DNA of 64,000 nt from an uncultured virus (IMG/VR IMGVR_UViG_3300050343_000139). Its lineage: Duplodnaviria > Heunggongvirae > Uroviricota > Caudoviricetes. Shown piece after piece: positions 1 to 64,000 of this stretch. The stretch lies in IMG/VR virus record IMGVR_UViG_3300050343_000139, one strand, 5' to 3'. Made by a program: the position numbers and the translations under genes. The number at the start of each line of letters is the position of its first letter. Within the stretch, counting starts at the first letter, position 1. The notes beneath the pieces are model-generated. The model saw only the letters and a list, made by a program, of their open reading frames with translations, searched no databases and had not been told where the DNA came from.

Positions 1-2
1 AG

Positions 3-188
3 TTTGAAGAACAAAAATATTCAACATGGGCTTTAATAAATGCAGTAAGTAATTATGAACAGTGGGTCGCACCAGTTCGTAAAATTACACATGAAGAAAG
101 AATTGCTAATAAAACTATTAATGGAACACAATCTCCAAAGTTAGATACAACATACAAAATGTTGAACTCAATGGAGTTGTTAGTATGA
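3..188 (+). CDS. 3' end of DUF932-like protein (partial)
   Basis: Own translation FEEQKYSTWALINAVSNYEQWVAPVR...ELLV*; the TW-L-NAV--YE-W pattern resembles DUF932 C-termini; the stop overlaps the next ATG. Confidence 0.5.
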   Translation, partial: FEEQKYSTWALINAVSNYEQWVAPVRKITHEERIANKTINGTQSPKLDTTYKMLNSMELLV

Positions 189-517
189 CAAGTAGATGGG
201 ACATTATTAGAGATTTTTCTAGAGCAAACAAGATACCTTTGAATGCTAATACTAGAAATAACGCTACACACATAGCAATGGCTTGTTTAAATGCAGGTCT
301 TTCAGAAGAAGAGACCAAAAAAATAGCTATATCTAGTGCAAATATATTTAAAGAAATGTCTATAGATACAGATTCACAAAGTTTAAAAAGAGAATTTGAT
401 TCTAATGTTTACTTTGATACTGTCATAAGTATATATACATTTTTATTTACAGAAGCTATGTTTGGTGAAAGTCAATTAGCTTCAGATTTAATGAAGAATT
501 ATGGAAATGATGTGTAA
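185..517 (+). CDS. hypothetical protein
   Basis: 110-aa ORF coupled by an ATGA overlap to the upstream gene. Confidence 0.7.
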   Translation: MTSRWDIIRDFSRANKIPLNANTRNNATHIAMACLNAGLSEEETKKIAISSANIFKEMSIDTDSQSLKREFDSNVYFDTVISIYTFLFTEAMFGESQLASDLMKNYGNDV

Positions 518-541
518 CGTTTATGAAGCTTAAGAGTCTAA
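514..541 (+). promoter_or_regulatory. variant of the ECF-type promoter motif (GTAACG-N16-GTCTAA)
   Basis: One mismatch and a 1-nt shorter spacer relative to the three GTAACC-N17-GTCTAA copies; lies upstream of the 637/SSB operon. Confidence 0.4.
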
Positions 542-636
542 AAGGTAACAGTATTAATAGGACTAATAATTTAATCGCAGGTTATAGTCGAGATAATTCG
601 GTCATTTTATTAGTTGGTATAAGGATAAAATAGATT

Positions 637-1185
637 ATGGAAACAAATGGTAATGAAGTAAATTTAGATGTCATACTATCCAAGCAAGATTGGGTAACTG
701 TAGTACAATGGGTCTCCGTAAGGTGGCCCGTAAATTGGTCAGATGATGACATCGTAAGTCTATATGAAGATTATAAAGTGTTCCCCAAAGATGTAGTTTG
801 GAAATCTTTATTTAATTATTTAAATGGAGGGCATGAATTCTTTAACTCTCCTAAGTTTTTTCAGTTGTGTCATGAGACTTGGCTAAGACTTGAAAAAGAA
901 GGCGAAAGCAACAAAGCTTTACCTATGGGTAAAGTTGCTGATGCTAACGCAAATGGCTTACTGCAATTCTTACTAATCAATGGTTACGATAGTGTAAGGC
1001 ATGCTGCTTATGACTTCTCACAACAGAGAGTCAAGAGTGGTAAAGCAGTGGGTAATGAATCAGAGATTATAGACCCAGACGAACCTTGGGAATCAGCACA
1101 GAAATGGTTTGAGTTTCCATGGAACAGAACAGTCGAACAACTAAAAGCAAAATCAGAATCACAGGAGGATTCAAATGGCAAGTAA
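637..1185 (+). CDS. hypothetical protein, possibly a replication (helicase loader/inhibitor-like) protein
   Basis: 182-aa ORF directly before ssb; function guessed only from position and helical N-terminus. Confidence 0.55.
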   Translation: METNGNEVNLDVILSKQDWVTVVQWVSVRWPVNWSDDDIVSLYEDYKVFPKDVVWKSLFNYLNGGHEFFNSPKFFQLCHETWLRLEKEGESNKALPMGKVADANANGLLQFLLINGYDSVRHAAYDFSQQRVKSGKAVGNESEIIDPDEPWESAQKWFEFPWNRTVEQLKAKSESQEDSNGK

Positions 1186-1660
1186 CAATGCAATAACAAT
1201 TACTGGTAACATGATGGAACCAGAAGTAAGAAATACATCAACTGGTAAATCAATAGCTTCAGCTCGCATGGTTGTAAAAACTTATGGAGATAAAGAAGAT
1301 ATGTGGGTAACAGTTAAAATGTGGGAGAATCTAGCAACTAATGTAGCTAACTCATTCCCAACTGGAACAAAAACTATGAGAGTTTCTGTTACAGGCAGAC
1401 TGACAGAAGAAAAATGGACTGACAAAGAAGGCAATGAAAAAACACAGATGACTGTGACTGCTGACAATGTAGCAGTTTGTTTAGACTGGCAGACTGTGAG
1501 TGGTATTCAGTATCAAGGAGAAACAGGTAAAGATAATGTTTCTTATGCAAACAAAACTCAAATGGCGGCAGACATTTTAGGTGCAGCACCTGTTGCAAAG
1601 CCTATGAGTGATGTTAGTACAAATCCTAATACAGGAGAGGTACAGGAAGCACCATTCTAA
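1175..1660 (+). CDS. ssb: single-stranded DNA-binding protein
   Basis: ITITGN...PEVR...W..V..W..LA...V.V.GRL..EKWTDKEG OB-fold pattern; acidic C-terminal tip EAPF. Confidence 0.92.
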   Translation: MASNNAITITGNMMEPEVRNTSTGKSIASARMVVKTYGDKEDMWVTVKMWENLATNVANSFPTGTKTMRVSVTGRLTEEKWTDKEGNEKTQMTVTADNVAVCLDWQTVSGIQYQGETGKDNVSYANKTQMAADILGAAPVAKPMSDVSTNPNTGEVQEAPF

Positions 1661-1980
1661 TGACAATGAGTAGTAAACTTAGTGATTGGCTAGAAGACGA
1701 GGAGCAGATAGATGTTTCAAAGCGTCCTACTGTCTCTACACAAGCAGAAAAGTTTACACATTTTAACCAACAGGAGAAGGTAGAGTATTTATTGCTTACT
1801 TCTCCTGTAGGCGTTTGTCATAATGAATTTATGGCTCATTACATACCAAGATTCGGAGCATTAATATGGAAGCTTCGACATGAAAAAAACTGGATTATTG
1901 ACAAGATAAGATGTAGTCAAGAGGAACACAATCATCAAAGTCCTCAATATTTATATAAATTTATGGGAAGAGAGATATGA
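1660..1980 (+). CDS. hypothetical protein (possible winged HTH)
   Basis: 106 aa, TAATG-coupled to ssb; IPRFGALIWKLR...W.I pattern. Confidence 0.6.
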   Translation: MTMSSKLSDWLEDEEQIDVSKRPTVSTQAEKFTHFNQQEKVEYLLLTSPVGVCHNEFMAHYIPRFGALIWKLRHEKNWIIDKIRCSQEEHNHQSPQYLYKFMGREI

Positions 1981-2139
1981 AATTTTTAGAAGAGATAAAA
2001 AATCGTTACACATCATATAAAGAAATAAGAGCATACGAATTAAAAAAAAGTAAAGAGTTGCTTTGGGTTTCTGAACAAGAAGAGTTAGATAATATTCTTG
2101 GTACGGATTATGCAAAAGACTTAAAGGAAGGAACAAACA

Positions 2140-2337
2140 GTGAGTAATTTATATCAAACTGGTACTAAATCATATAACTCAAGAAAAAGTAAGGTATACG
2201 CAAAAGGTAGATTATGCAAAGATGAATCATGTAATAAAACTCTTAGCATCTATAACAGAAAAGAGTATTGCTATACACATACTCCTATAAGTTATGGAAG
2301 AAACAGAGGATGGAAAGACCCTACTCTGGATTTATAA
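2140..2337 (+). CDS. small zinc-binding protein
   Basis: C-x4-C...LSIYN...C-x2-H motif; GGAAGGA SD before a GTG start. Confidence 0.65.
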   Translation: MSNLYQTGTKSYNSRKSKVYAKGRLCKDESCNKTLSIYNRKEYCYTHTPISYGRNRGWKDPTLDL

Positions 2338-2445
2338 TGAAAAGAATAAGAAAATTTTTATGGTATTTAGTCGACATTACTTATGGATATGAAGCTAGAA
2401 TGAAATGGTTTCGTAATGAAATCAAAAAAAGATTATAAGTAACTA

Positions 2446-2525
2446 GGGCTCGTTATTGGAATAGACTTAAACTTGTATGGTGTACATTGTGTTAGGTAAC
2501 GAGGGTTCGAGTCCCTCCGAGTCCA
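2446..2525 (+). ncRNA. tmRNA-like tRNA-like-domain RNA lacking the mRNA (tag) domain
   Basis: Acceptor stem GGGCTCG/CGAGTCC with G3-U70 and discriminator A; T-arm GAGGG-TTCGAGT-CCCTC; stemless D-loop TTATTGGAATAGAC; only a ~30-nt hairpin between; CCA not encoded. Confidence 0.8.
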
Positions 2526-2557
2526 CTGGTAAGTGATAGAAATATTATTTAAATTAT

Positions 2558-2592
2558 GTAACCTTTTTATAGATTGCATAGTCTAAGTATTG
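2558..2592 (+). promoter_or_regulatory. ECF-sigma-type promoter motif GTAACC-N17-GTCTAAGTATTG
   Basis: Same boxes and spacing at 4627-4661(-) and 10789-10817(-); followed by an SD and ATG at 2607. Confidence 0.7.
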
Positions 2593-2606
2593 TAGGAAGG
2601 AATTTA

Positions 2607-2798
2607 ATGCAAGAAATATACAAATATAAAAATCCCGATAGAAAACAATTAACAAACGACTTAGCAGTGACGTTTCGTTTTGCAGATGATACTGAATTAT
2701 CTGATGCTGAGGCGTATGTAATGTCTTTACTTGTTCAAGTAGGTAAAGAAGTTGAATACAGTTTTGATATGTGGACAACTAGAGAGGAAACAGATTAA
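2607..2798 (+). CDS. hypothetical protein
   Basis: Start re-assigned to ATG 2607 after the AGGAAGG SD. Confidence 0.65.
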   Translation: MQEIYKYKNPDRKQLTNDLAVTFRFADDTELSDAEAYVMSLLVQVGKEVEYSFDMWTTREETD

Positions 2799-2986
2799 TG
2801 AATAAAATAAAACGTAAAGCTAGTGAGCTTTGTCTAACGATATTAGAAAAGTATGACTCACGAGACAGTATTGCAAAAGTAATAATTTATAAAGTGACTA
2901 CAAAAATTTTTAATAAACTTTTTTGGTCTTTAAATAACTACAGTCCTTACGACTATGTAAGAAACGGAGAGGTAGAAGAAGTATGA
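2798..2986 (+). CDS. hypothetical protein
   Basis: Translationally coupled at both ends. Confidence 0.6.
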   Translation: MNKIKRKASELCLTILEKYDSRDSIAKVIIYKVTTKIFNKLFWSLNNYSPYDYVRNGEVEEV

Positions 2987-3684
2987 ACAAACAACGATTA
3001 GTTAAAAGTTTTCAAGAAGACAGAGAATCTTACAAGCACATGACTCAAGAAATGAATGACAATATAGGGGTCTCCCCATCTCCTTTAATTTCTTTTTACA
3101 AAAAAAATAAATCTCAGTCTGATTTAGTAATTATATTTCCAAATGATATGGATAAAGACAAAAAAGAATCACTTTATGCAAGTGGCGCTATGGCTAATAT
3201 AATTTTTGAATTTGACTACCTGTCAATTTTTAGCGACGCTTTTGTACGAAAGTTTGATAAAGATGAAGATGTGCAAAATCTTACTGAGTCTTTATCAGAA
3301 GACATAAACTCTGAAGAGTTGGTAATGGGAATGTTGCTAAATAAAGATGGTATCGTATATTCATCTTTTGATAAGTATGGTCGAGATGATAATGGTAAAC
3401 TACTCTATACTGAATCTAAATTAGAGAAAGATAATAAAAATCAAGGTGGTGTCATGTCAGAAATACTTTTGCATTCATTTAATAGAGGTAGAGAAATTAT
3501 GGATGAAATGAGAAAGGAAGATGATTTTGATTCTAAAATGCTTGTTCAACAAACTTTTGATGCTTTAACTGAATTAGGATTTAAAATAGGAATGAGTCCA
3601 GATTTTAGTAAAAACTTGTTTGAACAAGGTATGATAGATGAAGAGGGTGAATGCAATTGTTCATCTGGAGACTGTAATGACTAA
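2983..3684 (+). CDS. hypothetical acidic protein
   Basis: 233-aa ORF, coupled; C-terminal CNC..C. Confidence 0.75.
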   Translation: MNKQRLVKSFQEDRESYKHMTQEMNDNIGVSPSPLISFYKKNKSQSDLVIIFPNDMDKDKKESLYASGAMANIIFEFDYLSIFSDAFVRKFDKDEDVQNLTESLSEDINSEELVMGMLLNKDGIVYSSFDKYGRDDNGKLLYTESKLEKDNKNQGGVMSEILLHSFNRGREIMDEMRKEDDFDSKMLVQQTFDALTELGFKIGMSPDFSKNLFEQGMIDEEGECNCSSGDCND

Positions 3685-4303
3685 AATACACATTGAGTAC
3701 AGGAACATTAAAGAAATTTCTGGTGCTGATTTAAACCCTAAAGACCATGATATAGGTACTCTTTACAACAGTATTAACAGATTTGGATTTACCAATCCTC
3801 TATTAATTAATAAAGCTACTAATAAATTATTAGCAGGTCATGGTCGATTAATTACGCTTCTACAAATGCAACAAGCAGGAGACCCAGCTCCAGACAGAAT
3901 AGTAGACACAGGTGCGGAATGGCAAGTCCCTGTGTATTTAATAGACATAAAAGATGATGCTGAGGCACAAGCATATTTGATTGCTGACAATAGACTTACT
4001 GAACTTGGCGGTTGGAAGAATGATGAGTTACTAATCTCCTTAAAAGACATAGTTGAAGAAACAGGTAGTCTTGATGGTGTCGGATGGGACTTAGAAGACA
4101 TAGATGACTTAATGCAAACTTTTGATGAGGAAGACGATACAGAAGAAGTAACCGAAGTACCAATCAGAGTTGGTAAATACAAATTTAAAGTTTCTCAAGA
4201 AGCATACGAAGAATGGTGTATTTTAGTACAAAGCCAAGTAGGTAAAGATAAGGAAGATATACTTGACTGGATTACACAACAGCTTGAAATAGAAAGACTA
4301 TAA
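3677..4303 (+). CDS. ParB/Srx-like N-terminal domain protein
   Basis: NPKDHD...SINRFGFTNPLLIN...LAGHGRL...YLIADNRLTELGGW motifs; probable start at MTKIH. Confidence 0.85.
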   Translation: MTKIHIEYRNIKEISGADLNPKDHDIGTLYNSINRFGFTNPLLINKATNKLLAGHGRLITLLQMQQAGDPAPDRIVDTGAEWQVPVYLIDIKDDAEAQAYLIADNRLTELGGWKNDELLISLKDIVEETGSLDGVGWDLEDIDDLMQTFDEEDDTEEVTEVPIRVGKYKFKVSQEAYEEWCILVQSQVGKDKEDILDWITQQLEIERL

Positions 4304-4395
4304 CCAAGTATCCTCTCTATCTTGTTTTATATCACTCCACAAATCTTCCGCGCTAGCAAAAACAATTGCTATGCATATTAATAGTATTACTAACA

Positions 4396-4605
4396 TTATT
4401 TTACCTCTACACTTTCTGTAATTACAAATCCGTCATATTCTTTGTCTACATTACTTGGATTAATCCCATAGTAGAATATGTCATCATCTTCATAACCTTT
4501 AGGTAAGTCGTCAGTATCATCGCCTTCAAAGATTAGGTAATCTTCAAATGGGTAATCTTCCCCTTCGGGCGTATAGTAACCAGATACTCTAAACAATTTA
4601 TACAT
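4396..4605 (-). CDS. small acidic hypothetical protein
   Basis: MYKLFRV... after AGAAAG SD; D/E-rich; directly downstream of the promoter motif. Confidence 0.7.
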   Translation of the reverse strand: MYKLFRVSGYYTPEGEDYPFEDYLIFEGDDTDDLPKGYEDDDIFYYGINPSNVDKEYDGFVITESVEVK

Positions 4606-4626
4606 TTTTACACTTTCTGTTGCTTG

Positions 4627-4661
4627 CAATACTTAGACAGCAGGGTGAGCAAAAAGGTTAC
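4627..4661 (-). promoter_or_regulatory. ECF-sigma-type promoter motif
   Basis: Minus strand GTAACC-TTTTTGCTCACCCTGCT-GTCTAAGTATTG. Confidence 0.7.
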
Positions 4662-4918
4662 ACACTTATTTAATTAATAAGACTATTTAATGTGTAGTGA
4701 TTGAGAGAAGGGAGAAGACACCACAACATATTGTGTTTATTGATGAATGTGTAATTGTTAAGCCAGCCAGGATGGAAGAGTGCAAAATACCTAAACCCTA
4801 TAAAAACTGGCTTGTGTGTAAGTTTTAGCAGATGCCTGACCAGATGGGCATCATAACTCATTTACCAAATCTTTATATAGAAATGAACTAAGGAAACCTC
4901 AACGTTTTCAACCTTTTT

Positions 4919-4997
4919 TGCCTACTTATGCCTTACGTTTTGTCGCCACGAAATCCTTGTCTAGTTATGTAAGCTGGTCTGCCTACTTATGCCTTAC
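4919..4997. repeat. 18-bp direct repeat TGCCTACTTATGCCTTAC (x2)
   Basis: Exact copies at 4919-4936 and 4980-4997. Confidence 0.9.
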
Positions 4998-5006
4998 ATT
5001 ATTAGC

Positions 5007-5055
5007 TTAAGCTATAACAAGCGGTGCACTTTCATACACCGCCTATATAGTTTAA
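5007..5055 (-). other. long RNA hairpin with GAAA tetraloop (processing or termination signal)
   Basis: TTAAACTATATAGGCGGTGTAT-GAAA-GTGCACCGCTTGTTATAGCTTAA; G-U pairs form only on the minus strand. Confidence 0.7.
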
Positions 5056-5056
5056 T

Positions 5057-5176
5057 CTACTTAGCTTTACGTTCTACTTCCCAGAAAAGCAATACACCCA
5101 TAAATATGATGAATGCAAAAGGTAGTAGTAGCGTAAGAAGTACTACAGTTATATAACTAAGTACTAGTTCTTGCAT
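5057..5176 (-). CDS. small membrane protein (39 aa)
   Basis: MQELVLSYITVVLLTLLLPFAFIIFMGVLLFWEVERKAK; TAATG-coupled to the amidoligase. Confidence 0.65.
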   Translation of the reverse strand: MQELVLSYITVVLLTLLLPFAFIIFMGVLLFWEVERKAK

Positions 5177-6285
5177 TAAACCCCTTCCACTACGCTTATC
5201 AATTCGTCGGTTAGAATATTTTCCAAAGCATCAGTATCTTCTTCGTCAAGTACTGGACCTTGAATATTTATTCTATCTCTGTATCTGTCAAGATAACTCT
5301 TAAGATTTGAATACCTGTCACCTTTTGAAACAAGGAACCCAAAGTAATCACTTAGTGATGTTGCTAAGTGCAGCATATCAGAAGCATCGTAATCATTGCT
5401 TGTTATATACTTTACAAACTCAAACGTAGAGTCAGCAAACTCTAGGTTCTTAAGTATTCTATGCTCAAGCATGTTGGCCTTGAAGAACCTTAACTCTAGA
5501 GTAGGTCTGTTCTGATAGTTGACATACTTGTATCTAGTACCACCATGGTCCACTCTATCAATTGCTACCTGTGCTAACTGATGTTTAGCTCCTGTACCAT
5601 ATGATGGTTTTTCGAATCTTGCCCAACTGTTGAACTCACGTTGTCCAATAAGTGTAAGCACGTTTCCGAACTTCTGATGTCTGACACTTGCTGTACCTAA
5701 CATGTCCATGAAGAACATCCATAGATATAGCTGAGCATTTGTGAATGCACCTTTTGGTATGTGTATGTGCATACCTGTAGTGCTTCTTTGATACCCAGCT
5801 AAAGCATCATTGTACTTGTCAAATACATAACCAACACCTTTGTGTACTTCCAATGTCATTGGCTGAGTAACAAACTCCACACCATTATCAAGAGAACTAT
5901 CAGTCTTTGCATATAGCAAGTGTGGTACTAGATTGTTTATCTTCGCTGTTACGTCGTTTGCATAGGTATTCAATCTATGGACGTAATACTTAGAGCCCAT
6001 TGTTTTATTTTGCTCGTAGAGAAATTCTTCTACTCTCTCATCAACATCATAACAATCGTGCCTCTTCTCAAGTTCTAACTCGAAACCCATAGGTACTCCT
6101 TGTGTATCTATGAACTTACTGTTTACTTTTGTCGGAGAGGTCCAGCTTTCTAGCATCTGTTCTCCTCCAACAAAGAAGTAGTCTGGTCTGTAACTATAAC
6201 CGTGAATTGAAGTATCACTGTTATAGGTTAGTTGTCTTTGTATTTGTGCTTTTCTATCTTCACTTAGTCTATTTTCTAATAACAT
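5176..6285 (-). CDS. COOH-NH2 ligase type 2 (amidoligase), paralogue B
   Basis: GFELELE, KTDSSLDNGVEFVTQP, TGMHIHI, RYKYVN, TLELRFF motifs. Confidence 0.85.
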   Translation of the reverse strand: MLLENRLSEDRKAQIQRQLTYNSDTSIHGYSYRPDYFFVGGEQMLESWTSPTKVNSKFIDTQGVPMGFELELEKRHDCYDVDERVEEFLYEQNKTMGSKYYVHRLNTYANDVTAKINNLVPHLLYAKTDSSLDNGVEFVTQPMTLEVHKGVGYVFDKYNDALAGYQRSTTGMHIHIPKGAFTNAQLYLWMFFMDMLGTASVRHQKFGNVLTLIGQREFNSWARFEKPSYGTGAKHQLAQVAIDRVDHGGTRYKYVNYQNRPTLELRFFKANMLEHRILKNLEFADSTFEFVKYITSNDYDASDMLHLATSLSDYFGFLVSKGDRYSNLKSYLDRYRDRINIQGPVLDEEDTDALENILTDELISVVEGV

Positions 6286-6297
6286 ATCGTCCTTTCT

Positions 6298-6669
6298 TTA
6301 TATAGTTACTGCTGATTCAATTTCAAAATCATTAGCATCGTGGTCGTCGTATTCAATATCGTCGTTATAGTCGTCGAATTCCATCTCTCTTGCCATATCT
6401 TCTGCAAGACTTTCAAGGTCATATCTATTTCTAATCTCGTACTCTATATAATTAGCATGCTCGATTATCTCTGATATAGGTAAATCCAAAGACCTGGTCT
6501 CACTGTACATTGCGATACCACTAACTCTTTCAGTTACCCTCACAGTAGTGCCAGTTTCAAAAGGTAAGTTACCTTCATCTATCTGTCTAAAGGTATGACC
6601 ATCTTCGTCGACTGCTATTTCTCTTTCGTCTATCACAAAATTAGGCTTGTTCCAATCTGGTACTGCCAT
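6298..6669 (-). CDS. acidic protein, MAVP-W-N family copy 1
   Basis: Very D/E-rich; N-terminus MAVPDWN. Confidence 0.75.
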   Translation of the reverse strand: MAVPDWNKPNFVIDEREIAVDEDGHTFRQIDEGNLPFETGTTVRVTERVSGIAMYSETRSLDLPISEIIEHANYIEYEIRNRYDLESLAEDMAREMEFDDYNDDIEYDDHDANDFEIESAVTI

Positions 6670-6812
6670 TATTCCTCCTCATCAAATATCTCAACTTCAA
6701 GATTTTCTCCAAAGTTTTGATACATCTTTCTTATTTCGTATAATGCGTTTTGTTCATCATCAGCATAAACAGTTATATCTTTTGATATACTTGCGTAAAA
6801 TAACTTAGGCAT
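6669..6812 (-). CDS. small hypothetical protein (47 aa)
   Basis: MPKLFYASISKDITVYADDEQNA...; TAATG overlaps at both ends. Confidence 0.6.
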   Translation of the reverse strand: MPKLFYASISKDITVYADDEQNALYEIRKMYQNFGENLEVEIFDEEE

Positions 6813-7045
6813 TATTTATCCTCCTTTATAAGTTCTGTCCATCCAGATTGTAAGAACTGAACGTCATCAACTAAACTAGTCGAATAACAATCAGCTGATG
6901 AATCAAGTTCTTCTACTATATCAAGCACTTCGTATTCACCATCTTCAATAACGGCTTCTTTACTTTCTGCTTCTACAAGTACTACACGAACACCTCTAAC
7001 GTCTTCACGGTATTCTTCCTGTACTAGATATCTACTCATAGGCAT
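6812..7045 (-). CDS. small acidic hypothetical protein
   Basis: V.VEAESKE.. motif; coupled. Confidence 0.7.
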   Translation of the reverse strand: MPMSRYLVQEEYREDVRGVRVVLVEAESKEAVIEDGEYEVLDIVEELDSSADCYSTSLVDDVQFLQSGWTELIKEDK

Positions 7046-7187
7046 TATTCATTGTCCTTTCTATCTCTATTCATAAACGATTCGTCTATGACTGAGTCAA
7101 AGGTATCATCGTACCCTTGACTTTTGATATTGTTTATTTTTTGTTCTGCTTTGAACAAGTTTATTAAGTAACCCATTGGGCTCCTTT

Positions 7188-7574
7188 CTATGCTCCCTCG
7201 AGCATGTTGTCTACTTCTTCAGGTGTAACACTTGCACCCTGACTGTTGTATAGATTAATTTCGTTCATGGTTATGTCCTCACTATCGTGGTCGTGAAAGT
7301 TTTCTTCAGTAAGTTCATAGTCGTATACAATACCTTCGTCATATATGTACTGGAGTATTGCATCCTGCATATCAGTGTAGTTTTGAGGGTTGTCATCCGT
7401 ATCCGATTCTATGTCTGGAAATATATCACTTAAAGTTATATCGAGATGACCATGTCTAACGTAGGTAGCTGTACCCTCGTCACGTACTTCAACATTTATT
7501 GTGCCATCTGCTAATAACTTTATTCCTTCTATATCACGTTTTACTAATTCTAAATTCCATTTTGGAACTGCCAT
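7188..7574 (-). CDS. acidic protein, MAVP-W-N family copy 2
   Basis: N-terminus MAVPKWN; GAAAGGA SD. Confidence 0.75.
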   Translation of the reverse strand: MAVPKWNLELVKRDIEGIKLLADGTINVEVRDEGTATYVRHGHLDITLSDIFPDIESDTDDNPQNYTDMQDAILQYIYDEGIVYDYELTEENFHDHDSEDITMNEINLYNSQGASVTPEEVDNMLEGA

Positions 7575-7597
7575 ATTTATATCCTTTCCGCTAGAGA

Positions 7598-8581
7598 CTA
7601 CTTAGAGTCTCTAGCTATTTTATCTACATCGATTCTTACATCGCATGAATCCATTTGCCATTCTTGGTCGTCATACTCTGAACCAAGTCCTAACATTTCT
7701 GTAGCCCAACAGTCACTTAGACACGCTCTTTTTGTGTCTGTACTTACTGCCTCACCACAAGCTAAGCAAACAAAGTCACCTGTTACTGGATTGACTTCCA
7801 TCTCATATTCAATAAGCATGTCTTCTACATCCTTGAACCCAGTGTAATCTAGCATTGCATTGACTGACTCAACAAAGGTCGGGTCAGTATACAGTTCTGG
7901 ATTGACCATGTACCCTTTATCAGTACTACTTGTTAGGTCTAACTGATATCGTGATGAAGACTTGGTCTTTCTTTTAGTTGTCTTGTAGTTTGTTTTGCCA
8001 CCACCGAATACAAAACTCTGCGTTGGTAGGTGATGTGTGTTTGAATACCATACACCATTTTCCCAACTGCCTTGTCGTTCGTTGATTATGTAAGATTCTT
8101 TACGTAACTTAGCATTGGTTGATAGTATTACCAGCTTGTTGAAGCCAATAATCTCACCCAATTGCTCACGGAATCCTTCGTCATCGAACGCCACTGGCTT
8201 CACATACTGCAAATATACTTGGTTAAAGTATCTTGTGTCAGACAAGTCTGACTTAGCAGATGGATGAAAGTGGTTAGGCAATATACCGTTGTGTGCGAAC
8301 ACTGTATGTGGGTCAATCCAAAATGGATGATTGTTATCCATACATACAGAACCGTGAGTCGCAATACGCATGTGGATAAGCATGTCATGATTACCATGCT
8401 TTTTACTTATCACTTTGTATTGTGCTAACAGTTCTTTCTCATCCATAGATTTGAATACCTCAATCTTGTCTGAGTCTGTAATGTAAGCGATACCGCCACC
8501 GTCTGGGTTTCTACTCCACATTTGTTCGAACGTCTTGTCGTCTATTGTTTTTCCTGCAGGAATACTTGCTATTACACACAT
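7598..8581 (-). CDS. class II (Ntn) glutamine amidotransferase
   Basis: True start MCVIA (N-terminal Cys) after AGAAAGGA; NPDGGG, HMRIATHG, NNHPF, HNGIL, SDT motifs; C-terminal CxxC..CxxxC. Confidence 0.9.
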   Translation of the reverse strand: MCVIASIPAGKTIDDKTFEQMWSRNPDGGGIAYITDSDKIEVFKSMDEKELLAQYKVISKKHGNHDMLIHMRIATHGSVCMDNNHPFWIDPHTVFAHNGILPNHFHPSAKSDLSDTRYFNQVYLQYVKPVAFDDEGFREQLGEIIGFNKLVILSTNAKLRKESYIINERQGSWENGVWYSNTHHLPTQSFVFGGGKTNYKTTKRKTKSSSRYQLDLTSSTDKGYMVNPELYTDPTFVESVNAMLDYTGFKDVEDMLIEYEMEVNPVTGDFVCLACGEAVSTDTKRACLSDCWATEMLGLGSEYDDQEWQMDSCDVRIDVDKIARDSK

Positions 8582-8585
8582 ATTA

Positions 8586-10721
8586 TTATCCTGTCCTTTC
8601 TTGTTTGTCGTTTGTTGTTTCTTGTACATAAGTGCGTGCTATGCCATTCAAGTCATACCAGGCTTTTGTACTCTTTGTAAAGTCATAGTTATATGTTTCG
8701 CGCTCTATTGCAGCAGCAATTAAGTTACGAAGTTGGTCATATCTTTTATGACTATGTTTTCTAGCAAACTCATCTGTTGTGCTTGCTACTGTAATCCACC
8801 CAAGTAAGATGTCCCCAGCATTACATTGAATCTCGTTAATGATATCAACTAATGCAAAGGGTGGTTTATCATTTTCATAATCCCAATCTTTAAATGGATG
8901 TCCATACGCTTTGGCTATATCCCACATAGCACCTACGAATTGTGCTTTGCCTAAGATACCATTGCGTCCTGTGTTACCTTGGAAGTATCTCAACTCCATA
9001 GTCTCGTCATGGAGTGTATTGAGTCCCATGTACTTAGCGTTATATGCTGGACTTGTTTGTTTCTCATTAAGACCTACATTAAATACAGCATGCTTTGCTT
9101 TCCACAAGCTACCCTCATCGTCTGCCACTCTATCTTCATAAGTTATCCTATCCCATCTTGCATAACTCACAGATGGTCTTTGGGTTATAGTTTGGAATAG
9201 AGGCTTGTAAAGTGGGTGGTTAACCATTGTGTCAAGCAACTCAAGGAATATCCATCGTTCAACAACTATCAATGATTCCCATGGTACGTGTATATGGATA
9301 CCACATCTGTCATCATTCAGTGCTCGAAAGTTATCCTTAAGATAATTCCAGAATACATCTGGGACTTCGTTATTCCAATAATCTAAAGACAATGGCATTG
9401 AAACATACTCAGTACCTTTATAACTATCAAGGCTACCGTCATCTTTCCTAAATAAGAGTTGGTGTGGTCCTTGTTGTCTATAGTTGTTTGGATAATCCAT
9501 TGGATGAAACAGTCTTACTGCTTTCTCCATCACACTTTGTATGTTACTTTGGTCTGCTCTATCTTCTCTGATAGTTACTTCTAATTCCATACCCAAGAAC
9601 GGTCCGCATCTCGTTTGGAAATTCATACCAGCATCAGCAGTTGTGCTGACTGACTGAAGCTCAGAACCAGGGTGACCAGCATTGTGTGTGTAGTAAAACG
9701 ATGGTCTGTAATTCCAACTATGTGAATGTACTTCGAATGGATACTCGAAGTTAATTGATTCACCTAGAGTTAGACTCTCTCCATCTATTAGGTATATAAC
9801 TAAGTCCATGTTTCTTCTCATGAACCTACCTACATTATTACTACCCCAAGAAGTTTTATCTTCTTGCATTACACGCTGACTATCTACAGATTCTTGTACA
9901 CCTGGTCTGACTATTAAGTAATCAAACTTAGATGCGTTGGTTTCATCTATAGGTACTTCAAAGTGTGCTATATCTTGTACCGCTAAGTGATTGACACATG
10001 CGTCACAAAGGTTCTTTGCACGACTCCAGTTCTTATAGTTCTGTCTTGGTCTCATATCCTTGACAGGTACCATTCTTGACCTAGGTTTGTCATACAAACT
10101 ACAGTTGTAGCATCTTGTATAGTTCCTATCCTCAGACAGTGCACTTCGTCCACTGTAGCTTGTAAGGTAGAACTGACCATCAGGTCTAGAAAAAGACCAC
10201 ATTGTTGAGTGTCTATGGAACCTATCTCTGCACAACAATTTTGGAATACCATTTAGTAATACAAACCAGTTGTCCTGAGTTTGTGCCCATGACTCATCAT
10301 CTGCAAGAACCATAATAAACAAACTATGTTTGTTCATATTTAAGTCCCTGTAGTCTGATTGATTACCCCATGATATGTTGTCTAACTTTAACTTACGTGA
10401 AACAACGCTTATCACTTCGTAAAGGTCATCATCGTCAATGTTCCATACATGATTCTCGTACATGTATCTATGGTCACTCCACTGTTGTATATTGGCTCGG
10501 ATATCTTGTGTAACTTGTCTTGTTGCATCATCCCAACCTCTATACCTACTGAAGAGCCAAACAATTTGACCTATTGGTATTTCTATAATCTCTAACGAGT
10601 CTGTTAGATTTGTATTGAATCTCGTACCATCATCGAGTCTATTTGGTATTCGCTCGGTGAAGTTAGGGATTCTATTCTTTAAGGACTCTAAGTCCTCATG
10701 AAAAATGAGTTTTTGTCTCAT
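8586..10721 (-). CDS. COOH-NH2 ligase type 2 (amidoligase), paralogue A, with long N-terminal and Zn-finger region
   Basis: GMELEV, KDDGSL, EYVSMP, CGIHIHV, KYMGLN, TMELRYFQG; CYNC...CDAC upstream. Confidence 0.85.
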   Translation of the reverse strand: MRQKLIFHEDLESLKNRIPNFTERIPNRLDDGTRFNTNLTDSLEIIEIPIGQIVWLFSRYRGWDDATRQVTQDIRANIQQWSDHRYMYENHVWNIDDDDLYEVISVVSRKLKLDNISWGNQSDYRDLNMNKHSLFIMVLADDESWAQTQDNWFVLLNGIPKLLCRDRFHRHSTMWSFSRPDGQFYLTSYSGRSALSEDRNYTRCYNCSLYDKPRSRMVPVKDMRPRQNYKNWSRAKNLCDACVNHLAVQDIAHFEVPIDETNASKFDYLIVRPGVQESVDSQRVMQEDKTSWGSNNVGRFMRRNMDLVIYLIDGESLTLGESINFEYPFEVHSHSWNYRPSFYYTHNAGHPGSELQSVSTTADAGMNFQTRCGPFLGMELEVTIREDRADQSNIQSVMEKAVRLFHPMDYPNNYRQQGPHQLLFRKDDGSLDSYKGTEYVSMPLSLDYWNNEVPDVFWNYLKDNFRALNDDRCGIHIHVPWESLIVVERWIFLELLDTMVNHPLYKPLFQTITQRPSVSYARWDRITYEDRVADDEGSLWKAKHAVFNVGLNEKQTSPAYNAKYMGLNTLHDETMELRYFQGNTGRNGILGKAQFVGAMWDIAKAYGHPFKDWDYENDKPPFALVDIINEIQCNAGDILLGWITVASTTDEFARKHSHKRYDQLRNLIAAAIERETYNYDFTKSTKAWYDLNGIARTYVQETTNDKQERTG

Positions 10722-10788
10722 TTACCTTCCTCCTCTTCTGTACTCATTACTGATATACAGATGTCTGTTGCTTTCGCCTTTGTACAAC

Positions 10789-10817
10789 TTAGACTTATAA
10801 GCTGTACAAAAGGTTAC
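10789..10817 (-). promoter_or_regulatory. ECF-sigma-type promoter motif upstream of the amidoligase operon
   Basis: GTAACC-TTTTGTACAGCTTATAA-GTCTAAG; embedded in an inverted repeat (CCTTTGTACA...TGTACAAAAGG). Confidence 0.65.
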
Positions 10818-10832
10818 TAACAATTTTATATT

Positions 10833-11165
10833 TTATGTTATAGGAACAAATTCTTGCTCAAATATATTCCAACTTGAGTTATCATCCCATAGAGCCATAG
10901 GTTCTACACCTATATGAACGGACTCAGCTCTGCTTCCTTTAGCAGGTATGAATCCAAGTCTCTTAAATTTAAAGAATTCATCACAGTCACTTTTTGTGAA
11001 TAAATCTTTAAGTAAGCTCCTCTTACGAAACAGTCCGTTTGTCATGCTTTCCATTTCGCAAAATGTAGTACAGAACGTACTAATAAACTCTGTACCGTTT
11101 GGATAGTGTCCCAATACTATTGGTGAGATTTCTACTTCACACCAGTTACAAGTAGGCTTATTCAT
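10833..11165 (-). CDS. zinc-finger hypothetical protein
   Basis: CNWC...FCTTFC. Confidence 0.65.
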   Translation of the reverse strand: MNKPTCNWCEVEISPIVLGHYPNGTEFISTFCTTFCEMESMTNGLFRKRSLLKDLFTKSDCDEFFKFKRLGFIPAKGSRAESVHIGVEPMALWDDNSSWNIFEQEFVPIT

Positions 11166-11386
11166 TACCCCTCCTCTGTTGTATCCATAAATTCATTAGC
11201 AAAGTCTGCTAATTCGTTTACGACTTCTTCAAAGCTGATATAGTATCTATCAGCTGTTTCTGTTACTAATTCACTAACCTCTTCTTTGGTAGTGATATCT
11301 TTCTGAGATATTTCTTCTCTCAGTTCTGCTTTAGCTAAATCAATTGCTAATTGATTCTGTTCGATAAGTAGATTCTGGTTTCCCAC
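11165..11386 (-). CDS. small acidic helical protein
   Basis: GAAAGGAG SD, GTG start, coupled. Confidence 0.65.
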   Translation of the reverse strand: MGNQNLLIEQNQLAIDLAKAELREEISQKDITTKEEVSELVTETADRYYISFEEVVNELADFANEFMDTTEEG

Positions 11387-11463
11387 TTCTACTCCTTTCT
11401 TATGGTTGATAGGACTTTCCTAACACCCTAGAGCCCACCACATAGTGATGAGCTCCGAGCTAC

Positions 11464-11637
11464 TAGATGTATTCAATATCCTCGCCGAATAGAGAGTCAA
11501 GCGCTGGCCAGAAGTCCTCTGGTCCAAAGCTTCTTTCTACTATCTCAACAAAGTTATCTCCATCATCATCACTGACTGCTGTCAATGTGATAGTGTTGCT
11601 ACCTCCGTCGCCGCCTTGGTTAAGTAATGGCATCATG
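11464..11637 (-). CDS. small acidic protein (57 aa)
   Basis: Own translation MMPLLNQGGDGGSNTITLTAVSDDDGDNFVEIVE...IEYI*; GGAGG SD. Confidence 0.55.
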
Positions 11638-11647
11638 TTTATTCCTC

Positions 11648-11890
11648 CTATGCTATGTGCTTTACTAACTTGCTTGTGTGTCTTGTAAATTTCATAAGAT
11701 TTTTAATCCTACGAAGTTCACCCACTCTTCTGTCAAACTCATTAATGTGTACATCACACACCTGAGCATTAAACAAACGTGGAAATATCTCTTCTTCGAA
11801 TAAGATACTGTCGGCTTCTGATACTCTACGATTGCATGGGAATCCTTTTATATTCCACCTGCAAGTAAAGGTACGTTTAACATTACTCAT
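11648..11890 (-). CDS. hypothetical Cys/His protein
   Basis: Probable start MSNVKRTFTC after GGGAGG SD; C..C..CDVH. Confidence 0.6.
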   Translation of the reverse strand: MSNVKRTFTCRWNIKGFPCNRRVSEADSILFEEEIFPRLFNAQVCDVHINEFDRRVGELRRIKNLMKFTRHTSKLVKHIA

Positions 11891-11946
11891 GTAATTCCTC
11901 CCTTGAGTAATGGGAAGTTTGAAGGCACTTCCCAAAGCCTTGTTTA

Positions 11947-12159
11947 CTAACTAGAGAATTCAGTAAGCAGTTCGTCTAGAAAAGATTCATCTTTCATCAA
12001 CTCACTTGCTATGTCTTCTTTAGTTATTTCTTCTTTACTCACTTTGTCGAGTGTCGCATCATAAGCAAAATTGCTAAACAATTTCTTGTTCAACTCTTTC
12101 TTATCAACTTCGACTCCTAACAAAGTTAAGCGAGATTGCTCAACCTTCCTTGGTTTCAT
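11947..12159 (-). CDS. hypothetical protein
   Basis: 70 aa; AGAAAGG SD. Confidence 0.6.
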   Translation of the reverse strand: MKPRKVEQSRLTLLGVEVDKKELNKKLFSNFAYDATLDKVSKEEITKEDIASELMKDESFLDELLTEFSS

Positions 12160-12242
12160 TCTCTTTCCTTTCTACAACATTCCTGACAAGCAGGAACCAT
12201 AATATAATGAAACGGTATACCACATATTGGACATGGTTTCAT
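12156..12242 (-). CDS. 28-aa zinc-finger micropeptide
   Basis: MKPCPICGIPFHYIMVPACQECCRKERE; AAGGAGG SD; ATGA coupling. Confidence 0.55.
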   Translation of the reverse strand: MKPCPICGIPFHYIMVPACQECCRKERE

Positions 12243-12566
12243 TTCTTTACCTCCTTAGTAGTTTGCATACATGCACTGGCGCACATGTACATTTATCTTC
12301 TGCCATTGTATGGCTCGTCTTTCATAGTTTTTAATAAGGCTATTAGAACACAGAGTCCTGCTAGCCCAACGTATAGTGGGAACATAAGTCCTACCTTTCT
12401 TTTACGCTTCGTCGAATACTGGTATTCCATTAATCTCATAACATTCGCAACCTACTGCTTCACCAAACTCGTTATTGGGGTGAACCATAGTTACGCATAC
12501 CTGAAAGAAACTAGATAGAAATAGTTTCCATGGACTCATGAGTTACCTTCCTTTCTTTATGTCAAT

Positions 12567-12592
12567 AAAAAAGCCCACCAATTTGGTGAGCT
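12567..12592 (-). terminator. rho-independent terminator
   Basis: AGCTCACCAAATTGGTGGGC followed by TTTTTT on the minus strand, downstream of the exonuclease. Confidence 0.75.
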
Positions 12593-12601
12593 CATAGTAT
12601 G

Positions 12602-12630
12602 TAAGCAGTTTTATGTCTTGCTCAGGACAT
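12602..12630 (-). ncRNA. compact H-type pseudoknot motif
   Basis: ATGTC-CTGAGCAA-GACAT-AAAAC-TGCTTA: stem ATGTC/GACAT plus loop (G)AGCA pairing with TGCT(T). Confidence 0.5.
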
Positions 12631-12637
12631 CGACTAA

Positions 12638-13336
12638 TTAAACAAAGTAAAAGTCATCTGATTTAGTTTTAATCTCTTCTATTCTGTGATAGATTTTAGT
12701 AAGCATTTGTACATCCACTAATGCATCATGCCCCTCAAAGTCATTATCAAATCCCATCCAAGCTGCTACTGCTTTTTGTGAATGCTTTCTTTGTGGATAC
12801 ATCTTGACTAATTCATCTTTAGTATCTCTCCAATTGAATACTGGTAAGATTACATTGTACTTCTCAGCCATCTGTTCTAGTACTGATTTATCAAATCCAA
12901 AGGCATTATGTGCCACTACTGTTTTATCATTGAGTATTCTTGCTAGTTCTGGATATATATCTGTGAAGTTAACTAAGTCTGTTCTTAGTAGGTACTCATC
13001 TCTTGAGTGACCATGTATTGATGTAGCCCAGTCCTTTCTTGAGTGATAATCCTTATGAGGCATAAGTCTCCATGAGTATTCTTTGTAACCAGATTTGGTT
13101 GAGCTATCTAGTACTGATGTATCTATTAATGCTATTTGTATAGCGTCATACCAAGTCTTACCCTTAAAGTAACCCCATTTCTTGTCAGGGTGATTAGTAA
13201 TGTTTGCACCAGTTGTTTCAAAGTCTAGTATTACTACACCTTTCTGTTCTACTGATTCACTCATACTTTCTATCCTACCTTCCATAACCTTATCTTTCTC
13301 TGCTTTCCATAGTTCATAAAGTTGGGCACCATTCAT
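12638..13336 (-). CDS. DEDDh 3'-5' exonuclease (DnaQ-like)
   Basis: ILDFETTG, IHG, VAHNAFGFD, HDALVDV motifs. Confidence 0.92.
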   Translation of the reverse strand: MNGAQLYELWKAEKDKVMEGRIESMSESVEQKGVVILDFETTGANITNHPDKKWGYFKGKTWYDAIQIALIDTSVLDSSTKSGYKEYSWRLMPHKDYHSRKDWATSIHGHSRDEYLLRTDLVNFTDIYPELARILNDKTVVAHNAFGFDKSVLEQMAEKYNVILPVFNWRDTKDELVKMYPQRKHSQKAVAAWMGFDNDFEGHDALVDVQMLTKIYHRIEEIKTKSDDFYFV

Positions 13337-13541
13337 GTCTGTTCCTTTCTATATATAGACACACCAGACAGCACACTATTCATTTGCATGCTGTCTATCT
13401 ATCTACTTAGTTAACCCAATAACTTCTTTCCATTTAGGAAATATATTATTAAGTAACTGTACAACCATGAACACTGACACAGCAGTAATCACAATTGCTT
13501 GTATTAATTGCATATCCATAAGATATCCTTTCTTTAGTTAT

Positions 13542-13772
13542 TTATAATTGACTCTCTGGCTTATATGCAGAATCAAGCATGTTATTTAGCTCTACTGTTG
13601 TAGAGTAGATATTGTCATTCATTCTTCTCTTGACTGAAACAACAAGCTTGTTATGCAACTCTTCTGTATCTTTAAGAGTCAACAGTTTAGCCACTACTGT
13701 AAATGCTTTCTCCAATTCCTCGGTATCAATAAGCACTTCTTTATTATTATTTATTATGTTAGGCATAGTCAT
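13542..13772 (-). CDS. hypothetical protein, first gene of the leftward cassette
   Basis: AAGGAG SD; 76 aa. Confidence 0.65.
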   Translation of the reverse strand: MTMPNIINNNKEVLIDTEELEKAFTVVAKLLTLKDTEELHNKLVVSVKRRMNDNIYSTTVELNNMLDSAYKPESQL

Positions 13773-13843
13773 TAGTATCTCCTTTTATATAATTATACAA
13801 TATCTAATTATTAGATACTGTTACTTGTCTAGCTGTAATGAGT

Positions 13844-13920
13844 GAGACCCTAGGGGGGGTTCCAAATCAAAAAACAACTATCAAGGGTAAACCCAAGCAC
13901 CGTGCACAAATTTTCTCGTT
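13844..13920. other. putative packaging (pac/cos) or genome-end region
   Basis: GAGACCCTAGGGGGGGTTCC G-run in non-coding DNA at the strand switch immediately upstream of terS. Confidence 0.4.
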
Positions 13921-13965
13921 TTGAATGCCATTTCAACTAGGCACTTATGTTAAAATTACCTCATT

Positions 13966-14421
13966 ATGGGTAGAAAAAGTAAAATATCCCCCAATCTTAT
14001 AGAGGATGTGTGTAATTGGCTTAAATTAGGCTATTATCAGGAAGATGCAGCTGTTATGGCTGGTATTTCCCCCTCTACCTTCTATGAATGGATGAAGAAG
14101 GGTGACGAAATGGACGACATTATAGAGGAAGATAAAGCCCTACCGTCTCCAGACTCTTCCTTACCAGCAACACAGGAGGCTGTAAAGATTGAGGTTGTTA
14201 ACATGTACTCGGAGTTTTCGGAGGCAGTAAAGCGAGCGCGAGCTGAAGCCGAGGGTGCTCACATACGTAATATCAGGCGAGCTGCAGATAATGGCAGCTG
14301 GCAAGCCAGTGCGTGGTGGTTAGAGCGAAGTTTTCCTAAGAAATGGGGTAAGAGGTCAGCCATAGAGATAGGCGGGGAGGGTGGAGAGCCAATCAAGTTT
14401 AGCGTTGAGTACGGCGACTAA
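13966..14421 (+). CDS. terminase small subunit-like protein
   Basis: MGRKSK, HTH (AAVMAGISPSTFYEW), FSEAVKRARAEAE, WQASAWWLER..P..WG, C-terminal G..GEPIK; extended -10 TGTTAAAAT just upstream. Confidence 0.8.
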   Translation: MGRKSKISPNLIEDVCNWLKLGYYQEDAAVMAGISPSTFYEWMKKGDEMDDIIEEDKALPSPDSSLPATQEAVKIEVVNMYSEFSEAVKRARAEAEGAHIRNIRRAADNGSWQASAWWLERSFPKKWGKRSAIEIGGEGGEPIKFSVEYGD

Positions 14422-14682
14422 GCTCCCCACACAAATATCTCCAAAAACAACGGGCGTTCAACAAGGCATGAAATAAAAAAATTTTTACGCCTCCAACTAC
14501 ACTAAAGGTGGAAAAACACTAAAAACAAGGGCCTTTAGGTTGGTCATTATATGGTTATTGTTAGTCCTATTATGATTTAGGAAAGCTATATAGTATAAGG
14601 GCAATGAGTAATTTCATTCCGCTGCAAGAATTATTAAGTGTACCTGACTGGTATAAGGACGGAGAGTGTCTATAATTACTAA

Positions 14683-15156
14683 ATGGATAAAGTTCATCAA
14701 AGGTTAACCGTAAGAGAATTTGAAGACCTTAAAAGACAACTATCTAAAATTATACAAAGAAACAATATCAAGAGTTTCAAAGAGTTACAAGAAAAATTAT
14801 CTTTCTATACACCAATAAACTCAAATCAATTAAGAAATGCTTTAAGAGTACTAGGAGTAGAAAAGGATACATACTATTACTTAGGTAATAATGAAAATAT
14901 ACCCAATAAGTTAATGAAAACTTGTATGAGATGTGAAGAATCCAAGAAATTTACAAACTTTAAAAGTCGTAGAGAGTACTTTTCTTCTGCACATAGGTTA
15001 AATATATGTAACGAATGCATAAGAGAAGAGCATAACGTTCTAGGTACATCAGTAAATGACTTACTAAGTATATATGAGTATATGGAGTTTAGGTATAAAA
15101 GTGATTTAAGACCTGAATATTACAAAAGATTTTGGGAAAAATATAAATATGTCTAG
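14683..15156 (+). CDS. hypothetical protein with zinc ribbon
   Basis: KTCMRC...ICNEC. Confidence 0.7.
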   Translation: MDKVHQRLTVREFEDLKRQLSKIIQRNNIKSFKELQEKLSFYTPINSNQLRNALRVLGVEKDTYYYLGNNENIPNKLMKTCMRCEESKKFTNFKSRREYFSSAHRLNICNECIREEHNVLGTSVNDLLSIYEYMEFRYKSDLRPEYYKRFWEKYKYV

Positions 15157-15246
15157 AGTTTCATTACTTTAATAGCCCAGTGGACTAAAAGAGCTAAGCA
15201 AAGTGTAACTACTATATCCAAAATTACCTACCCTACTTTGATTTAT

Positions 15247-15492
15247 TTATGGCTCAATCATGATGCATTCGCCTGGGCACTCTTCAGCAGATTCTATTAC
15301 ATCATTTTCTAAACCCTTTGGAACAACAGCTAAACCTTGAGCTCCTTCTTCGTTACCATTTTCTTTTGAGAATACTTTATCGCCTTCTTTAACATAAAAT
15401 AAACCATCATCTAATCCAACAAACACATCAGGTGCTATTTCTTCGCACAGTCCATCACCAGTGCATAAATCTTGGTCTATCCAAACTTTCAT
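15247..15492 (-). CDS. fdx: single-cluster ferredoxin (actinobacterial type)
   Basis: MKVWIDQDLCTGDGLCEEIAPDVF...AEECPGECI: CxxDxxC...CP. Confidence 0.92.
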   Translation of the reverse strand: MKVWIDQDLCTGDGLCEEIAPDVFVGLDDGLFYVKEGDKVFSKENGNEEGAQGLAVVPKGLENDVIESAEECPGECIMIEP

Positions 15493-15761
15493 TTTTTTAA
15501 AGTACTCGCTGTAAGTATTGCACCGAATGATAAGTGAAATAATCCACCACCTTGAAGAGTGAATGGTTCGTGTTGTGATACAAGTTTCTTTAGATACTCC
15601 ATTTGTACTAATGGGTCTTCTATAAGAGTTAAATACTGCATATAGTCAGCTAAATCTAAATCCATTCTTGCTATTCCGTAATATATAGGAACTAGCATAA
15701 AGTCGTACACACATATTACTAGATAGACTATTAACGCAGCAAAACGCCATTTATCTTTCAT
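15489..15761 (-). CDS. membrane protein (holin-like, two TM)
   Basis: YLVICVYDF..VP and PFTLQGGGLFHLSFGAIL pattern. Confidence 0.7.
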   Translation of the reverse strand: MKDKWRFAALIVYLVICVYDFMLVPIYYGIARMDLDLADYMQYLTLIEDPLVQMEYLKKLVSQHEPFTLQGGGLFHLSFGAILTASTLKK

Positions 15762-15871
15762 TTGCAGTTAAAACAGGTTTCGTAAGTGCTCCCTTCTATT
15801 TTATAAAAATAGCTACTACAACCATCTTTTTTACAATAAACCATATTATCGGAGCATTTATTGTTAATCAT
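15758..15871 (-). CDS. 37-aa Cys-rich micropeptide
   Basis: MINNKCSDNMVYCKKDGCSSYFYKIEGSTYETCFNCK; ATGA overlap with the next gene. Confidence 0.55.
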   Translation of the reverse strand: MINNKCSDNMVYCKKDGCSSYFYKIEGSTYETCFNCK

Positions 15872-15872
15872 G

Positions 15873-16055
15873 TTACATAAGATTTCCAACTAGTGCAGAT
15901 AATGCACCAACTGCAACTACCCATCCAAATAATTCTTGCCTACCTATTTTTGTGTTAACTTTTTCATGCAATTCATCTATTTGTTTATTAATTTCTTTTT
16001 GACCTTCCAATATCATAACTAACATTTCCTTCTGTGTGAATCCGTTATCTGGCAT
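15873..16055 (-). CDS. coiled-coil plus C-terminal TM protein
   Basis: 60 aa; heptads followed by a hydrophobic tail. Confidence 0.7.
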   Translation of the reverse strand: MPDNGFTQKEMLVMILEGQKEINKQIDELHEKVNTKIGRQELFGWVVAVGALSALVGNLM

Positions 16056-16144
16056 TAGTTACTCACCTCGCAAAATTCACTCCCATATTTACAATTACAT
16101 ATTTGAACAAAAGAGCCATCTTTCTGAGTAGTAACACTACACAT
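16055..16144 (-). CDS. 29-aa Cys-rich micropeptide
   Basis: MCSVTTQKDGSFVQICNCKYGSEFCEVSN; TAATG overlaps at both ends. Confidence 0.65.
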   Translation of the reverse strand: MCSVTTQKDGSFVQICNCKYGSEFCEVSN

Positions 16145-16203
16145 TAGTTAACTCCATTGATAGGGCAAGTTGAACACATACCTGTACATAAACCGCAAAT
16201 CAT
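16144..16203 (-). CDS. 19-aa Cys-rich micropeptide
   Basis: MICGLCTGMCSTCPINGVN; ATGA and TAATG overlaps; AGGAG SD. Confidence 0.6.
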   Translation of the reverse strand: MICGLCTGMCSTCPINGVN

Positions 16204-16469
16204 TTTTTACTCCTGTCTATTTTACTAAAAGCATCATTGATTTCTTCTATACTTAAATTACCGTCATCAAGAAAAGCTCTTGCTAAATCTTCTGAAACTT
16301 TCACTACTCCCAATGTACCAGCTAAAATTATTGCATCGAGTATTTCGATACCAATTAATGAACCAGCACCTATAGTAGCTAGACCATTAGCTGTAAAAGT
16401 AGCAACCATACGCCAAAATATTTGTTTTATTTTGTACCATGTACCCTGTTTTTTAATACGCTTAGCCAT
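16200..16469 (-). CDS. membrane protein (holin-like)
   Basis: RMVATF...two TM segments...AFLDDG.L...EIN.AF. Confidence 0.75.
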   Translation of the reverse strand: MAKRIKKQGTWYKIKQIFWRMVATFTANGLATIGAGSLIGIEILDAIILAGTLGVVKVSEDLARAFLDDGNLSIEEINDAFSKIDRSKK

Positions 16470-16477
16470 TGTTATGG

Positions 16478-16738
16478 TTAGTCTCTAATATAAATTGTTA
16501 AAAGCCATATTATTACAGAAGCTACGATAGCTACTCCTATAATATCTTGAGCACTACCTGTTAAAGTAAACCAAGCTATAAAAAAGCCTAGTAAGGTAAA
16601 TATTTGTGCAATAGACTCTTTTAATGCATCTAATACCCATTTACCTAAGAATCTTAGATTTTTTACTTGAATTACATACTTCAGTATTTCAAAAGGCATT
16701 CCTAAAGCTTTACCTAATAATGATATTATTTTCTTCAT
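16478..16738 (-). CDS. membrane protein
   Basis: Two C-terminal TM helices (FTLLGFFIAWFTLTGSA). Confidence 0.75.
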   Translation of the reverse strand: MKKIISLLGKALGMPFEILKYVIQVKNLRFLGKWVLDALKESIAQIFTLLGFFIAWFTLTGSAQDIIGVAIVASVIIWLLTIYIRD

Positions 16739-16741
16739 TGA

Positions 16742-19555
16742 TTAAAATCTCCTGGTCATTAATGCACCAGCTTGAGAAATTATTTGTGAAGCTATAATTA
16801 TTGGAACTACAACTTCTTGAGCTTTCTCTTTCTGGTCGCTTGTCATGTCAGAACCAATCGACCCCAAATCCATCTCTCTTATATTAACACTAAGTAGCTC
16901 CCCGACTGGGTTTTCCAAGAAGGCCTCAACCTGTACTTCAGTCACTACGTCAGCCAAAGTAAAGTTTTCTACATCTTGATTTTCAATAGCTCTATCAACA
17001 AACTCATTAAGCGCTTGTGCTGTATTTTCATCTGAAGCTGCTTGTTCTGCAATAATTGTAAGGTCTTCAGAGGCTTCTTCTTCTGTAAAACCTAGAACTT
17101 GACCAACTTCAGTCTTTTCTTCCTCAGATAGTTCAGCTACAGTCTCTACTTTGGTAACTTCTTTGACAACAGCTTGAACTATTTTCTGTGTAGTTTTATC
17201 AGCTGTACCTAGGTTTTGTATCTTGGTTTCTGCAACTGCTTGGACAACTTTAACCTTTTCTTCTGTAGGTAATTCTGCAACGGCTGCCTCGACTTTTTCT
17301 GTAAGCTCTTCGTCTGCTTTTTCTTCTGCTTCAAAAACTTCCTCCTCTGTTAAGCCTTCGATATCAATAGGCTCTTCTTCTACTATCTCAATTATAACGA
17401 CTTCTGCAATTGCTTCTTCAGTCTCTTCAACTAAAATTTCTACTTCTTCCTCAGTCAGCTGTACTTCTTCAACCTCATCTTTAAATAAGTCTCCGAAGAC
17501 ACCATCTTCTTCAATAGGTAAAGGTAGTTCCTCTTCAATAATCTCTTCAATCGGTTCAAAAACTTCTTCATCTTCTATTGGTAATTCCTCTTCAATAATT
17601 TCTTCTTCTATGATAAGTACTATGTCTTCTGGAATTTCAGTAAAAAGTTGTTCTTCTTCTACTATATAAGTATCTTTATTGTCTTCAAAAAACTTATCTA
17701 CTTCTAAATAAGTCTCAACAAATTCTTGAAAAAATGCTTCTTGTTCTTCAATCTGTTCTTCAGTAAGTGGAATACATTCTTCTTCAAAGCACTCAGTGCC
17801 GTCTTCAGACCATCCATCGTTAGCAAAGAAAGTAAGGTCTTGTATCTCTGTAAAAACATCTTCATAGAGTACTTTAAAATCTTCCTCTGAGAGTGGGTTG
17901 AGTATAATATCATCGCCTTCAAAAAGCTCGTCTTCCACATCTGTTTCATCGTCAGTATCAATTTCATCTTCATCATCAAACTCTATTATATCAGAATCTT
18001 CCTTAACTTTATTCTCATCGTATATAGGCATATCATCTGTTTCGTCAGTAGGGTCAACTAAATATCCGTCATTGGCATAATTATCTTCCTCATACTCGCA
18101 ATCGCCCCTAGCTATCTGAGCGTCAGTCATAAAGCAATTAAATTCTAATTCATTATCAGCACGCTCTTGGTCTCTTGAAGTTGTTCCATCATTAACATCA
18201 GCTTGTGTATAGGTTTTATCAACACCCTCGATAACTACATCCACAATAATTTCTTCTGGAGCTGGAGGAGGTGGAGGAGGAGGTGGAGGAGGTGCTACAT
18301 AAATTGTAGTAGTAGTTGTAGTAGTAGTTACTGATGTATTTGAGTTGACAGTTACAGTGGTAGAACCATTAGATTGACCGTGACAATTAGAACCATTTTG
18401 AGTACAAGCCAATACTCTCATATAATATGTACCTGCATCAATATTTTTTATTGTGTGAGATGTTGCAGTTATTCCAGTTACTGTTGTTACTACAGAAGGG
18501 TCTACTTCATAAGGAGCTCCCTCAGTACTAAAATCTATCATGAAGCTTGTAGGTTCTCCCCAACCAGTAGCTGGAGCAGTCCAAGTAAAATCTAAACCTT
18601 GATACTCGGTATTACTAATAGTTATATTTGTTGGACCTGCTGCTACATCTTGTATTACATAACTAGCTACAGCAGTCCAATTTGAGTATTGAGAGTTGGT
18701 ATCATTGTCTGCTCTTACTTTAAAGTAAATAGTATCACCTGCATCAAACTCTGAATCTAAATATGTTTTAGTAAATGTATATTCTGTATTTAAAGCATTA
18801 GCACTTCCGACATTACCTGTTGCTACTGCATAGTTCATACTTTGAAAGTTGTCATTACTAAAAGCTATTGCGTATCTTTCTGCATTAGTTTGATACCCTG
18901 TAGCTGCATCCCAGTCAATAGATATACTACCGCTATGTAAGTTTGCAGAAACAGTTAGATTAGCTGGGTCTCCGATACCACTTGTCAATACAGTTGTTGT
19001 AGTAGTAGTCGTAGTAGCAAAACTACCAGTAGAAACTGAGTCATCATATTGCCAATACAATGTATCAAGCAAAGATATGTCAACTAGAGTTACAGCAAAC
19101 GAAGTTATAAATTTGTCTGTGTTTTCTTCTACTGCGTTGTAATCAGTAAATGATTTATAGAAGTCGTCATACATATTGTCAAAATTAGAAGTACTTTGAG
19201 CGGATTTGTTTTCTGTTTCGCTTGTGCTGTCTGCATAATTCCAAGTAACCGAGTAGGCATTGTTTACTGCACCTATCATAAAACCTACTTCATAGACTTT
19301 TATCTCACTAGAGAATGTAAAGGTATAAGTTCCATCCCTTAGTGCTAACGAAGGACCTGTTGTGTTATAAGAACCTTGTTCGCCTGTATAAATATAGGCA
19401 TCTTGACTACCACCACTAATAGTTAAACCTGCTTGATAAGTGCTATCACTAAAGTCTTCATTGACTGTTACCTCTGCACCCATAGCTATAGGTAAAGGAT
19501 ATATAAGTAGTAATACTACAGATAGCCTAAGAAATGTATTTAACTTGTTTAACAA
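16742..19555 (-). CDS. large exported acidic protein with Fn3-like domains
   Basis: N-terminal signal peptide, beta-rich domains (W..P...Y...VRA.N), poly-T and poly-P linkers, ~400-aa Glu-rich stalk, hydrophobic C-terminus. Confidence 0.8.
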   Translation of the reverse strand: MLNKLNTFLRLSVVLLLIYPLPIAMGAEVTVNEDFSDSTYQAGLTISGGSQDAYIYTGEQGSYNTTGPSLALRDGTYTFTFSSEIKVYEVGFMIGAVNNAYSVTWNYADSTSETENKSAQSTSNFDNMYDDFYKSFTDYNAVEENTDKFITSFAVTLVDISLLDTLYWQYDDSVSTGSFATTTTTTTTVLTSGIGDPANLTVSANLHSGSISIDWDAATGYQTNAERYAIAFSNDNFQSMNYAVATGNVGSANALNTEYTFTKTYLDSEFDAGDTIYFKVRADNDTNSQYSNWTAVASYVIQDVAAGPTNITISNTEYQGLDFTWTAPATGWGEPTSFMIDFSTEGAPYEVDPSVVTTVTGITATSHTIKNIDAGTYYMRVLACTQNGSNCHGQSNGSTTVTVNSNTSVTTTTTTTTIYVAPPPPPPPPPPAPEEIIVDVVIEGVDKTYTQADVNDGTTSRDQERADNELEFNCFMTDAQIARGDCEYEEDNYANDGYLVDPTDETDDMPIYDENKVKEDSDIIEFDDEDEIDTDDETDVEDELFEGDDIILNPLSEEDFKVLYEDVFTEIQDLTFFANDGWSEDGTECFEEECIPLTEEQIEEQEAFFQEFVETYLEVDKFFEDNKDTYIVEEEQLFTEIPEDIVLIIEEEIIEEELPIEDEEVFEPIEEIIEEELPLPIEEDGVFGDLFKDEVEEVQLTEEEVEILVEETEEAIAEVVIIEIVEEEPIDIEGLTEEEVFEAEEKADEELTEKVEAAVAELPTEEKVKVVQAVAETKIQNLGTADKTTQKIVQAVVKEVTKVETVAELSEEEKTEVGQVLGFTEEEASEDLTIIAEQAASDENTAQALNEFVDRAIENQDVENFTLADVVTEVQVEAFLENPVGELLSVNIREMDLGSIGSDMTSDQKEKAQEVVVPIIIASQIISQAGALMTRRF

Positions 19556-19567
19556 TTGTGCTCCCTG

Positions 19568-19936
19568 TTAGCGAGCACCTCCATCATATTCGGTAACTAA
19601 ACCTTCTGCTAACATCATTTTGTTGATTGATTGTTTGCGACTTCCACTAACGATAAATAATTCACCTATTACACGACCATACTTCCCATATTCATATGAC
19701 TTTAACATTATTTCTTTTGATGAACCCACTGCTTTAGGGTCAATCTTATTTATAAGCCATTCTTTGGCTATAAGTCCTCGTTTTTTTTCTTCCAAATCTC
19801 TTGTACGAGTTTCTGGTGCATTGACTCCAGCAAATCTGATACGTTTGTGTATTTTGAGATTATAACCCAAATCAATCCAGCAATCGACAGTATCCCCATC
19901 GACAACTCGGTCAATTGAAATTCGATATTCATACAT
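19568..19936 (-). CDS. staphylococcal nuclease (SNase)-like protein
   Basis: RVVDGDT...IR..GVNAPE...GKYGR.IG...IN..M..EG....YDGG. Confidence 0.9.
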   Translation of the reverse strand: MYEYRISIDRVVDGDTVDCWIDLGYNLKIHKRIRFAGVNAPETRTRDLEEKKRGLIAKEWLINKIDPKAVGSSKEIMLKSYEYGKYGRVIGELFIVSGSRKQSINKMMLAEGLVTEYDGGAR

Positions 19937-20069
19937 TTTTTAAATCACCATTTTTGTCTAATTCTTTATTATGCGCAGTGCATATTTTATTATTGCATAG
20001 AATAGGTGATTTTTCCGTATTTAAAACACATGCACAATAACTACAAAAAGTGAAATTATTATATCTCAA
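19929..20069 (-). CDS. 46-aa zinc-finger peptide
   Basis: TTG start; FCSYC...LCNNKIC; overlaps the nuclease start. Confidence 0.5.
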   Translation of the reverse strand: MRYNNFTFCSYCACVLNTEKSPILCNNKICTAHNKELDKNGDLKNV

Positions 20070-20089
20070 AGTTGATTCCTGGTTGATTA

Positions 20090-20115
20090 TTATGCTGGCT
20101 TTTACACCAGCATAA
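20090..20115 (-). terminator. hairpin after the holin
   Basis: TTATGCTGG/CCAGCATAA inverted repeat. Confidence 0.5.
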
Positions 20116-20122
20116 AGAATAT

Positions 20123-20359
20123 TTACCCTTTAGGTATCTTGGACATGAAAGCAAATGGTGCATCTTCCAAAGCATTTTGTATCACTGATACAACTGCTGA
20201 GGCTCCTGCAACTAGTGCTGCCATTATTACGTCTGCTTCAAACATTCCTGCTTGATTAGCTATCATTACTGCAACAAATGCTTGAACAAATGTACGTCCT
20301 GCTCTTATTGCTGCATTTTTAATATAGACCTTTGAGTCTACTTTTTTCGATTTTGCCAT
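20123..20359 (-). CDS. holin (actinophage/r1t-like)
   Basis: A.IRA.RTFVQAF.A plus two TM helices. Confidence 0.8.
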   Translation of the reverse strand: MAKSKKVDSKVYIKNAAIRAGRTFVQAFVAVMIANQAGMFEADVIMAALVAGASAVVSVIQNALEDAPFAFMSKIPKG

Positions 20360-20373
20360 AGTTACTCCTATGT

Positions 20374-20916
20374 TTAATTTATGAATTTACCTTTTTTAGC
20401 AGCTTCGAGAACTTTTACTTGTCCTCTTAAGTCAGCTACCACATTAGGTAAAGCTATTAAATCTTTTATGTTTGTGTATTGTATTGTTACGTCTTCACCA
20501 GCTAAGATAGCATCTGCAACTTTAGGGTACATTTTTTTGTATGCAACACCACTGTTCCCGACAAATCCATCTTTGCCTTTATCTAAATCTGTTTGAGTTT
20601 CTCCAATTATGTAACAACCACTGGTGTGCTGGTCGGTGTTCCCCGTATGGATTAATATCCACTGAAATCCAGGAACATCTTGTAACCAAAGCATACCTTT
20701 ATGAAAGGCACCATATTTTGCTACATACTTTGAATGAAAGCCACCTTCTGTTCTTAGCTTGATTTCGTATTCACCTTCGGGAATACAGGTCTCATGCATA
20801 ACCTTTACATCTCTATATTCATCTTCAAGTCCGTAGCATTCAAATTCGCCATCAATAAATAAAAGAGAATTGGTGGCATCTGCGCCGAACTGAAATCTTA
20901 TTACATCTAATTTCAT
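20374..20916 (-). CDS. DUF5675-like protein, putative endolysin
   Basis: CYGLED, TCIPEGEY, L.DVPGF..ILIH.GN....TSGC; adjacent to the holin. Confidence 0.75.
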   Translation of the reverse strand: MKLDVIRFQFGADATNSLLFIDGEFECYGLEDEYRDVKVMHETCIPEGEYEIKLRTEGGFHSKYVAKYGAFHKGMLWLQDVPGFQWILIHTGNTDQHTSGCYIIGETQTDLDKGKDGFVGNSGVAYKKMYPKVADAILAGEDVTIQYTNIKDLIALPNVVADLRGQVKVLEAAKKGKFIN

Positions 20917-20952
20917 ACTAATAGTTTAGTAGAAGTTTAAAATCATAGTGGT

Positions 20953-22170
20953 TTATAGTACTTGTAGATTATCCCATTGTAACTGGGGTTTTCCAGGTGT
21001 TAAAGAAAAAGTTAAAGTACCAGCGTAAGAAGTCTTACCTGATATGTTCTCAAACCAATCTGAACCACCGTCTACAGACGGACACTGCATTAAGGTTCTC
21101 TTGCCCTCATTGATAACAAATAAATGATGAAAATGACCAGATATAAGAATATCTGCATCACCCATATCTGTCATACCAAAAGCTTGACCAGACAACCAGT
21201 TAACTGCTTTTTGATGTGAGTACCTACCACCAGTACGAAACTGATGTCCATGAGCTATACCAACTATTGTTCCAGATATGTCTAAAGTAAGCCACAAATC
21301 ATTTTCTGGTATAACAAACTTCATATGCTTATATGCTGGGTTCTCTGCAAATATTTCTGCAGCCTCATCAAATATACTTACATCAAAGTTATCTCCAAGA
21401 GTTGTAAAGCTCTTACCTTTTTGGTTTCTATTTTCTCCATGATTTCCAGGCACACAAGCAACAACTACATTTTTAAATAGTGGTGCCCATTCTTTTAAAG
21501 CCTTAACCAAGAGTCTTCTAGCTATCATCTTTTGACGACGAAGGTCATACTCTACTGAAAAAGTTTGCATTTCGTAATGACCTTCACAGCCCTCTACAAT
21601 ATCACCTAAACCAAAAACATAAAGATTAGAAAGTTCTTCTCCTTGTTTTCTAAGTTCATTTATTCGAGCTGTAACATCAGGTATCATCTGCTCTACTCTA
21701 CCAACTATACCCTTTGTACCATCTCCATCGCGCTTTCCCATTTGCCAGTCACTTAGACAAACTACAAATGATGCTGCACCTTTTACTTTTTGTGGTTTTG
21801 GTTTGTGCTTTTTGATTTCAGAAAGAAGTTCTTTAAAGTCAAAATCTTTTTCTGCTATCGCATTTCGAGAAATAATTTTGGCTTTGTAGTAGTAAAACTG
21901 TTCAGTCTCCCCACCACCCATATTAGCTGTCCATGTTCTAATCTCAAATGGCTCTATAATATCAAAGTCATCTGGATTGAAACCTAGTTCAGCTAAGTAA
22001 GTATCCCATTTATGGTCTTCGGGCTTTTCTGCTTTAGGCATAGGTTTAGAAACTATTTCTTTTTTAGCAGTATCTAATCCTGGTTCCCAACCTTTAGGAT
22101 GTTCTTTTCTTTTTTTAACAGCATTAGGATAAGCTCTATCAGACTTGGCATAGTCTTCTAGGCTAGACAT
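20953..22170 (-). CDS. metallophosphoesterase (calcineurin-like)
   Basis: SDWQ.GK, LGD..EG, GNHGE, HGH, GHFHH motifs. Confidence 0.88.
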   Translation of the reverse strand: MSSLEDYAKSDRAYPNAVKKRKEHPKGWEPGLDTAKKEIVSKPMPKAEKPEDHKWDTYLAELGFNPDDFDIIEPFEIRTWTANMGGGETEQFYYYKAKIISRNAIAEKDFDFKELLSEIKKHKPKPQKVKGAASFVVCLSDWQMGKRDGDGTKGIVGRVEQMIPDVTARINELRKQGEELSNLYVFGLGDIVEGCEGHYEMQTFSVEYDLRRQKMIARRLLVKALKEWAPLFKNVVVACVPGNHGENRNQKGKSFTTLGDNFDVSIFDEAAEIFAENPAYKHMKFVIPENDLWLTLDISGTIVGIAHGHQFRTGGRYSHQKAVNWLSGQAFGMTDMGDADILISGHFHHLFVINEGKRTLMQCPSVDGGSDWFENISGKTSYAGTLTFSLTPGKPQLQWDNLQVL

Positions 22171-22387
22171 AAGATTCTGTTTTTAATTGTTCCCTTATTG
22201 TATGTTCACTGAGAGGACAACCTTTCTCTTTTTGTAACCATCTTGCAATCATTGAAGCAGGTAATCCACTTTTGTAACCTTTAACTGCTTCTTCAAAAGC
22301 TTTTTTATTAGCTTCATTTTTATCTTTCCATGCTGTATAGCCTGTTCTAACATGGTCATTTTTAGCGAAATCATCAAGACTTTTCAC
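22163..22387 (-). CDS. small HTH-like protein
   Basis: ASMIARWL...SEHTIR; N-terminus SL.D.AK.D matches that of the phosphoesterase. Confidence 0.6.
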   Translation of the reverse strand: MKSLDDFAKNDHVRTGYTAWKDKNEANKKAFEEAVKGYKSGLPASMIARWLQKEKGCPLSEHTIREQLKTESYV

Positions 22388-22599
22388 TATTCCTCCTCTA
22401 CATTCGGCTCTTGTGATGGGTTAGCAAATTGAGTAACTAAAGCTTTCAATCTTGAGTTTTCAATTTCTTTAGCTGCCACCTTATCACCTAAATCTTTTAC
22501 CATTAAAGATAGTTGTCTATTAGATGACTGTAGGTTATTAGCAATTTCTACTAACTGTGTTGTCTCCAACTGAACTTTTTCTTCTGAGTTTTCAGACAT
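22387..22599 (-). CDS. coiled-coil hypothetical protein
   Basis: Heptad pattern; GGGAGG SD. Confidence 0.65.
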   Translation of the reverse strand: MSENSEEKVQLETTQLVEIANNLQSSNRQLSLMVKDLGDKVAAKEIENSRLKALVTQFANPSQEPNVEEE

Positions 22600-22680
22600 G
22601 ATTCCTCCTATAGAACATTTGTACTAATATTCTATCATAATTTCTAAAAAAGTTGCGTATTTAAGTTTGTTCTTTAATCT

Positions 22681-22878
22681 CTATTTAGGGAACTTTTTAG
22701 CAATCTTTAAGTAAAGGTTTACCAAGTCGTCTGCATCTTGTACTAAATTTATGCCATTAATTCTCATATAGTTAAATTGTTTTAGAACAATCTCTCTTAC
22801 ATCATCATGGTCTATAAGTTCATCTATGACTTGACTTCTTTTTGTTCCTTCAGCGAAGTTGTTTAATTTTTCATCCAT
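22681..22878 (-). CDS. hypothetical protein
   Basis: 65 aa with TATAAT just upstream (near-leaderless). Confidence 0.65.
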   Translation of the reverse strand: MDEKLNNFAEGTKRSQVIDELIDHDDVREIVLKQFNYMRINGINLVQDADDLVNLYLKIAKKFPK

Positions 22879-22925
22879 GTTTAGATTATAAGCTATAAAT
22901 GATAACTTTTTGGGATTTTAAAAGC

Positions 22926-22958
22926 GAAAGACCCGACATGTGGTGGTTCGGGTCTTTC
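22926..22958 (-). terminator. intrinsic terminator after the sulfation trio
   Basis: GAAAGACCCGA/TCGGGTCTTTC stem followed by GCTTTT. Confidence 0.7.
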
Positions 22959-22984
22959 TTACCTAATGGTGGTTAGGTTAAACT

Positions 22985-23383
22985 TTAAGGCTCTATTATA
23001 TTTTCGTGCGAAGCGAGAATATCTTTACCTATCTCTTTCATTTTAGCACGAATACCTGTGGCTGATATCTTTTGTATTTCATCTGGTAGTACAATCTCTT
23101 CTATTGCATAACCTACACCACGACCATAACTTATGTTGGTAATGTTAGGTACTAGCTGTACTACAAACTTACCTTCATACTCTGGAATAAGTGCTTCTTC
23201 AATCTTTTCTTTTACGAAATCAAAGTCAAATGGATTACTATCGTCAGTGCCACCAGTGTCTCTGACCATAATACATACTTGACCTGTTTTCTTTAAAGCT
23301 TCTTTAAATAGAGCTAAGTGACCATCGTGAAATGGTTGCCATCTACCAAGCATTTGTACTGTAGGTTTTTTAGGGTCAAACAT
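22985..23383 (-). CDS. HIGH-superfamily nucleotidyltransferase
   Basis: GRWQPFHDGH, NPF, YGR.VGY, ISATGIR motifs. Confidence 0.85.
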   Translation of the reverse strand: MFDPKKPTVQMLGRWQPFHDGHLALFKEALKKTGQVCIMVRDTGGTDDSNPFDFDFVKEKIEEALIPEYEGKFVVQLVPNITNISYGRGVGYAIEEIVLPDEIQKISATGIRAKMKEIGKDILASHENIIEP

Positions 23384-23817
23384 TACTCTTCTTCTTGGTT
23401 AAGTAATTTGTAAGCTACTTCTTCTAAAATGTCATCTACTTGTTCCCAATCAGTAATGGTATAAGTAGGTTTTTTTAATGGTTCTTCAAAAGCTTTATTT
23501 GTATCTTCGTACGGAGACTCTTCTATAGTATTTACATATATAGTCATATCCCATTGAGGCATTTCTCTATAGACATTAAAGGGACAAACAAAATCAACAA
23601 TAGTGTTAAAACCATCTGCTTCATTTAGTTTACCTATGGCAGACATTCTTAAAGCTTGTCTTTGTCTAGCCTGTGGAGTAAACTCCCAGTCTCCAAATGC
23701 TTCCCTTACTTTATCAGCATTTACATGTCTGATTACACCAGTACCTACTTTATCTACAAGCTTTGAAGCAAATGTAGATTTACCAGATGTTGGTAGTCCA
23801 TAAATTAATATATTCAT
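23383..23817 (-). CDS. adenylylsulfate (APS) kinase-like P-loop kinase
   Basis: GLPTSGKST, NAD.VR, D..F....R.RQ, DFVCP, FEEP. Confidence 0.8.
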   Translation of the reverse strand: MNILIYGLPTSGKSTFASKLVDKVGTGVIRHVNADKVREAFGDWEFTPQARQRQALRMSAIGKLNEADGFNTIVDFVCPFNVYREMPQWDMTIYVNTIEESPYEDTNKAFEEPLKKPTYTITDWEQVDDILEEVAYKLLNQEEE

Positions 23818-24635
23818 TTATTATATTTCTCCTCTAATTGTTCTGGTGTGTATATAAGTTCATTCATATTCAACCATCTATTATATATATTCTTAGGAAA
23901 TAAAAACTCTATATCATGAGTTGATTTTTCTATAGAACCTTCTTTAAGCTTATGTAGGTTCGTACCTACTCTTGTATCATTGTACTTTTGACCTTCAAAT
24001 TCAAACTGCTTTATGTTTTCATAATCGTGGTCAAATTTCTCTACCTCTAAAAAGTTATACAGATTGTTTATTACATTTTCTGTATCACCAGTTAAATCTT
24101 TGTAGTCTATATACATAACATCAATATCATTCTTTTCTTCTAAATACTTTTGATATGTGTAAATCATTCTTGCTGATGTCTGAACATTTCCATACTGTGA
24201 CAAGTAAGACATAACATCTTCTGGTTTACGAGATGTTACATTTGTATATATAAAGTTATCTACATTCTCGTTTGCCCACTTAATAAAGCTAGCAAACACT
24301 TCAAATATATCTCTTTGTAAAATTATAACTTTAGGGTTGTCAGAAAGTCTTTTAACAACTTCTGGAAACCATTGACCTCTATCTATAATATTACTTGCTT
24401 TGTAATCTGAATACCAAGCCTGTGCAGTTTTTCTTGCTAATGTGTCTTGTTCTGAAGACCAATCAAAATTTTCCCAAGTTTCACCTTCAAATGATTGATG
24501 AAGAGTACTTACTGTTCTACTTAAAGGACTTAAGGGGCTAACTTGTAAGTCTGGATTTTGATTGATTATGCCACCTAATACTGTGTTACCAGCACGAGGC
24601 ATACCAACTAAATGAAATATATTTTTGTCCACCAT
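23814..24635 (-). CDS. sulfotransferase family protein
   Basis: GMPRAGNT (5'-PSB loop), I.NQNP, R...EV.AS (3'-PB), Y.DL......I..LYNFL. Confidence 0.85.
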   Translation of the reverse strand: MVDKNIFHLVGMPRAGNTVLGGIINQNPDLQVSPLSPLSRTVSTLHQSFEGETWENFDWSSEQDTLARKTAQAWYSDYKASNIIDRGQWFPEVVKRLSDNPKVIILQRDIFEVFASFIKWANENVDNFIYTNVTSRKPEDVMSYLSQYGNVQTSARMIYTYQKYLEEKNDIDVMYIDYKDLTGDTENVINNLYNFLEVEKFDHDYENIKQFEFEGQKYNDTRVGTNLHKLKEGSIEKSTHDIEFLFPKNIYNRWLNMNELIYTPEQLEEKYNK

Positions 24636-24667
24636 TCCTCCCAGAATATTTACTTAATTATACTATA

Positions 24668-26167
24668 TTATATTGCATCCGTTTTTAGATTACTAAATAA
24701 TACTGTTCCAGTATTTGCACCTACACCTACACTGTGATATGTTAAGTCAAACATTATAAATCCGGTTTGTGTTAAGGTATAACTTGTATCTGAACCACCA
24801 GCTGGAAACGAACTGTCAAATCTTACATCTGTAACAGCTGTTGCAGATGTTGCAGTAGAATAATCTGTAACTGTTTCTACATTACTACTAGTAATTCTTG
24901 AAAAAGCTAAATTGTTTATGTCAATTTTAAAAGTATAATTGCTAGCATTGTTGTTTCTTATCATAATTTTATAATCTTTAGGACCACCATGACCTTGAGC
25001 AATAAGTATTTTATTTAGTCTATAACCACCCGAATATACATCACCCATTAAGATTCTACCACTTGTCGCAGGAGCAATCCACTTTAATACATATTGGTCA
25101 CTAGAATTATGGTAAAGTTTTCCATCGAAGGTTCCTCCAGCAGATGTAAGACTACCAACAGTCATTTGATGAGAAACATTTACAGCATTACCTGTTGTAA
25201 TAATTTCTTCATAATTAACACCAGTAGTGTTTTCGAAATCAACACCAGCTTTTAAGGCTATTTTTGAACCTTTATTAGAAGTAGTTGCACCATTTGGACC
25301 AGAACTGCCCGGATTTGTAAAACCACCTGTAAAAAAGTTAATATCGCTTCCAATACCACGAGTGTCATAATCAGCTTTACCAAAAGACATAACTGGATGT
25401 GGTCCACCCATAGCTGTAGAGTTCCAGAAAGTTAATAGGTTGTTCGGTGCGTCATATCCATAGTAACCAACGCTGTTACCTTCAACGAAGTTTGTAATAC
25501 CAGATAGGAATGCTCTATTTCCTGCAAACTCTCCGCCCGGTACATATCCGTTATCAAAGTAATCATTAGTGTTAACTGTGAATGCAATACCACCTGCGTG
25601 TTGGTCTATATTTCTATATCTATTAGACATTGCAGTTTGAGGTGGGTTAGAGGCTAATTCTAAAATTGGAGAAGAGCGCTGTGTCTTTTCTGACTCTAAT
25701 GAGTTATAACCTACTGGACCAAATCTTAAATCTGCTTCAGTTGCACCAGAATGTGCAGCAGGGTGTCCTGCTGGTAAAAATTTAGAAACTGTTTGATTGT
25801 TTAAAGTTTGTGACCAACCCCAATTTGCAGTGGTATTATCACCGCTAAATGAATTCCAATCACTACCACTTATTGGTTGATATCCACCTGTATCTCTAGC
25901 ATATTGAGTACTCTCAATAGTTATTACACCATCATACTCTGCGTCATCTACATTGATAAAAGTACTTGATTGCCATTTTGCACCATCGTAATATTCTAAT
26001 TTTTTAGTATCTGTATTAAATCTTGTTTCACCAGCTGAACCGGATGAGTCTCTTTGTGCAGTAGTACCAGTAGGTAATTGAACACCAGAGTCAGCACCGT
26101 CTGCAAATTCTTTAAGTCCTGTAGAGTCTCCGCCAGATTCTACGACATGAATTGGTCTATTGGCCAT
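24668..26167 (-). CDS. tail fibre/receptor-binding protein
   Basis: LPTGTTAQR...RFNT....EYYDG..W virion module followed by a unique beta-rich head. Confidence 0.7.
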   Translation of the reverse strand: MANRPIHVVESGGDSTGLKEFADGADSGVQLPTGTTAQRDSSGSAGETRFNTDTKKLEYYDGAKWQSSTFINVDDAEYDGVITIESTQYARDTGGYQPISGSDWNSFSGDNTTANWGWSQTLNNQTVSKFLPAGHPAAHSGATEADLRFGPVGYNSLESEKTQRSSPILELASNPPQTAMSNRYRNIDQHAGGIAFTVNTNDYFDNGYVPGGEFAGNRAFLSGITNFVEGNSVGYYGYDAPNNLLTFWNSTAMGGPHPVMSFGKADYDTRGIGSDINFFTGGFTNPGSSGPNGATTSNKGSKIALKAGVDFENTTGVNYEEIITTGNAVNVSHQMTVGSLTSAGGTFDGKLYHNSSDQYVLKWIAPATSGRILMGDVYSGGYRLNKILIAQGHGGPKDYKIMIRNNNASNYTFKIDINNLAFSRITSSNVETVTDYSTATSATAVTDVRFDSSFPAGGSDTSYTLTQTGFIMFDLTYHSVGVGANTGTVLFSNLKTDAI

Positions 26168-26234
26168 TTATTATTTCTCCATCTTGAAAGATATCATTAT
26201 TTTAACACAGCGTATTACAATTTATGTGTTTTTA

Positions 26235-26960
26235 CTAAACTAGGTTTTCTCTAATAAGTTTAAGAGTTTTCTTTAACATTTTACTTTCATGAAATCTTGC
26301 ATATCTATTAATTAAAGGAACATTTACTTCCCATGTGCTAGCAGTAGCACAAACAGTCATAATTCTTGATAAATCATCTGACATATGAAACATTTCAAAG
26401 TTTATTTTTTTATTTGTTAAAAAGTTTAAAAACGCCAATGGCTCATCTTTTTTAATTTTAAATTCTTTTTTATTTTCCCATAAGTTTATTTCTGTCTGTA
26501 TAGGTCTAAACCAGCTACCAATATTGTATTGGCCTGGTGTTACTGCACCATATTTTAAATGAGGTGCATTTAGAAAATAAGGAGCTGTAAACTGCATTTC
26601 TAAACTTTCTTCAGCAAAAAAGATAAGAGGATAATTATATTCAAAAAGTATTTGATTGTTGAGCTGCGGCTCTCTTTTGTATAATGCAGATAAAGAGTTT
26701 TTAGAAGTTGATTGCATGTCACCATCTAATGTATAACTTGACTCTATTGGATTCTCTACGACATAGGTATTGTTGGTTAGTCCTTTATATGCTGTGCAAG
26801 ACATAAATCCCCGATTTTGTACATCGCTACTTCTTTCTTTATTAATATTCTTTAATAGATATTTGTTAAGACTTATAGGCTCCTTGTAAAGGATTGACCA
26901 GTCTTGTGTTTCTTGTAAGTTATCTGGACTTGCATAATATACCGTTATTTCACTTTTCAT
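26235..26960 (-). CDS. dUTPase-like-fold hypothetical protein (copy 3)
   Basis: SC.A...Y....P; PG.YNIG.WFRP; IKKDEPL..L.F. Confidence 0.55.
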   Translation of the reverse strand: MKSEITVYYASPDNLQETQDWSILYKEPISLNKYLLKNINKERSSDVQNRGFMSCTAYKGLTNNTYVVENPIESSYTLDGDMQSTSKNSLSALYKREPQLNNQILFEYNYPLIFFAEESLEMQFTAPYFLNAPHLKYGAVTPGQYNIGSWFRPIQTEINLWENKKEFKIKKDEPLAFLNFLTNKKINFEMFHMSDDLSRIMTVCATASTWEVNVPLINRYARFHESKMLKKTLKLIRENLV

Positions 26961-27666
26961 TCCAGTAATCCTTTCTAAAATTTATTTTAAAAGAACCATA
27001 AGTACTTAAATAATGTTTATGGTATTGAATACTAGATTTGTTTTTTTCATTTAAATCTACAATTTTACTTTTATAAGTTTCTCTTTTGTAGGGGACTATC
27101 AATGCAAGTGGTTGACCCTGTTTTATAAATATACATTTTTGGTCTGTTTTAATATTTATTTGAAAATTTAAGTGATAATTTTTATCAGTTCTAAGCAAAC
27201 CGTAAGTGGGTTCCCAATCTTTACTATTAGTTAGAGGCATCTTCATTATTCTTATGGAATAACCTTTAGGTGTAAATGCTTTCCAAGGTGTGTTTATTTT
27301 TACAATCATTTTAGTGTCAAAATCTTTTGGAAGATAGTCAACTAATTGTTCGTTGTAATGATGTTCTACATCATCTCTTTCTAAAATATTAGAAAAACTT
27401 TTAGCTGCTTCCCAAAAAAATAAACCATCTTCAGTTACTGTTATCTTGTAATCAGTAGGAGCTGGAATAACAAAACCTTCTTGATAAACTTCTATAAAAC
27501 TAGGACAAGACTTGACATTCTTACCTTCTTCATTGTCTATATGTATCTTTTCAGCTTTAATATTTTCATACCAATCAATAGGGTATTCTGACATAGGTAT
27601 TGGATGAACGCTTTCTGTATGAAATAAATCTTTACTGAAGGTTCCAAAAGTTATAATGTTCTTCAT
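26950..27666 (-). CDS. dUTPase-like-fold hypothetical protein (copy 2)
   Basis: KSCPSF.....GFVIP, PW...TPKGYS, G...TD, IKQGQPL..IVPYKR. Confidence 0.6.
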   Translation of the reverse strand: MKNIITFGTFSKDLFHTESVHPIPMSEYPIDWYENIKAEKIHIDNEEGKNVKSCPSFIEVYQEGFVIPAPTDYKITVTEDGLFFWEAAKSFSNILERDDVEHHYNEQLVDYLPKDFDTKMIVKINTPWKAFTPKGYSIRIMKMPLTNSKDWEPTYGLLRTDKNYHLNFQINIKTDQKCIFIKQGQPLALIVPYKRETYKSKIVDLNEKNKSSIQYHKHYLSTYGSFKINFRKDYWNEK

Positions 27667-27695
27667 GAAAACATTATATAGAAAGTTTTATTTTA

Positions 27696-28133
27696 TTATT
27701 CTGGTTCTGGAATTAATACCCAACCAGTTGTGTTATCTAACAAATATGAGTTATCGTCCCAATAGTAATTTTGGTCATCTGGTTTATCAATAGGTGGTTT
27801 CCAAACATAATTTTCTAAATCAGCAACATAGTAATCATATCTTCTAGGTGGTAAAAATACATCTTCATCTTCTAAATAGTGCCAACCCACACCTGCATAG
27901 TTTCCTCTTAATGCTTTGCTTTGGTCTTCAGAGGGGTCTTCAGAATCTGGCTGATAATGTACACCATCTTTAGTATTGTAGCTAGTTCTGACTATTGTCT
28001 TACTATCTCTAATTGAACTGTAGAAACTTTCCCAAGTGTCGTGACCTTCGGGTAAGTCTGTATTATCTTCGTCCATACCAGTAAGTACTTCTATAACTAT
28101 TTTGTCTTCATCTAAAACTGCATAATGTGCCAT
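27696..28133 (-). CDS. MAHYA-type tail fibre-associated protein (copy 2)
   Basis: MAHYA.L....V.EV..G.DE, RTSYNT, RGNYAG.G, W..P..P.D...Y.W. Confidence 0.75.
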   Translation of the reverse strand: MAHYAVLDEDKIVIEVLTGMDEDNTDLPEGHDTWESFYSSIRDSKTIVRTSYNTKDGVHYQPDSEDPSEDQSKALRGNYAGVGWHYLEDEDVFLPPRRYDYYVADLENYVWKPPIDKPDDQNYYWDDNSYLLDNTTGWVLIPEPE

Positions 28134-28141
28134 AATATATC

Positions 28142-29023
28142 CTAACTAAAAACTATAGTTCCCGCTGTTCCACCTTTAATGTGGATGTAATTTTGTCCAC
28201 TATAAGTACCTTGGGTAACAGTTAAGTTGGTTGCTGTACAAGTATATGTAGTGGGAAATAAAATATAGACAAATCCAGAACCACCAGAATTATTATGTCC
28301 TTCTGATGCACCATGTGCTCTATTGGCTGCATTACCAGCTGTACCGTAAGCTACATGATACCCTAATGCGTTGATAGTACCAGAACCAGAGCCACCACCT
28401 GCACCTGGAGGTGGATTACCATTAGAAAAACCAGAACCTCTATTACCTTTACTACCACCATTACCAGCAGAGGTCCAACCACTTGGTACTGTTTGTGAAG
28501 GCTGACTTGCAGAACCACCATTGTAACCGTGACTATCATAAGGACGAATATTAGCAAATACTGTTCCACCTCCACCACCAGAGCCACCATTACCACCGGT
28601 ACCGTTTCCTTGATGATTACCAGAACCGTTACCGCCTTTACCTCCGCCTTTACAAGTTAGTGTTGAACCATCTATAGCTAAAGTTGTGTCTCCACCAGTA
28701 GATTGACCACCGCCACCATTACCTATAGTTACGGAGTAACTAATACCTGGGTAAAATATGTCACCATTACCAGTTATGTAGCCACCTCCGCCGCCACCAG
28801 CTCCACGAAAATAACCCCAACCAGAGTGTCCTTGACCTGCACCGCCGCCACCACCGCCTGCAGCCATATAAACAGTAGCTGGTACAACATTAAATTTTTT
28901 CCATTTTTCTTCGGCAACAAGTATAGCTACTTCATTAATATCAAATACACCACTGTTTTCAGTAGCTGTTTGAGTTACATCTTTTACTTTTGTACCTATG
29001 TGACCGAATCTTCTTCTACCCAT
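28142..29023 (-). CDS. glycine-rich adhesin-like protein 6
   Basis: AAGGGGGG...GGGGGG...GGSG.V.I...GT.VFS. Confidence 0.8.
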   Translation of the reverse strand: MGRRRFGHIGTKVKDVTQTATENSGVFDINEVAILVAEEKWKKFNVVPATVYMAAGGGGGGAGQGHSGWGYFRGAGGGGGGYITGNGDIFYPGISYSVTIGNGGGGQSTGGDTTLAIDGSTLTCKGGGKGGNGSGNHQGNGTGGNGGSGGGGGTVFANIRPYDSHGYNGGSASQPSQTVPSGWTSAGNGGSKGNRGSGFSNGNPPPGAGGGSGSGTINALGYHVAYGTAGNAANRAHGASEGHNNSGGSGFVYILFPTTYTCTATNLTVTQGTYSGQNYIHIKGGTAGTIVFS

Positions 29024-29029
29024 AATTAC

Positions 29030-29359
29030 CTATGATATTTCTATGTAACTTATAACTATTTCTAAATCATTTGCAGCAGAAGCCCAAGCTCTAAATTCAT
29101 CATTAGGTTCAAGAACTAACTTTCCACCTATTGGATTAATAGCTGCATCAGCGGGGACAGCAACAGTAGATGTTAATGCCTTAGCTGAAGTAGCTGATTG
29201 GTCATAATAATCTATATTGACATCAGCAGAGTTTGTTCCGTGAACATTGGCTACTTGACATAATATGATTATTTGTTTATTGCTTGTACTGTTAGTGTGT
29301 ACAACAGCATCTGCTGTATTTCCTAACGCTGCATTGATTGAGTGAAATGTCTCTGCCAT
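29030..29359 (-). CDS. virion structural/adaptor protein
   Basis: MAETF...VANV.GT.SAD...KLVLE..D...SYIEIS pattern typical of fibre loci. Confidence 0.65.
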   Translation of the reverse strand: MAETFHSINAALGNTADAVVHTNSTSNKQIIILCQVANVHGTNSADVNIDYYDQSATSAKALTSTVAVPADAAINPIGGKLVLEPNDEFRAWASAANDLEIVISYIEIS

Positions 29360-29360
29360 T

Positions 29361-29741
29361 TTAATCTCCTAATGCGATTATTATTCCGATTGATGCACCT
29401 TTATTTGCATCAACATACGCTTTTACTGATTGTTGCGAGGGTACAGAGGTAGCCGAATCAGAACTCATATTGTCTTCATCTATTAATGTTAATGTAGTAT
29501 CAGTGTCTGTATCTACATCACCCCAAGCAGAACCATTATAAATTTGAATTTTATTTGTTGTTTCATTGTATATTATTTCACCAGCAGAAGCAGAGTATGC
29601 ATTTCGTTCTGTTGTAGAAAATTTAGGCAATTGTATTCCAGAGGCTCCTGTTTCAGAACCGTCAAAAAACTCTGCAATACCATCACTGTTATTACTCTCA
29701 AATCTTACTCTTATAGGTCTATTTCCGTATGTTGTACTCAT
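29361..29741 (-). CDS. fibre adaptor protein
   Basis: RPIRV...G.AEF head, TT.R..GEIIYN module, QQSVKAYVD, C-terminal IIIALG. Confidence 0.65.
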   Translation of the reverse strand: MSTTYGNRPIRVRFESNNSDGIAEFFDGSETGASGIQLPKFSTTERNAYSASAGEIIYNETTNKIQIYNGSAWGDVDTDTDTTLTLIDEDNMSSDSATSVPSQQSVKAYVDANKGASIGIIIALGD

Positions 29742-30736
29742 TACCAGCTCACACTTCCTGTTCCACTTGTTAAAGTGGTAATATTATATCCACCAGAATT
29801 ACTTGTAGTTCCCTGTATACCTGTAAGTGATATTGTGTAACTATCGGGATATTTAATTATAATAACTCCACTTCCTCCACCACCACCAGAATTAGAACCA
29901 TTGTTAGCACCGTTTCCACCATTACCTCTATTAGTTGTTCCAGATACACCAGCATTTATAAAATTAGAAGTTCCTTGACCATAGCCACCTTCTGCATAAG
30001 TAACAGAAGTACCCGAAATATTATTAGCTCTACCAACTCCTCTAGTTCTACCCGATGCTGCACCACCTGCACCACCACCACCTCCGCCTGCAAAGTTACC
30101 TGCATTACCATCATTTTTACTACCACCTGCGTTACCAAAACCAGACCAAGTATATGAGCTTACACTTCTATCTGTCTGTGTAGCTGTACCAGCAGCACCA
30201 CCATTTGAACCCGAAGCACCACCAGCAGAACCACCCGAAGATATAGTTGTATTGCTATCATCAGCATCTCTACCAGCACCACCACCATCTGCTGTAAAAC
30301 CGTTAAAAGATGTATCAGTACCTTTTGCACCAGCGCTACCTTGACTACCACCAGAGCCTCCACCACCTACAGAACAATTATAAGATGTACCACTATTCAC
30401 TAAATAAGAAAGTCCTTCTAATATACCACCAGCTCCTCCACCACCGCCACCAGCTACTCCATCTGAAGAAGAACCGCCACCACCGCCACCTCCTGCAACA
30501 AGTAAAAAATCTGCATTAAAATTAAATGTACTGCCAGACATACCTGCCCAAGAAGAACCATTATATATTTTGATAGTTCCTAAATCTGAATCATAAACTG
30601 TATCGCCAGCAGACATACCTGTAAGTGCATTTATTTGTGAAGTTGTGTAACTCTTTAACCTAAGTGAATTAGATAAAGCAATACCGTTACCAGTAGTCTT
30701 TTCTGATATGTTATCTACTTTTAGTTCACTAGCCAT
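29741..30736 (-). CDS. glycine-rich adhesin-like protein 5
   Basis: Shared N-module plus poly-Gly domain. Confidence 0.8.
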   Translation of the reverse strand: MASELKVDNISEKTTGNGIALSNSLRLKSYTTSQINALTGMSAGDTVYDSDLGTIKIYNGSSWAGMSGSTFNFNADFLLVAGGGGGGGSSSDGVAGGGGGGAGGILEGLSYLVNSGTSYNCSVGGGGSGGSQGSAGAKGTDTSFNGFTADGGGAGRDADDSNTTISSGGSAGGASGSNGGAAGTATQTDRSVSSYTWSGFGNAGGSKNDGNAGNFAGGGGGGAGGAASGRTRGVGRANNISGTSVTYAEGGYGQGTSNFINAGVSGTTNRGNGGNGANNGSNSGGGGGSGVIIIKYPDSYTISLTGIQGTTSNSGGYNITTLTSGTGSVSW

Positions 30737-31133
30737 TGACTAATTCCCAACCTTCAGAATTGTCACCGTTGTAAGCGTTCTCGTTCCATATATATGCTTC
30801 GCCATCATCTGGATAAGCATTTGGAGCTTCCCATACATAGTCGTCACTAAGTGTCCAACTATCATATGGTTTCGCTGGGTAAAAAGCATCTTCGTCTTCA
30901 TCATAAGTGAATCCGATTCCTGCATAGTTACCGCGATACGGTGTTCCTTCTAAGGTATGAGAATTGCCAACAGTGTTGTAAGAAGTTCTTTTGCAAGTTT
31001 GTCCACGAAAATCTGCATACCATGCTTCCCAGCTATCAAAGCCTTCTGGAAGTGTATCGGTATCAGACTCGTCTTTACCTACAATAACTTCAGTTACTAT
31101 ATTGTTGTCGTTAAGAAAGGCGTAATGTGCCAT
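30729..31133 (-). CDS. MAHYA-type tail fibre-associated protein (copy 1)
   Basis: Paralogue of 27696-28133. Confidence 0.75.
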   Translation of the reverse strand: MAHYAFLNDNNIVTEVIVGKDESDTDTLPEGFDSWEAWYADFRGQTCKRTSYNTVGNSHTLEGTPYRGNYAGIGFTYDEDEDAFYPAKPYDSWTLSDDYVWEAPNAYPDDGEAYIWNENAYNGDNSEGWELVNG

Positions 31134-31184
31134 ATTATTCTCCTATCGTATGTATTGTAATCGGTGTTTTAAAATTCTCTGTCA

Positions 31185-32255
31185 TTATGAAAAGCTCACC
31201 GTTCCTGTTCCTGCTGTAAAAACAATATAGCTATCACTGCCATCCGTTTGTACACCACCATCTGTTAAACCTGTTCTTGTTGCTCCTATGGTTGCATCTG
31301 CTGTAGCCCATCTAATTACAACTAATCCAGAACCTCCTCCACCTGGACTTTGTCCAGCAGCTGAACCTGCATTAGCACCACCACCAGAACCAGTGTTTAC
31401 TGTTCCATTAGAACCTTGATTACCTCCACTAGCAGAATTACCACCACCTCCTGTTCCACCACTTGCAGAATTAGTTCTACCTGCTCCACCACCACCACCA
31501 GCTCTTGTGACTGATGAACCTGTAATAGAAGAAGCTAAACCATTTCCACCTGGTCCACCTGTGATAGATGCTTGTCCATTACCACCAACTTGACCAGCTC
31601 CTCCTCCACCACCACCTACTCTAGTAGCTGTAGAACCTTGATTAGAAGAACCACCTCGTGAACCTTGTCCAGCAGTACCTGCTGCTCCACTATTTACACT
31701 ACTGTAAATACCTGCTCCACCACCAGAACCCCAGTTTCCTGTATTAGCTGCACCACCATTACTTCCATAACCTCCTCCAAGAGAAGTTATAGTTGAAAAC
31801 ACACTATTACTTCCTGCTCCATTTGTACTACCACCACCACCTGAACCACCACCACCTACAGTTACAGTTATTGATGTAAATTTTAAAGTTGGTAAAACAC
31901 TTTCTGTTGAGCTGCTGCCACCAGAAGTTTCAGAGGCATAGCTATTCCTATATCCACCAGCTCCTCCACCACCATTACCAGATGAGTTTCCACTTGGACC
32001 ACCACCACCACCTCCACCAGCTATAACTAATGAAGATGCATTAAATAAAAATGTATTGTCTGATGTAGCAAACCAAGCTGTACCATTATAAAAATCTATT
32101 GTTCCTGTTGTACTGTTATATACTGTATCACCAGCTTGTGGACTAGATAAAGCATCTCTTTGAGCAGTTGTATAAGATTTCAATGCCAACGGGTCATCCA
32201 TTGAAATATTATTACCACTTCTTGCTTCTATGTTATCTACTTTTAATCTACTCAT
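31185..32255 (-). CDS. glycine-rich adhesin-like protein 4
   Basis: Shared N-module plus poly-Gly domain; ends TAGTGTVSFS. Confidence 0.8.
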   Translation of the reverse strand: MSRLKVDNIEARSGNNISMDDPLALKSYTTAQRDALSSPQAGDTVYNSTTGTIDFYNGTAWFATSDNTFLFNASSLVIAGGGGGGGPSGNSSGNGGGGAGGYRNSYASETSGGSSSTESVLPTLKFTSITVTVGGGGSGGGGSTNGAGSNSVFSTITSLGGGYGSNGGAANTGNWGSGGGAGIYSSVNSGAAGTAGQGSRGGSSNQGSTATRVGGGGGGAGQVGGNGQASITGGPGGNGLASSITGSSVTRAGGGGGAGRTNSASGGTGGGGNSASGGNQGSNGTVNTGSGGGANAGSAAGQSPGGGGSGLVVIRWATADATIGATRTGLTDGGVQTDGSDSYIVFTAGTGTVSFS

Positions 32256-33451
32256 TATGCAAAGCTCACTGTTCCTGTTCCTGCTGTAATTATTGAAACT
32301 TTATTATCTCCTTGTGTAATAGTACTAAGAGTTAAACCAGACTGTGACATAGTGTATTTACTTTCGTATCTTAATATTAATACCCCACTAGCACCAGTTG
32401 AACCATCCCAACCATTACCATCAGCACGAGATGCACCACCACCTCCACCACCACCTGTGTTAGCTGTGCCATCTTGTCCATTATCTCCATTAGTAGATGA
32501 ACCTCTACCTCCACCACCTTTACCACCATCTGGTATAGAGGAATCTCCAGAGTTACCTCCAGAACCACCACCACCAGAATAATAAACATTTGAACCATCA
32601 ACTTCTCCAACAGAAGCAGTTGTTGCTTCAGATGCAGTAATAATTGTGGATGTAACACCTATACCTCCATAACCATTGCCACCCGGCGAAACACCATTTG
32701 AACCATTACCTTGTGCTCCAGCACCACCTCCACCACCTTGTGCGTAGTTTGATTGATTACCATTACCACCACGAAAACCTTGTTTCTCATCATCTTTAGT
32801 ATTATCACTACCACCAGTATTTTGACCACCACCAGAACCACCAGATGTTCCAGAACTAAATTCATCTAAACCACCACGACCATTTCTACCACCACCACCT
32901 CCACCACCAAAGGCGTGTATTGTTGCAAATCTTGTAGAAGAACCAGCACCACCTGCTTGTTCAGAAGAAGGTGTAGTAGCATAAGCACCATTACCTTTTA
33001 CTCCACCAGCACCAATGGTTACTAAATAGTTTGTAGAAGGAACTACATAAAAAGCTGGACTAGCTGTTGTTAAACCACCAGATGTAGAACCAGATACATT
33101 AGTTAATAATCCACCTGCTCCTCCTCCACCACCACAGCGATTAGACTCATTGTTCCATCCAGAACCACCACCGCCACCACCTGCTGCAGCCATATATTCA
33201 ACTGAAATTACATCTGCTCCACCTGTTTCTACCCAAGCTGAACCTGTATAGTACTCTGCTTTAGAAGTGGTTGTATTATAAATTGTATCTCCAGCTACTG
33301 AAGTAAGAGCATCTCTTTGTGTTGTTGTATAGTTTTTAAGTCTTAGTGCAGTATCTATTGCTACATTGTTAGTATCATTTGTTGAAATCTTATTTGTTTT
33401 TAATTCACTCATTATGCAAAGCTCACTGTTCCTGTTCCTGCTGTAATTATT
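32250..33451. repeat. 45-bp perfect direct repeat at gene junctions
   Basis: ACTCATTATGCAAAGCTCACTGTTCCTGTTCCTGCTGTAATTATT at 32250-32294 and 33407-33451; degenerate copies near 31190, 35335 and 29745. Confidence 0.9.
32255..33412 (-). CDS. glycine-rich adhesin-like protein 3
   Basis: Shared N-module plus poly-Gly domain; ends TAGTGTVSFA. Confidence 0.8.
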   Translation of the reverse strand: MSELKTNKISTNDTNNVAIDTALRLKNYTTTQRDALTSVAGDTIYNTTTSKAEYYTGSAWVETGGADVISVEYMAAAGGGGGGSGWNNESNRCGGGGGAGGLLTNVSGSTSGGLTTASPAFYVVPSTNYLVTIGAGGVKGNGAYATTPSSEQAGGAGSSTRFATIHAFGGGGGGGRNGRGGLDEFSSGTSGGSGGGQNTGGSDNTKDDEKQGFRGGNGNQSNYAQGGGGGAGAQGNGSNGVSPGGNGYGGIGVTSTIITASEATTASVGEVDGSNVYYSGGGGSGGNSGDSSIPDGGKGGGGRGSSTNGDNGQDGTANTGGGGGGGASRADGNGWDGSTGASGVLILRYESKYTMSQSGLTLSTITQGDNKVSIITAGTGTVSFA

Positions 33452-34548
33452 AAAATGCTATCACTACCAGTAGAAGCAGTAGATGTAGTTAGACCTGTTG
33501 TACTAGCTGTATATGTATTTGGGTATCTAAGAATTACTAACCCACTACCTCCAGCACCAGACACAGCAGATGAGTTATTTGCACTACCTGCACCTCCACC
33601 ACCACCTGTGTTTACAGTTCCATTTGTGCTGTTATTTGCTCTTTTAGTAGAACCATTTCCACCACCACCTAATCCACCTGGGCCATTTGATGAGTTTCCT
33701 TTTCCACCACCACCTCCACTAACATAAACATTATTACTATCTACTTCGCCTACAGATGCAGAAGTTGCTTGACTATCAGAAATAATTGTTGTTACCATAC
33801 CAGCTCCACCAGCTCCACCAGTTGAGCTTGATGCACTACCACCAACTGCACCAGCACCACCAGAACCAGCACCAGGATAAGCACCAGAAGATGTAATACT
33901 TGTATCTCCACCACCATACGCTTGTGTTGGTATGTAAGCAAGGTGAATATCCCTATCAAGATAATTACCTCCTGTACCACTAGCTCCAGCAGAACCATCT
34001 GCTCTTGCCATATAAGTTCCACCATAACCACCAGAACCACCAGTTCCTCCAATAGCTTGTATTTCAGCAAATCCAGTTTCTGTGCCTTTTCCTCCACCAT
34101 TAATATTTCCAGAAGAACTAGCATTACCAGCAGTACCACCACCACCAATAGATACTGTATAACTTTGTCCTACTAATACAGAAAAAGTAGGTTTATTTAC
34201 ACCACTAGGTCCTGCAAATTCTGATGCGTAACTTGTTAAAACACCAGCACTTCCACCACCTGTGCTTGGGCGACCATTACTATCTCCAGTATAATTATCC
34301 ATACCACCACCTCCTCCACCAGCGACTAACAAATAATCCATATTAAATGTTGTAGCACCAGTTTCTTGCCAAGCAGAACCATCATAGTATTCTACTTTTT
34401 CAGTGGTTGTGTTGTATATCGTGTCACCAGCTACTGATGTAAGTCCATCTCTAGCTGTTGTGTCGTATGACTTTAAATTTAAACTATCATCAACTGATAC
34501 ATTGTTACCAGAGTATTTACCTATAGCGTTTGTTTCGAGAGTGGACAT
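33412..34548 (-). CDS. glycine-rich adhesin-like protein 2
   Basis: Shared N-module plus poly-Gly domain; ends TAGTGTVSFA. Confidence 0.8.
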   Translation of the reverse strand: MSTLETNAIGKYSGNNVSVDDSLNLKSYDTTARDGLTSVAGDTIYNTTTEKVEYYDGSAWQETGATTFNMDYLLVAGGGGGGMDNYTGDSNGRPSTGGGSAGVLTSYASEFAGPSGVNKPTFSVLVGQSYTVSIGGGGTAGNASSSGNINGGGKGTETGFAEIQAIGGTGGSGGYGGTYMARADGSAGASGTGGNYLDRDIHLAYIPTQAYGGGDTSITSSGAYPGAGSGGAGAVGGSASSSTGGAGGAGMVTTIISDSQATSASVGEVDSNNVYVSGGGGGKGNSSNGPGGLGGGGNGSTKRANNSTNGTVNTGGGGGAGSANNSSAVSGAGGSGLVILRYPNTYTASTTGLTTSTASTGSDSILIITAGTGTVSFA

Positions 34549-34739
34549 TATAAATCATTCCACGCTGAGCCGTTATAAAATTGTACTTTGCTATCTGTTG
34601 TATTGTATATCATATCACCAGCAGCACTTGTTAATGCGTTTCTCTGTGTAGTCGTATAAGACTTTAAGTTCAGAGGGTCTTGCATAGAAACATTATTGCC
34701 AGAGCTTTTAGATATTGTATTAACTTTTAAAGTAGCCAT
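34548..34739 (-). CDS. stand-alone adhesin N-terminal module (63 aa)
   Basis: MATLKVNTI...LKSYTTTQRNALTSAAGDMIYNTTDSKVQFYNGSAW with no Gly-rich domain. Confidence 0.75.
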   Translation of the reverse strand: MATLKVNTISKSSGNNVSMQDPLNLKSYTTTQRNALTSAAGDMIYNTTDSKVQFYNGSAWNDL

Positions 34740-35335
34740 TATATAATCACCAATGTCCCATTGTTTGTTATGGTCCCAGTAATTGATACTGGACCAGCCA
34801 TTAATTGACCTTCTCCTGTAGGAATAGTATAAGTTGCAGCTTGTGTCTGATTATGTCGTACTGTTCCAGAGTTAGTAGTAAAAGCCATACCACCCACATC
34901 TTGTACAGCTACTTCAGTACCTGCTACATCATATCTAATCTTATCTTCATCAGAACCACCTTCATCTACTTGAATTTTTGTATCACTATCACCATCACTA
35001 ATCGCTGTACTATCCGCTGATACTGTTGCATTGATACCTCCATCAGTAGAGTCATCATATGTAAAACTTATTCCAGAGTGTGAGCCATTAGTTACTAATT
35101 GTGCAGCAACAATATCTTGTATTTGTTCTGAGGTATTACCAACAACTACCCAAGCCGAGCCATCGTATATTTTAATTTTGTTATCTGTTTCATTATAAAT
35201 CATCTCCCCTTCAGTTGTACCTGTAGGGTCTGAAGAGTGTGAAGGCAATAAGACAGTATCAGCATTAGTAAACTCTGCTAAACCATCGGTATCATTACCT
35301 GTTCTTGTTACATGTATTAATCTATGTGTTGCCAT
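34739..35335 (-). CDS. fibre adaptor protein
   Basis: Shares the head, DTKI.V and C-terminal AGP...G.LV modules with the 1821-aa fibre. Confidence 0.7.
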   Translation of the reverse strand: MATHRLIHVTRTGNDTDGLAEFTNADTVLLPSHSSDPTGTTEGEMIYNETDNKIKIYDGSAWVVVGNTSEQIQDIVAAQLVTNGSHSGISFTYDDSTDGGINATVSADSTAISDGDSDTKIQVDEGGSDEDKIRYDVAGTEVAVQDVGGMAFTTNSGTVRHNQTQAATYTIPTGEGQLMAGPVSITGTITNNGTLVII

Positions 35336-36414
35336 TATGCTATGCTCACTGTTCCTGTTCCAGCTGTGAAAGTTGTTACTTTATCTCCACCATCTAATGC
35401 TGTAGAACTTGTCAAACCAGCACCTATAGTTAAATTTCTTGTTTGTGAATATCTTATGATAACTATTCCAGAGCCACCATTTCCACCAGAGCCATAACTA
35501 CCAGAACCATTAGCACTACCTCCACCGCCACCACCTCCAGTGTTTGTTGAGCCACTACCACCAGAACCACCATTATTAGAACCATTACCTCCACCACCAG
35601 CACCTGCAGAACCAGAGGGTCCACCACTATAATCAGAACCTCCACCACCACCGCCACCTCTTGTGACAGATGAAGCAGTTATCAAAGAAGCTAAACCATC
35701 TCCACCTGCTCCTGTGCCGTCAGTGTTTCCAGCTTCTCCAGCACCACCACCTCCACCAGCAGTAGAAGAGCCACCAGCACCATTATGACCTTGTCCTGTA
35801 GTACCAGTACCATAACCATTGTAACTTGCACCACCACCAGAACCACCATTTCCAACTGCTCTTTCATAGGCACCACCCTTACCTCCACCATTTGAGGTAA
35901 CTGAAGCAAAAACAGAGTCTGAACCATCATTACCTACTGCTCTATATGCTCCAGAACCACCACCACCAATAGTTACTGTGTAATTAGTCCCTAATAAAGT
36001 ACTCAAAGGAGTTTCAGTTGAACTATTGCCACCAGATGTTTCAGATGCGTATGAGTTTCTATAACCTCCAGCACCTCCACCACCACCAGCAAAGTTAGAA
36101 CCACCAGAACCTCCACCTGCTATAACTAGATATTGAACACTTTCAGAAAATGTATTATTTGTTGTAGCGGTCCAAACAGAACCATTATAAAAATCTACTG
36201 TTCCTTCATCAGAATTAAATATCATATCTCCAGCACTAGCTGTTAATGCGTCTCTTTGTGATGTTGAGTAATTTTTTAACTTCATTGATGAATTTAAAGC
36301 AATATTACCACCAGAAGTCTTAGCTTCTAATGTATCCACTTTTACTGTTGAATTAACAGTTATATCACTGCCTTGACTGGATTCTATTTCATCTACTTTT
36401 ATTTTACTTACCAT
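35335..36414 (-). CDS. glycine-rich adhesin-like protein 1
   Basis: Duplicated KVD.IE head, shared module, poly-Gly domain. Confidence 0.8.
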   Translation of the reverse strand: MVSKIKVDEIESSQGSDITVNSTVKVDTLEAKTSGGNIALNSSMKLKNYSTSQRDALTASAGDMIFNSDEGTVDFYNGSVWTATTNNTFSESVQYLVIAGGGSGGSNFAGGGGGAGGYRNSYASETSGGNSSTETPLSTLLGTNYTVTIGGGGSGAYRAVGNDGSDSVFASVTSNGGGKGGAYERAVGNGGSGGGASYNGYGTGTTGQGHNGAGGSSTAGGGGGAGEAGNTDGTGAGGDGLASLITASSVTRGGGGGGGSDYSGGPSGSAGAGGGGNGSNNGGSGGSGSTNTGGGGGGGSANGSGSYGSGGNGGSGIVIIRYSQTRNLTIGAGLTSSTALDGGDKVTTFTAGTGTVSIA

Positions 36415-36734
36415 TATTCACTCGGTTTCGGATTGTCGTCTTTTACTTCTTTTAAGGCAAGATACAAAGAACCTGTCTTAGCATCTTCTCCTAAAAGTCC
36501 ACCATCTATATCGTGGAATAGTTTATCTAATTGTTCTGCAATCTGTGGGTAAACTCTATCTCTTTGATATTGGTTAGCATCATACTCTGTTTGAAGTTCT
36601 ATTTTCTTTGCTTCTATTTCTTCATCAGTAGGTTGTGTTCTTTCATCTAACCATTGAGTAACAACTCCTTGTGAGTACACCATTTCAGCATCTGATACTA
36701 AAGCTCTTATTGCATCAATATTTTCAATACTCAT
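36414..36734 (-). CDS. tail fibre assembly-like protein
   Basis: QPT.EEI...YQRDR.YP.I.EQLD.L.HD...VK...PKP. Confidence 0.7.
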   Translation of the reverse strand: MSIENIDAIRALVSDAEMVYSQGVVTQWLDERTQPTDEEIEAKKIELQTEYDANQYQRDRVYPQIAEQLDKLFHDIDGGLLGEDAKTGSLYLALKEVKDDNPKPSE

Positions 36735-37339
36735 TATCCTGCTATCTCCATTAATACCATTGTTTCTAAATTATTATCATCTCCTGTTTTCACTTGTCCA
36801 GAGTTAGCAGTATTATTTACTCTAGCTTGTGTTTTGTATGTAATAGCTGATGTTGTACTAGGAGTATCTAAAACTTTCATAGATATTGTTTGTGTATTAA
36901 AAACATAACCAGCATTACCTGCACCAATGTTTGCAGTTATATCTGAAATAACTGTGCTATCACGCAATAATTGTATATAACCTGTTTGGTCCACACTACC
37001 TCTGTACATTTCAAAGTTGTGTTGAATTAAAATTAGAATTTTACTTGATGTTGCACTAGGTGTAATACTTGCAGACAATCCACTATCAACAAATGATGTA
37101 CTTGTAATTATTTGTTCTGTGTTATCAGTACCTGTAACAACTTGTAATACTTTACCTCCACTAATAGAAGGAATAGCACCATCTCTAATTAAAAGACCAT
37201 CAACAGTTACACCAGAACCAGATGTTTTTTCTGTTATGGTATCAGTATTGACAGCGTTATCTTTTATCAATACTCCATCAACAGTTACACCAGCATTAGT
37301 GGTGGATTCGTTGATTGCATCTACTTGTACTGTACTCAT
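36734..37339 (-). CDS. short fibre-tip structural protein
   Basis: GKVLQVV, L.ASITPS.TSSKIL, LD.PSTTSAITYK, LMEIAG. Confidence 0.75.
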   Translation of the reverse strand: MSTVQVDAINESTTNAGVTVDGVLIKDNAVNTDTITEKTSGSGVTVDGLLIRDGAIPSISGGKVLQVVTGTDNTEQIITSTSFVDSGLSASITPSATSSKILILIQHNFEMYRGSVDQTGYIQLLRDSTVISDITANIGAGNAGYVFNTQTISMKVLDTPSTTSAITYKTQARVNNTANSGQVKTGDDNNLETMVLMEIAG

Positions 37340-37536
37340 TTAGTACCTTCTTTTTTAAAATGTTTATTAAAATAATTTTCAGGGTCTTTTTTGTTATCCA
37401 CAAACTCTGAAATAGATTTCTCTATCATATTGTAATCTTTATTAGAAAAATCTGGTTCTTTTACAATATAATAAGCTACACCAGATAAGACTACTGAAGC
37501 TATACCAATAAGAAATCCAGCAAAAAATTCTATCAT
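37336..37536 (-). CDS. small membrane protein
   Basis: N-terminal TM helix; coupled. Confidence 0.6.
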   Translation of the reverse strand: MIEFFAGFLIGIASVVLSGVAYYIVKEPDFSNKDYNMIEKSISEFVDNKKDPENYFNKHFKKEGTK

Positions 37537-40500
37537 AAAACCACCAGACTTCCTTGAACATCTACAGTTCCTTGTACATCTAGTGGTCCAGCAGCAACAG
37601 TTCCTTCTGTAGCAGCTATTGTAAATGTTTCTGATGCGTGCATAGCTAAGTTGTGTGTAAAGAAACCACCTCTAGCTGACATAGAAACATTGTTGTCAAT
37701 CTTAGCTCTTTCTTGACCAGCAGTTGTCATAACTATTTCATCTGAATCTGAAACATCAACTTCAATCTTTGTGTCGTTATCAGCATCTTTAACAGTATCT
37801 GATTCAACTCCACCAAGTGATGCTTGAACGAAAGCTGTTGTAGCAACTGCAGTAGTATTATCTCCTGTAGTTTGTGTCTTAGCTTTTAATGTAGCATCTG
37901 TCATCTTGATGTTCATATCGGTCTCTGGACCATATGCTTGTGAAGCTATAGGGTCAGAAGTACCACTTGCATCTTCAAAGGCTAAATTACCCGATGTTAT
38001 TGCTATATTATCTGCTGTACCATCTGCATGGTTAAATACTATTTCGTTACTAGATACTGGTAAGTCTTGTGGTGTTCCACTTGCTTTTGTAAAGCTAACA
38101 AAACTATCTGCTGATACAAGTCCTACTGCGAAAGAATCAGAGGATTCATCCCATATAAATGCAGCATCTGCACCAGTACTTCCTCTCTCTATAACGATAC
38201 CTGCATCTACACCTAATGAACTTGCGTCTGCGTTAAGTTCTATAACTGTATCAGTAATCTTCATCTCATTAGCTTGTGTAGAAGTTCCAGTAACAGTTAA
38301 GTTACTTATTGTTACACCAGTGCTAGTTGCTGTTAATACATCTGTACCACCAGCTTTTATAAATACTGTATCGTTGTCAGCACTTCTCTCTACTTCTAGT
38401 TTGGTATCACCATCGTTATCAGCAAAAGTTGTTAGTGTCTGAGATGTACCAGTTAAATCAATGTTGTCTGTAGAGCCATTAAAACCAGTAAACGGTATTG
38501 CACCTATTGTGCTTATACTTGAAAGGTTTATTGGGTCTGCTGCTCCACCTGCTAGTGTAACTGGCATACTTCCAGCACTACCACCAGTTGAAGCGAAAGT
38601 TATTGTATCTGCACCTGCATCTGTAGTAAGTGTCATACCTGCACCAGCTGCAAGGGTTAATGTATCGGTCTCTGAATCAGCTACTACATTTGATTGTCCA
38701 GCAACGGCTAATGTTGAGAAAGCGTTTGCTGCACCACCAGTTGCGGCGATTGTAAGAGTTCCTGCTGAGTCGTTATAATCTTTTGTGATGTTTGCACCAG
38801 CAACTATTACATTATCTGCGAAGTCTTCTATCTGTTCTTGTGTAAGTTGAGTGTTGGTATCAGCAGAAGCAATTGTAATTGTATCTGTTGATGCATCAGT
38901 TGTAAGAGTAATATTTGCACCAGCTGCAAAGTTAAGAGTATCAGTTGTACTATCTGGAGCTACAGTTGTTTGTCCAGATACTGCAATGTTTTGGAAGTAG
39001 TTTGTTGAGGAAGCTACTGTGCCTGGCTCAAACTCACTGTTAGAAGCATTCCAAACAAGAGCTTGTCCATCAGAAGGAGCTGAGGTTGTAATGTCTACAT
39101 CTGATAAATCTCCGACTGATACTGTACCTAAGTTAATATCTACTTCATTGTTACTTGTATCATCAGTAATAGTTATCTTTGCAGAACCTGCATTTAGTTT
39201 CTTAAACTGTAAGTCTTCTCCGACTTTAGCATCAAAGATTCCCACACCTGCTGTTCCAATGTTAGAAGCTGTGTTTGTCTCGCCAGAACCAGATAATCCC
39301 GATACAGATGATAAAGCAAAGCTACCTGCAGAGTTATCCCAAGTAACAACTTTTTGGTCTTCTGTAGCGCCTGGTGCTGTGAAGCCTATGTTAGATAGGT
39401 CTTCTAAGTTAGCAGCTGCAATTCGTGCATCTGCTCTAGCGTTAGTAAAATATAAGTTTGTTCCTTCGGATAAGTCAGCTGTATCTTTTGTTGCTATCCA
39501 AGTGTTAGCTGTACTTGTAAAATCTGATGTTGCTAATTTAGTAGCAATAGAGTTAGTAACAGTAGTAGAGAAGTTGGCATCGTCACCTAAAGCTGCTGCT
39601 AGTTCGTTAAGAGTATCGAGAGCGCCTGGTGCTGAATCTATTACATTATTTACTTGTGTTGTTACATAAGATTGTGTTGCATAACTATTAGCTGTTAAGT
39701 AAGAAGCTACATCTGAATCAGCGTATTGTGTAATTGAAGAAGCAATCTGTCCAGAACCAGATATTGTAATACCTGCTCCTGCTGATAAATAGCTTTGAAC
39801 ATCACTATCAGCATACTGAGTTATGGTTGAAGCAATCTCTCCAGAACCATTTATAGAAATTCCAGAACCAGCTGATATATAACTTTGTACATCTGAATCA
39901 GCGTATTGTGTAATACTTGTAGATATTTCACCACTACCGTTTATAGATATACCAGTTCCAGCTGATATATAGGCTTGTACATCTGAGTCTGCATACTGTG
40001 TTATTGTTGTAGCAATTACTCCAGAGCCAGAAAGAGTAATACCTGTTCCAGCTGATAAGTATGATTGAACATCTGTATCACCATAAGATGAACCAAATAC
40101 TGTAACAGTTCCACCCATACCAGAGTGTGATTCACAATAGTAGTAAAGAATATCTGGAGTTGCACCGTTAACTGTGTACTCAATGTAAGCACCAGATTGA
40201 CCTTGTGTTCCATTTTCTGTCTTACCTGTTGTGTACTCTGAACTACCAGAGTTATTGTCTGTTGTAGATAAAGCAAATGGATGTGAAGATGTTGAACTAC
40301 TTGATAAGTCAAATCTATATGTAATACCTGGGTTGAATGATATTGTTGCTTGTGACTCTCCATCTATGAGGAATTTACCACCAGCTACTGTTACTGCATA
40401 TTCTACTATTACAGTATTATTTTCGAAGTTTATTGTTTTACCAGTAAGAGTATCACTAGATGTAGCAGTTATATAACTTCCTAAATCAGAAATTTGTGAT

Positions 40501-42998
40501 TCTGTTATTGATAAAGCTGCTTGATGTTGTGTAACAGAACTTTGTGTTATGTTTGTATCTGGTACATTTGCCCAAGTTACAGCAGAAGTTAAATCATTTG
40601 TTTCAGCAGTTAAGTAAGACTGTAAATCAGATATTTGTGATTCAGTAATACTTAATGCAGCTTGATGCTGAGTTACAGCACTTTCAGTTACTGTTGTTGC
40701 TAACGCTACTGCACCACTTCCATCAAAGCTTATTGCACTAGCAGTGACATCTCCAGTTAATGAGAAGTTTTGTCCAGAAGCTAAAGCTGTTGCAGTATCT
40801 GCATTACCAGTTAAAGCACCCTCTATGTCTGCTACTAATACTGCTTTGTTATAAGAAGAATCAGCAGTATCAACTGTACCTGTTGGTTCAACAGTTAGAC
40901 TGTCAAACAGTTTAAATTTATTTTGACCTACACCTGGGTCCCAATGAAGACCTACATATTTAGTTGTAGATGATTGAACTACTTTACCATATATACCAAT
41001 ATCAGTTGAGTTGCCAATGTTTCCACTAGCAAGTTTTATCATATTTTCTTCAGTAGATACTGTATCAGTATTAAGTGTTGTAGTTGTTCCTTGTACTGTT
41101 AAATCTCCAGTTACAACTAAATCATTAGAAACAGTCATAGTTGTAGCTGTTATGTCGTCTGAATTAAGTACTCCATCTACAGTTATATTATTAAATGTAA
41201 CATTGTCAGTAGTTGCTACTGGCTGTCCAATAGATATTGCACCAGTAGTGTTGTCATAAGTAACACCTGTAGAGCCAGATAAATCTGTTAAATCTATAAA
41301 GTTACTGTCATTAGTAAGAGTTGATATATTATCACTTGGTTGTACAGCACTATCAGCTAATGTTCCTTGAGCAGCTGTAGCAAATGCTGCACTGTCATTA
41401 CCATCTAAGGTATCTGCATCTACATTAAGAGCATCAACAAAAGACTTAGTTACTCTTGCATCTATATCTGTATTAGCTCTTGTAGTTGTGTAGTAAAGGT
41501 TTGTACCTTCTGATAAGTCCGATGTAGTTTTACTGCTTAAGTCTAGATTGGAACCAGTTTGTAAATTAACTCTGGCATCTGCCCTTGCATCTGTGTAATA
41601 AAGATTACTTCCTTCAGACAAGTCACCAGTATCTTTACCTGTAAAAGCTGTATCAAATCTTGCAGTAGTATAGTAAAGGTTTGTTCCCTCTGCTAAGTCA
41701 GTAGTGCTAAAGTCACCTAAATCAACTGTAATCGTTGGTGTTGCCGTTTCTCCAGTATTGTTAGAAAGGTCTATACCTGTTCCAGCAACAAGGCTTGCAA
41801 CGTATGCACCCTCAGTATCTGTTCCTAAATTAAGTGGTTCATTAATAAATGCTGAACCATTATATCTAAGAATGTCACCTGTTTGTGTAGAAGTTAAAGT
41901 TATATCAGATAAATCTCCAACGCTAGCTGCTGCTATACGAGCATCTGCTCTAGCGTTTGTGTAGTAAAGGTTGCTTCCTTCTGTTAAATCACCTGTGTCA
42001 AATGAAGACATTGTTACTGCTACTGTTGGTGTTTGTCCTTCACCTGAGTTAACACTAACACTTATACCATTACCAGCAGTTATGCTTTGTACGAAATCAC
42101 CTACAGTATCTGTTGCTAAATCAACTGCGTCATTAATCCATACGCTGCCGTTGTATCTTAAAAAATCTCCGTTTTGTGAACTTGTAAGTGTTACATCGTT
42201 CATTTCTTCTAATGTATCTTCTGTTGATACTTGCGCATCTACATAAGCTGTTGTTGCAACTTTAGTAGAGTTATCGCTAGAAGACTGAGTTGTAGCTATT
42301 ACACCATCAGCAAGTACAGATGTAGAAGTTACATTACCTGTTAAATCTCCTGTGATATTTCCTTCAATATTTGATATCAATGTACCGGTAGAATGTCCTG
42401 TTGCTCCAGTATCTACTAGTGTATTTGGTTCTGATTGATTACCAGTCCATAAAATAAACTTATCTTGTGACGCATCCCATGTAAAACCTAAGTATTTTGT
42501 TGTTGCAGATTCTACATATTCTCCATACCAACCAATATCAACTGCATCTGTAGTATTGTTATCAGCTAGCTTCATTAATACATCTTCAACAGTTACTGTT
42601 GCAGTATTAATAGTTGTTGTGTCACCTTGTACAGTTAAGTCACCTGTGATTGTTAAATCATTACCTACTGTTAAGTTATTAAATGTAGGACTGTCTGAAG
42701 TACCAAGTCCTAAAGAAGTTCTTACTGTTGAGCCACTTTCTACTATCCAAGCGCTTCCGTTGGATACTATAAAATTGCCATCTGAATGTGTTAACCCTGC
42801 TATTGTTGCTAAATCTGAATCATAAGCAAGAACGTTTGTTCCAATTGCTAATCCTAGTGCTGTTCTAGCATCTGCTGCTGTAATTGCACCAGTACCACCA
42901 TCTTCTATTCCTATAAAATCATCGGCTTGAAACTCAGCAAAACCAATAGCATTATTACTTGCGTCATAATTAACTCTTACTGGTGTTTTCTGTACCAT
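37533..42998 (-). CDS. long repetitive tail fibre protein (1821 aa)
   Basis: T/S/D/G-rich; five DL.EG.NLY.T repeats, DL.D V repeats, ATTA.V motifs, 30-aa tandem repeats. Confidence 0.85.
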   Translation of the reverse strand: MVQKTPVRVNYDASNNAIGFAEFQADDFIGIEDGGTGAITAADARTALGLAIGTNVLAYDSDLATIAGLTHSDGNFIVSNGSAWIVESGSTVRTSLGLGTSDSPTFNNLTVGNDLTITGDLTVQGDTTTINTATVTVEDVLMKLADNNTTDAVDIGWYGEYVESATTKYLGFTWDASQDKFILWTGNQSEPNTLVDTGATGHSTGTLISNIEGNITGDLTGNVTSTSVLADGVIATTQSSSDNSTKVATTAYVDAQVSTEDTLEEMNDVTLTSSQNGDFLRYNGSVWINDAVDLATDTVGDFVQSITAGNGISVSVNSGEGQTPTVAVTMSSFDTGDLTEGSNLYYTNARADARIAAASVGDLSDITLTSTQTGDILRYNGSAFINEPLNLGTDTEGAYVASLVAGTGIDLSNNTGETATPTITVDLGDFSTTDLAEGTNLYYTTARFDTAFTGKDTGDLSEGSNLYYTDARADARVNLQTGSNLDLSSKTTSDLSEGTNLYYTTTRANTDIDARVTKSFVDALNVDADTLDGNDSAAFATAAQGTLADSAVQPSDNISTLTNDSNFIDLTDLSGSTGVTYDNTTGAISIGQPVATTDNVTFNNITVDGVLNSDDITATTMTVSNDLVVTGDLTVQGTTTTLNTDTVSTEENMIKLASGNIGNSTDIGIYGKVVQSSTTKYVGLHWDPGVGQNKFKLFDSLTVEPTGTVDTADSSYNKAVLVADIEGALTGNADTATALASGQNFSLTGDVTASAISFDGSGAVALATTVTESAVTQHQAALSITESQISDLQSYLTAETNDLTSAVTWANVPDTNITQSSVTQHQAALSITESQISDLGSYITATSSDTLTGKTINFENNTVIVEYAVTVAGGKFLIDGESQATISFNPGITYRFDLSSSSTSSHPFALSTTDNNSGSSEYTTGKTENGTQGQSGAYIEYTVNGATPDILYYYCESHSGMGGTVTVFGSSYGDTDVQSYLSAGTGITLSGSGVIATTITQYADSDVQAYISAGTGISINGSGEISTSITQYADSDVQSYISAGSGISINGSGEIASTITQYADSDVQSYLSAGAGITISGSGQIASSITQYADSDVASYLTANSYATQSYVTTQVNNVIDSAPGALDTLNELAAALGDDANFSTTVTNSIATKLATSDFTSTANTWIATKDTADLSEGTNLYFTNARADARIAAANLEDLSNIGFTAPGATEDQKVVTWDNSAGSFALSSVSGLSGSGETNTASNIGTAGVGIFDAKVGEDLQFKKLNAGSAKITITDDTSNNEVDINLGTVSVGDLSDVDITTSAPSDGQALVWNASNSEFEPGTVASSTNYFQNIAVSGQTTVAPDSTTDTLNFAAGANITLTTDASTDTITIASADTNTQLTQEQIEDFADNVIVAGANITKDYNDSAGTLTIAATGGAANAFSTLAVAGQSNVVADSETDTLTLAAGAGMTLTTDAGADTITFASTGGSAGSMPVTLAGGAADPINLSSISTIGAIPFTGFNGSTDNIDLTGTSQTLTTFADNDGDTKLEVERSADNDTVFIKAGGTDVLTATSTGVTISNLTVTGTSTQANEMKITDTVIELNADASSLGVDAGIVIERGSTGADAAFIWDESSDSFAVGLVSADSFVSFTKASGTPQDLPVSSNEIVFNHADGTADNIAITSGNLAFEDASGTSDPIASQAYGPETDMNIKMTDATLKAKTQTTGDNTTAVATTAFVQASLGGVESDTVKDADNDTKIEVDVSDSDEIVMTTAGQERAKIDNNVSMSARGGFFTHNLAMHASETFTIAATEGTVAAGPLDVQGTVDVQGSLVVL
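39700..40090 (-). repeat. 90-bp (30-aa) intragenic tandem repeat, ~4 copies
   Basis: ITQYADSDVQ.Y.SAG.GI.I.GSG.I.S. units; identical DNA at 39711 and 39891. Confidence 0.85.
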
Positions 42999-44149
42999 TA
43001 TTCAGCTACTTCCATATCTAATATTTCCTCAGAACCGTTTGTTTGGACAATACTTAATTGTAGCGTAGAGTTATCAGTTTTTGCTGGCATTAAGATGTCT
43101 GCTAAAGTACCATTTGATTGAAGAACAGGAATAGACCTAGTGCTTACTCCTACATATCCACCCGAACCAGAAACAGGGTCGGAAGTTGCAACATTAAAAA
43201 ATTTATTCCTAAGAGGTACTCCTGCTCCCTCTCCAGCTTGTAAAATTATTGGAACCTTACTTGATAAAGATAACGTTTTAGGTACATTGCTAGTAACTTT
43301 AACTTCATTATTTGTCGCATCTGTGGTTATTGTTACTTTATCTCTATCTGATTTGTATCTATTATCGAGACTAGTATTTTCTTCAGATTCTATTCTTAAC
43401 GTATCTTCAGTAGCTCCTGCTGTAACGGTGTTCTGATTTGTTGTAGAAATATTTTTAAAACTATTTTGATTTAATTCACCAGATGTGTTTGCTGATATTG
43501 TTATTGTATCATTTGATGCATCTGCATTTAAAGTTACATTACTTCCTGCTATAAACTCAACAGCACCCGAAGCATTGTCAGCTTCGACACTATCTGAACC
43601 AACGTTTATATATCTAAATCCAGGACCACCAGAACCAGTTCCAGAACTACTTATAGTTATTGTATCTGTAGAACCATTTGAGTTGATAGTTATTCCACTT
43701 CCAGCAACAAGATTGAGACTATCTCCAGCTTGGTCAGCTTGTACTGTATCTTGTCCACTTATAGTAATATTTCCGAAAGCATTTTGTTGAGTTATAGGTG
43801 TTGCCCAAGAAATGTTACCAAAACCATCAGTTGTTAAAACCTGGTTAGAGGAACCAGAGTTACCATTTATTAAAAGTTTTTCAGAAAGAATATCTAAAGC
43901 ACCGTCAGTTGTTATTTGTAGATATTCAGTACTATCTACTCCGAATATTATTTTTTTACTAGCATTTGTTGTTAGTACTAAAGTACCGTCAGATATAATT
44001 GACTGTCCGTCAATGTACATATTGTGTTCAACATCAGATATGTTGACAGTTGCATTGCTGGTTTGAAATCCGTAAGAGCCGTCTAATATGTGGTCTGCTA
44101 ATGCATTACCACTCATTTGTGTAGTCGAAGAATGTGTTACTTCAGGCAT
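42998..44149 (-). CDS. proximal tail fibre/anchor protein
   Basis: QVLTTDG.GN.SW and F..I..SGQ..V.AD...D.L..VAG repeats shared with the long fibre. Confidence 0.7.
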   Translation of the reverse strand: MPEVTHSSTTQMSGNALADHILDGSYGFQTSNATVNISDVEHNMYIDGQSIISDGTLVLTTNASKKIIFGVDSTEYLQITTDGALDILSEKLLINGNSGSSNQVLTTDGFGNISWATPITQQNAFGNITISGQDTVQADQAGDSLNLVAGSGITINSNGSTDTITISSSGTGSGGPGFRYINVGSDSVEADNASGAVEFIAGSNVTLNADASNDTITISANTSGELNQNSFKNISTTNQNTVTAGATEDTLRIESEENTSLDNRYKSDRDKVTITTDATNNEVKVTSNVPKTLSLSSKVPIILQAGEGAGVPLRNKFFNVATSDPVSGSGGYVGVSTRSIPVLQSNGTLADILMPAKTDNSTLQLSIVQTNGSEEILDMEVAE

Positions 44150-44414
44150 TAGCTATTCCAGGAATTTCACTACCAAAAGTACCCCCTAACTGTTTGTATA
44201 TGTATTTCACTCTATCTAACTCTCTCATTACTTCTTTAACAGCACTGTACCAATCTTCATATTGAGTATGTGTTTCATCTAATCTATCAACCATAAGGCC
44301 AAAGTGTTCTCTTTCTAATTCTTCAATTCTTCTAAGAACGTAGTCCATTTTAAATGTGTGGTCTACAAATCGATATTCCAAATGAAGGTCGTTATTACTT
44401 TGTTCTTCAGACAT
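44142..44414 (-). CDS. hypothetical helical protein
   Basis: 90 aa, coupled. Confidence 0.65.
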   Translation of the reverse strand: MSEEQSNNDLHLEYRFVDHTFKMDYVLRRIEELEREHFGLMVDRLDETHTQYEDWYSAVKEVMRELDRVKYIYKQLGGTFGSEIPGIANA

Positions 44415-44518
44415 TATTCCTCCAACGCTTTCACTCTAGCAGTTAAATCCGAAATCTGTGTGTTTAGTCCTTGTACTACTTCTAGCTTTGAATTACCTTC
44501 ATTTATTAAATCCGCCAT
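44414..44518 (-). CDS. 34-aa coiled-coil peptide
   Basis: MADLINEGNSKLEVVQGLNTQISDLTARVKALEE; fills the gap; TAATG-coupled. Confidence 0.55.
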   Translation of the reverse strand: MADLINEGNSKLEVVQGLNTQISDLTARVKALEE

Positions 44519-45266
44519 TTAGTCTTCTTACGATGCTCCTGTAACTATTCTTAAACTTGGTTCCAAGTTCTGTTTTTTCCCTCTCATCGTTTAGCAAGTC
44601 TTTTTTGTCCATTTGTGATGTTTCATAATCCCAGTCATCTCTTTTAAATGGAATGACTTGAATGAATGGTGTACCCCTCTCTATTATAGCATCTTTAGTT
44701 GTGTGCCATACAGAAGGGAAGTTTACATGATGATAGGAATCAGTTTCTACTATACCTGGCAATACTGTAAATCTCTTTTCAAATTGGTAAGTAGGGGTAA
44801 TAAACATTACTGAATAACCTTTGGGAGTGTGTATTCTCCATGGATTAATAAACTTTACACCTTCTGGAAAATCTGTTTTTTTTAAATCCCAACCTTTTAT
44901 TTGTTCTTTGCTGTGAAATTCAATACCATACTTAAAGTTTTTATTATCCCATTCAAAAGTTTCCATATCTCTTTGTACTAGAAAATCAGACCACATAGGT
45001 ATTATGAAGCCTTCTGTAATCAAATCAACAATAGCTGGACATCTTTTTACTGTCCCAGATGTATGTTTTTTAGCTGTATCACCTTTTTTACCAAAGTAAT
45101 TAGGTTTTCCTTTTTCATGTAAACCATCTATTTCAACAGAATCAGACATACCCTTAAACCATTTAGGCAAAAAGAAACTAGAAGGTTTTACTGGTGCTAT
45201 TTCTTCGAGACCTTTTACATCTGTCTTGAACTCTATAAATTGTTTACCCCCCAAAGAAAACTTCAA
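44499..45266 (-). CDS. dUTPase-like-fold hypothetical protein (copy 1)
   Basis: TVKRCPAI.D....GFIIP.WSD, NPW...TPKGYS, PGIVETD, GTPFIQVIPFKR. Confidence 0.65.
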   Translation of the reverse strand: MKFSLGGKQFIEFKTDVKGLEEIAPVKPSSFFLPKWFKGMSDSVEIDGLHEKGKPNYFGKKGDTAKKHTSGTVKRCPAIVDLITEGFIIPMWSDFLVQRDMETFEWDNKNFKYGIEFHSKEQIKGWDLKKTDFPEGVKFINPWRIHTPKGYSVMFITPTYQFEKRFTVLPGIVETDSYHHVNFPSVWHTTKDAIIERGTPFIQVIPFKRDDWDYETSQMDKKDLLNDEREKTELGTKFKNSYRSIVRRLNGGFNK

Positions 45267-45475
45267 TCGAAAGTTCCTCCAGCATTCGTATATTCTGTTT
45301 TCTTAGCAGTCAATTCATTTTCAAAAGTTTCTAAGATATCATCTTCTTTATCAGCTCTATTGCTGTAATTGTAATATCTCATTTCTAAACCTTGCACTTC
45401 TTCAAGTAGTCTTTGAAGTGTCTCTTCAGAAGATTCCGGTTCGGGTATATTTATTGATTCATAAGTTACAGACAT
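45263..45475 (-). CDS. hypothetical protein
   Basis: 70 aa; the LE..Y...Y...GGTF ending resembles 44142-44414. Confidence 0.6.
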   Translation of the reverse strand: MSVTYESINIPEPESSEETLQRLLEEVQGLEMRYYNYSNRADKEDDILETFENELTAKKTEYTNAGGTFD

Positions 45476-46908
45476 TATCCCTCCAATTCATCTATTCTAG
45501 CTTCTAATACATCTATCTTAGCTGAAAGTTGTTGAACTGCTTTAATTAAAGGAGGTATAAAGTTTTCCATCTCTATTCTCCCCATATCATCTGCATCGCT
45601 ACTTATAGTTGAATCATATTCTGTGATATCACCTATTTTTAAACCGGAGAAAGATGTGTTGCTACCTGTTTCATCAAATACTGCTTGTTTAACTTCTTGA
45701 GCAATAAATCCTTGCTGCAAGTTACTTGTCATTCCTTTATACTTTAAATCCATAGAATCATCAGAATTATATAAAGCATCTAAGTGAGAAGATTTCCAAT
45801 TAAAATCTCTTGGGGTTAATCTATTTAAAAAGTCTAGACCTAGAGTTATAGGAGCTATATCTTCTTTTAATCTTTCATCAGAATGCGAAACATCGAATCT
45901 GTGTTGTGTTATTGCATTAGCAACATCAGTATTGTTAGCATAATTAGAGTGATTATGGTTATTACCTGTTATTCCGTGAGGGTTTATTGAATTTAAAGTA
46001 TGGTTAACGGGCATAAATTGACCTGTGTGATTATGGTTATTGTTAGTAAATCCAGTAATATCATTACCGAAGTTGTGATTATGATTATTAGGTGTCATAG
46101 TATTGCCATGTTGGTGATTATTGTTTGTTAAATAATTACTATCAGCATGAGTACCATGTGCAGTACTAACATTTTGATTTGTTACTAAAGTTCCAGCATT
46201 AGGAAAAGTCAAATTACCATGAGTATGTCCAGAAGTATTAGCCCATGCTACTCCGTTACCTGTAGATTGTAATACTTGTCCAGAAGTTCCCGATTGTCCA
46301 CCAGCTTTTAAAGCAGCAGATAAATTTAAATTACCTAATACAGAAAAGTCTGTACTACTTGAAGAAAAGCTAAATATGTCGTCGTTTCCGTTACTAGCTT
46401 TAAAGCTATCAAAGTTAAAATCATTATTTGTCTCAAGAAAGAAACCCATTTTTTGAAAATCTCCTTGGATAGTGAGAGACGGGTTATCTTCAGAACCATC
46501 AGCCATAACAACAAACGGTTTTGTAGAAAATAAGTGATTACCTGTAGAGCCTTCATCTCTTGAAAATAAAAGTGCATCTCCTAACTTTAAGGATGTGCTT
46601 GATGCTGCACTCGGAGTTCCACTAGTTACCTTTCCTATGGTAATAATTGGATTATTTACAGTAACACTGTTAAAGAATGCGTCTCCGTCTGATTCAATTA
46701 GAAATCCAGAAGAACCGGCCGAATAGTTTGCTTGTATATCTCCAGAGTTAATTGAGATACCACCAATAGTTCCACTAGTTGCAAATATACTTCCTGCACT
46801 AGTTACATAAAATTTAGTATTAGCTTGTCCCTGTGCAGTAGAAAAAGTGTTTGAAACACCAGTTCCTATCCAAACATTACCACTTGTGTCAACATTAAAA
46901 TTTGCCAT
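45475..46908 (-). CDS. tail fibre/spike with C-terminal intramolecular chaperone (peptidase S74)
   Basis: SDERLKEDI...GL.F...L.P..F.W...GFIAQEV...L.KAVQQL; His/Asn-rich HxH repeats before it. Confidence 0.88.
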   Translation of the reverse strand: MANFNVDTSGNVWIGTGVSNTFSTAQGQANTKFYVTSAGSIFATSGTIGGISINSGDIQANYSAGSSGFLIESDGDAFFNSVTVNNPIITIGKVTSGTPSAASSTSLKLGDALLFSRDEGSTGNHLFSTKPFVVMADGSEDNPSLTIQGDFQKMGFFLETNNDFNFDSFKASNGNDDIFSFSSSSTDFSVLGNLNLSAALKAGGQSGTSGQVLQSTGNGVAWANTSGHTHGNLTFPNAGTLVTNQNVSTAHGTHADSNYLTNNNHQHGNTMTPNNHNHNFGNDITGFTNNNHNHTGQFMPVNHTLNSINPHGITGNNHNHSNYANNTDVANAITQHRFDVSHSDERLKEDIAPITLGLDFLNRLTPRDFNWKSSHLDALYNSDDSMDLKYKGMTSNLQQGFIAQEVKQAVFDETGSNTSFSGLKIGDITEYDSTISSDADDMGRIEMENFIPPLIKAVQQLSAKIDVLEARIDELEG

Positions 46909-46909
46909 A

Positions 46910-49900
46910 TTATCCTATGTGTATTGAACCTGCGTTTATTGTAAGTGTACCAGCTATAGTTGCTCCAGATGCAACAAGTGTTCCATTTTCATCAACACTA
47001 AAATTTGCACCACCAAATGTATTTGCACCCATAAATAACCTGCCATTGCTATCTACTTGAAATGCATCAGTTCCTATATCTATTGTACCAGCTTCTAAAT
47101 CGCCTCTAAAGGTACCATTATTGAACTCTACTGAACCGTCATTATTCAATATAAATCCAGTAGAACCAGCGGAATAATTGCCTTTAATAACAGTATTACC
47201 ACCATCTAATTCTAAATTGCCTGCTGATAGTTTATCACTAGCTATTGTCCAACCACCAATACTCCCTGTAGTAGCAGAGATATTACCTCTTATAACAGCA
47301 TCTGAAATCTCTATAAAACCATCTGTATATGTTGCGTCTGTCTTTTTAATAATCCAACCAGAAGTACCTGCTACATAATTATCAGATTGTATCGTGTCAC
47401 TAATTTTTGCATTCGTAATTGCAGCATCAGTTATTTTTGCGGTTGTTACTGCAAGGTTGTTTATCTTTGCCTCAGTAATTGCAGCATCAGATATGTTTGC
47501 TGTTGCTACTAAATTACCATTAGAAGATTGCTCATCAGAGGGTATGGATTCATTTCCAGCAATATCTACTGCACTAAATCTAAAATAATGAGTAGAGCCA
47601 TTTGGCATTTGCACTTCACCAACTACAGGTATTTCATCTCTTATGTGCGAAGAAGTTGCTGGTAACTCACCTATTTTATATTGAGTCTTGTCGTTTAAAG
47701 TACTAAGAGAGAAACCAGAAGTTGTAGAAGCATATACATTGAGATGGTCTATATCAGCCGATAAAGTAAAATTTGTAATACTACTTATAGGAGTTCCTTG
47801 TGCATTTTGAGCTCTTCCCAAACTATGAACTATTTGAACACGCATAGCACCTGAAGCTATTGTGTCAGCTGGACCAGGTTTTTCTGGTGCAACAGTATCT
47901 ACAGCTGTAGTTACAGAACCTGTTGCATATTGAGAGTAATTACCATTAGATAAAACTGCTGCTACACCAACTTCATAAGTCGTTGCTAACTGAAGACCTT
48001 CAATTGTAAAATCATTTTCAGACCAGTTTATTGTTGAGTAAGAAAAATCACCTGTTGAATTTACTGGTTTATACCTTATTAAGTAATGTAGACCATTTTG
48101 TATTGGAGTATTATTGTCATAGTTTGGCTCATCCCAAGTAACTTTTATCAATGATTGGTTTACACCTAATGCATCAATCATTGTTGTTGAGACTAGATTA
48201 ATATCACCTGTTACTCCAGTTGTCGGATGTTTAGGTCTTAATGGTTCATAAATTCTGGTACCAGAAACTACTCCTACTGTAGGTGCGGTAAATCTTAAAT
48301 CATCGCCTATTCTTTTTTGTATATCTCCAATATCTAAAGATGTATTACCAGTTTCCCAGGATACATACTCAGATAAATCTACATACTCAACTCTGTATGG
48401 ACTAGTAGAAACAAGTCTTCTTAAATATACTCCATAACCATCTTTGATTGGCCATGTTATACCAGTAATTCTTATTTTTTCAGGATTTATTATCTCACCA
48501 CGATATGCTACCTCATATAAACTATTTCTACCATCTTCAATTCTTTTTTCTTCAGTATCTTCAAATCTTATTTCCGGGTCATATACGTATATCATATCTC
48601 CGACATTAAAATCTCCTTGTATGTCATAGTCTTCAAGAGATAAGGATAAAGATTTTTTAATCTTTTTAAACTCATTTAAGAAAGCTTCAGCTCTACTTTG
48701 TCTAGACACTGAAGGCATATTGGGTTCTGATACAAATTGAACCCTTTCTAATTCTGCACCAAATAAATCTCTATACGGAGTATTGTCATCAAAGGCTTCG
48801 GCAAAGTCAGCATTCTGTGAATTAGCTGCATTATTAACAAGATACTCAACACCAGAAACGTAATCTTCTGCCTCAAATTGTGAAGTAATACTTTCTGGAT
48901 TTAGACCAACAATACTTGGGTCTTCACCACTGCTATTTCTTGATATTAAAGCAGGTGGTTCATTAGTACCGTGTCCTTGGAATAAGACTTCTGCTGTTGC
49001 AGCATCTAATGTAGCATCATTGTTAACTCTAAATTCTACATCTAGATTTTGACAAACCCTTTCTATAGCTGATAGAGCAGATTCTACATAATGTTCACCA
49101 TTGTACAAACCAGTGGTAGATGTAACTGTTAAAGCAGATGAAGGAGGAGTAAAGTCAGCTGTATACAATGCTGTACCTTTTGTAATTCTAAAGTCATCTA
49201 TGTAACCATGAAAATAGTCAGCTCCTTGAGAACGTCCTATCGAAAATTTTAGATTGCCATCTCTTGTATTTCTAGCAATTGATTTTGTAGATTGCCATTC
49301 ATCTTGTTTAACACCATTTTTAAAAGTTTTAAAAGTATTACCTTCTCTTGTAATAGAAAAATGATTCCATTGACCATAATCAATTGAGCCTAAGTCTTTA
49401 CCATCAGCTATGTCATAAGTACCACTATCAACAGAACCTGATATATTAGCCTGTCCTAAAAAACTTTTAATATAAACTTTAGAATTAGCATTGCCGTCAG
49501 TATTCAGACCTAATATCATTGCAGGTGTTTGCCCGTCTGGGTTTGTAGCGAATACAGCACCGTGTTTAGTAGCAGCTCTAATTGTTGTTGAAACATTTGA
49601 ACCGTGATACCATCTTTCGTTAGGAACCCAGTACTGTGAATAATTTTGTTGAAATAAAGGGTCTTGCTCCCAAGCTAATACACTTCCACCTGGGTCTGTT
49701 TCGAATAAAGACCTATTACCTGTGTAATAATCTGGATAAATAATATTTGGGTCATTTGCAACATTTTGTGCTGAGGATAAGCTTCCTGTCCAGAAATCAA
49801 TAGCAGGTGTTGGAGTAGAGTTATTATTTGTATTAATTATATTAGAAGATACTGGAGGACTTGAACTAACAACTTTTGGAGAGTTATTAGTAGTAGGTAG

Positions 49901-50893
49901 AAATTTACTTCTTGTATCAAAAGAAGGTTTTGCTTTAAAGAAAGTAGATAATATTGGGGCTCCTTGATACCAATTAGGTTGTGTCACTGGGTCAATATTT
50001 TGTGCAACAGTTCTAGTACCACCAGTTCCTAGAAGTTCATCTATATCATCATTTCGTCTATTGACTATACCTACATCCCACCAAGGAATAGACCTGTTAC
50101 CTCTTATAGCAAGAAACATTAATGCATATGCTGGACCATTATAAGCAACTAAATGAGATTCAGCAGTTACTGCTGTACCGTCTACATCTTTATAAAGATG
50201 AGCAAAGAAACTAGATGCAAACCCATTTTCTCCTCTATGGTAGCAAACACTAACCATCATATCGAAATGCTTTTGAGCTAGTGCTGTGTCATATGGAAAC
50301 GCATCTTCATGTCCATTAAAAACTGCTTTAACTTTATTTACATAAGGTAAAACTTTATTATTTATAAGTAAGCTAGAGGCTAATGTTTCACTAAATCTTT
50401 GATTACTAACAGTAGAGTCATTACCAGTATATTTAAGTCTTATTCCTTTATCATCTATTAGAGTATTGGAGGAGTTAAAAAACCCACCCCCTAATCTTGT
50501 TGTTGCTGTAGAGTCTGAGAAAGATACAGGAAATGTATAAGTAACTCCATTTATTTCTATTCCAGTTTCATAAATTTGATGATATAAATCTACTAATTTT
50601 GGCCGACCGTTAAATGTATGACCGTATCCAACAGTTAATGTTCCTCTTATAGATGAATGAAAATTAGGGTCATAGGGTACCCTTCCAAAGAATGAGTTAT
50701 GAGCAGTATACACAGTTTGTCCAGAAGGAGTAGGGTCGTTATCTTCATAAGTGTATTTACCTTTATCTGGTCCTACTGTAATTAAAACAGGATAAGCATC
50801 ATCATATACGAATGGTACGAATCCTTCGTGAGATTTGAGGTTAGTTATACCTTGAGCAGATAACTGTGCATTAGCTAAATCAAATTGAGGCAT
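46910..50893 (-). CDS. tail hub/central fibre protein with N-terminal lysozyme (GH24-like), half-LamG and Fn3 domains
   Basis: LKSHEG...YDD...TVGYGH...FD.MVS..Y..G...G..NRR; W.H..ITREG...GYIDDFRITKG.A.YT..FTPP; Fn3; AIT.AKI repeats. Confidence 0.8.
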   Translation of the reverse strand: MPQFDLANAQLSAQGITNLKSHEGFVPFVYDDAYPVLITVGPDKGKYTYEDNDPTPSGQTVYTAHNSFFGRVPYDPNFHSSIRGTLTVGYGHTFNGRPKLVDLYHQIYETGIEINGVTYTFPVSFSDSTATTRLGGGFFNSSNTLIDDKGIRLKYTGNDSTVSNQRFSETLASSLLINNKVLPYVNKVKAVFNGHEDAFPYDTALAQKHFDMMVSVCYHRGENGFASSFFAHLYKDVDGTAVTAESHLVAYNGPAYALMFLAIRGNRSIPWWDVGIVNRRNDDIDELLGTGGTRTVAQNIDPVTQPNWYQGAPILSTFFKAKPSFDTRSKFLPTTNNSPKVVSSSPPVSSNIINTNNNSTPTPAIDFWTGSLSSAQNVANDPNIIYPDYYTGNRSLFETDPGGSVLAWEQDPLFQQNYSQYWVPNERWYHGSNVSTTIRAATKHGAVFATNPDGQTPAMILGLNTDGNANSKVYIKSFLGQANISGSVDSGTYDIADGKDLGSIDYGQWNHFSITREGNTFKTFKNGVKQDEWQSTKSIARNTRDGNLKFSIGRSQGADYFHGYIDDFRITKGTALYTADFTPPSSALTVTSTTGLYNGEHYVESALSAIERVCQNLDVEFRVNNDATLDAATAEVLFQGHGTNEPPALISRNSSGEDPSIVGLNPESITSQFEAEDYVSGVEYLVNNAANSQNADFAEAFDDNTPYRDLFGAELERVQFVSEPNMPSVSRQSRAEAFLNEFKKIKKSLSLSLEDYDIQGDFNVGDMIYVYDPEIRFEDTEEKRIEDGRNSLYEVAYRGEIINPEKIRITGITWPIKDGYGVYLRRLVSTSPYRVEYVDLSEYVSWETGNTSLDIGDIQKRIGDDLRFTAPTVGVVSGTRIYEPLRPKHPTTGVTGDINLVSTTMIDALGVNQSLIKVTWDEPNYDNNTPIQNGLHYLIRYKPVNSTGDFSYSTINWSENDFTIEGLQLATTYEVGVAAVLSNGNYSQYATGSVTTAVDTVAPEKPGPADTIASGAMRVQIVHSLGRAQNAQGTPISSITNFTLSADIDHLNVYASTTSGFSLSTLNDKTQYKIGELPATSSHIRDEIPVVGEVQMPNGSTHYFRFSAVDIAGNESIPSDEQSSNGNLVATANISDAAITEAKINNLAVTTAKITDAAITNAKISDTIQSDNYVAGTSGWIIKKTDATYTDGFIEISDAVIRGNISATTGSIGGWTIASDKLSAGNLELDGGNTVIKGNYSAGSTGFILNNDGSVEFNNGTFRGDLEAGTIDIGTDAFQVDSNGRLFMGANTFGGANFSVDENGTLVASGATIAGTLTINAGSIHIG

Positions 50894-50897
50894 ACTA

Positions 50898-51590
50898 TCA
50901 CGGGGTTAACCTATACTCCCACCATTCGATAGTAAAATCTCTATCGTCTACATTCAGAACGTTAGAGTAGTCTATTTCAAGGTGGTCATTCTCATCATTC
51001 AAATAAAGTGATGTATTCCCAAATTTAATCTGAGCATCAGATATTTGTGCATTATCATAAAAAGTTATTGCGTGATTATTAGAACTAGCATCTGTTGTAG
51101 TAACATCCCCGTTAGTTCCTTCAAAATTTAAAAGTAATTGAGTGTCTTCTTTTGATGGATTAGTAATTGTTCCAGCTCTAATAGCTCTTAAAGCTCCTGA
51201 CTTTCCCTCTCTAAGTAAACCAAAAGGTGTTCCATTTATATTATCTAGAACATATTCTAGAGTTTTTTCTTGATAATTTCTTTTAGAAGAAAGTCCGCCT
51301 TTTTCAGCAATTGGTAAACCCCTTGTGTCGCTGTCACCAAGATATGAAACTAGTCCTGTTCCCTCTATTCCAACACCATCATCATCAATTTCTAATCCTT
51401 GTATAATTCCTATATATTCACTAGCAGAAATCATACTTGCATCATCTAACTCTTCTTCAGAAACTCTAGTTGGCATTACGACTATATGGTCATAAGGCTG
51501 AATTGAATTCACTACTGAGTTTGGAACCAATGACATATCTAGATTTACACTAAATACACCAGGTGCCATTAATTTTTGTGTTACACTCAT
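50898..51590 (-). CDS. minor tail protein ending in the N-terminal half of a LamG domain
   Basis: LLLNFEG.NG....D.S.N.H.IT....QIS..Q.KFG..SLY...DFTIEWW. Confidence 0.75.
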   Translation of the reverse strand: MSVTQKLMAPGVFSVNLDMSLVPNSVVNSIQPYDHIVVMPTRVSEEELDDASMISASEYIGIIQGLEIDDDGVGIEGTGLVSYLGDSDTRGLPIAEKGGLSSKRNYQEKTLEYVLDNINGTPFGLLREGKSGALRAIRAGTITNPSKEDTQLLLNFEGTNGDVTTTDASSNNHAITFYDNAQISDAQIKFGNTSLYLNDENDHLEIDYSNVLNVDDRDFTIEWWEYRLTP

Positions 51591-52855
51591 CCCTTTATAA
51601 CTCTACAGTATTCAGATACATTATCTAAGTATTGGTCCCTAACATTATCGGATTCATTATGTGTAGAAAGAGTTCCATCTTGATTGTAAAACTCATAACC
51701 TACAAAAGCTTTAAATTGAGTACCAGCTGCACTTGGGTAAATTAAACCCCTAGTTGTATCTGAACTGAACGTTGAAGGCGAACCAAATATAACTTTATTA
51801 CCATCTACATCTAAAGATGTTTTCTTTAAATAACCAGTTGAAGAAGTCATTGCTGTTGCTGATGATAGTCCAAGATTTAATCTTGAAACTGCTGGAGATT
51901 GGTTGATTATTACTGAAGCATGATGAGCACCTCTTCTTAAAGAAATGTCTACAGTAAGTCTTCCCTGTCCGTCTGCTTCATAATTAGAGGTAAGCCTAAT
52001 TATTCCTAGCTCAGGTAGGTTTCTCAATACTTGTATAGTATTCCATCCTCTAAATTCTGTTGATAGTTGTTGTCCAGATGTAGGTGTGCCTCTATGTATA
52101 GAGTATTCATAATCACTCTGATAAGCTGATTGGTCCCAAATGTAAGTAGTAAACCTACTTTGAGTGGGTTGATTACCTATAACGATTCTCATTATTCCAT
52201 TCTCTATTACAGAGTTTCCTGGATTATTAGGGCTATTAAGACCGTTTCTGGTTAAGTTGTTTGTTGTTATTTTTACAGCTCCTTTATAAAAGTCTGAAGT
52301 GTTTACATGAAACTGTGCATTTTCAGTACGAAGATTCTGACTTGTTTTAAAATATAAATTAACTGAATCTTGTGTGTTTGTAGTCGTTAAATCAGCAGCA
52401 ACTCTTACGTTGCTTTCTGGATTGCTTGTATGATAATAGTTGTAATGATTAGCTGGAGGAGTATGAAACTGTTGAGTTGTAGAGGTTATACCATGGTCAT
52501 TATCTAAAAGCTTACCTGTTATAACTGATTCTTTAACTACTTCACCAACTTTTCCTAGATATTTCATATCTACTGAATAATTAATACCGCCGATACTGTA
52601 TCTAGAAATGTCTATATTTGAACTAGATACCTCTACGAAGCCATTGAAACTCGAATCCCCATCATATTCAAAAGGAACGTAGTAACCAGATTGAGCCATT
52701 GACACTAATTCGTCTCTAATATATTTTGCAGTTTCTAAATTAGTTTCTGCTAGTTTACCAGATATATTTAGAGTTCTGTTTCCTCCACTACCTTCAAAAC
52801 CTAATTGTGATGGTGATGTTAAGCTTACTCTTCCAATGTGTACTTGATTAGCCAT
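51587..52855 (-). CDS. distal/minor tail protein
   Basis: Position right after the tape measure; beta-rich. Confidence 0.65.
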   Translation of the reverse strand: MANQVHIGRVSLTSPSQLGFEGSGGNRTLNISGKLAETNLETAKYIRDELVSMAQSGYYVPFEYDGDSSFNGFVEVSSSNIDISRYSIGGINYSVDMKYLGKVGEVVKESVITGKLLDNDHGITSTTQQFHTPPANHYNYYHTSNPESNVRVAADLTTTNTQDSVNLYFKTSQNLRTENAQFHVNTSDFYKGAVKITTNNLTRNGLNSPNNPGNSVIENGIMRIVIGNQPTQSRFTTYIWDQSAYQSDYEYSIHRGTPTSGQQLSTEFRGWNTIQVLRNLPELGIIRLTSNYEADGQGRLTVDISLRRGAHHASVIINQSPAVSRLNLGLSSATAMTSSTGYLKKTSLDVDGNKVIFGSPSTFSSDTTRGLIYPSAAGTQFKAFVGYEFYNQDGTLSTHNESDNVRDQYLDNVSEYCRVIKG

Positions 52856-55800
52856 TTAATTTCTCCTTAATCCTGTTCCCGCATTACCTTCTTTATCTAA
52901 CTTTCTTAAAGCTTTACTTATTTGTTGAGCTGCTTTTCTAGCAGATATTGGGTCTGATGGAACTCCTGTTACATTTACATTCAGGTTTTGTACAACAGTA
53001 CCACCTCCACCAGTAGAAAGTGGTTTTACTAAGAAACCATTTCCAGGTATGAATTTTACTTCTTCTGGACCATACTCGCCAACAAGAGCTCGTTTCATTA
53101 CATCTCCACGACCTCCATATTTATATTTTTTAACGCGTCCACCCATTGCCATACCAGTAATATAATCTGGTAATCCATATAGAGCACTAGAAGAAACTTC
53201 TCTTATTTGCTCTTTTATATATTCAGGAAGAGAAGTGTAATTAGGAACCTGATTGCTAAAAGGATTTCTTTTAGGATTTGTTTTTTTACTTGGACTTGAA
53301 GGTTCGATTATTGGTTCTGAATCGGGGTCGTCTTTTTCTAACTGCTTAACAACTTCGTCTTCTATTGGTTTTGTAGCAGCTGTATCTAGACCACTCAAAT
53401 CACCTATGTTATCTAAAGTATATTTAACAGCGTTACCTAAGTCGTTGTATCTATCAGTCAGTCCTAAAAGTCTAGTAACAAATTCTCCATCACTTGCTAT
53501 CTGTAAATTAAAGGCTGCTCTTGCAGATTCTAATCTTAAATCAGCATCTAGCACTCTTTCTTTAGCTTCACCTAAAGAATTAGTTGCAATTGTTAAGTCA
53601 ACATCTAGCAACTCTTCTTCTTCTATCAATCTATTATTTTCTTGACGCAGACTAACTAACTCATCGCTAATAGCTTTTGCGTCCTCTATAGCTTGACTGT
53701 TATCTTTTTGAGCTTGCGTTAGTTCAAGTAATGATAATTTTCTTTCATCATCTGATAAGTTTTCACCTTTCATTGCTGATAAATCTTCTTCAGCAGCGGC
53801 AAGTTCTAGATTGCTTACAACACCTTTATTGTTTAGAAGTCTAAGGTCAGCTAGTTCTTCTTCTTTTTTAAATATAGCTAAGTTTTCTCCAGCAGTTCTT
53901 ACACCGTTTATTTTGTCTATTTGTTTCTGTATGTCTAATTTATTTCTAAGAAGTCCTATCTCTTCCTTGACAGTAATATTATTAACTCGACCAGATATTT
54001 CTGCTTTTCTAAGAGCTTCTGTATTTTTTGTTAGTCTTTCTTGGAAAGTAGCTCTGTCCCTTAATACCTGAAGATATTCATGTTCTGCGGTAATTAGTCC
54101 TCTTCGTGCTTGTGCAACTCCTCTGATTGCTCCAGTAAGTTGTGTTAATGCTGAAAAATCTTTTTGAGCTTGAGAAACAACATCTTGTATTGTTAATGGT
54201 AAGTTTTTAAATATTTCTTTGAAAGATGCTTCTAAATCTGGAGCTTTTCTTTTTATACCAGCAATAACACCATCAATCATAGGCATACCAATTTGTCTCA
54301 TTGTAAACATAGATGGTGATTTTATTCCTAAGTAGTCTTTTACTTCTTCTATAGATTTTATAAATACATCTCTAAAGATTCCAACCATGTCATCTTTTTT
54401 AGACTCGATACCTGCAATAATTCCAGCGGTTAAATCCCCACCTAATCCGTAAGCATCTTCATTAATTGAACCATCAACAACTCCATCATTTATGGCTCTC
54501 CTTACTTGTTCCTGTAGTTCTGGTCCAACATTTTGTAGTAACTGAGCTTCAACAGTACCTGCCATTTGTGGTGTAGCCAGAGCTGCCTTTAATTGGTCCA
54601 TAGCTGCTGGTCCAACTTCTGCGAATTGTTTTGCTAATAAAGGTGCGAATACTGAAAGTTCTTTTACAAGTTCACTGAATTCAGACTGTAGACTTATCTT
54701 CTTTTTAAGTCTTAAAGCAAAATCTTCAAAAGTTCCCAACATCTTTTCAGGTGCATCCCTAAATATATTTATGGCACCTTCCATACCATTTTTTAATTGG
54801 TCTTCAATCGTTTCTATAATAGTTATAAAAGCTTCATCGGTCATACCGAGTTCTTCTCTCATATTTTTAACATTGTCAGCAGCAGAACCAAACTGTTCTT
54901 TAGTTAGTCGAGCAACTAGTTCAGCAGCACCTTCGTAATCTTTTGCTGCATCAATTTGTGCATCAAAGTCAAGAGCTCCAGATGCTACAAGAGTTTTCTG
55001 TGTCTTGTTTAAATAAGAGATTCTTGCTTGAACAATAGCAGCAGTCTTTTTAAATTGTATTTCTCCACCATCAATTATTTCTTTAAGAGTAAGACCAGAG
55101 ACTTTTGTTAAAGTGTCTGCAACTAAATCTAAACCTGCTGCAATTTCTATAGATTCTTCTTTACTTAAATCACCGAGGATATTTTCAAAAGCTTTACTTC
55201 CTTTTATTTTATCTGCAGCTTCAAAAGTTTCATCCATAATTCCAGATATTCCAAAGGCTCCACCTGCTTTAGCAGTAAACTTATTTTCTCTTCCAGTAAT
55301 CTTAGTCAAAGCAGAGTTGACTGAATCTAAAAATCTACCTGCTTCCCCATCTATAAGTTCTTCTGTATCAGGACCTCCAAATAAAGAATTTGAAAAAGCT
55401 TGGTCTATTGCTCCTAGAACTCCTCCATCGAATTCTCTATTAATTTTTCTAAGTTTTTCACCTAGCTCTGGTCCAAAAGCTGTTTCATCCCCAAGTAAAT
55501 CATCTAAAATTGTATTAATAGTTGGAAGTCGACCATTGTCTATATCTGTGACAAGACCTGATAAGGAACGTGAATACTGGTCTTTAAAGGTATCTATGTC
55601 TCTACCGAGTAATGCTGCAGTGGATTTCAGTTGAAAATCAATATCACCACCTGGTCCTCGTGCAGATTCTAACATTGGTAAAAGTAAGTCAGCTGAAGAT
55701 TGTTTTATACCTTCTTTACCAACCTCTATAGCTTTAGTAATATTAGCTATTCTTGAATCGATAGTATTTAGAATTTGTTCATCTGCACCAAGTCTAGATT

Positions 55801-58201
55801 CTTCAGCTCTAATAGCTTTTAATGCTTCTAAGTCTGCCATTGCTTTACTAAGTTCTAAAGTATTTTCAACGACAGAACCTTGTCCTTGTGTTAATGCTTC
55901 TATACTTCTCTGAGCAGCACCAGCTCTTTCAAAAATTTGAAATATAAATTGAAATGCTGCTAAATAAACAGCCATTCTTGCAAAAGCTTTAACTGCTCCA
56001 GTTATAGCAACGGCTACAGATTGTATACCTAAAGATAAAGTAGCAGCAGCTGCTTGTGCCCCTTTAGATAAAGTGACCGTCTTACCAAGTTGAGCATTGT
56101 ACATTTGTTGTAACGTAATACCTTCTTTTGTCATTAAGCCAATCTGTTTCCAATAACTTAATCCAGACGTTTGTAATATTTTATAATGTGACGCTAATTC
56201 TAAAGTTCCTTTGCTAAACACTTTTTGAGCTAATGTTAACCTAGTGTAACTTTGTAATTCTCTTTCTCTCAAAGGAATAGTTTCTGTAAAAGCAGCTTTT
56301 TGTAGTTTTCGAGACTTTATAAATGTAGTTATTAATTCTTTCTGTTTGTTTATTTTTTGTTGAGTACCTTTTATAAAACCTTTGACTCCTTTTAATTGTT
56401 CAGAATTGGTTTTATTTATAGATAGTTGTAGTTTTTTTTCAAAAGCTAGTCTTTTAATTTGAGCATCACTCGTAGGAGCGAATTCACCAGTTCTTGATGT
56501 TGAGCTACCTTGTGCACTAACACTACGTTTTGACTGTGTCTGTACTACTGGTGTACCTGCTGTAAGTTGAAGTTGCTTTGAACGGCTCAGCTGGGCCTGA
56601 ACAGTTACTAACTTAGTAAGACTGTTTATAGTTTTTTGTATTAAAAGAATACCCTTTTTCCTTGCAAGATTAACTCTTCCAATTGCTTTTTCTTGAAGTT
56701 TTTCACCACTAACATCTGTAACTCTACCTGGTTTTGCAAGAGGATTGCCTGTATTAAATACTAAACCACCACGTCTTCCACCAATCCCAGCAAGAAATGC
56801 TGTCTGCTGTGCAGTGAAAGCAGCTTGTTGTCCTGTAGCAACAGCTAGAGAAGCTGCATACATTTCAGTATCTTTAGCTAAAAGTTTAAAGTTATTTCTA
56901 GCTGTTTTAGTAAACTGTATAATTCCAAAAGCTGTACCTAAAAATTTTGTTAAGGTTGTAACCGTTTTACCTATATCTGAGGTTGCGGTGACAAAAGATA
57001 ACAATCCTTGAATTACATTATTTACAGCAGGAAGAAATTGTGAACCAAATTCTATACCAGCATCTTGAACTGTATTAGTTAGCATTCCTATTTGTGATAT
57101 GACAGTCTCGTATTTTCTTTCTGCTTCTGTTAGAAGTGCATTATTTTCTAAAAATTCTTGGTTAGCCATATCAAGAGCAGCTATAAGAAGTGGTGTTGAT
57201 TTACCTCCAACACTTTCTTGCGCTCTAGATAAAGCCATCAAGGCCCTCCTAGAACGTATTTGTCCTAGTGATAAATCTTCCAAAACTCCAATAGCATCCC
57301 CACCACTTTTTTCTAAATCTCCTAGACCAGCTAAGAATAAAGCAATAGCTCTATTTGGGTCAACAGATTCAAGTGCTCTAAATGAATCTTCAGTCATACC
57401 TGCTGTTTTTGCTAATAGTGATAAGTTTGGTCCTCCAGATTTAGCAGCTCTATCTACTACACCAATCAATCTGATTATTGCTGTGGAACCTGCTTGTGCT
57501 GGCTGACCTATTGCTCTTAATGAAGTTGCATATGCTAAAGCATCAACTGCTGCATTATTAAATTCATTTGAGGTACCTGCAGTTGCTGTTGCTATCTGTG
57601 TAGCAGCAGTGATAATTTCTGATTCAGTAGTTGCAAAGTTATTACCTAACTTAACAAGTGTGGAAGCTAGGTTATCTAAATCATTAGTAGCTAGTCCAGT
57701 TATTTTTTGAAGTCTTGCTAGAGATAGTGCTGCTTGTTCTGCACCTAGGTTTGTAGCAACAGTAAGTTTTTGAATAGTATCAGTAAACTTAACTATATTA
57801 TTAGCTTGAATACCTAACTGTCCACCAATTGCAGCTATTTGATTTAAAGACTCTACTGTAGCAGGGGAAAATTTAGCAATGTTTCTTATTTCTTTTGCAA
57901 TATTTGCAAACTGTCTTTCGACTTCTCTGCCTTCACCTTTTACGTCTAAAGTCTTTTTTACATCTGCGAATTGTTGTTCAAACTTTGCGGCTGCTGCTGC
58001 ACCTACAGCGAATGAAGCAACTAAAGCTCCACCTATACCAGCGAAAACTGGTGTCATAGCTTTTACAGATTGAGCTTGGGCTTTAGAGTTTTGAGCCATT
58101 CGGTTCATAGCTCTATCTACATCACGTGTAGCTCTATTTAAGCTTTTATTATCAAAGCCAACATCAAGGGTGGCCCTTACCTTTGCTGCTTCTATTGCCA
58201 T
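52856..58201 (-). CDS. tape measure protein
   Basis: 1781 aa; FE..FA.VKKT, IA..GGQLGI, LGNNFATTE.EI, EAE..Y.T..SQ; C-terminal A.GG...LVGE.GPE. Confidence 0.95.
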   Translation of the reverse strand: MAIEAAKVRATLDVGFDNKSLNRATRDVDRAMNRMAQNSKAQAQSVKAMTPVFAGIGGALVASFAVGAAAAAKFEQQFADVKKTLDVKGEGREVERQFANIAKEIRNIAKFSPATVESLNQIAAIGGQLGIQANNIVKFTDTIQKLTVATNLGAEQAALSLARLQKITGLATNDLDNLASTLVKLGNNFATTESEIITAATQIATATAGTSNEFNNAAVDALAYATSLRAIGQPAQAGSTAIIRLIGVVDRAAKSGGPNLSLLAKTAGMTEDSFRALESVDPNRAIALFLAGLGDLEKSGGDAIGVLEDLSLGQIRSRRALMALSRAQESVGGKSTPLLIAALDMANQEFLENNALLTEAERKYETVISQIGMLTNTVQDAGIEFGSQFLPAVNNVIQGLLSFVTATSDIGKTVTTLTKFLGTAFGIIQFTKTARNNFKLLAKDTEMYAASLAVATGQQAAFTAQQTAFLAGIGGRRGGLVFNTGNPLAKPGRVTDVSGEKLQEKAIGRVNLARKKGILLIQKTINSLTKLVTVQAQLSRSKQLQLTAGTPVVQTQSKRSVSAQGSSTSRTGEFAPTSDAQIKRLAFEKKLQLSINKTNSEQLKGVKGFIKGTQQKINKQKELITTFIKSRKLQKAAFTETIPLRERELQSYTRLTLAQKVFSKGTLELASHYKILQTSGLSYWKQIGLMTKEGITLQQMYNAQLGKTVTLSKGAQAAAATLSLGIQSVAVAITGAVKAFARMAVYLAAFQFIFQIFERAGAAQRSIEALTQGQGSVVENTLELSKAMADLEALKAIRAEESRLGADEQILNTIDSRIANITKAIEVGKEGIKQSSADLLLPMLESARGPGGDIDFQLKSTAALLGRDIDTFKDQYSRSLSGLVTDIDNGRLPTINTILDDLLGDETAFGPELGEKLRKINREFDGGVLGAIDQAFSNSLFGGPDTEELIDGEAGRFLDSVNSALTKITGRENKFTAKAGGAFGISGIMDETFEAADKIKGSKAFENILGDLSKEESIEIAAGLDLVADTLTKVSGLTLKEIIDGGEIQFKKTAAIVQARISYLNKTQKTLVASGALDFDAQIDAAKDYEGAAELVARLTKEQFGSAADNVKNMREELGMTDEAFITIIETIEDQLKNGMEGAINIFRDAPEKMLGTFEDFALRLKKKISLQSEFSELVKELSVFAPLLAKQFAEVGPAAMDQLKAALATPQMAGTVEAQLLQNVGPELQEQVRRAINDGVVDGSINEDAYGLGGDLTAGIIAGIESKKDDMVGIFRDVFIKSIEEVKDYLGIKSPSMFTMRQIGMPMIDGVIAGIKRKAPDLEASFKEIFKNLPLTIQDVVSQAQKDFSALTQLTGAIRGVAQARRGLITAEHEYLQVLRDRATFQERLTKNTEALRKAEISGRVNNITVKEEIGLLRNKLDIQKQIDKINGVRTAGENLAIFKKEEELADLRLLNNKGVVSNLELAAAEEDLSAMKGENLSDDERKLSLLELTQAQKDNSQAIEDAKAISDELVSLRQENNRLIEEEELLDVDLTIATNSLGEAKERVLDADLRLESARAAFNLQIASDGEFVTRLLGLTDRYNDLGNAVKYTLDNIGDLSGLDTAATKPIEDEVVKQLEKDDPDSEPIIEPSSPSKKTNPKRNPFSNQVPNYTSLPEYIKEQIREVSSSALYGLPDYITGMAMGGRVKKYKYGGRGDVMKRALVGEYGPEEVKFIPGNGFLVKPLSTGGGGTVVQNLNVNVTGVPSDPISARKAAQQISKALRKLDKEGNAGTGLRRN

Positions 58202-58213
58202 TTAACTTCCTAT

Positions 58214-58546
58214 CTAATTCTTAGCGCCACCTGATTGTTCAACGAAATCGTCTAAACTCATTCTAGAGCGTGGTCTTCTTCTTCCTCGTATTTGGTCGAG
58301 TTCCTTTTTCCACCAACCTTTAGGAGGCTTGGTAGGGTCTTCTGAGGAATACTCTTCACCATTCATAAAAGCGTTATACATAGGTGCATAGAATATAGAT
58401 TTATCTACAGGTAAATGAGATAAGTTGTTCATAAATTTTCTCCATGGATAATCTAGTGGGTTATCAATGTTGTAAAATCTTAAAAAGTCTGATTCTACTG
58501 CTCCCCATTTAGAGATTATATCTATATAGGAGAAACTTATTTTGGG
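58214..58546 (-). CDS. tail assembly chaperone, -1 frameshift extension (gpGT-like)
   Basis: -1 frame is open from the slippery site: PKISFSYIDIISKWGAVESDFLRFYNIDNPLDYPWRKFMNNLSHLP... Confidence 0.85.
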   Translation of the reverse strand, partial: PKISFSYIDIISKWGAVESDFLRFYNIDNPLDYPWRKFMNNLSHLPVDKSIFYAPMYNAFMNGEEYSSEDPTKPPKGWWKKELDQIRGRRRPRSRMSLDDFVEQSGGAKN

Positions 58547-58896
58547 CCGTCTTCGTCTCCTTCTGACTCGACAGTCTCTTCATCTTCAGAACCTATACCG
58601 TATTCATCTAAAAGCCAATTTAAAAGAGCTTCAAGCTGTGGCCATGTTGCTCCCCCATCAATGATTTCGTCCATTAATGTTTTTCCCAATAAAGATTCAA
58701 GCCAATCTGGTACATAATTACTTGGTAATCCTCCATCTTCATCCATGAATCTCATTTGAGCAAGAACTACTCTTGCGGGAATTTCAGCTGATACGCTATA
58801 TTCTTTATCGTTTAACTTAAAGTTAAGTTCACCTTTGTCTGCTTCCTTTAAGGCAGCATCAAAGTCTTTCATTTTTTGTTCGTCAGGCATCCTCAC
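58537..58896 (-). CDS. tail assembly chaperone (gpG-like)
   Basis: Between the major tail protein and tape measure; acidic C-terminus ending GPK. Confidence 0.85.
   Translation of the reverse strand: MRMPDEQKMKDFDAALKEADKGELNFKLNDKEYSVSAEIPARVVLAQMRFMDEDGGLPSNYVPDWLESLLGKTLMDEIIDGGATWPQLEALLNWLLDEYGIGSEDEETVESEGDEDGPK
58540..58546 (-). promoter_or_regulatory. -1 ribosomal frameshift heptamer C CCA AAA
   Basis: X XXY YYZ immediately before the TAA of the chaperone gene. Confidence 0.85.
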
Positions 58897-58924
58897 CTCT
58901 CCTATAATCCATTATTTAATTTAT

Positions 58925-59584
58925 TTAGTTAATGTCGAATACGTCACTATCGTTTGTATTGTCAACGATTCTAAACAAGTCAGTAAACTGATTTGTTGAT
59001 TGTAACGCTTTTGGTTTGAGTACTTTAAACTCAACTGCTATTACGACTTTCTGTGGGGCTTTTTGATGAGCCATTGAGAAAGCTCCAACGTTTACAGAAC
59101 GTGGAATTTCTACATGTCTATCTGCTCCAGCAGGACCATCTACAATTAATAACAATGATTTTTCATCAAAGTCATCAGTTGCTGGTGGTTTCAAACTATC
59201 GTAACCAGTCGCGTAGTCAGTGGTATCATTCTCTGTGAATGTTCCGCCGCCTAATGCAACTTGTAAGTTAGTCATACCAGACTGAGCAAGCTCACCTGTT
59301 AGTCTAACTTCTTGTGCTGTCTTAAATGTAGCAATTGGGTCTATTTCTTCAGCAACCATTATGTCTTCAAATGTTTTATCCATTTCAAGAGTCCAACCGT
59401 CTTCTGAATATCCTACGTCTACCCAGCCTGAAGCAGGGTCAGCCCATGCTCCAGAACCATTATCTGCTGGAAAGGCTACATAGTCGCCTCCACCTGCAGT
59501 ATTGCCATCATTTGCAATGGCAGCTACGTAAAGTACACCAGTTCCGACAATAACTTCAGATATTGTACCATTTGTACTTGGCAT
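58925..59584 (-). CDS. major tail (tube) protein
   Basis: G.G.LY.A, W.DVGYSEDG, position in the morphogenesis order. Confidence 0.88.
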   Translation of the reverse strand: MPSTNGTISEVIVGTGVLYVAAIANDGNTAGGGDYVAFPADNGSGAWADPASGWVDVGYSEDGWTLEMDKTFEDIMVAEEIDPIATFKTAQEVRLTGELAQSGMTNLQVALGGGTFTENDTTDYATGYDSLKPPATDDFDEKSLLLIVDGPAGADRHVEIPRSVNVGAFSMAHQKAPQKVVIAVEFKVLKPKALQSTNQFTDLFRIVDNTNDSDVFDIN

Positions 59585-59597
59585 AATTTATCTCCTG

Positions 59598-59906
59598 TTA
59601 TTCTTCTTCGCTTATACTATCTTGCAAGATACTCTCATCTTCATAAGAGTTCTCATTGTCAGCTTCCCACGGAGCATCATCAGTTTCATTGTCTTCCGCT
59701 GAAGACTCTGAATCAGCTTCAATAAGTAAAGGATAAGCATCTCCTTTGAGATACCAATTTTTTTCCTTTAACCTATTCCAGTCAGATTCTCCAATCTCAA
59801 CCGCATCATCTTGAGTAAAAATATAACCAGACACTACATCTCTCGCTTTATTGCGATTAAATAGCGGGTGTAATTTTACCCAAACTTTATTATTTTCATT
59901 TTTCAT
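59598..59906 (-). CDS. hypothetical protein with acidic tail
   Basis: 102-aa ORF within the operon. Confidence 0.7.
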   Translation of the reverse strand: MKNENNKVWVKLHPLFNRNKARDVVSGYIFTQDDAVEIGESDWNRLKEKNWYLKGDAYPLLIEADSESSAEDNETDDAPWEADNENSYEDESILQDSISEEE

Positions 59907-59913
59907 ATCTATC

Positions 59914-60396
59914 CTATACAGCTCTATAAGTCATTGCCAAAGCGAATGAATATCTTCCTAGTCCTGTTCCAACTTCCTCAATTCGAGTAGGGAACTGAAC
60001 TACGTCAAAACCATAAATTTTGGCTTTAGTACTGGACGTATCCGTTACTACATACCCATTAGCATAGTTGAATGCAGCTTGAATCGTAGCATTTGCTAAA
60101 GACATTGCTGCACTGTAATCTGCAAAAGGCTTATCATTACTTGAACCACCCCATCTTCCTGCATATGCTTCCATTGGAAGTAGTGCTGATTGTATATGAG
60201 CTTCACTTCTAGGATTAATTAAAGCTCCACCAGCTCTAAACATGACTAAAAAAGGTAAGTTTGCATTTCGTGGAAGCCTTGTGGCAATATTAGTTCCACA
60301 TATATCTGTTATTAGAGTTTCATTTAAAGCCCACTCTCTTGCAATAATCTCTGCATCAGGTGGTACTAACTGGCTTTGGTCTCTAGTATTTGGCAT
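59914..60396 (-). CDS. tail terminator
   Basis: PPDAE, LP....LPF....RAGG, RY.F pattern; upstream of the major tail gene. Confidence 0.8.
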   Translation of the reverse strand: MPNTRDQSQLVPPDAEIIAREWALNETLITDICGTNIATRLPRNANLPFLVMFRAGGALINPRSEAHIQSALLPMEAYAGRWGGSSNDKPFADYSAAMSLANATIQAAFNYANGYVVTDTSSTKAKIYGFDVVQFPTRIEEVGTGLGRYSFALAMTYRAV

Positions 60397-60412
60397 AAGT
60401 TTATGTTAACAC

Positions 60413-63400
60413 CTAAAATCCTGCAAATGGGTCATCTAGGTCTAAATCATCATACTCGTTTTCTGCATCTTCTTGTCTCATTCGAGTATTAAAAGCATCT
60501 GATTTGAGTGCTAGGCTAGCTATGTATCTCTGTATCCCTACTAGTGTTGTATCAGGCGTAAACGGAACTCCTTGAGATATAGAAAACTCTTCATGTCTTT
60601 TTCTAGCATGTTCAATGTAACCCTGTTTTAAAAAGCCTTTACTCATTACAAGCTCTGTTGCATCTACTACTTCTAAGTAAACAGTCTGTTTATTTATTTT
60701 TCTACCATTCTCTACAGCACCAATAACTTGAGAAAATGCTTTTTCTTGTTTTTTCTTAGTTTCTATTCCTCCAATTTTTTTAACTATGTCATCATAAACA
60801 ATATTTCCAGAGGTAGGAATTAATCCATTGTCGTCTATTGGTCTAGGGTCTCCAGCTCTGGCTTCATCTAAACTTGAGCTTCTAGGAGTTGAACCTGATT
60901 TTTTCTTTCTTTTACCACTAACATTAGGTAAGTCACTAGTGTCAACGTTTAGAGCATCATCACGAAATGCACCAAGTGTGTTAAAGTTAGTTTGAATTTG
61001 ATTCCTAATTTCATCTGGAGATTTAATTTTCATTTTTCCAGATGCACCGTATTCAACAGCATCAACATCCAAAATTGCTCTTAAGTGAGCTTTATCATTA
61101 AGTAAAGCAACGAAATCTCTAAAAGTTGGTTCACCATCTCTTAATCTTTTGACCATTCTTTCATCGACTTCGTCAAATGTTGTTGTGGTAGCACTTTTTC
61201 TTTTACCTTTGCCCATTCCCATTTTTCCAAATCTATCCATATGTTGTAATAAAGCACTAGCAATAGCGTCAGCATTTCCTATTAGTGACATTATGTCTTC
61301 ACCTCCACCAACTTGTGCAATACGTGCTCGAGCCACATCGAATGCTTCAGTTACTGCTTTGTGAGCTGCATTATCAAGTGCTACTTCATCTACTGAGCCT
61401 TTTGCCATTTCTCTAAATTTTTGTTTAAAAGTAAATATAAATTCATTTCTTACTTTTTCGCCCTGAGCTATTAGTCCAAGTTGAGAAAGTTTTCTTGTCG
61501 CCATATCAGGTGCTGCCTCAAGTACGTCATCACCAAGGTCACTTAAAATTAACCTATCTAGGTCAATACCATTTCTAATAAGTGAATACGGAGCAACATT
61601 GTAAGTTTCACCATCTACTTGTGTATACCTTCCTAGCTCTTTACCCTTCTCTCTAAATAAATTAGATGCTTGTCTTTCTACTTCAAAGAAGTTACCTTTT
61701 GAACTACCTCTGAAATCAAAATCATCAATAGCTTTTGCAAAAGGCTCCCTGTTAATATTATTTGTGCTTTTTTTAATGTAGCTGCTTCTGCCACCAAAAA
61801 TAGCTGGAGTTAGTATGTCATCTAAAATTTCTAAGCTATTTGTATCTATACCTATATCTGCTGCACTAAGTATTAAATTTCCATTCTGAGTTTTTAATGC
61901 ACCTGCTTTATTTGTTTTAACTGTGGCAGCTAAGTCGTCTAGTACCATTTTGGAATCTCTGGTTGCTGTTGCTGAAGATATTTTCATAGCTATTGAAGCA
62001 TCGTCTTTTAAAAATTGTGTAGAACCAGACAAACTGTTTCTATCCATATCTTTTTTAAATTTCTTGCTATTCATTAAGATACCAAGGTCAGAACCACTCA
62101 TTCTAAATTTTTGACCTCTTGATACTCCTTCTCCTAAACCTATTGTTTTTGCTGCATTCATTGCACTCCTATAGATAAACAAACTGGGAACAAAAGTAAA
62201 CATATCTGTTCTTTCATGTAATGAACCTCTTTTATCTGTAGCAGGTCCTCCGAACTCTATTTGATAAGCATCTCTTTGATTGTCAGCATATTTGGATTTG
62301 GCTGTCTTGCCACCAAAATCAACATAAAAAGAGATAAGACTTTTCTTATTTTTTAAATCTGGCTCAAGTGAATGTATAGCTCTTTGTATGTGACTTCTGG
62401 TGGGTACGTAATTATGACGTTGTCTATTTGCAGTAAATGTGGTGCTAACAGTACCACTTATATTTATGTCTGAATTAGGTATTTCAACTTTTTTACTTTG
62501 GTATTTCTTTTTTTTAATTTGTGTAGTTTCTACTAGTTCTACTTTTCCTGGTTTAGACCTAGAGGATGGTCTAAAAGACTTTAAGTCTTCATCTGATATA
62601 TCTCCATCTACAAAGCCATCTCTGACCCATCTTCTTCTTTTGGTTGTACCCTGAACAATTAAGTCACCTCTAAGTTTTCTTGCAGCTTGTCTAACTTTAC
62701 CACTCTTGCTTAAATCAGTTCCGTTTCTAGCTTTCTCTAAAAGTGTGCTTGCAATTATATATTGAATTTGACCTGACTTCAATTCTGCATGATTAGTTAA
62801 TGGTGTATTTTTTATAACTTCTGACGCAGCTTTCATCATTTCTCCTGCTGCTCCAACTAATTCTTCATGAGTAGCATTTCCCGCTGCACCAAAACCATAG
62901 GTCACTCCTTGTCCTTCTACTAAAAAATCAAAATACTCCTCGTCAAGTGAATCTACAAGGTTGTCTAACTCTTTTGCTGTCGTTGTTGCTGCTGATGATA
63001 CAGTTACTTGACCCTCTTCAGATGTGTAAGATGTTGTTTTTATATTGTCTGGATGATGTATTTGCTCTATGTTTTGAGGCTTTCTTACTTTTGATGACAT
63101 AATTTCATCTAAGTCAGCCTTTTGTATTAACTGGTCTATTTCTTCAGGAGTGTAATTTTTTGTAGAATAAGCAGAAAGTATATCATCATGTTTTCTTAAA
63201 TCAGCAAAACTTTCATCTCCTCTTAAAGCTTTTTGAGCTCTGGCAGTAGCATATGGGTCTGGAGCATTTGCTACAGCAAGTGCATGTGTACTTCTTTGCC
63301 ACTTGGTTAATGGACTATTAATTTTTGTTAACTCTCTCTGCATAGCCATGTCCATTCTTTTAGGATTAATTTCTAACTTGGCTCTAAATAAAACTCTATC

Positions 63401-63739
63401 CATATATGAAAGAGCTCTCTTTGAAGCTCTACCATAGGCTACATTCATAGCCCTACCGCCAAGTCCACCAATGTCAGGAGCAAGGGAACTAAATGCACTA
63501 TTCATAACTTTAGCTGCACCCTTGAAAGAAAAACGTCTAGCTACAGATTGACCTTCTCCATTCATTTGTCTTATAACTGCATCTTTGGTGTTACTTGTAT
63601 CTAAAAAGTCATAACCAACACCACGTATTTTGCTAGTTTTAATTCCTGTGGCTGCCCCTATGTCACCACCAATTTTAAGACCCCTATATAGTTTTTCTTT
63701 AGGTTGTTTTAATTGTCTTGAAGAGCTAAACAAAGCCAT
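60413..63739 (-). CDS. giant (1108 aa) protein in the neck/tail-completion slot
   Basis: Lies between head closure and tail terminator; internal IEFGG...PSLFIYRSA weakly resembles HK97 gp10-like proteins. Confidence 0.7.
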   Translation of the reverse strand: MALFSSSRQLKQPKEKLYRGLKIGGDIGAATGIKTSKIRGVGYDFLDTSNTKDAVIRQMNGEGQSVARRFSFKGAAKVMNSAFSSLAPDIGGLGGRAMNVAYGRASKRALSYMDRVLFRAKLEINPKRMDMAMQRELTKINSPLTKWQRSTHALAVANAPDPYATARAQKALRGDESFADLRKHDDILSAYSTKNYTPEEIDQLIQKADLDEIMSSKVRKPQNIEQIHHPDNIKTTSYTSEEGQVTVSSAATTTAKELDNLVDSLDEEYFDFLVEGQGVTYGFGAAGNATHEELVGAAGEMMKAASEVIKNTPLTNHAELKSGQIQYIIASTLLEKARNGTDLSKSGKVRQAARKLRGDLIVQGTTKRRRWVRDGFVDGDISDEDLKSFRPSSRSKPGKVELVETTQIKKKKYQSKKVEIPNSDINISGTVSTTFTANRQRHNYVPTRSHIQRAIHSLEPDLKNKKSLISFYVDFGGKTAKSKYADNQRDAYQIEFGGPATDKRGSLHERTDMFTFVPSLFIYRSAMNAAKTIGLGEGVSRGQKFRMSGSDLGILMNSKKFKKDMDRNSLSGSTQFLKDDASIAMKISSATATRDSKMVLDDLAATVKTNKAGALKTQNGNLILSAADIGIDTNSLEILDDILTPAIFGGRSSYIKKSTNNINREPFAKAIDDFDFRGSSKGNFFEVERQASNLFREKGKELGRYTQVDGETYNVAPYSLIRNGIDLDRLILSDLGDDVLEAAPDMATRKLSQLGLIAQGEKVRNEFIFTFKQKFREMAKGSVDEVALDNAAHKAVTEAFDVARARIAQVGGGEDIMSLIGNADAIASALLQHMDRFGKMGMGKGKRKSATTTTFDEVDERMVKRLRDGEPTFRDFVALLNDKAHLRAILDVDAVEYGASGKMKIKSPDEIRNQIQTNFNTLGAFRDDALNVDTSDLPNVSGKRKKKSGSTPRSSSLDEARAGDPRPIDDNGLIPTSGNIVYDDIVKKIGGIETKKKQEKAFSQVIGAVENGRKINKQTVYLEVVDATELVMSKGFLKQGYIEHARKRHEEFSISQGVPFTPDTTLVGIQRYIASLALKSDAFNTRMRQEDAENEYDDLDLDDPFAGF

Positions 63740-63741
63740 AG

Positions 63742-63999
63742 TTATTCTCTATGAAGCAAGCTTAAATTTTTATAATATATTCCGCCATCTCTTTTTCTAG
63801 CTTCTGTAACACTTTGTATTTCATAATATTTAGTTCCGTCAAATATTCTATCTGAAGCTTTTACGTCAGTATTTCCAGGAACTACACATCCAAAAGTTTG
63901 TACTACTGTGTTTCTTCCGTCTCTATTTTCTGATTCACTTGTTTTAATTAACCTACATTTGACAGCTGAAGAAGTATTTACCCAAGAATCTGATTCAAC
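63742..63999 (-). CDS. head closure/head-tail joining protein (partial, 3' end)
   Basis: Own translation ...W......VKCRL...P.NTDVKASDRI.DG...YEI.SV...; SPP1 gp16-like pattern. Confidence 0.7.
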   Translation of the reverse strand, partial: VESDSWVNTSSAVKCRLIKTSESENRDGRNTVVQTFGCVVPGNTDVKASDRIFDGTKYYEIQSVTEARKRDGGIYYKNLSLLHRE

Positions 64000-64000
64000 A

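Follow-up and report, generated by a model that had tools for sequence, protein, structure and literature searches.

Genetic organization of the locus

The window, by which we mean the whole analysed stretch of 64,000 nucleotides, belongs to a tailed phage, and the sequencing runs that carry it are seawater and viral metagenomes. Searches of PHROGs and Pfam recognised the genes for SSB (positions 1175-1660), a ParB-like protein (3638-4303), the small terminase subunit (13966-14421), the tape measure protein (52856-58201) and the tail tube protein (58925-59584), together with tail fibre proteins. An 80-nt tRNA-like element is located on the + strand at positions 2446-2525. It is flanked by small ORFs of the same strand, the SSB gene lying further upstream and that for the ParB-like protein further downstream. 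The element sits in the replication-gene region of a window for which ARAGORN predicted no tRNA or tmRNA gene over the whole 64 kb. No SmpB gene was detected among the 61 ORFs compared with Pfam or the 33 ORFs compared with PHROGs, so that the SmpB of the host must be assumed in any model that involves this protein.

Sequences related to the window as a whole were scarce. The nearest record, G001, stems from the same phage; it ends at window position 4300 and the element lies outside its coverage. A megablast comparison of positions 1-8000 with 50,697 phage records gave no match, and protein searches returned no relatives for a neighbouring ORF of 233 aa. For SSB, seven loci were found with identities of 27-34%, which are too distant for comparison. 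The exonuclease homologue produced matches of at most 33% identity, mainly to actinobacterial and Staphylococcus phages, and these do not allow assignment of a host. In a scan for promoters and terminators, promoter-like sites were no commoner than in shuffled sequences (3 found versus 5.6 expected) and the + strand showed no terminator. From a single study, two metatranscriptome runs yielded a contig of 3251 nt resembling that of the close relative L360 (depths of 36 and 40), as well as short contigs of 86 and 218 nt with an element of the L365 type, a more distant relative, at depths of 186 and 167, which is 4-5 times the depth of the L360-like contig. Since these are assembled contigs that possibly derive from DNA, and since the T-arm is common to related phages and may cause assembly branching, we did not take them to show transcription or to mark the ends of an RNA.

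Structure of the tRNA-like element

The first-pass annotation of this region had described an acceptor stem with a G3-U70 wobble, a T-arm and a D-loop without a stem, and each of these features is present both in the sequence and in the MFE fold. Inspection of the sequence showed that the parts are arranged in the standard 5' to 3' order on the + strand. The 5' strand of the acceptor stem, GGGCUCG (2446-2452), which corresponds to positions 1-7 of the covariance model described below, pairs with the 3' strand CGAGUCC, which is followed by the discriminator A2525 (A73; 2518-2525). This gives a stem of 7 bp in which G2448 and U2522 form the G3:U70 wobble. The stem opens into an unpaired D-loop analogue, UUAUUGGAAUAG (2453-2464), inside which begins the motif GGAAUAGAC (2458-2466), as judged from the sequence and the family alignment. 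This motif agrees with the 5' consensus of the Rfam tmRNA family, GGaUUCGAC, at GGA and GAC, and its middle departs from the usual UUC. Next comes a capped, P2-like hairpin (2465-2497), which in the MFE fold takes the place of the pseudoknots and the tag domain. It consists of the stem ACUUAAAC/GU-UUAGGU, an inner stem UGUAU/GUACA and the loop GGU. Placed ahead of the T-stem is the linker AAC (2498-2500, from the fold and the family alignment), which together with the preceding GGU forms a GGUAAC junction; in most of the family, as in tmRNA, GGAC stands there instead. The T-arm, GAGGG-UUCGAGU-CCCUC (2501-2517), was recovered in the sequence, in the fold and in the alignments to both the Rfam tmRNA model and the covariance model. 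CUG directly follows A2525, which means that CCA is not encoded. With respect to the middle of the element, the earlier description of a single hairpin was upheld, and its dimensions had to be corrected: the hairpin is 33 nt rather than about 30 nt long and the linker is AAC rather than UAAC, because U2497 pairs with A2465.

When folded without constraints, the element adopts an MFE structure of -24.0 kcal/mol that consists of the acceptor stem, an open loop, one hairpin, the linker and the T-arm. The energy of this fold is mildly unusual (z of -2.10; 10 of 200 shuffled sequences were as stable). The case against a chance structure is therefore based on the match to a covariance model, on conservation relative to diverged flanks and on compensatory changes, rather than on folding energy.

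Several other identities were considered and rejected. The element is not a full tmRNA, since only 33 nt separate the D-loop from the linker, all of them in the hairpin, and there is no mRNA-like domain with a resume codon, tag frame and stop codon and none of the pseudoknots PK1-PK4. A tag frame within the hairpin was rejected upon inspection of the sequence, as stop triplets occur within the stem or at its foot and no frame is tag-like. Nor is the element part of a two-piece (permuted) tmRNA: the order of the pieces is standard, the tmRNA_permuted model gave 13.5 bits on the T-arm only, and ARAGORN reported none.

A covarying family of tag-less viral tmRNAs

No Rfam family attained its gathering score for the element, which, together with the negative ARAGORN result, disposes of a conventional tRNA fold, the finding that the first-pass annotation had named as one that would overturn its reading. 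At relaxed thresholds the best family was tmRNA (RF00023), with 28.2 bits and an E-value of 2.2e-10, the gathering score of this family being 47. Rfam also contains the mt-tmRNA model, which represents the CDS-less tmRNAs of mitochondria. The match to RF00023 is local, covers model positions 291-374 and is cut off at the 5' end of the model. Inclusion of upstream DNA lowered the score to 24.3 bits, which argues that no messenger domain is hidden upstream; this upstream stretch is coding DNA. A sensitive blastn search with the element returned short matches to the T-arm only, covering at most 32% of the query. Five exact 17-nt matches in viral contigs were rejected as chance matches, none of them having a T-arm following.

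To collect related elements, viral contigs were scanned with two motif searches that combined the D-loop word, a gap of tmRNA-less length, the T-loop and a ..UCCA end. Among the matches listed, at least 37 distinct sequences, with that of the window included, formed six or seven of the seven acceptor pairs with G as the third base. Of these 37 listed sequences, 13 were called ordinary tRNAs by ARAGORN, and the other 24, being the window element and 23 others, lack an anticodon arm. Many of the 23 listed elements conform to GGGGnnn-nnnn-GGAUUCGAC-hairpin-GGAC-T-arm-nnnnUCCA, which amounts to the two consensus ends of tmRNA bridged by a hairpin.

A covariance model, designated R1, was built from a seed of five viral elements that excluded the element of the window, and its structure comprises the acceptor stem, six P2 pairs and the T-arm. 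With E-values up to 10 allowed, R1 produced a single full-length match in the 64-kb window, located precisely at 2446-2525 (39.1 bits, E-value of 1.3e-7). Clear members that were not part of the seed scored 54-70 bits and the core family 54-91 bits; the tmRNA-like element of Mycobacterium phage DS6A, likewise outside the seed, scored 60.2 bits. R1 gave 63 hits when applied to 100 loci, and the highest-scoring of these that ARAGORN confirmed as a tRNA reached 32.1 bits. The element of the window thus lies 7 bits above the best tRNA and well below the core family, which identifies it as a divergent member with a modest margin. Its designation as a stand-alone, phage-encoded tmRNA tRNA-like domain (TLD) without a tag is borne out by this match and by tmRNA being the best family in Rfam.

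The alignments of the family are based on the model with its five-sequence seed, as the varying length of the D-loop causes MAFFT to misplace the acceptor stem. In the alignment of 22 sequences, which was fitted to the R1 model itself, 96.3% of the cells were paired and 14 of the 18 pairs changed on both sides. Its covariation score was reached by none of 500 shuffles, and pairing fell to 37-57% (56.8% at most) in controls with slid partners. The covariation that the first-pass annotation had asked to be sought among homologues is accordingly present, and the element folds as a member of a covarying family that includes the element of DS6A. It should be noted that G1, G2, G3:U70 and A73 are invariant in the family set partly because the search patterns and the filter demanded them. 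Members in alignment A5 measure 69-85 nt, and the 80 nt of the window element also lie within the length of about 65-85 nt that we used to define elements of the DS6A type. With similar elements of G+C-rich phages, ARAGORN made false calls of full-length tmRNAs. TLD-only elements thus escape ARAGORN and Rfam at default thresholds, or are miscalled, and are left unannotated or wrongly annotated as a result.

Conservation of the element in close relatives

Scanning of metagenomes revealed the identical 80 nt in three contigs, L359, L360 and L362. L359 represents the same phage, with one mismatch in 4422 nt (99.98% identity). By comparison with the window, L360 is 96.5% identical upstream of the element and 88.8% identical downstream of it, and L362 is 92.4% identical over 1772 nt. 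In the three-way alignment of the window, L360 and L362, an invariant run extends over positions 2427-2527 of the + strand. This run comprises the element plus 19 nt upstream and 2 nt downstream, the nearest variable sites being 2426 and 2528; variation therefore restarts three bases past the predicted 3' end. Only 25 of 1693 sliding windows of 80 nt contained no variable column, and 22 of these 25 start at 2427-2448. The element is under strong purifying selection, and its conservation, the absence of which had been named beforehand as grounds for abandoning the annotation, is strong in these contigs.

Exchange of the hairpin in diverged marine relatives

An additional pattern scan uncovered diverged relatives of the element in the contigs L363-L367. 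The acceptor stem of L365 carries two compensatory double changes, U5-A68 to G-C and C6-G67 to U-A, and its hairpin is that of the window apart from two changes, both at unpaired positions. L364 and L366/L367 retain GGGCGUG with its complementary 3' strand in the acceptor stem, as well as GGAUAGAC, UAAC and an unchanged T-stem, and their hairpin sequences differ. L358 and L363 form a second group; the two are syntenic with each other, and the acceptor stem and T-arm are common to them while the hairpin is different. When folded singly, the elements of the window, L365, L364, L366 and L358 all adopted the same architecture of acceptor stem, open loop, long hairpin, 3-nt linker and T-arm. In a set of nine related sequences, 95.5% of the positions in pairs were paired and 10 of the 18 pairs changed on both sides.

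These relatives are separated from the window by considerable distances at the protein level. The window's amidoligase-like protein, encoded downstream of the element, shares 30-32% identity with those of L364 and L365, and the small ORF at 2798-2986 has 42% identity to its homologue in L366. Translated similarity to the window was absent from the flanks of L149, L189, L358, L154, L064 and L196. L364 and L365 are much closer to each other, with flanking proteins that are 66-98% identical, and yet their hairpin sequences are unrelated. The core and the fold of the hairpin have thus been kept while the hairpin sequence differs, which points to selection on the tRNA-like core and on the shape of the hairpin and not on its sequence. 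G3:U70 and A73 were retained in the window, L364, L365, L366/L367, L363 and L358, and the related elements L149/L224 and L189 have A3-U70 in place of G3:U70.

A candidate role in trans-translation

Trans-translation is the main system for ribosome rescue and protein quality control in bacteria. Based on the present data, the element very probably functions as a phage gene that encodes a TLD-only (CDS-less) tmRNA. As the best overall explanation we lean somewhat towards such a gene combined with competition against the tmRNA of the host; the particular mechanism, in which the charged RNA would compete with host tmRNA for SmpB and thereby prevent tagging, is suggested by analogy and could go either way. 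According to this model, the RNA would be transcribed along with adjacent + strand genes in the replication-gene region and would be excised in the manner of a tRNA by RNase P and the 3' processing enzymes of the host, whose CCA-adding enzyme would append the CCA. AlaRS could then load alanine by means of G3:U70 and A73, and host SmpB would bind the D-loop/elbow region. Lacking a resume codon, the RNA is unable to carry trans-translation to completion, and if abundant it would compete with host tmRNA for SmpB, and perhaps for EF-Tu, so that truncated phage proteins would not be tagged for proteolysis. The divergence of the D-loop and the junction from those of tmRNA makes the binding of SmpB less certain in the present case. 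The view that competition is involved draws on a second-hand report of Mao 2009 in PMC4131195, which states that a TLD-like molecule strongly inhibits E. coli tmRNA, chargeable or not, perhaps through titration of SmpB (see also PMC11915505). If true, the phage would possess a very small means, made of RNA only, to switch off the tagging of its proteins or to short-cut rescue.

The retention of G3:U70 in the lineage of the window leaves room for a related possibility, namely real entry into the ribosome and rescue without tagging. Alanyl-TLD would, together with SmpB and EF-Tu, enter stalled ribosomes and accept the nascent chain, and the peptidyl-TLD would drop off or be hydrolysed, which would free ribosomes on cleaved phage or host mRNAs and leave the phage proteins unmarked. 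This overlaps with the explanation that we prefer, the difference being whether the RNA aids rescue or blocks it. For a peptidyl-TLD that lacks resume and stop codons, there is no known release step, and an A3-U70 acceptor is not charged under the classical AlaRS rule, by which the relatives L149/L224 and L189 would escape charging; their existence argues that charging is not always needed. On the other side, G3:U70 and A73 are kept, which would be unnecessary for a pure SmpB sponge if inhibition occurs with chargeable and unchargeable molecules alike (PMC4131195). A TLD fragment with SmpB was moreover reported to be active on ribosomes in vitro (PMC3929946), and the CDS-less tmRNAs of mitochondria and certain plastids are believed to assist where mRNAs are incomplete (PMC11915505). 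We regard productive rescue, again an idea from analogy, as rather unlikely, albeit the strongest of the alternatives to competition.

A more doubtful alternative is that the element is a tRNA-shaped decoy or processing signal that acts apart from trans-translation. As a decoy, it might serve as bait for defence proteins that read the shape of tmRNA or tRNA, such as the SmpB-like SPB domains of CoCoNuT, RNase R or tRNA nucleases; as a processing signal, it might provide RNase P/Z with a place to cleave and so punctuate this gene region's transcript. In line with this alternative, the neighbouring genes are on the strand of the element, for which no distinct promoter or terminator was seen. CoCoNuT systems carry SmpB-like domains that are predicted to bind tmRNA (PMC11090510), and the phage protein AcrIIIA1 turns fragments of tRNA and tmRNA against defence (PMC11662646). 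Exchange of the hairpin between otherwise close phages, as in L364 and L365, would fit a surface that is involved in an arms race. Exchanged hairpins are seen between L364 and L365 and also between the window with L365 on the one hand and L364 with L366 on the other. One may conjecture from this that the decoy is directed at defence proteins that read the tmRNA shape; in a further version of the idea, which we likewise consider improbable, the P2 hairpin would be swapped like a cassette as a surface for specificity or evasion, while the acceptor stem, D-loop and T-arm stay fixed, and the RNAs would be anti-defence decoys, aimed at SmpB-like sensor domains, RNase R or nucleases that cleave tmRNA, and not simple SmpB sponges. 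However, neither a generic decoy nor a mere processing signal would need the conserved features of the element, namely the tmRNA-specific D-loop motif, the lack of a D-stem and the alanine identity pair, and no defence or anti-defence gene was recognised beside the element with Pfam and PHROGs.

It is highly improbable that the element is a relic without function, be it a once full-length phage tmRNA gene that suffered an internal deletion or a fragment of host ssrA taken up at an attachment site. Full-length tmRNA genes do occur in marine phages (PMC9004378), for instance in Cellulophaga phage Calle_1. Decay is nonetheless largely refuted by the zero changes in 80 nt compared with 4-11% divergence alongside in L360 and L362, and by a core and fold that were kept with compensatory changes where the neighbouring protein is about 30% identical. 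An att fragment contains only the 3' part of ssrA, and in the present element both tRNA-like halves are present. An attP origin, which had been named in advance as a reason to reject the annotation, was dismissed on this basis and because no integrase was found among the ORFs of the window that were scanned (61 with Pfam, 33 with PHROGs). Furthermore, no ssrA with this 3' end was found: when one genome for each of 185,579 species was searched for the exact words of the 3'-end pattern, none of 111 loci was located in a tmRNA, although the host may be unsampled. These loci comprised 75 tRNA-Ala genes, 24 other tRNAs and 12 loci without a call.

The least credible alternative, an aberrant tRNA-Ala with an unusual anticodon arm, could appeal to the tRNA-like acceptor stem, T-arm and length of 80 nt and to the 75 tRNA-Ala genes among the 111 loci just mentioned, but it was discarded because the element has no D-stem and no 7-nt anticodon loop (the loop of its hairpin being GGU), because ARAGORN found no tRNA and the Rfam tRNA model remained below threshold, and because relatives swap the whole hairpin for unrelated sequence, which would be intolerable for an anticodon arm.

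Comparison with known tmRNAs and tRNA-like domains

The bacterial one-piece tmRNA (ssrA, RF00023) is the best match of the element in Rfam and shares G3:U70 with it, and its consensus ends, 5' GGGGguGAucuGGaUUCGAC and 3' GGACGcGGGUUCGAuUCCCgCCacCUCCACCA, correspond to the two ends of the element. In contrast to the one-piece tmRNA, the element has no pseudoknots, resume codon, tag frame or encoded CCA and is shorter by about 280 nt, and it combines the D-loop GGAAUAGAC with the GGUAAC junction, as opposed to the GGAUUCGAC and GGAC of tmRNA and of most family members.

Similar molecules have been engineered. The Thermus thermophilus TLD of PDB entry 2CZJ consists of the 5' 25 nt and the 3' 34 nt of tmRNA joined by UUCG (PMC3929946). 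As described in the same source, TLD fragments bind SmpB in co-crystals and work with EF-Tu and ribosomes in vitro; it also cites Shimizu and Ueda 2006 for the in vitro synthesis of polyalanine on ribosomes with SmpB and a TLD fragment. These fragments resemble the element of the window in that the ends of tmRNA are bridged by a short loop across P2. They are man-made from bacterial tmRNA, whereas the RNA of the window is natural and phage-encoded and has a divergent D-loop and junction.

Natural counterparts are known from organelles. The CDS-less tmRNAs of jakobid mitochondria and of the plastids of Mallomonadaceae consist of little beyond the tRNA-like domain and have no tag frame, and a role in dealing with incomplete mRNAs has been proposed for the mitochondrial and some of the plastid forms (PMC11915505). 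An important difference is that the organellar RNA is the sole tmRNA present and acts with a nucleus-encoded SmpB, whereas that of the phage would operate alongside an intact tmRNA of the host.

The closest counterpart is found in another phage, and the novelty that the first-pass annotation had implied does not extend to TLD-only phage tmRNAs as such. An entry 'Mycobacterium phage DS6A (TLD only)' appears in the tmRNA listing of Hudson, Lau and Williams 2014 (PMC4131195) and is repeated under the 'CDS-less' forms in the 2025 tmRNA database paper (PMC11915505). DS6A was the only phage example that our literature search found, mentioned in a sentence or two, and this search returned neither a study of such an RNA during infection nor a paper that treats these RNAs as a phage family. 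The DS6A element is located between protein genes at 28478-28557 of NC_023744 and is unannotated in the RefSeq record. Like the element of the window, it measures about 80 nt and has the standard order, a 7-bp acceptor stem with G3:U70 and A73, a GG..GAC loop without a D-stem, a single capped P2 hairpin and a T-arm, and it lacks both a tag frame and an encoded CCA. The two differ in that the DS6A element has kept GAAAACC, an internal-loop motif of P2, has CAC as its short junction and scores 60.2 bits with R1, compared with the GGAAUAGAC motif, the GGUAAC junction, the A+U-rich hairpin and the 39.1 bits of the window element. DS6A infects a mycobacterium, and the host of the phage of the window is some marine bacterium. 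We know of no protein similarity between the flanks of the two elements.

Compared with these systems, the window adds a divergent marine subfamily that is marked by the GGUAAC junction and in which the element is under purifying selection, a location in the replication region of a 64-kb window free of tRNA genes, and a hairpin that can be swapped, with evidence for constraint on the shape of this hairpin only and not on its sequence.

Variation in mini-tmRNAs and their surroundings

The mini-tmRNA genes of two diverged marine relatives, L364 (oriented positions 2501–2580) and L365 (oriented positions 2501–2577), lie between proteins that are 66–98% identical in the two phages, whereas their P2 hairpin sequences are unrelated. 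The P2 hairpin of L365 matches that of the window, and the one of L364 resembles that of L366, a further marine relative. The P2 hairpin seems to be swapped in the manner of a cassette. The RNA gene itself is invariant, but the intergenic DNA on its 3′ side is plastic. Compared with the window and L362, an insertion of about 57 nt is present in L360 just downstream of the element (window position 2553); L360 and L362 are both relatives with the identical 80 nt.

Differences were also observed in the acceptor stem. Two relatives of the marine subfamily, L149 at 1516–1580 (equal to L224 at 316–380; 35.7 bits with the covariance model R1) and L189 at 1474–1577 (35.2 bits), have the stems GGACGUG/CACGUCC or GGACGUG/CAUGUCC. 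Because A3-U70 here replaces the alanine identity pair G3:U70, some family members, judging from these stems, may be unchargeable.

Two − strand ORFs of the window, at 5176–6285 and 7598–8629, are Amidoligase_2-like and class-II glutamine amidotransferase-like. The amidoligase-like gene is the one neighbour that the window has in common with the L364 and L365 phages (30–32% identity), where it is found downstream of the mini-tmRNA. Clustered cytidylyltransferase-like, APS-kinase/AAA-like and sulfotransferase ORFs on the − strand at 22985–24635 possibly represent a phage sulfation or nucleotide-sugar modification module. Five closely spaced paralogous ORFs of 331–385 aa, each with a Pfam Gly_rich_2 domain and a match to PHROG 2295, occupy 29741–36414 on the − strand, with two shorter ORFs interspersed among them.

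Pattern matches and tmRNA annotations

At least 50 copies of one 88-nt stretch (GGUAGACGCGCAGAUGGAAGAGAC...GGGUUCGAUUCCCUCC) matched the first motif pattern (L015, L016 and about 48 other loci); among the matches listed, these loci came from several IMG samples, most often from one sample. In the record of Cellulophaga phage Calle_1 (MT732432; L001), the tmRNA is placed at locus positions 1221–1580, but Rfam matches a full-length tmRNA (86.6 bits) at 1169–1530. The annotated positions appear displaced by some 50 nt. ARAGORN called full-length tmRNAs at L133:1233–1575 and L158:1500–1895, in both of which the 3′ 80 nt constitute a complete TLD-only element. The tag predicted by ARAGORN was not identified in either locus, and in L133 it passes through the tRNA-like domain itself. 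Since these calls end in complete TLD-only elements, such genes can be mis-annotated as whole tmRNAs in G+C-rich phages.
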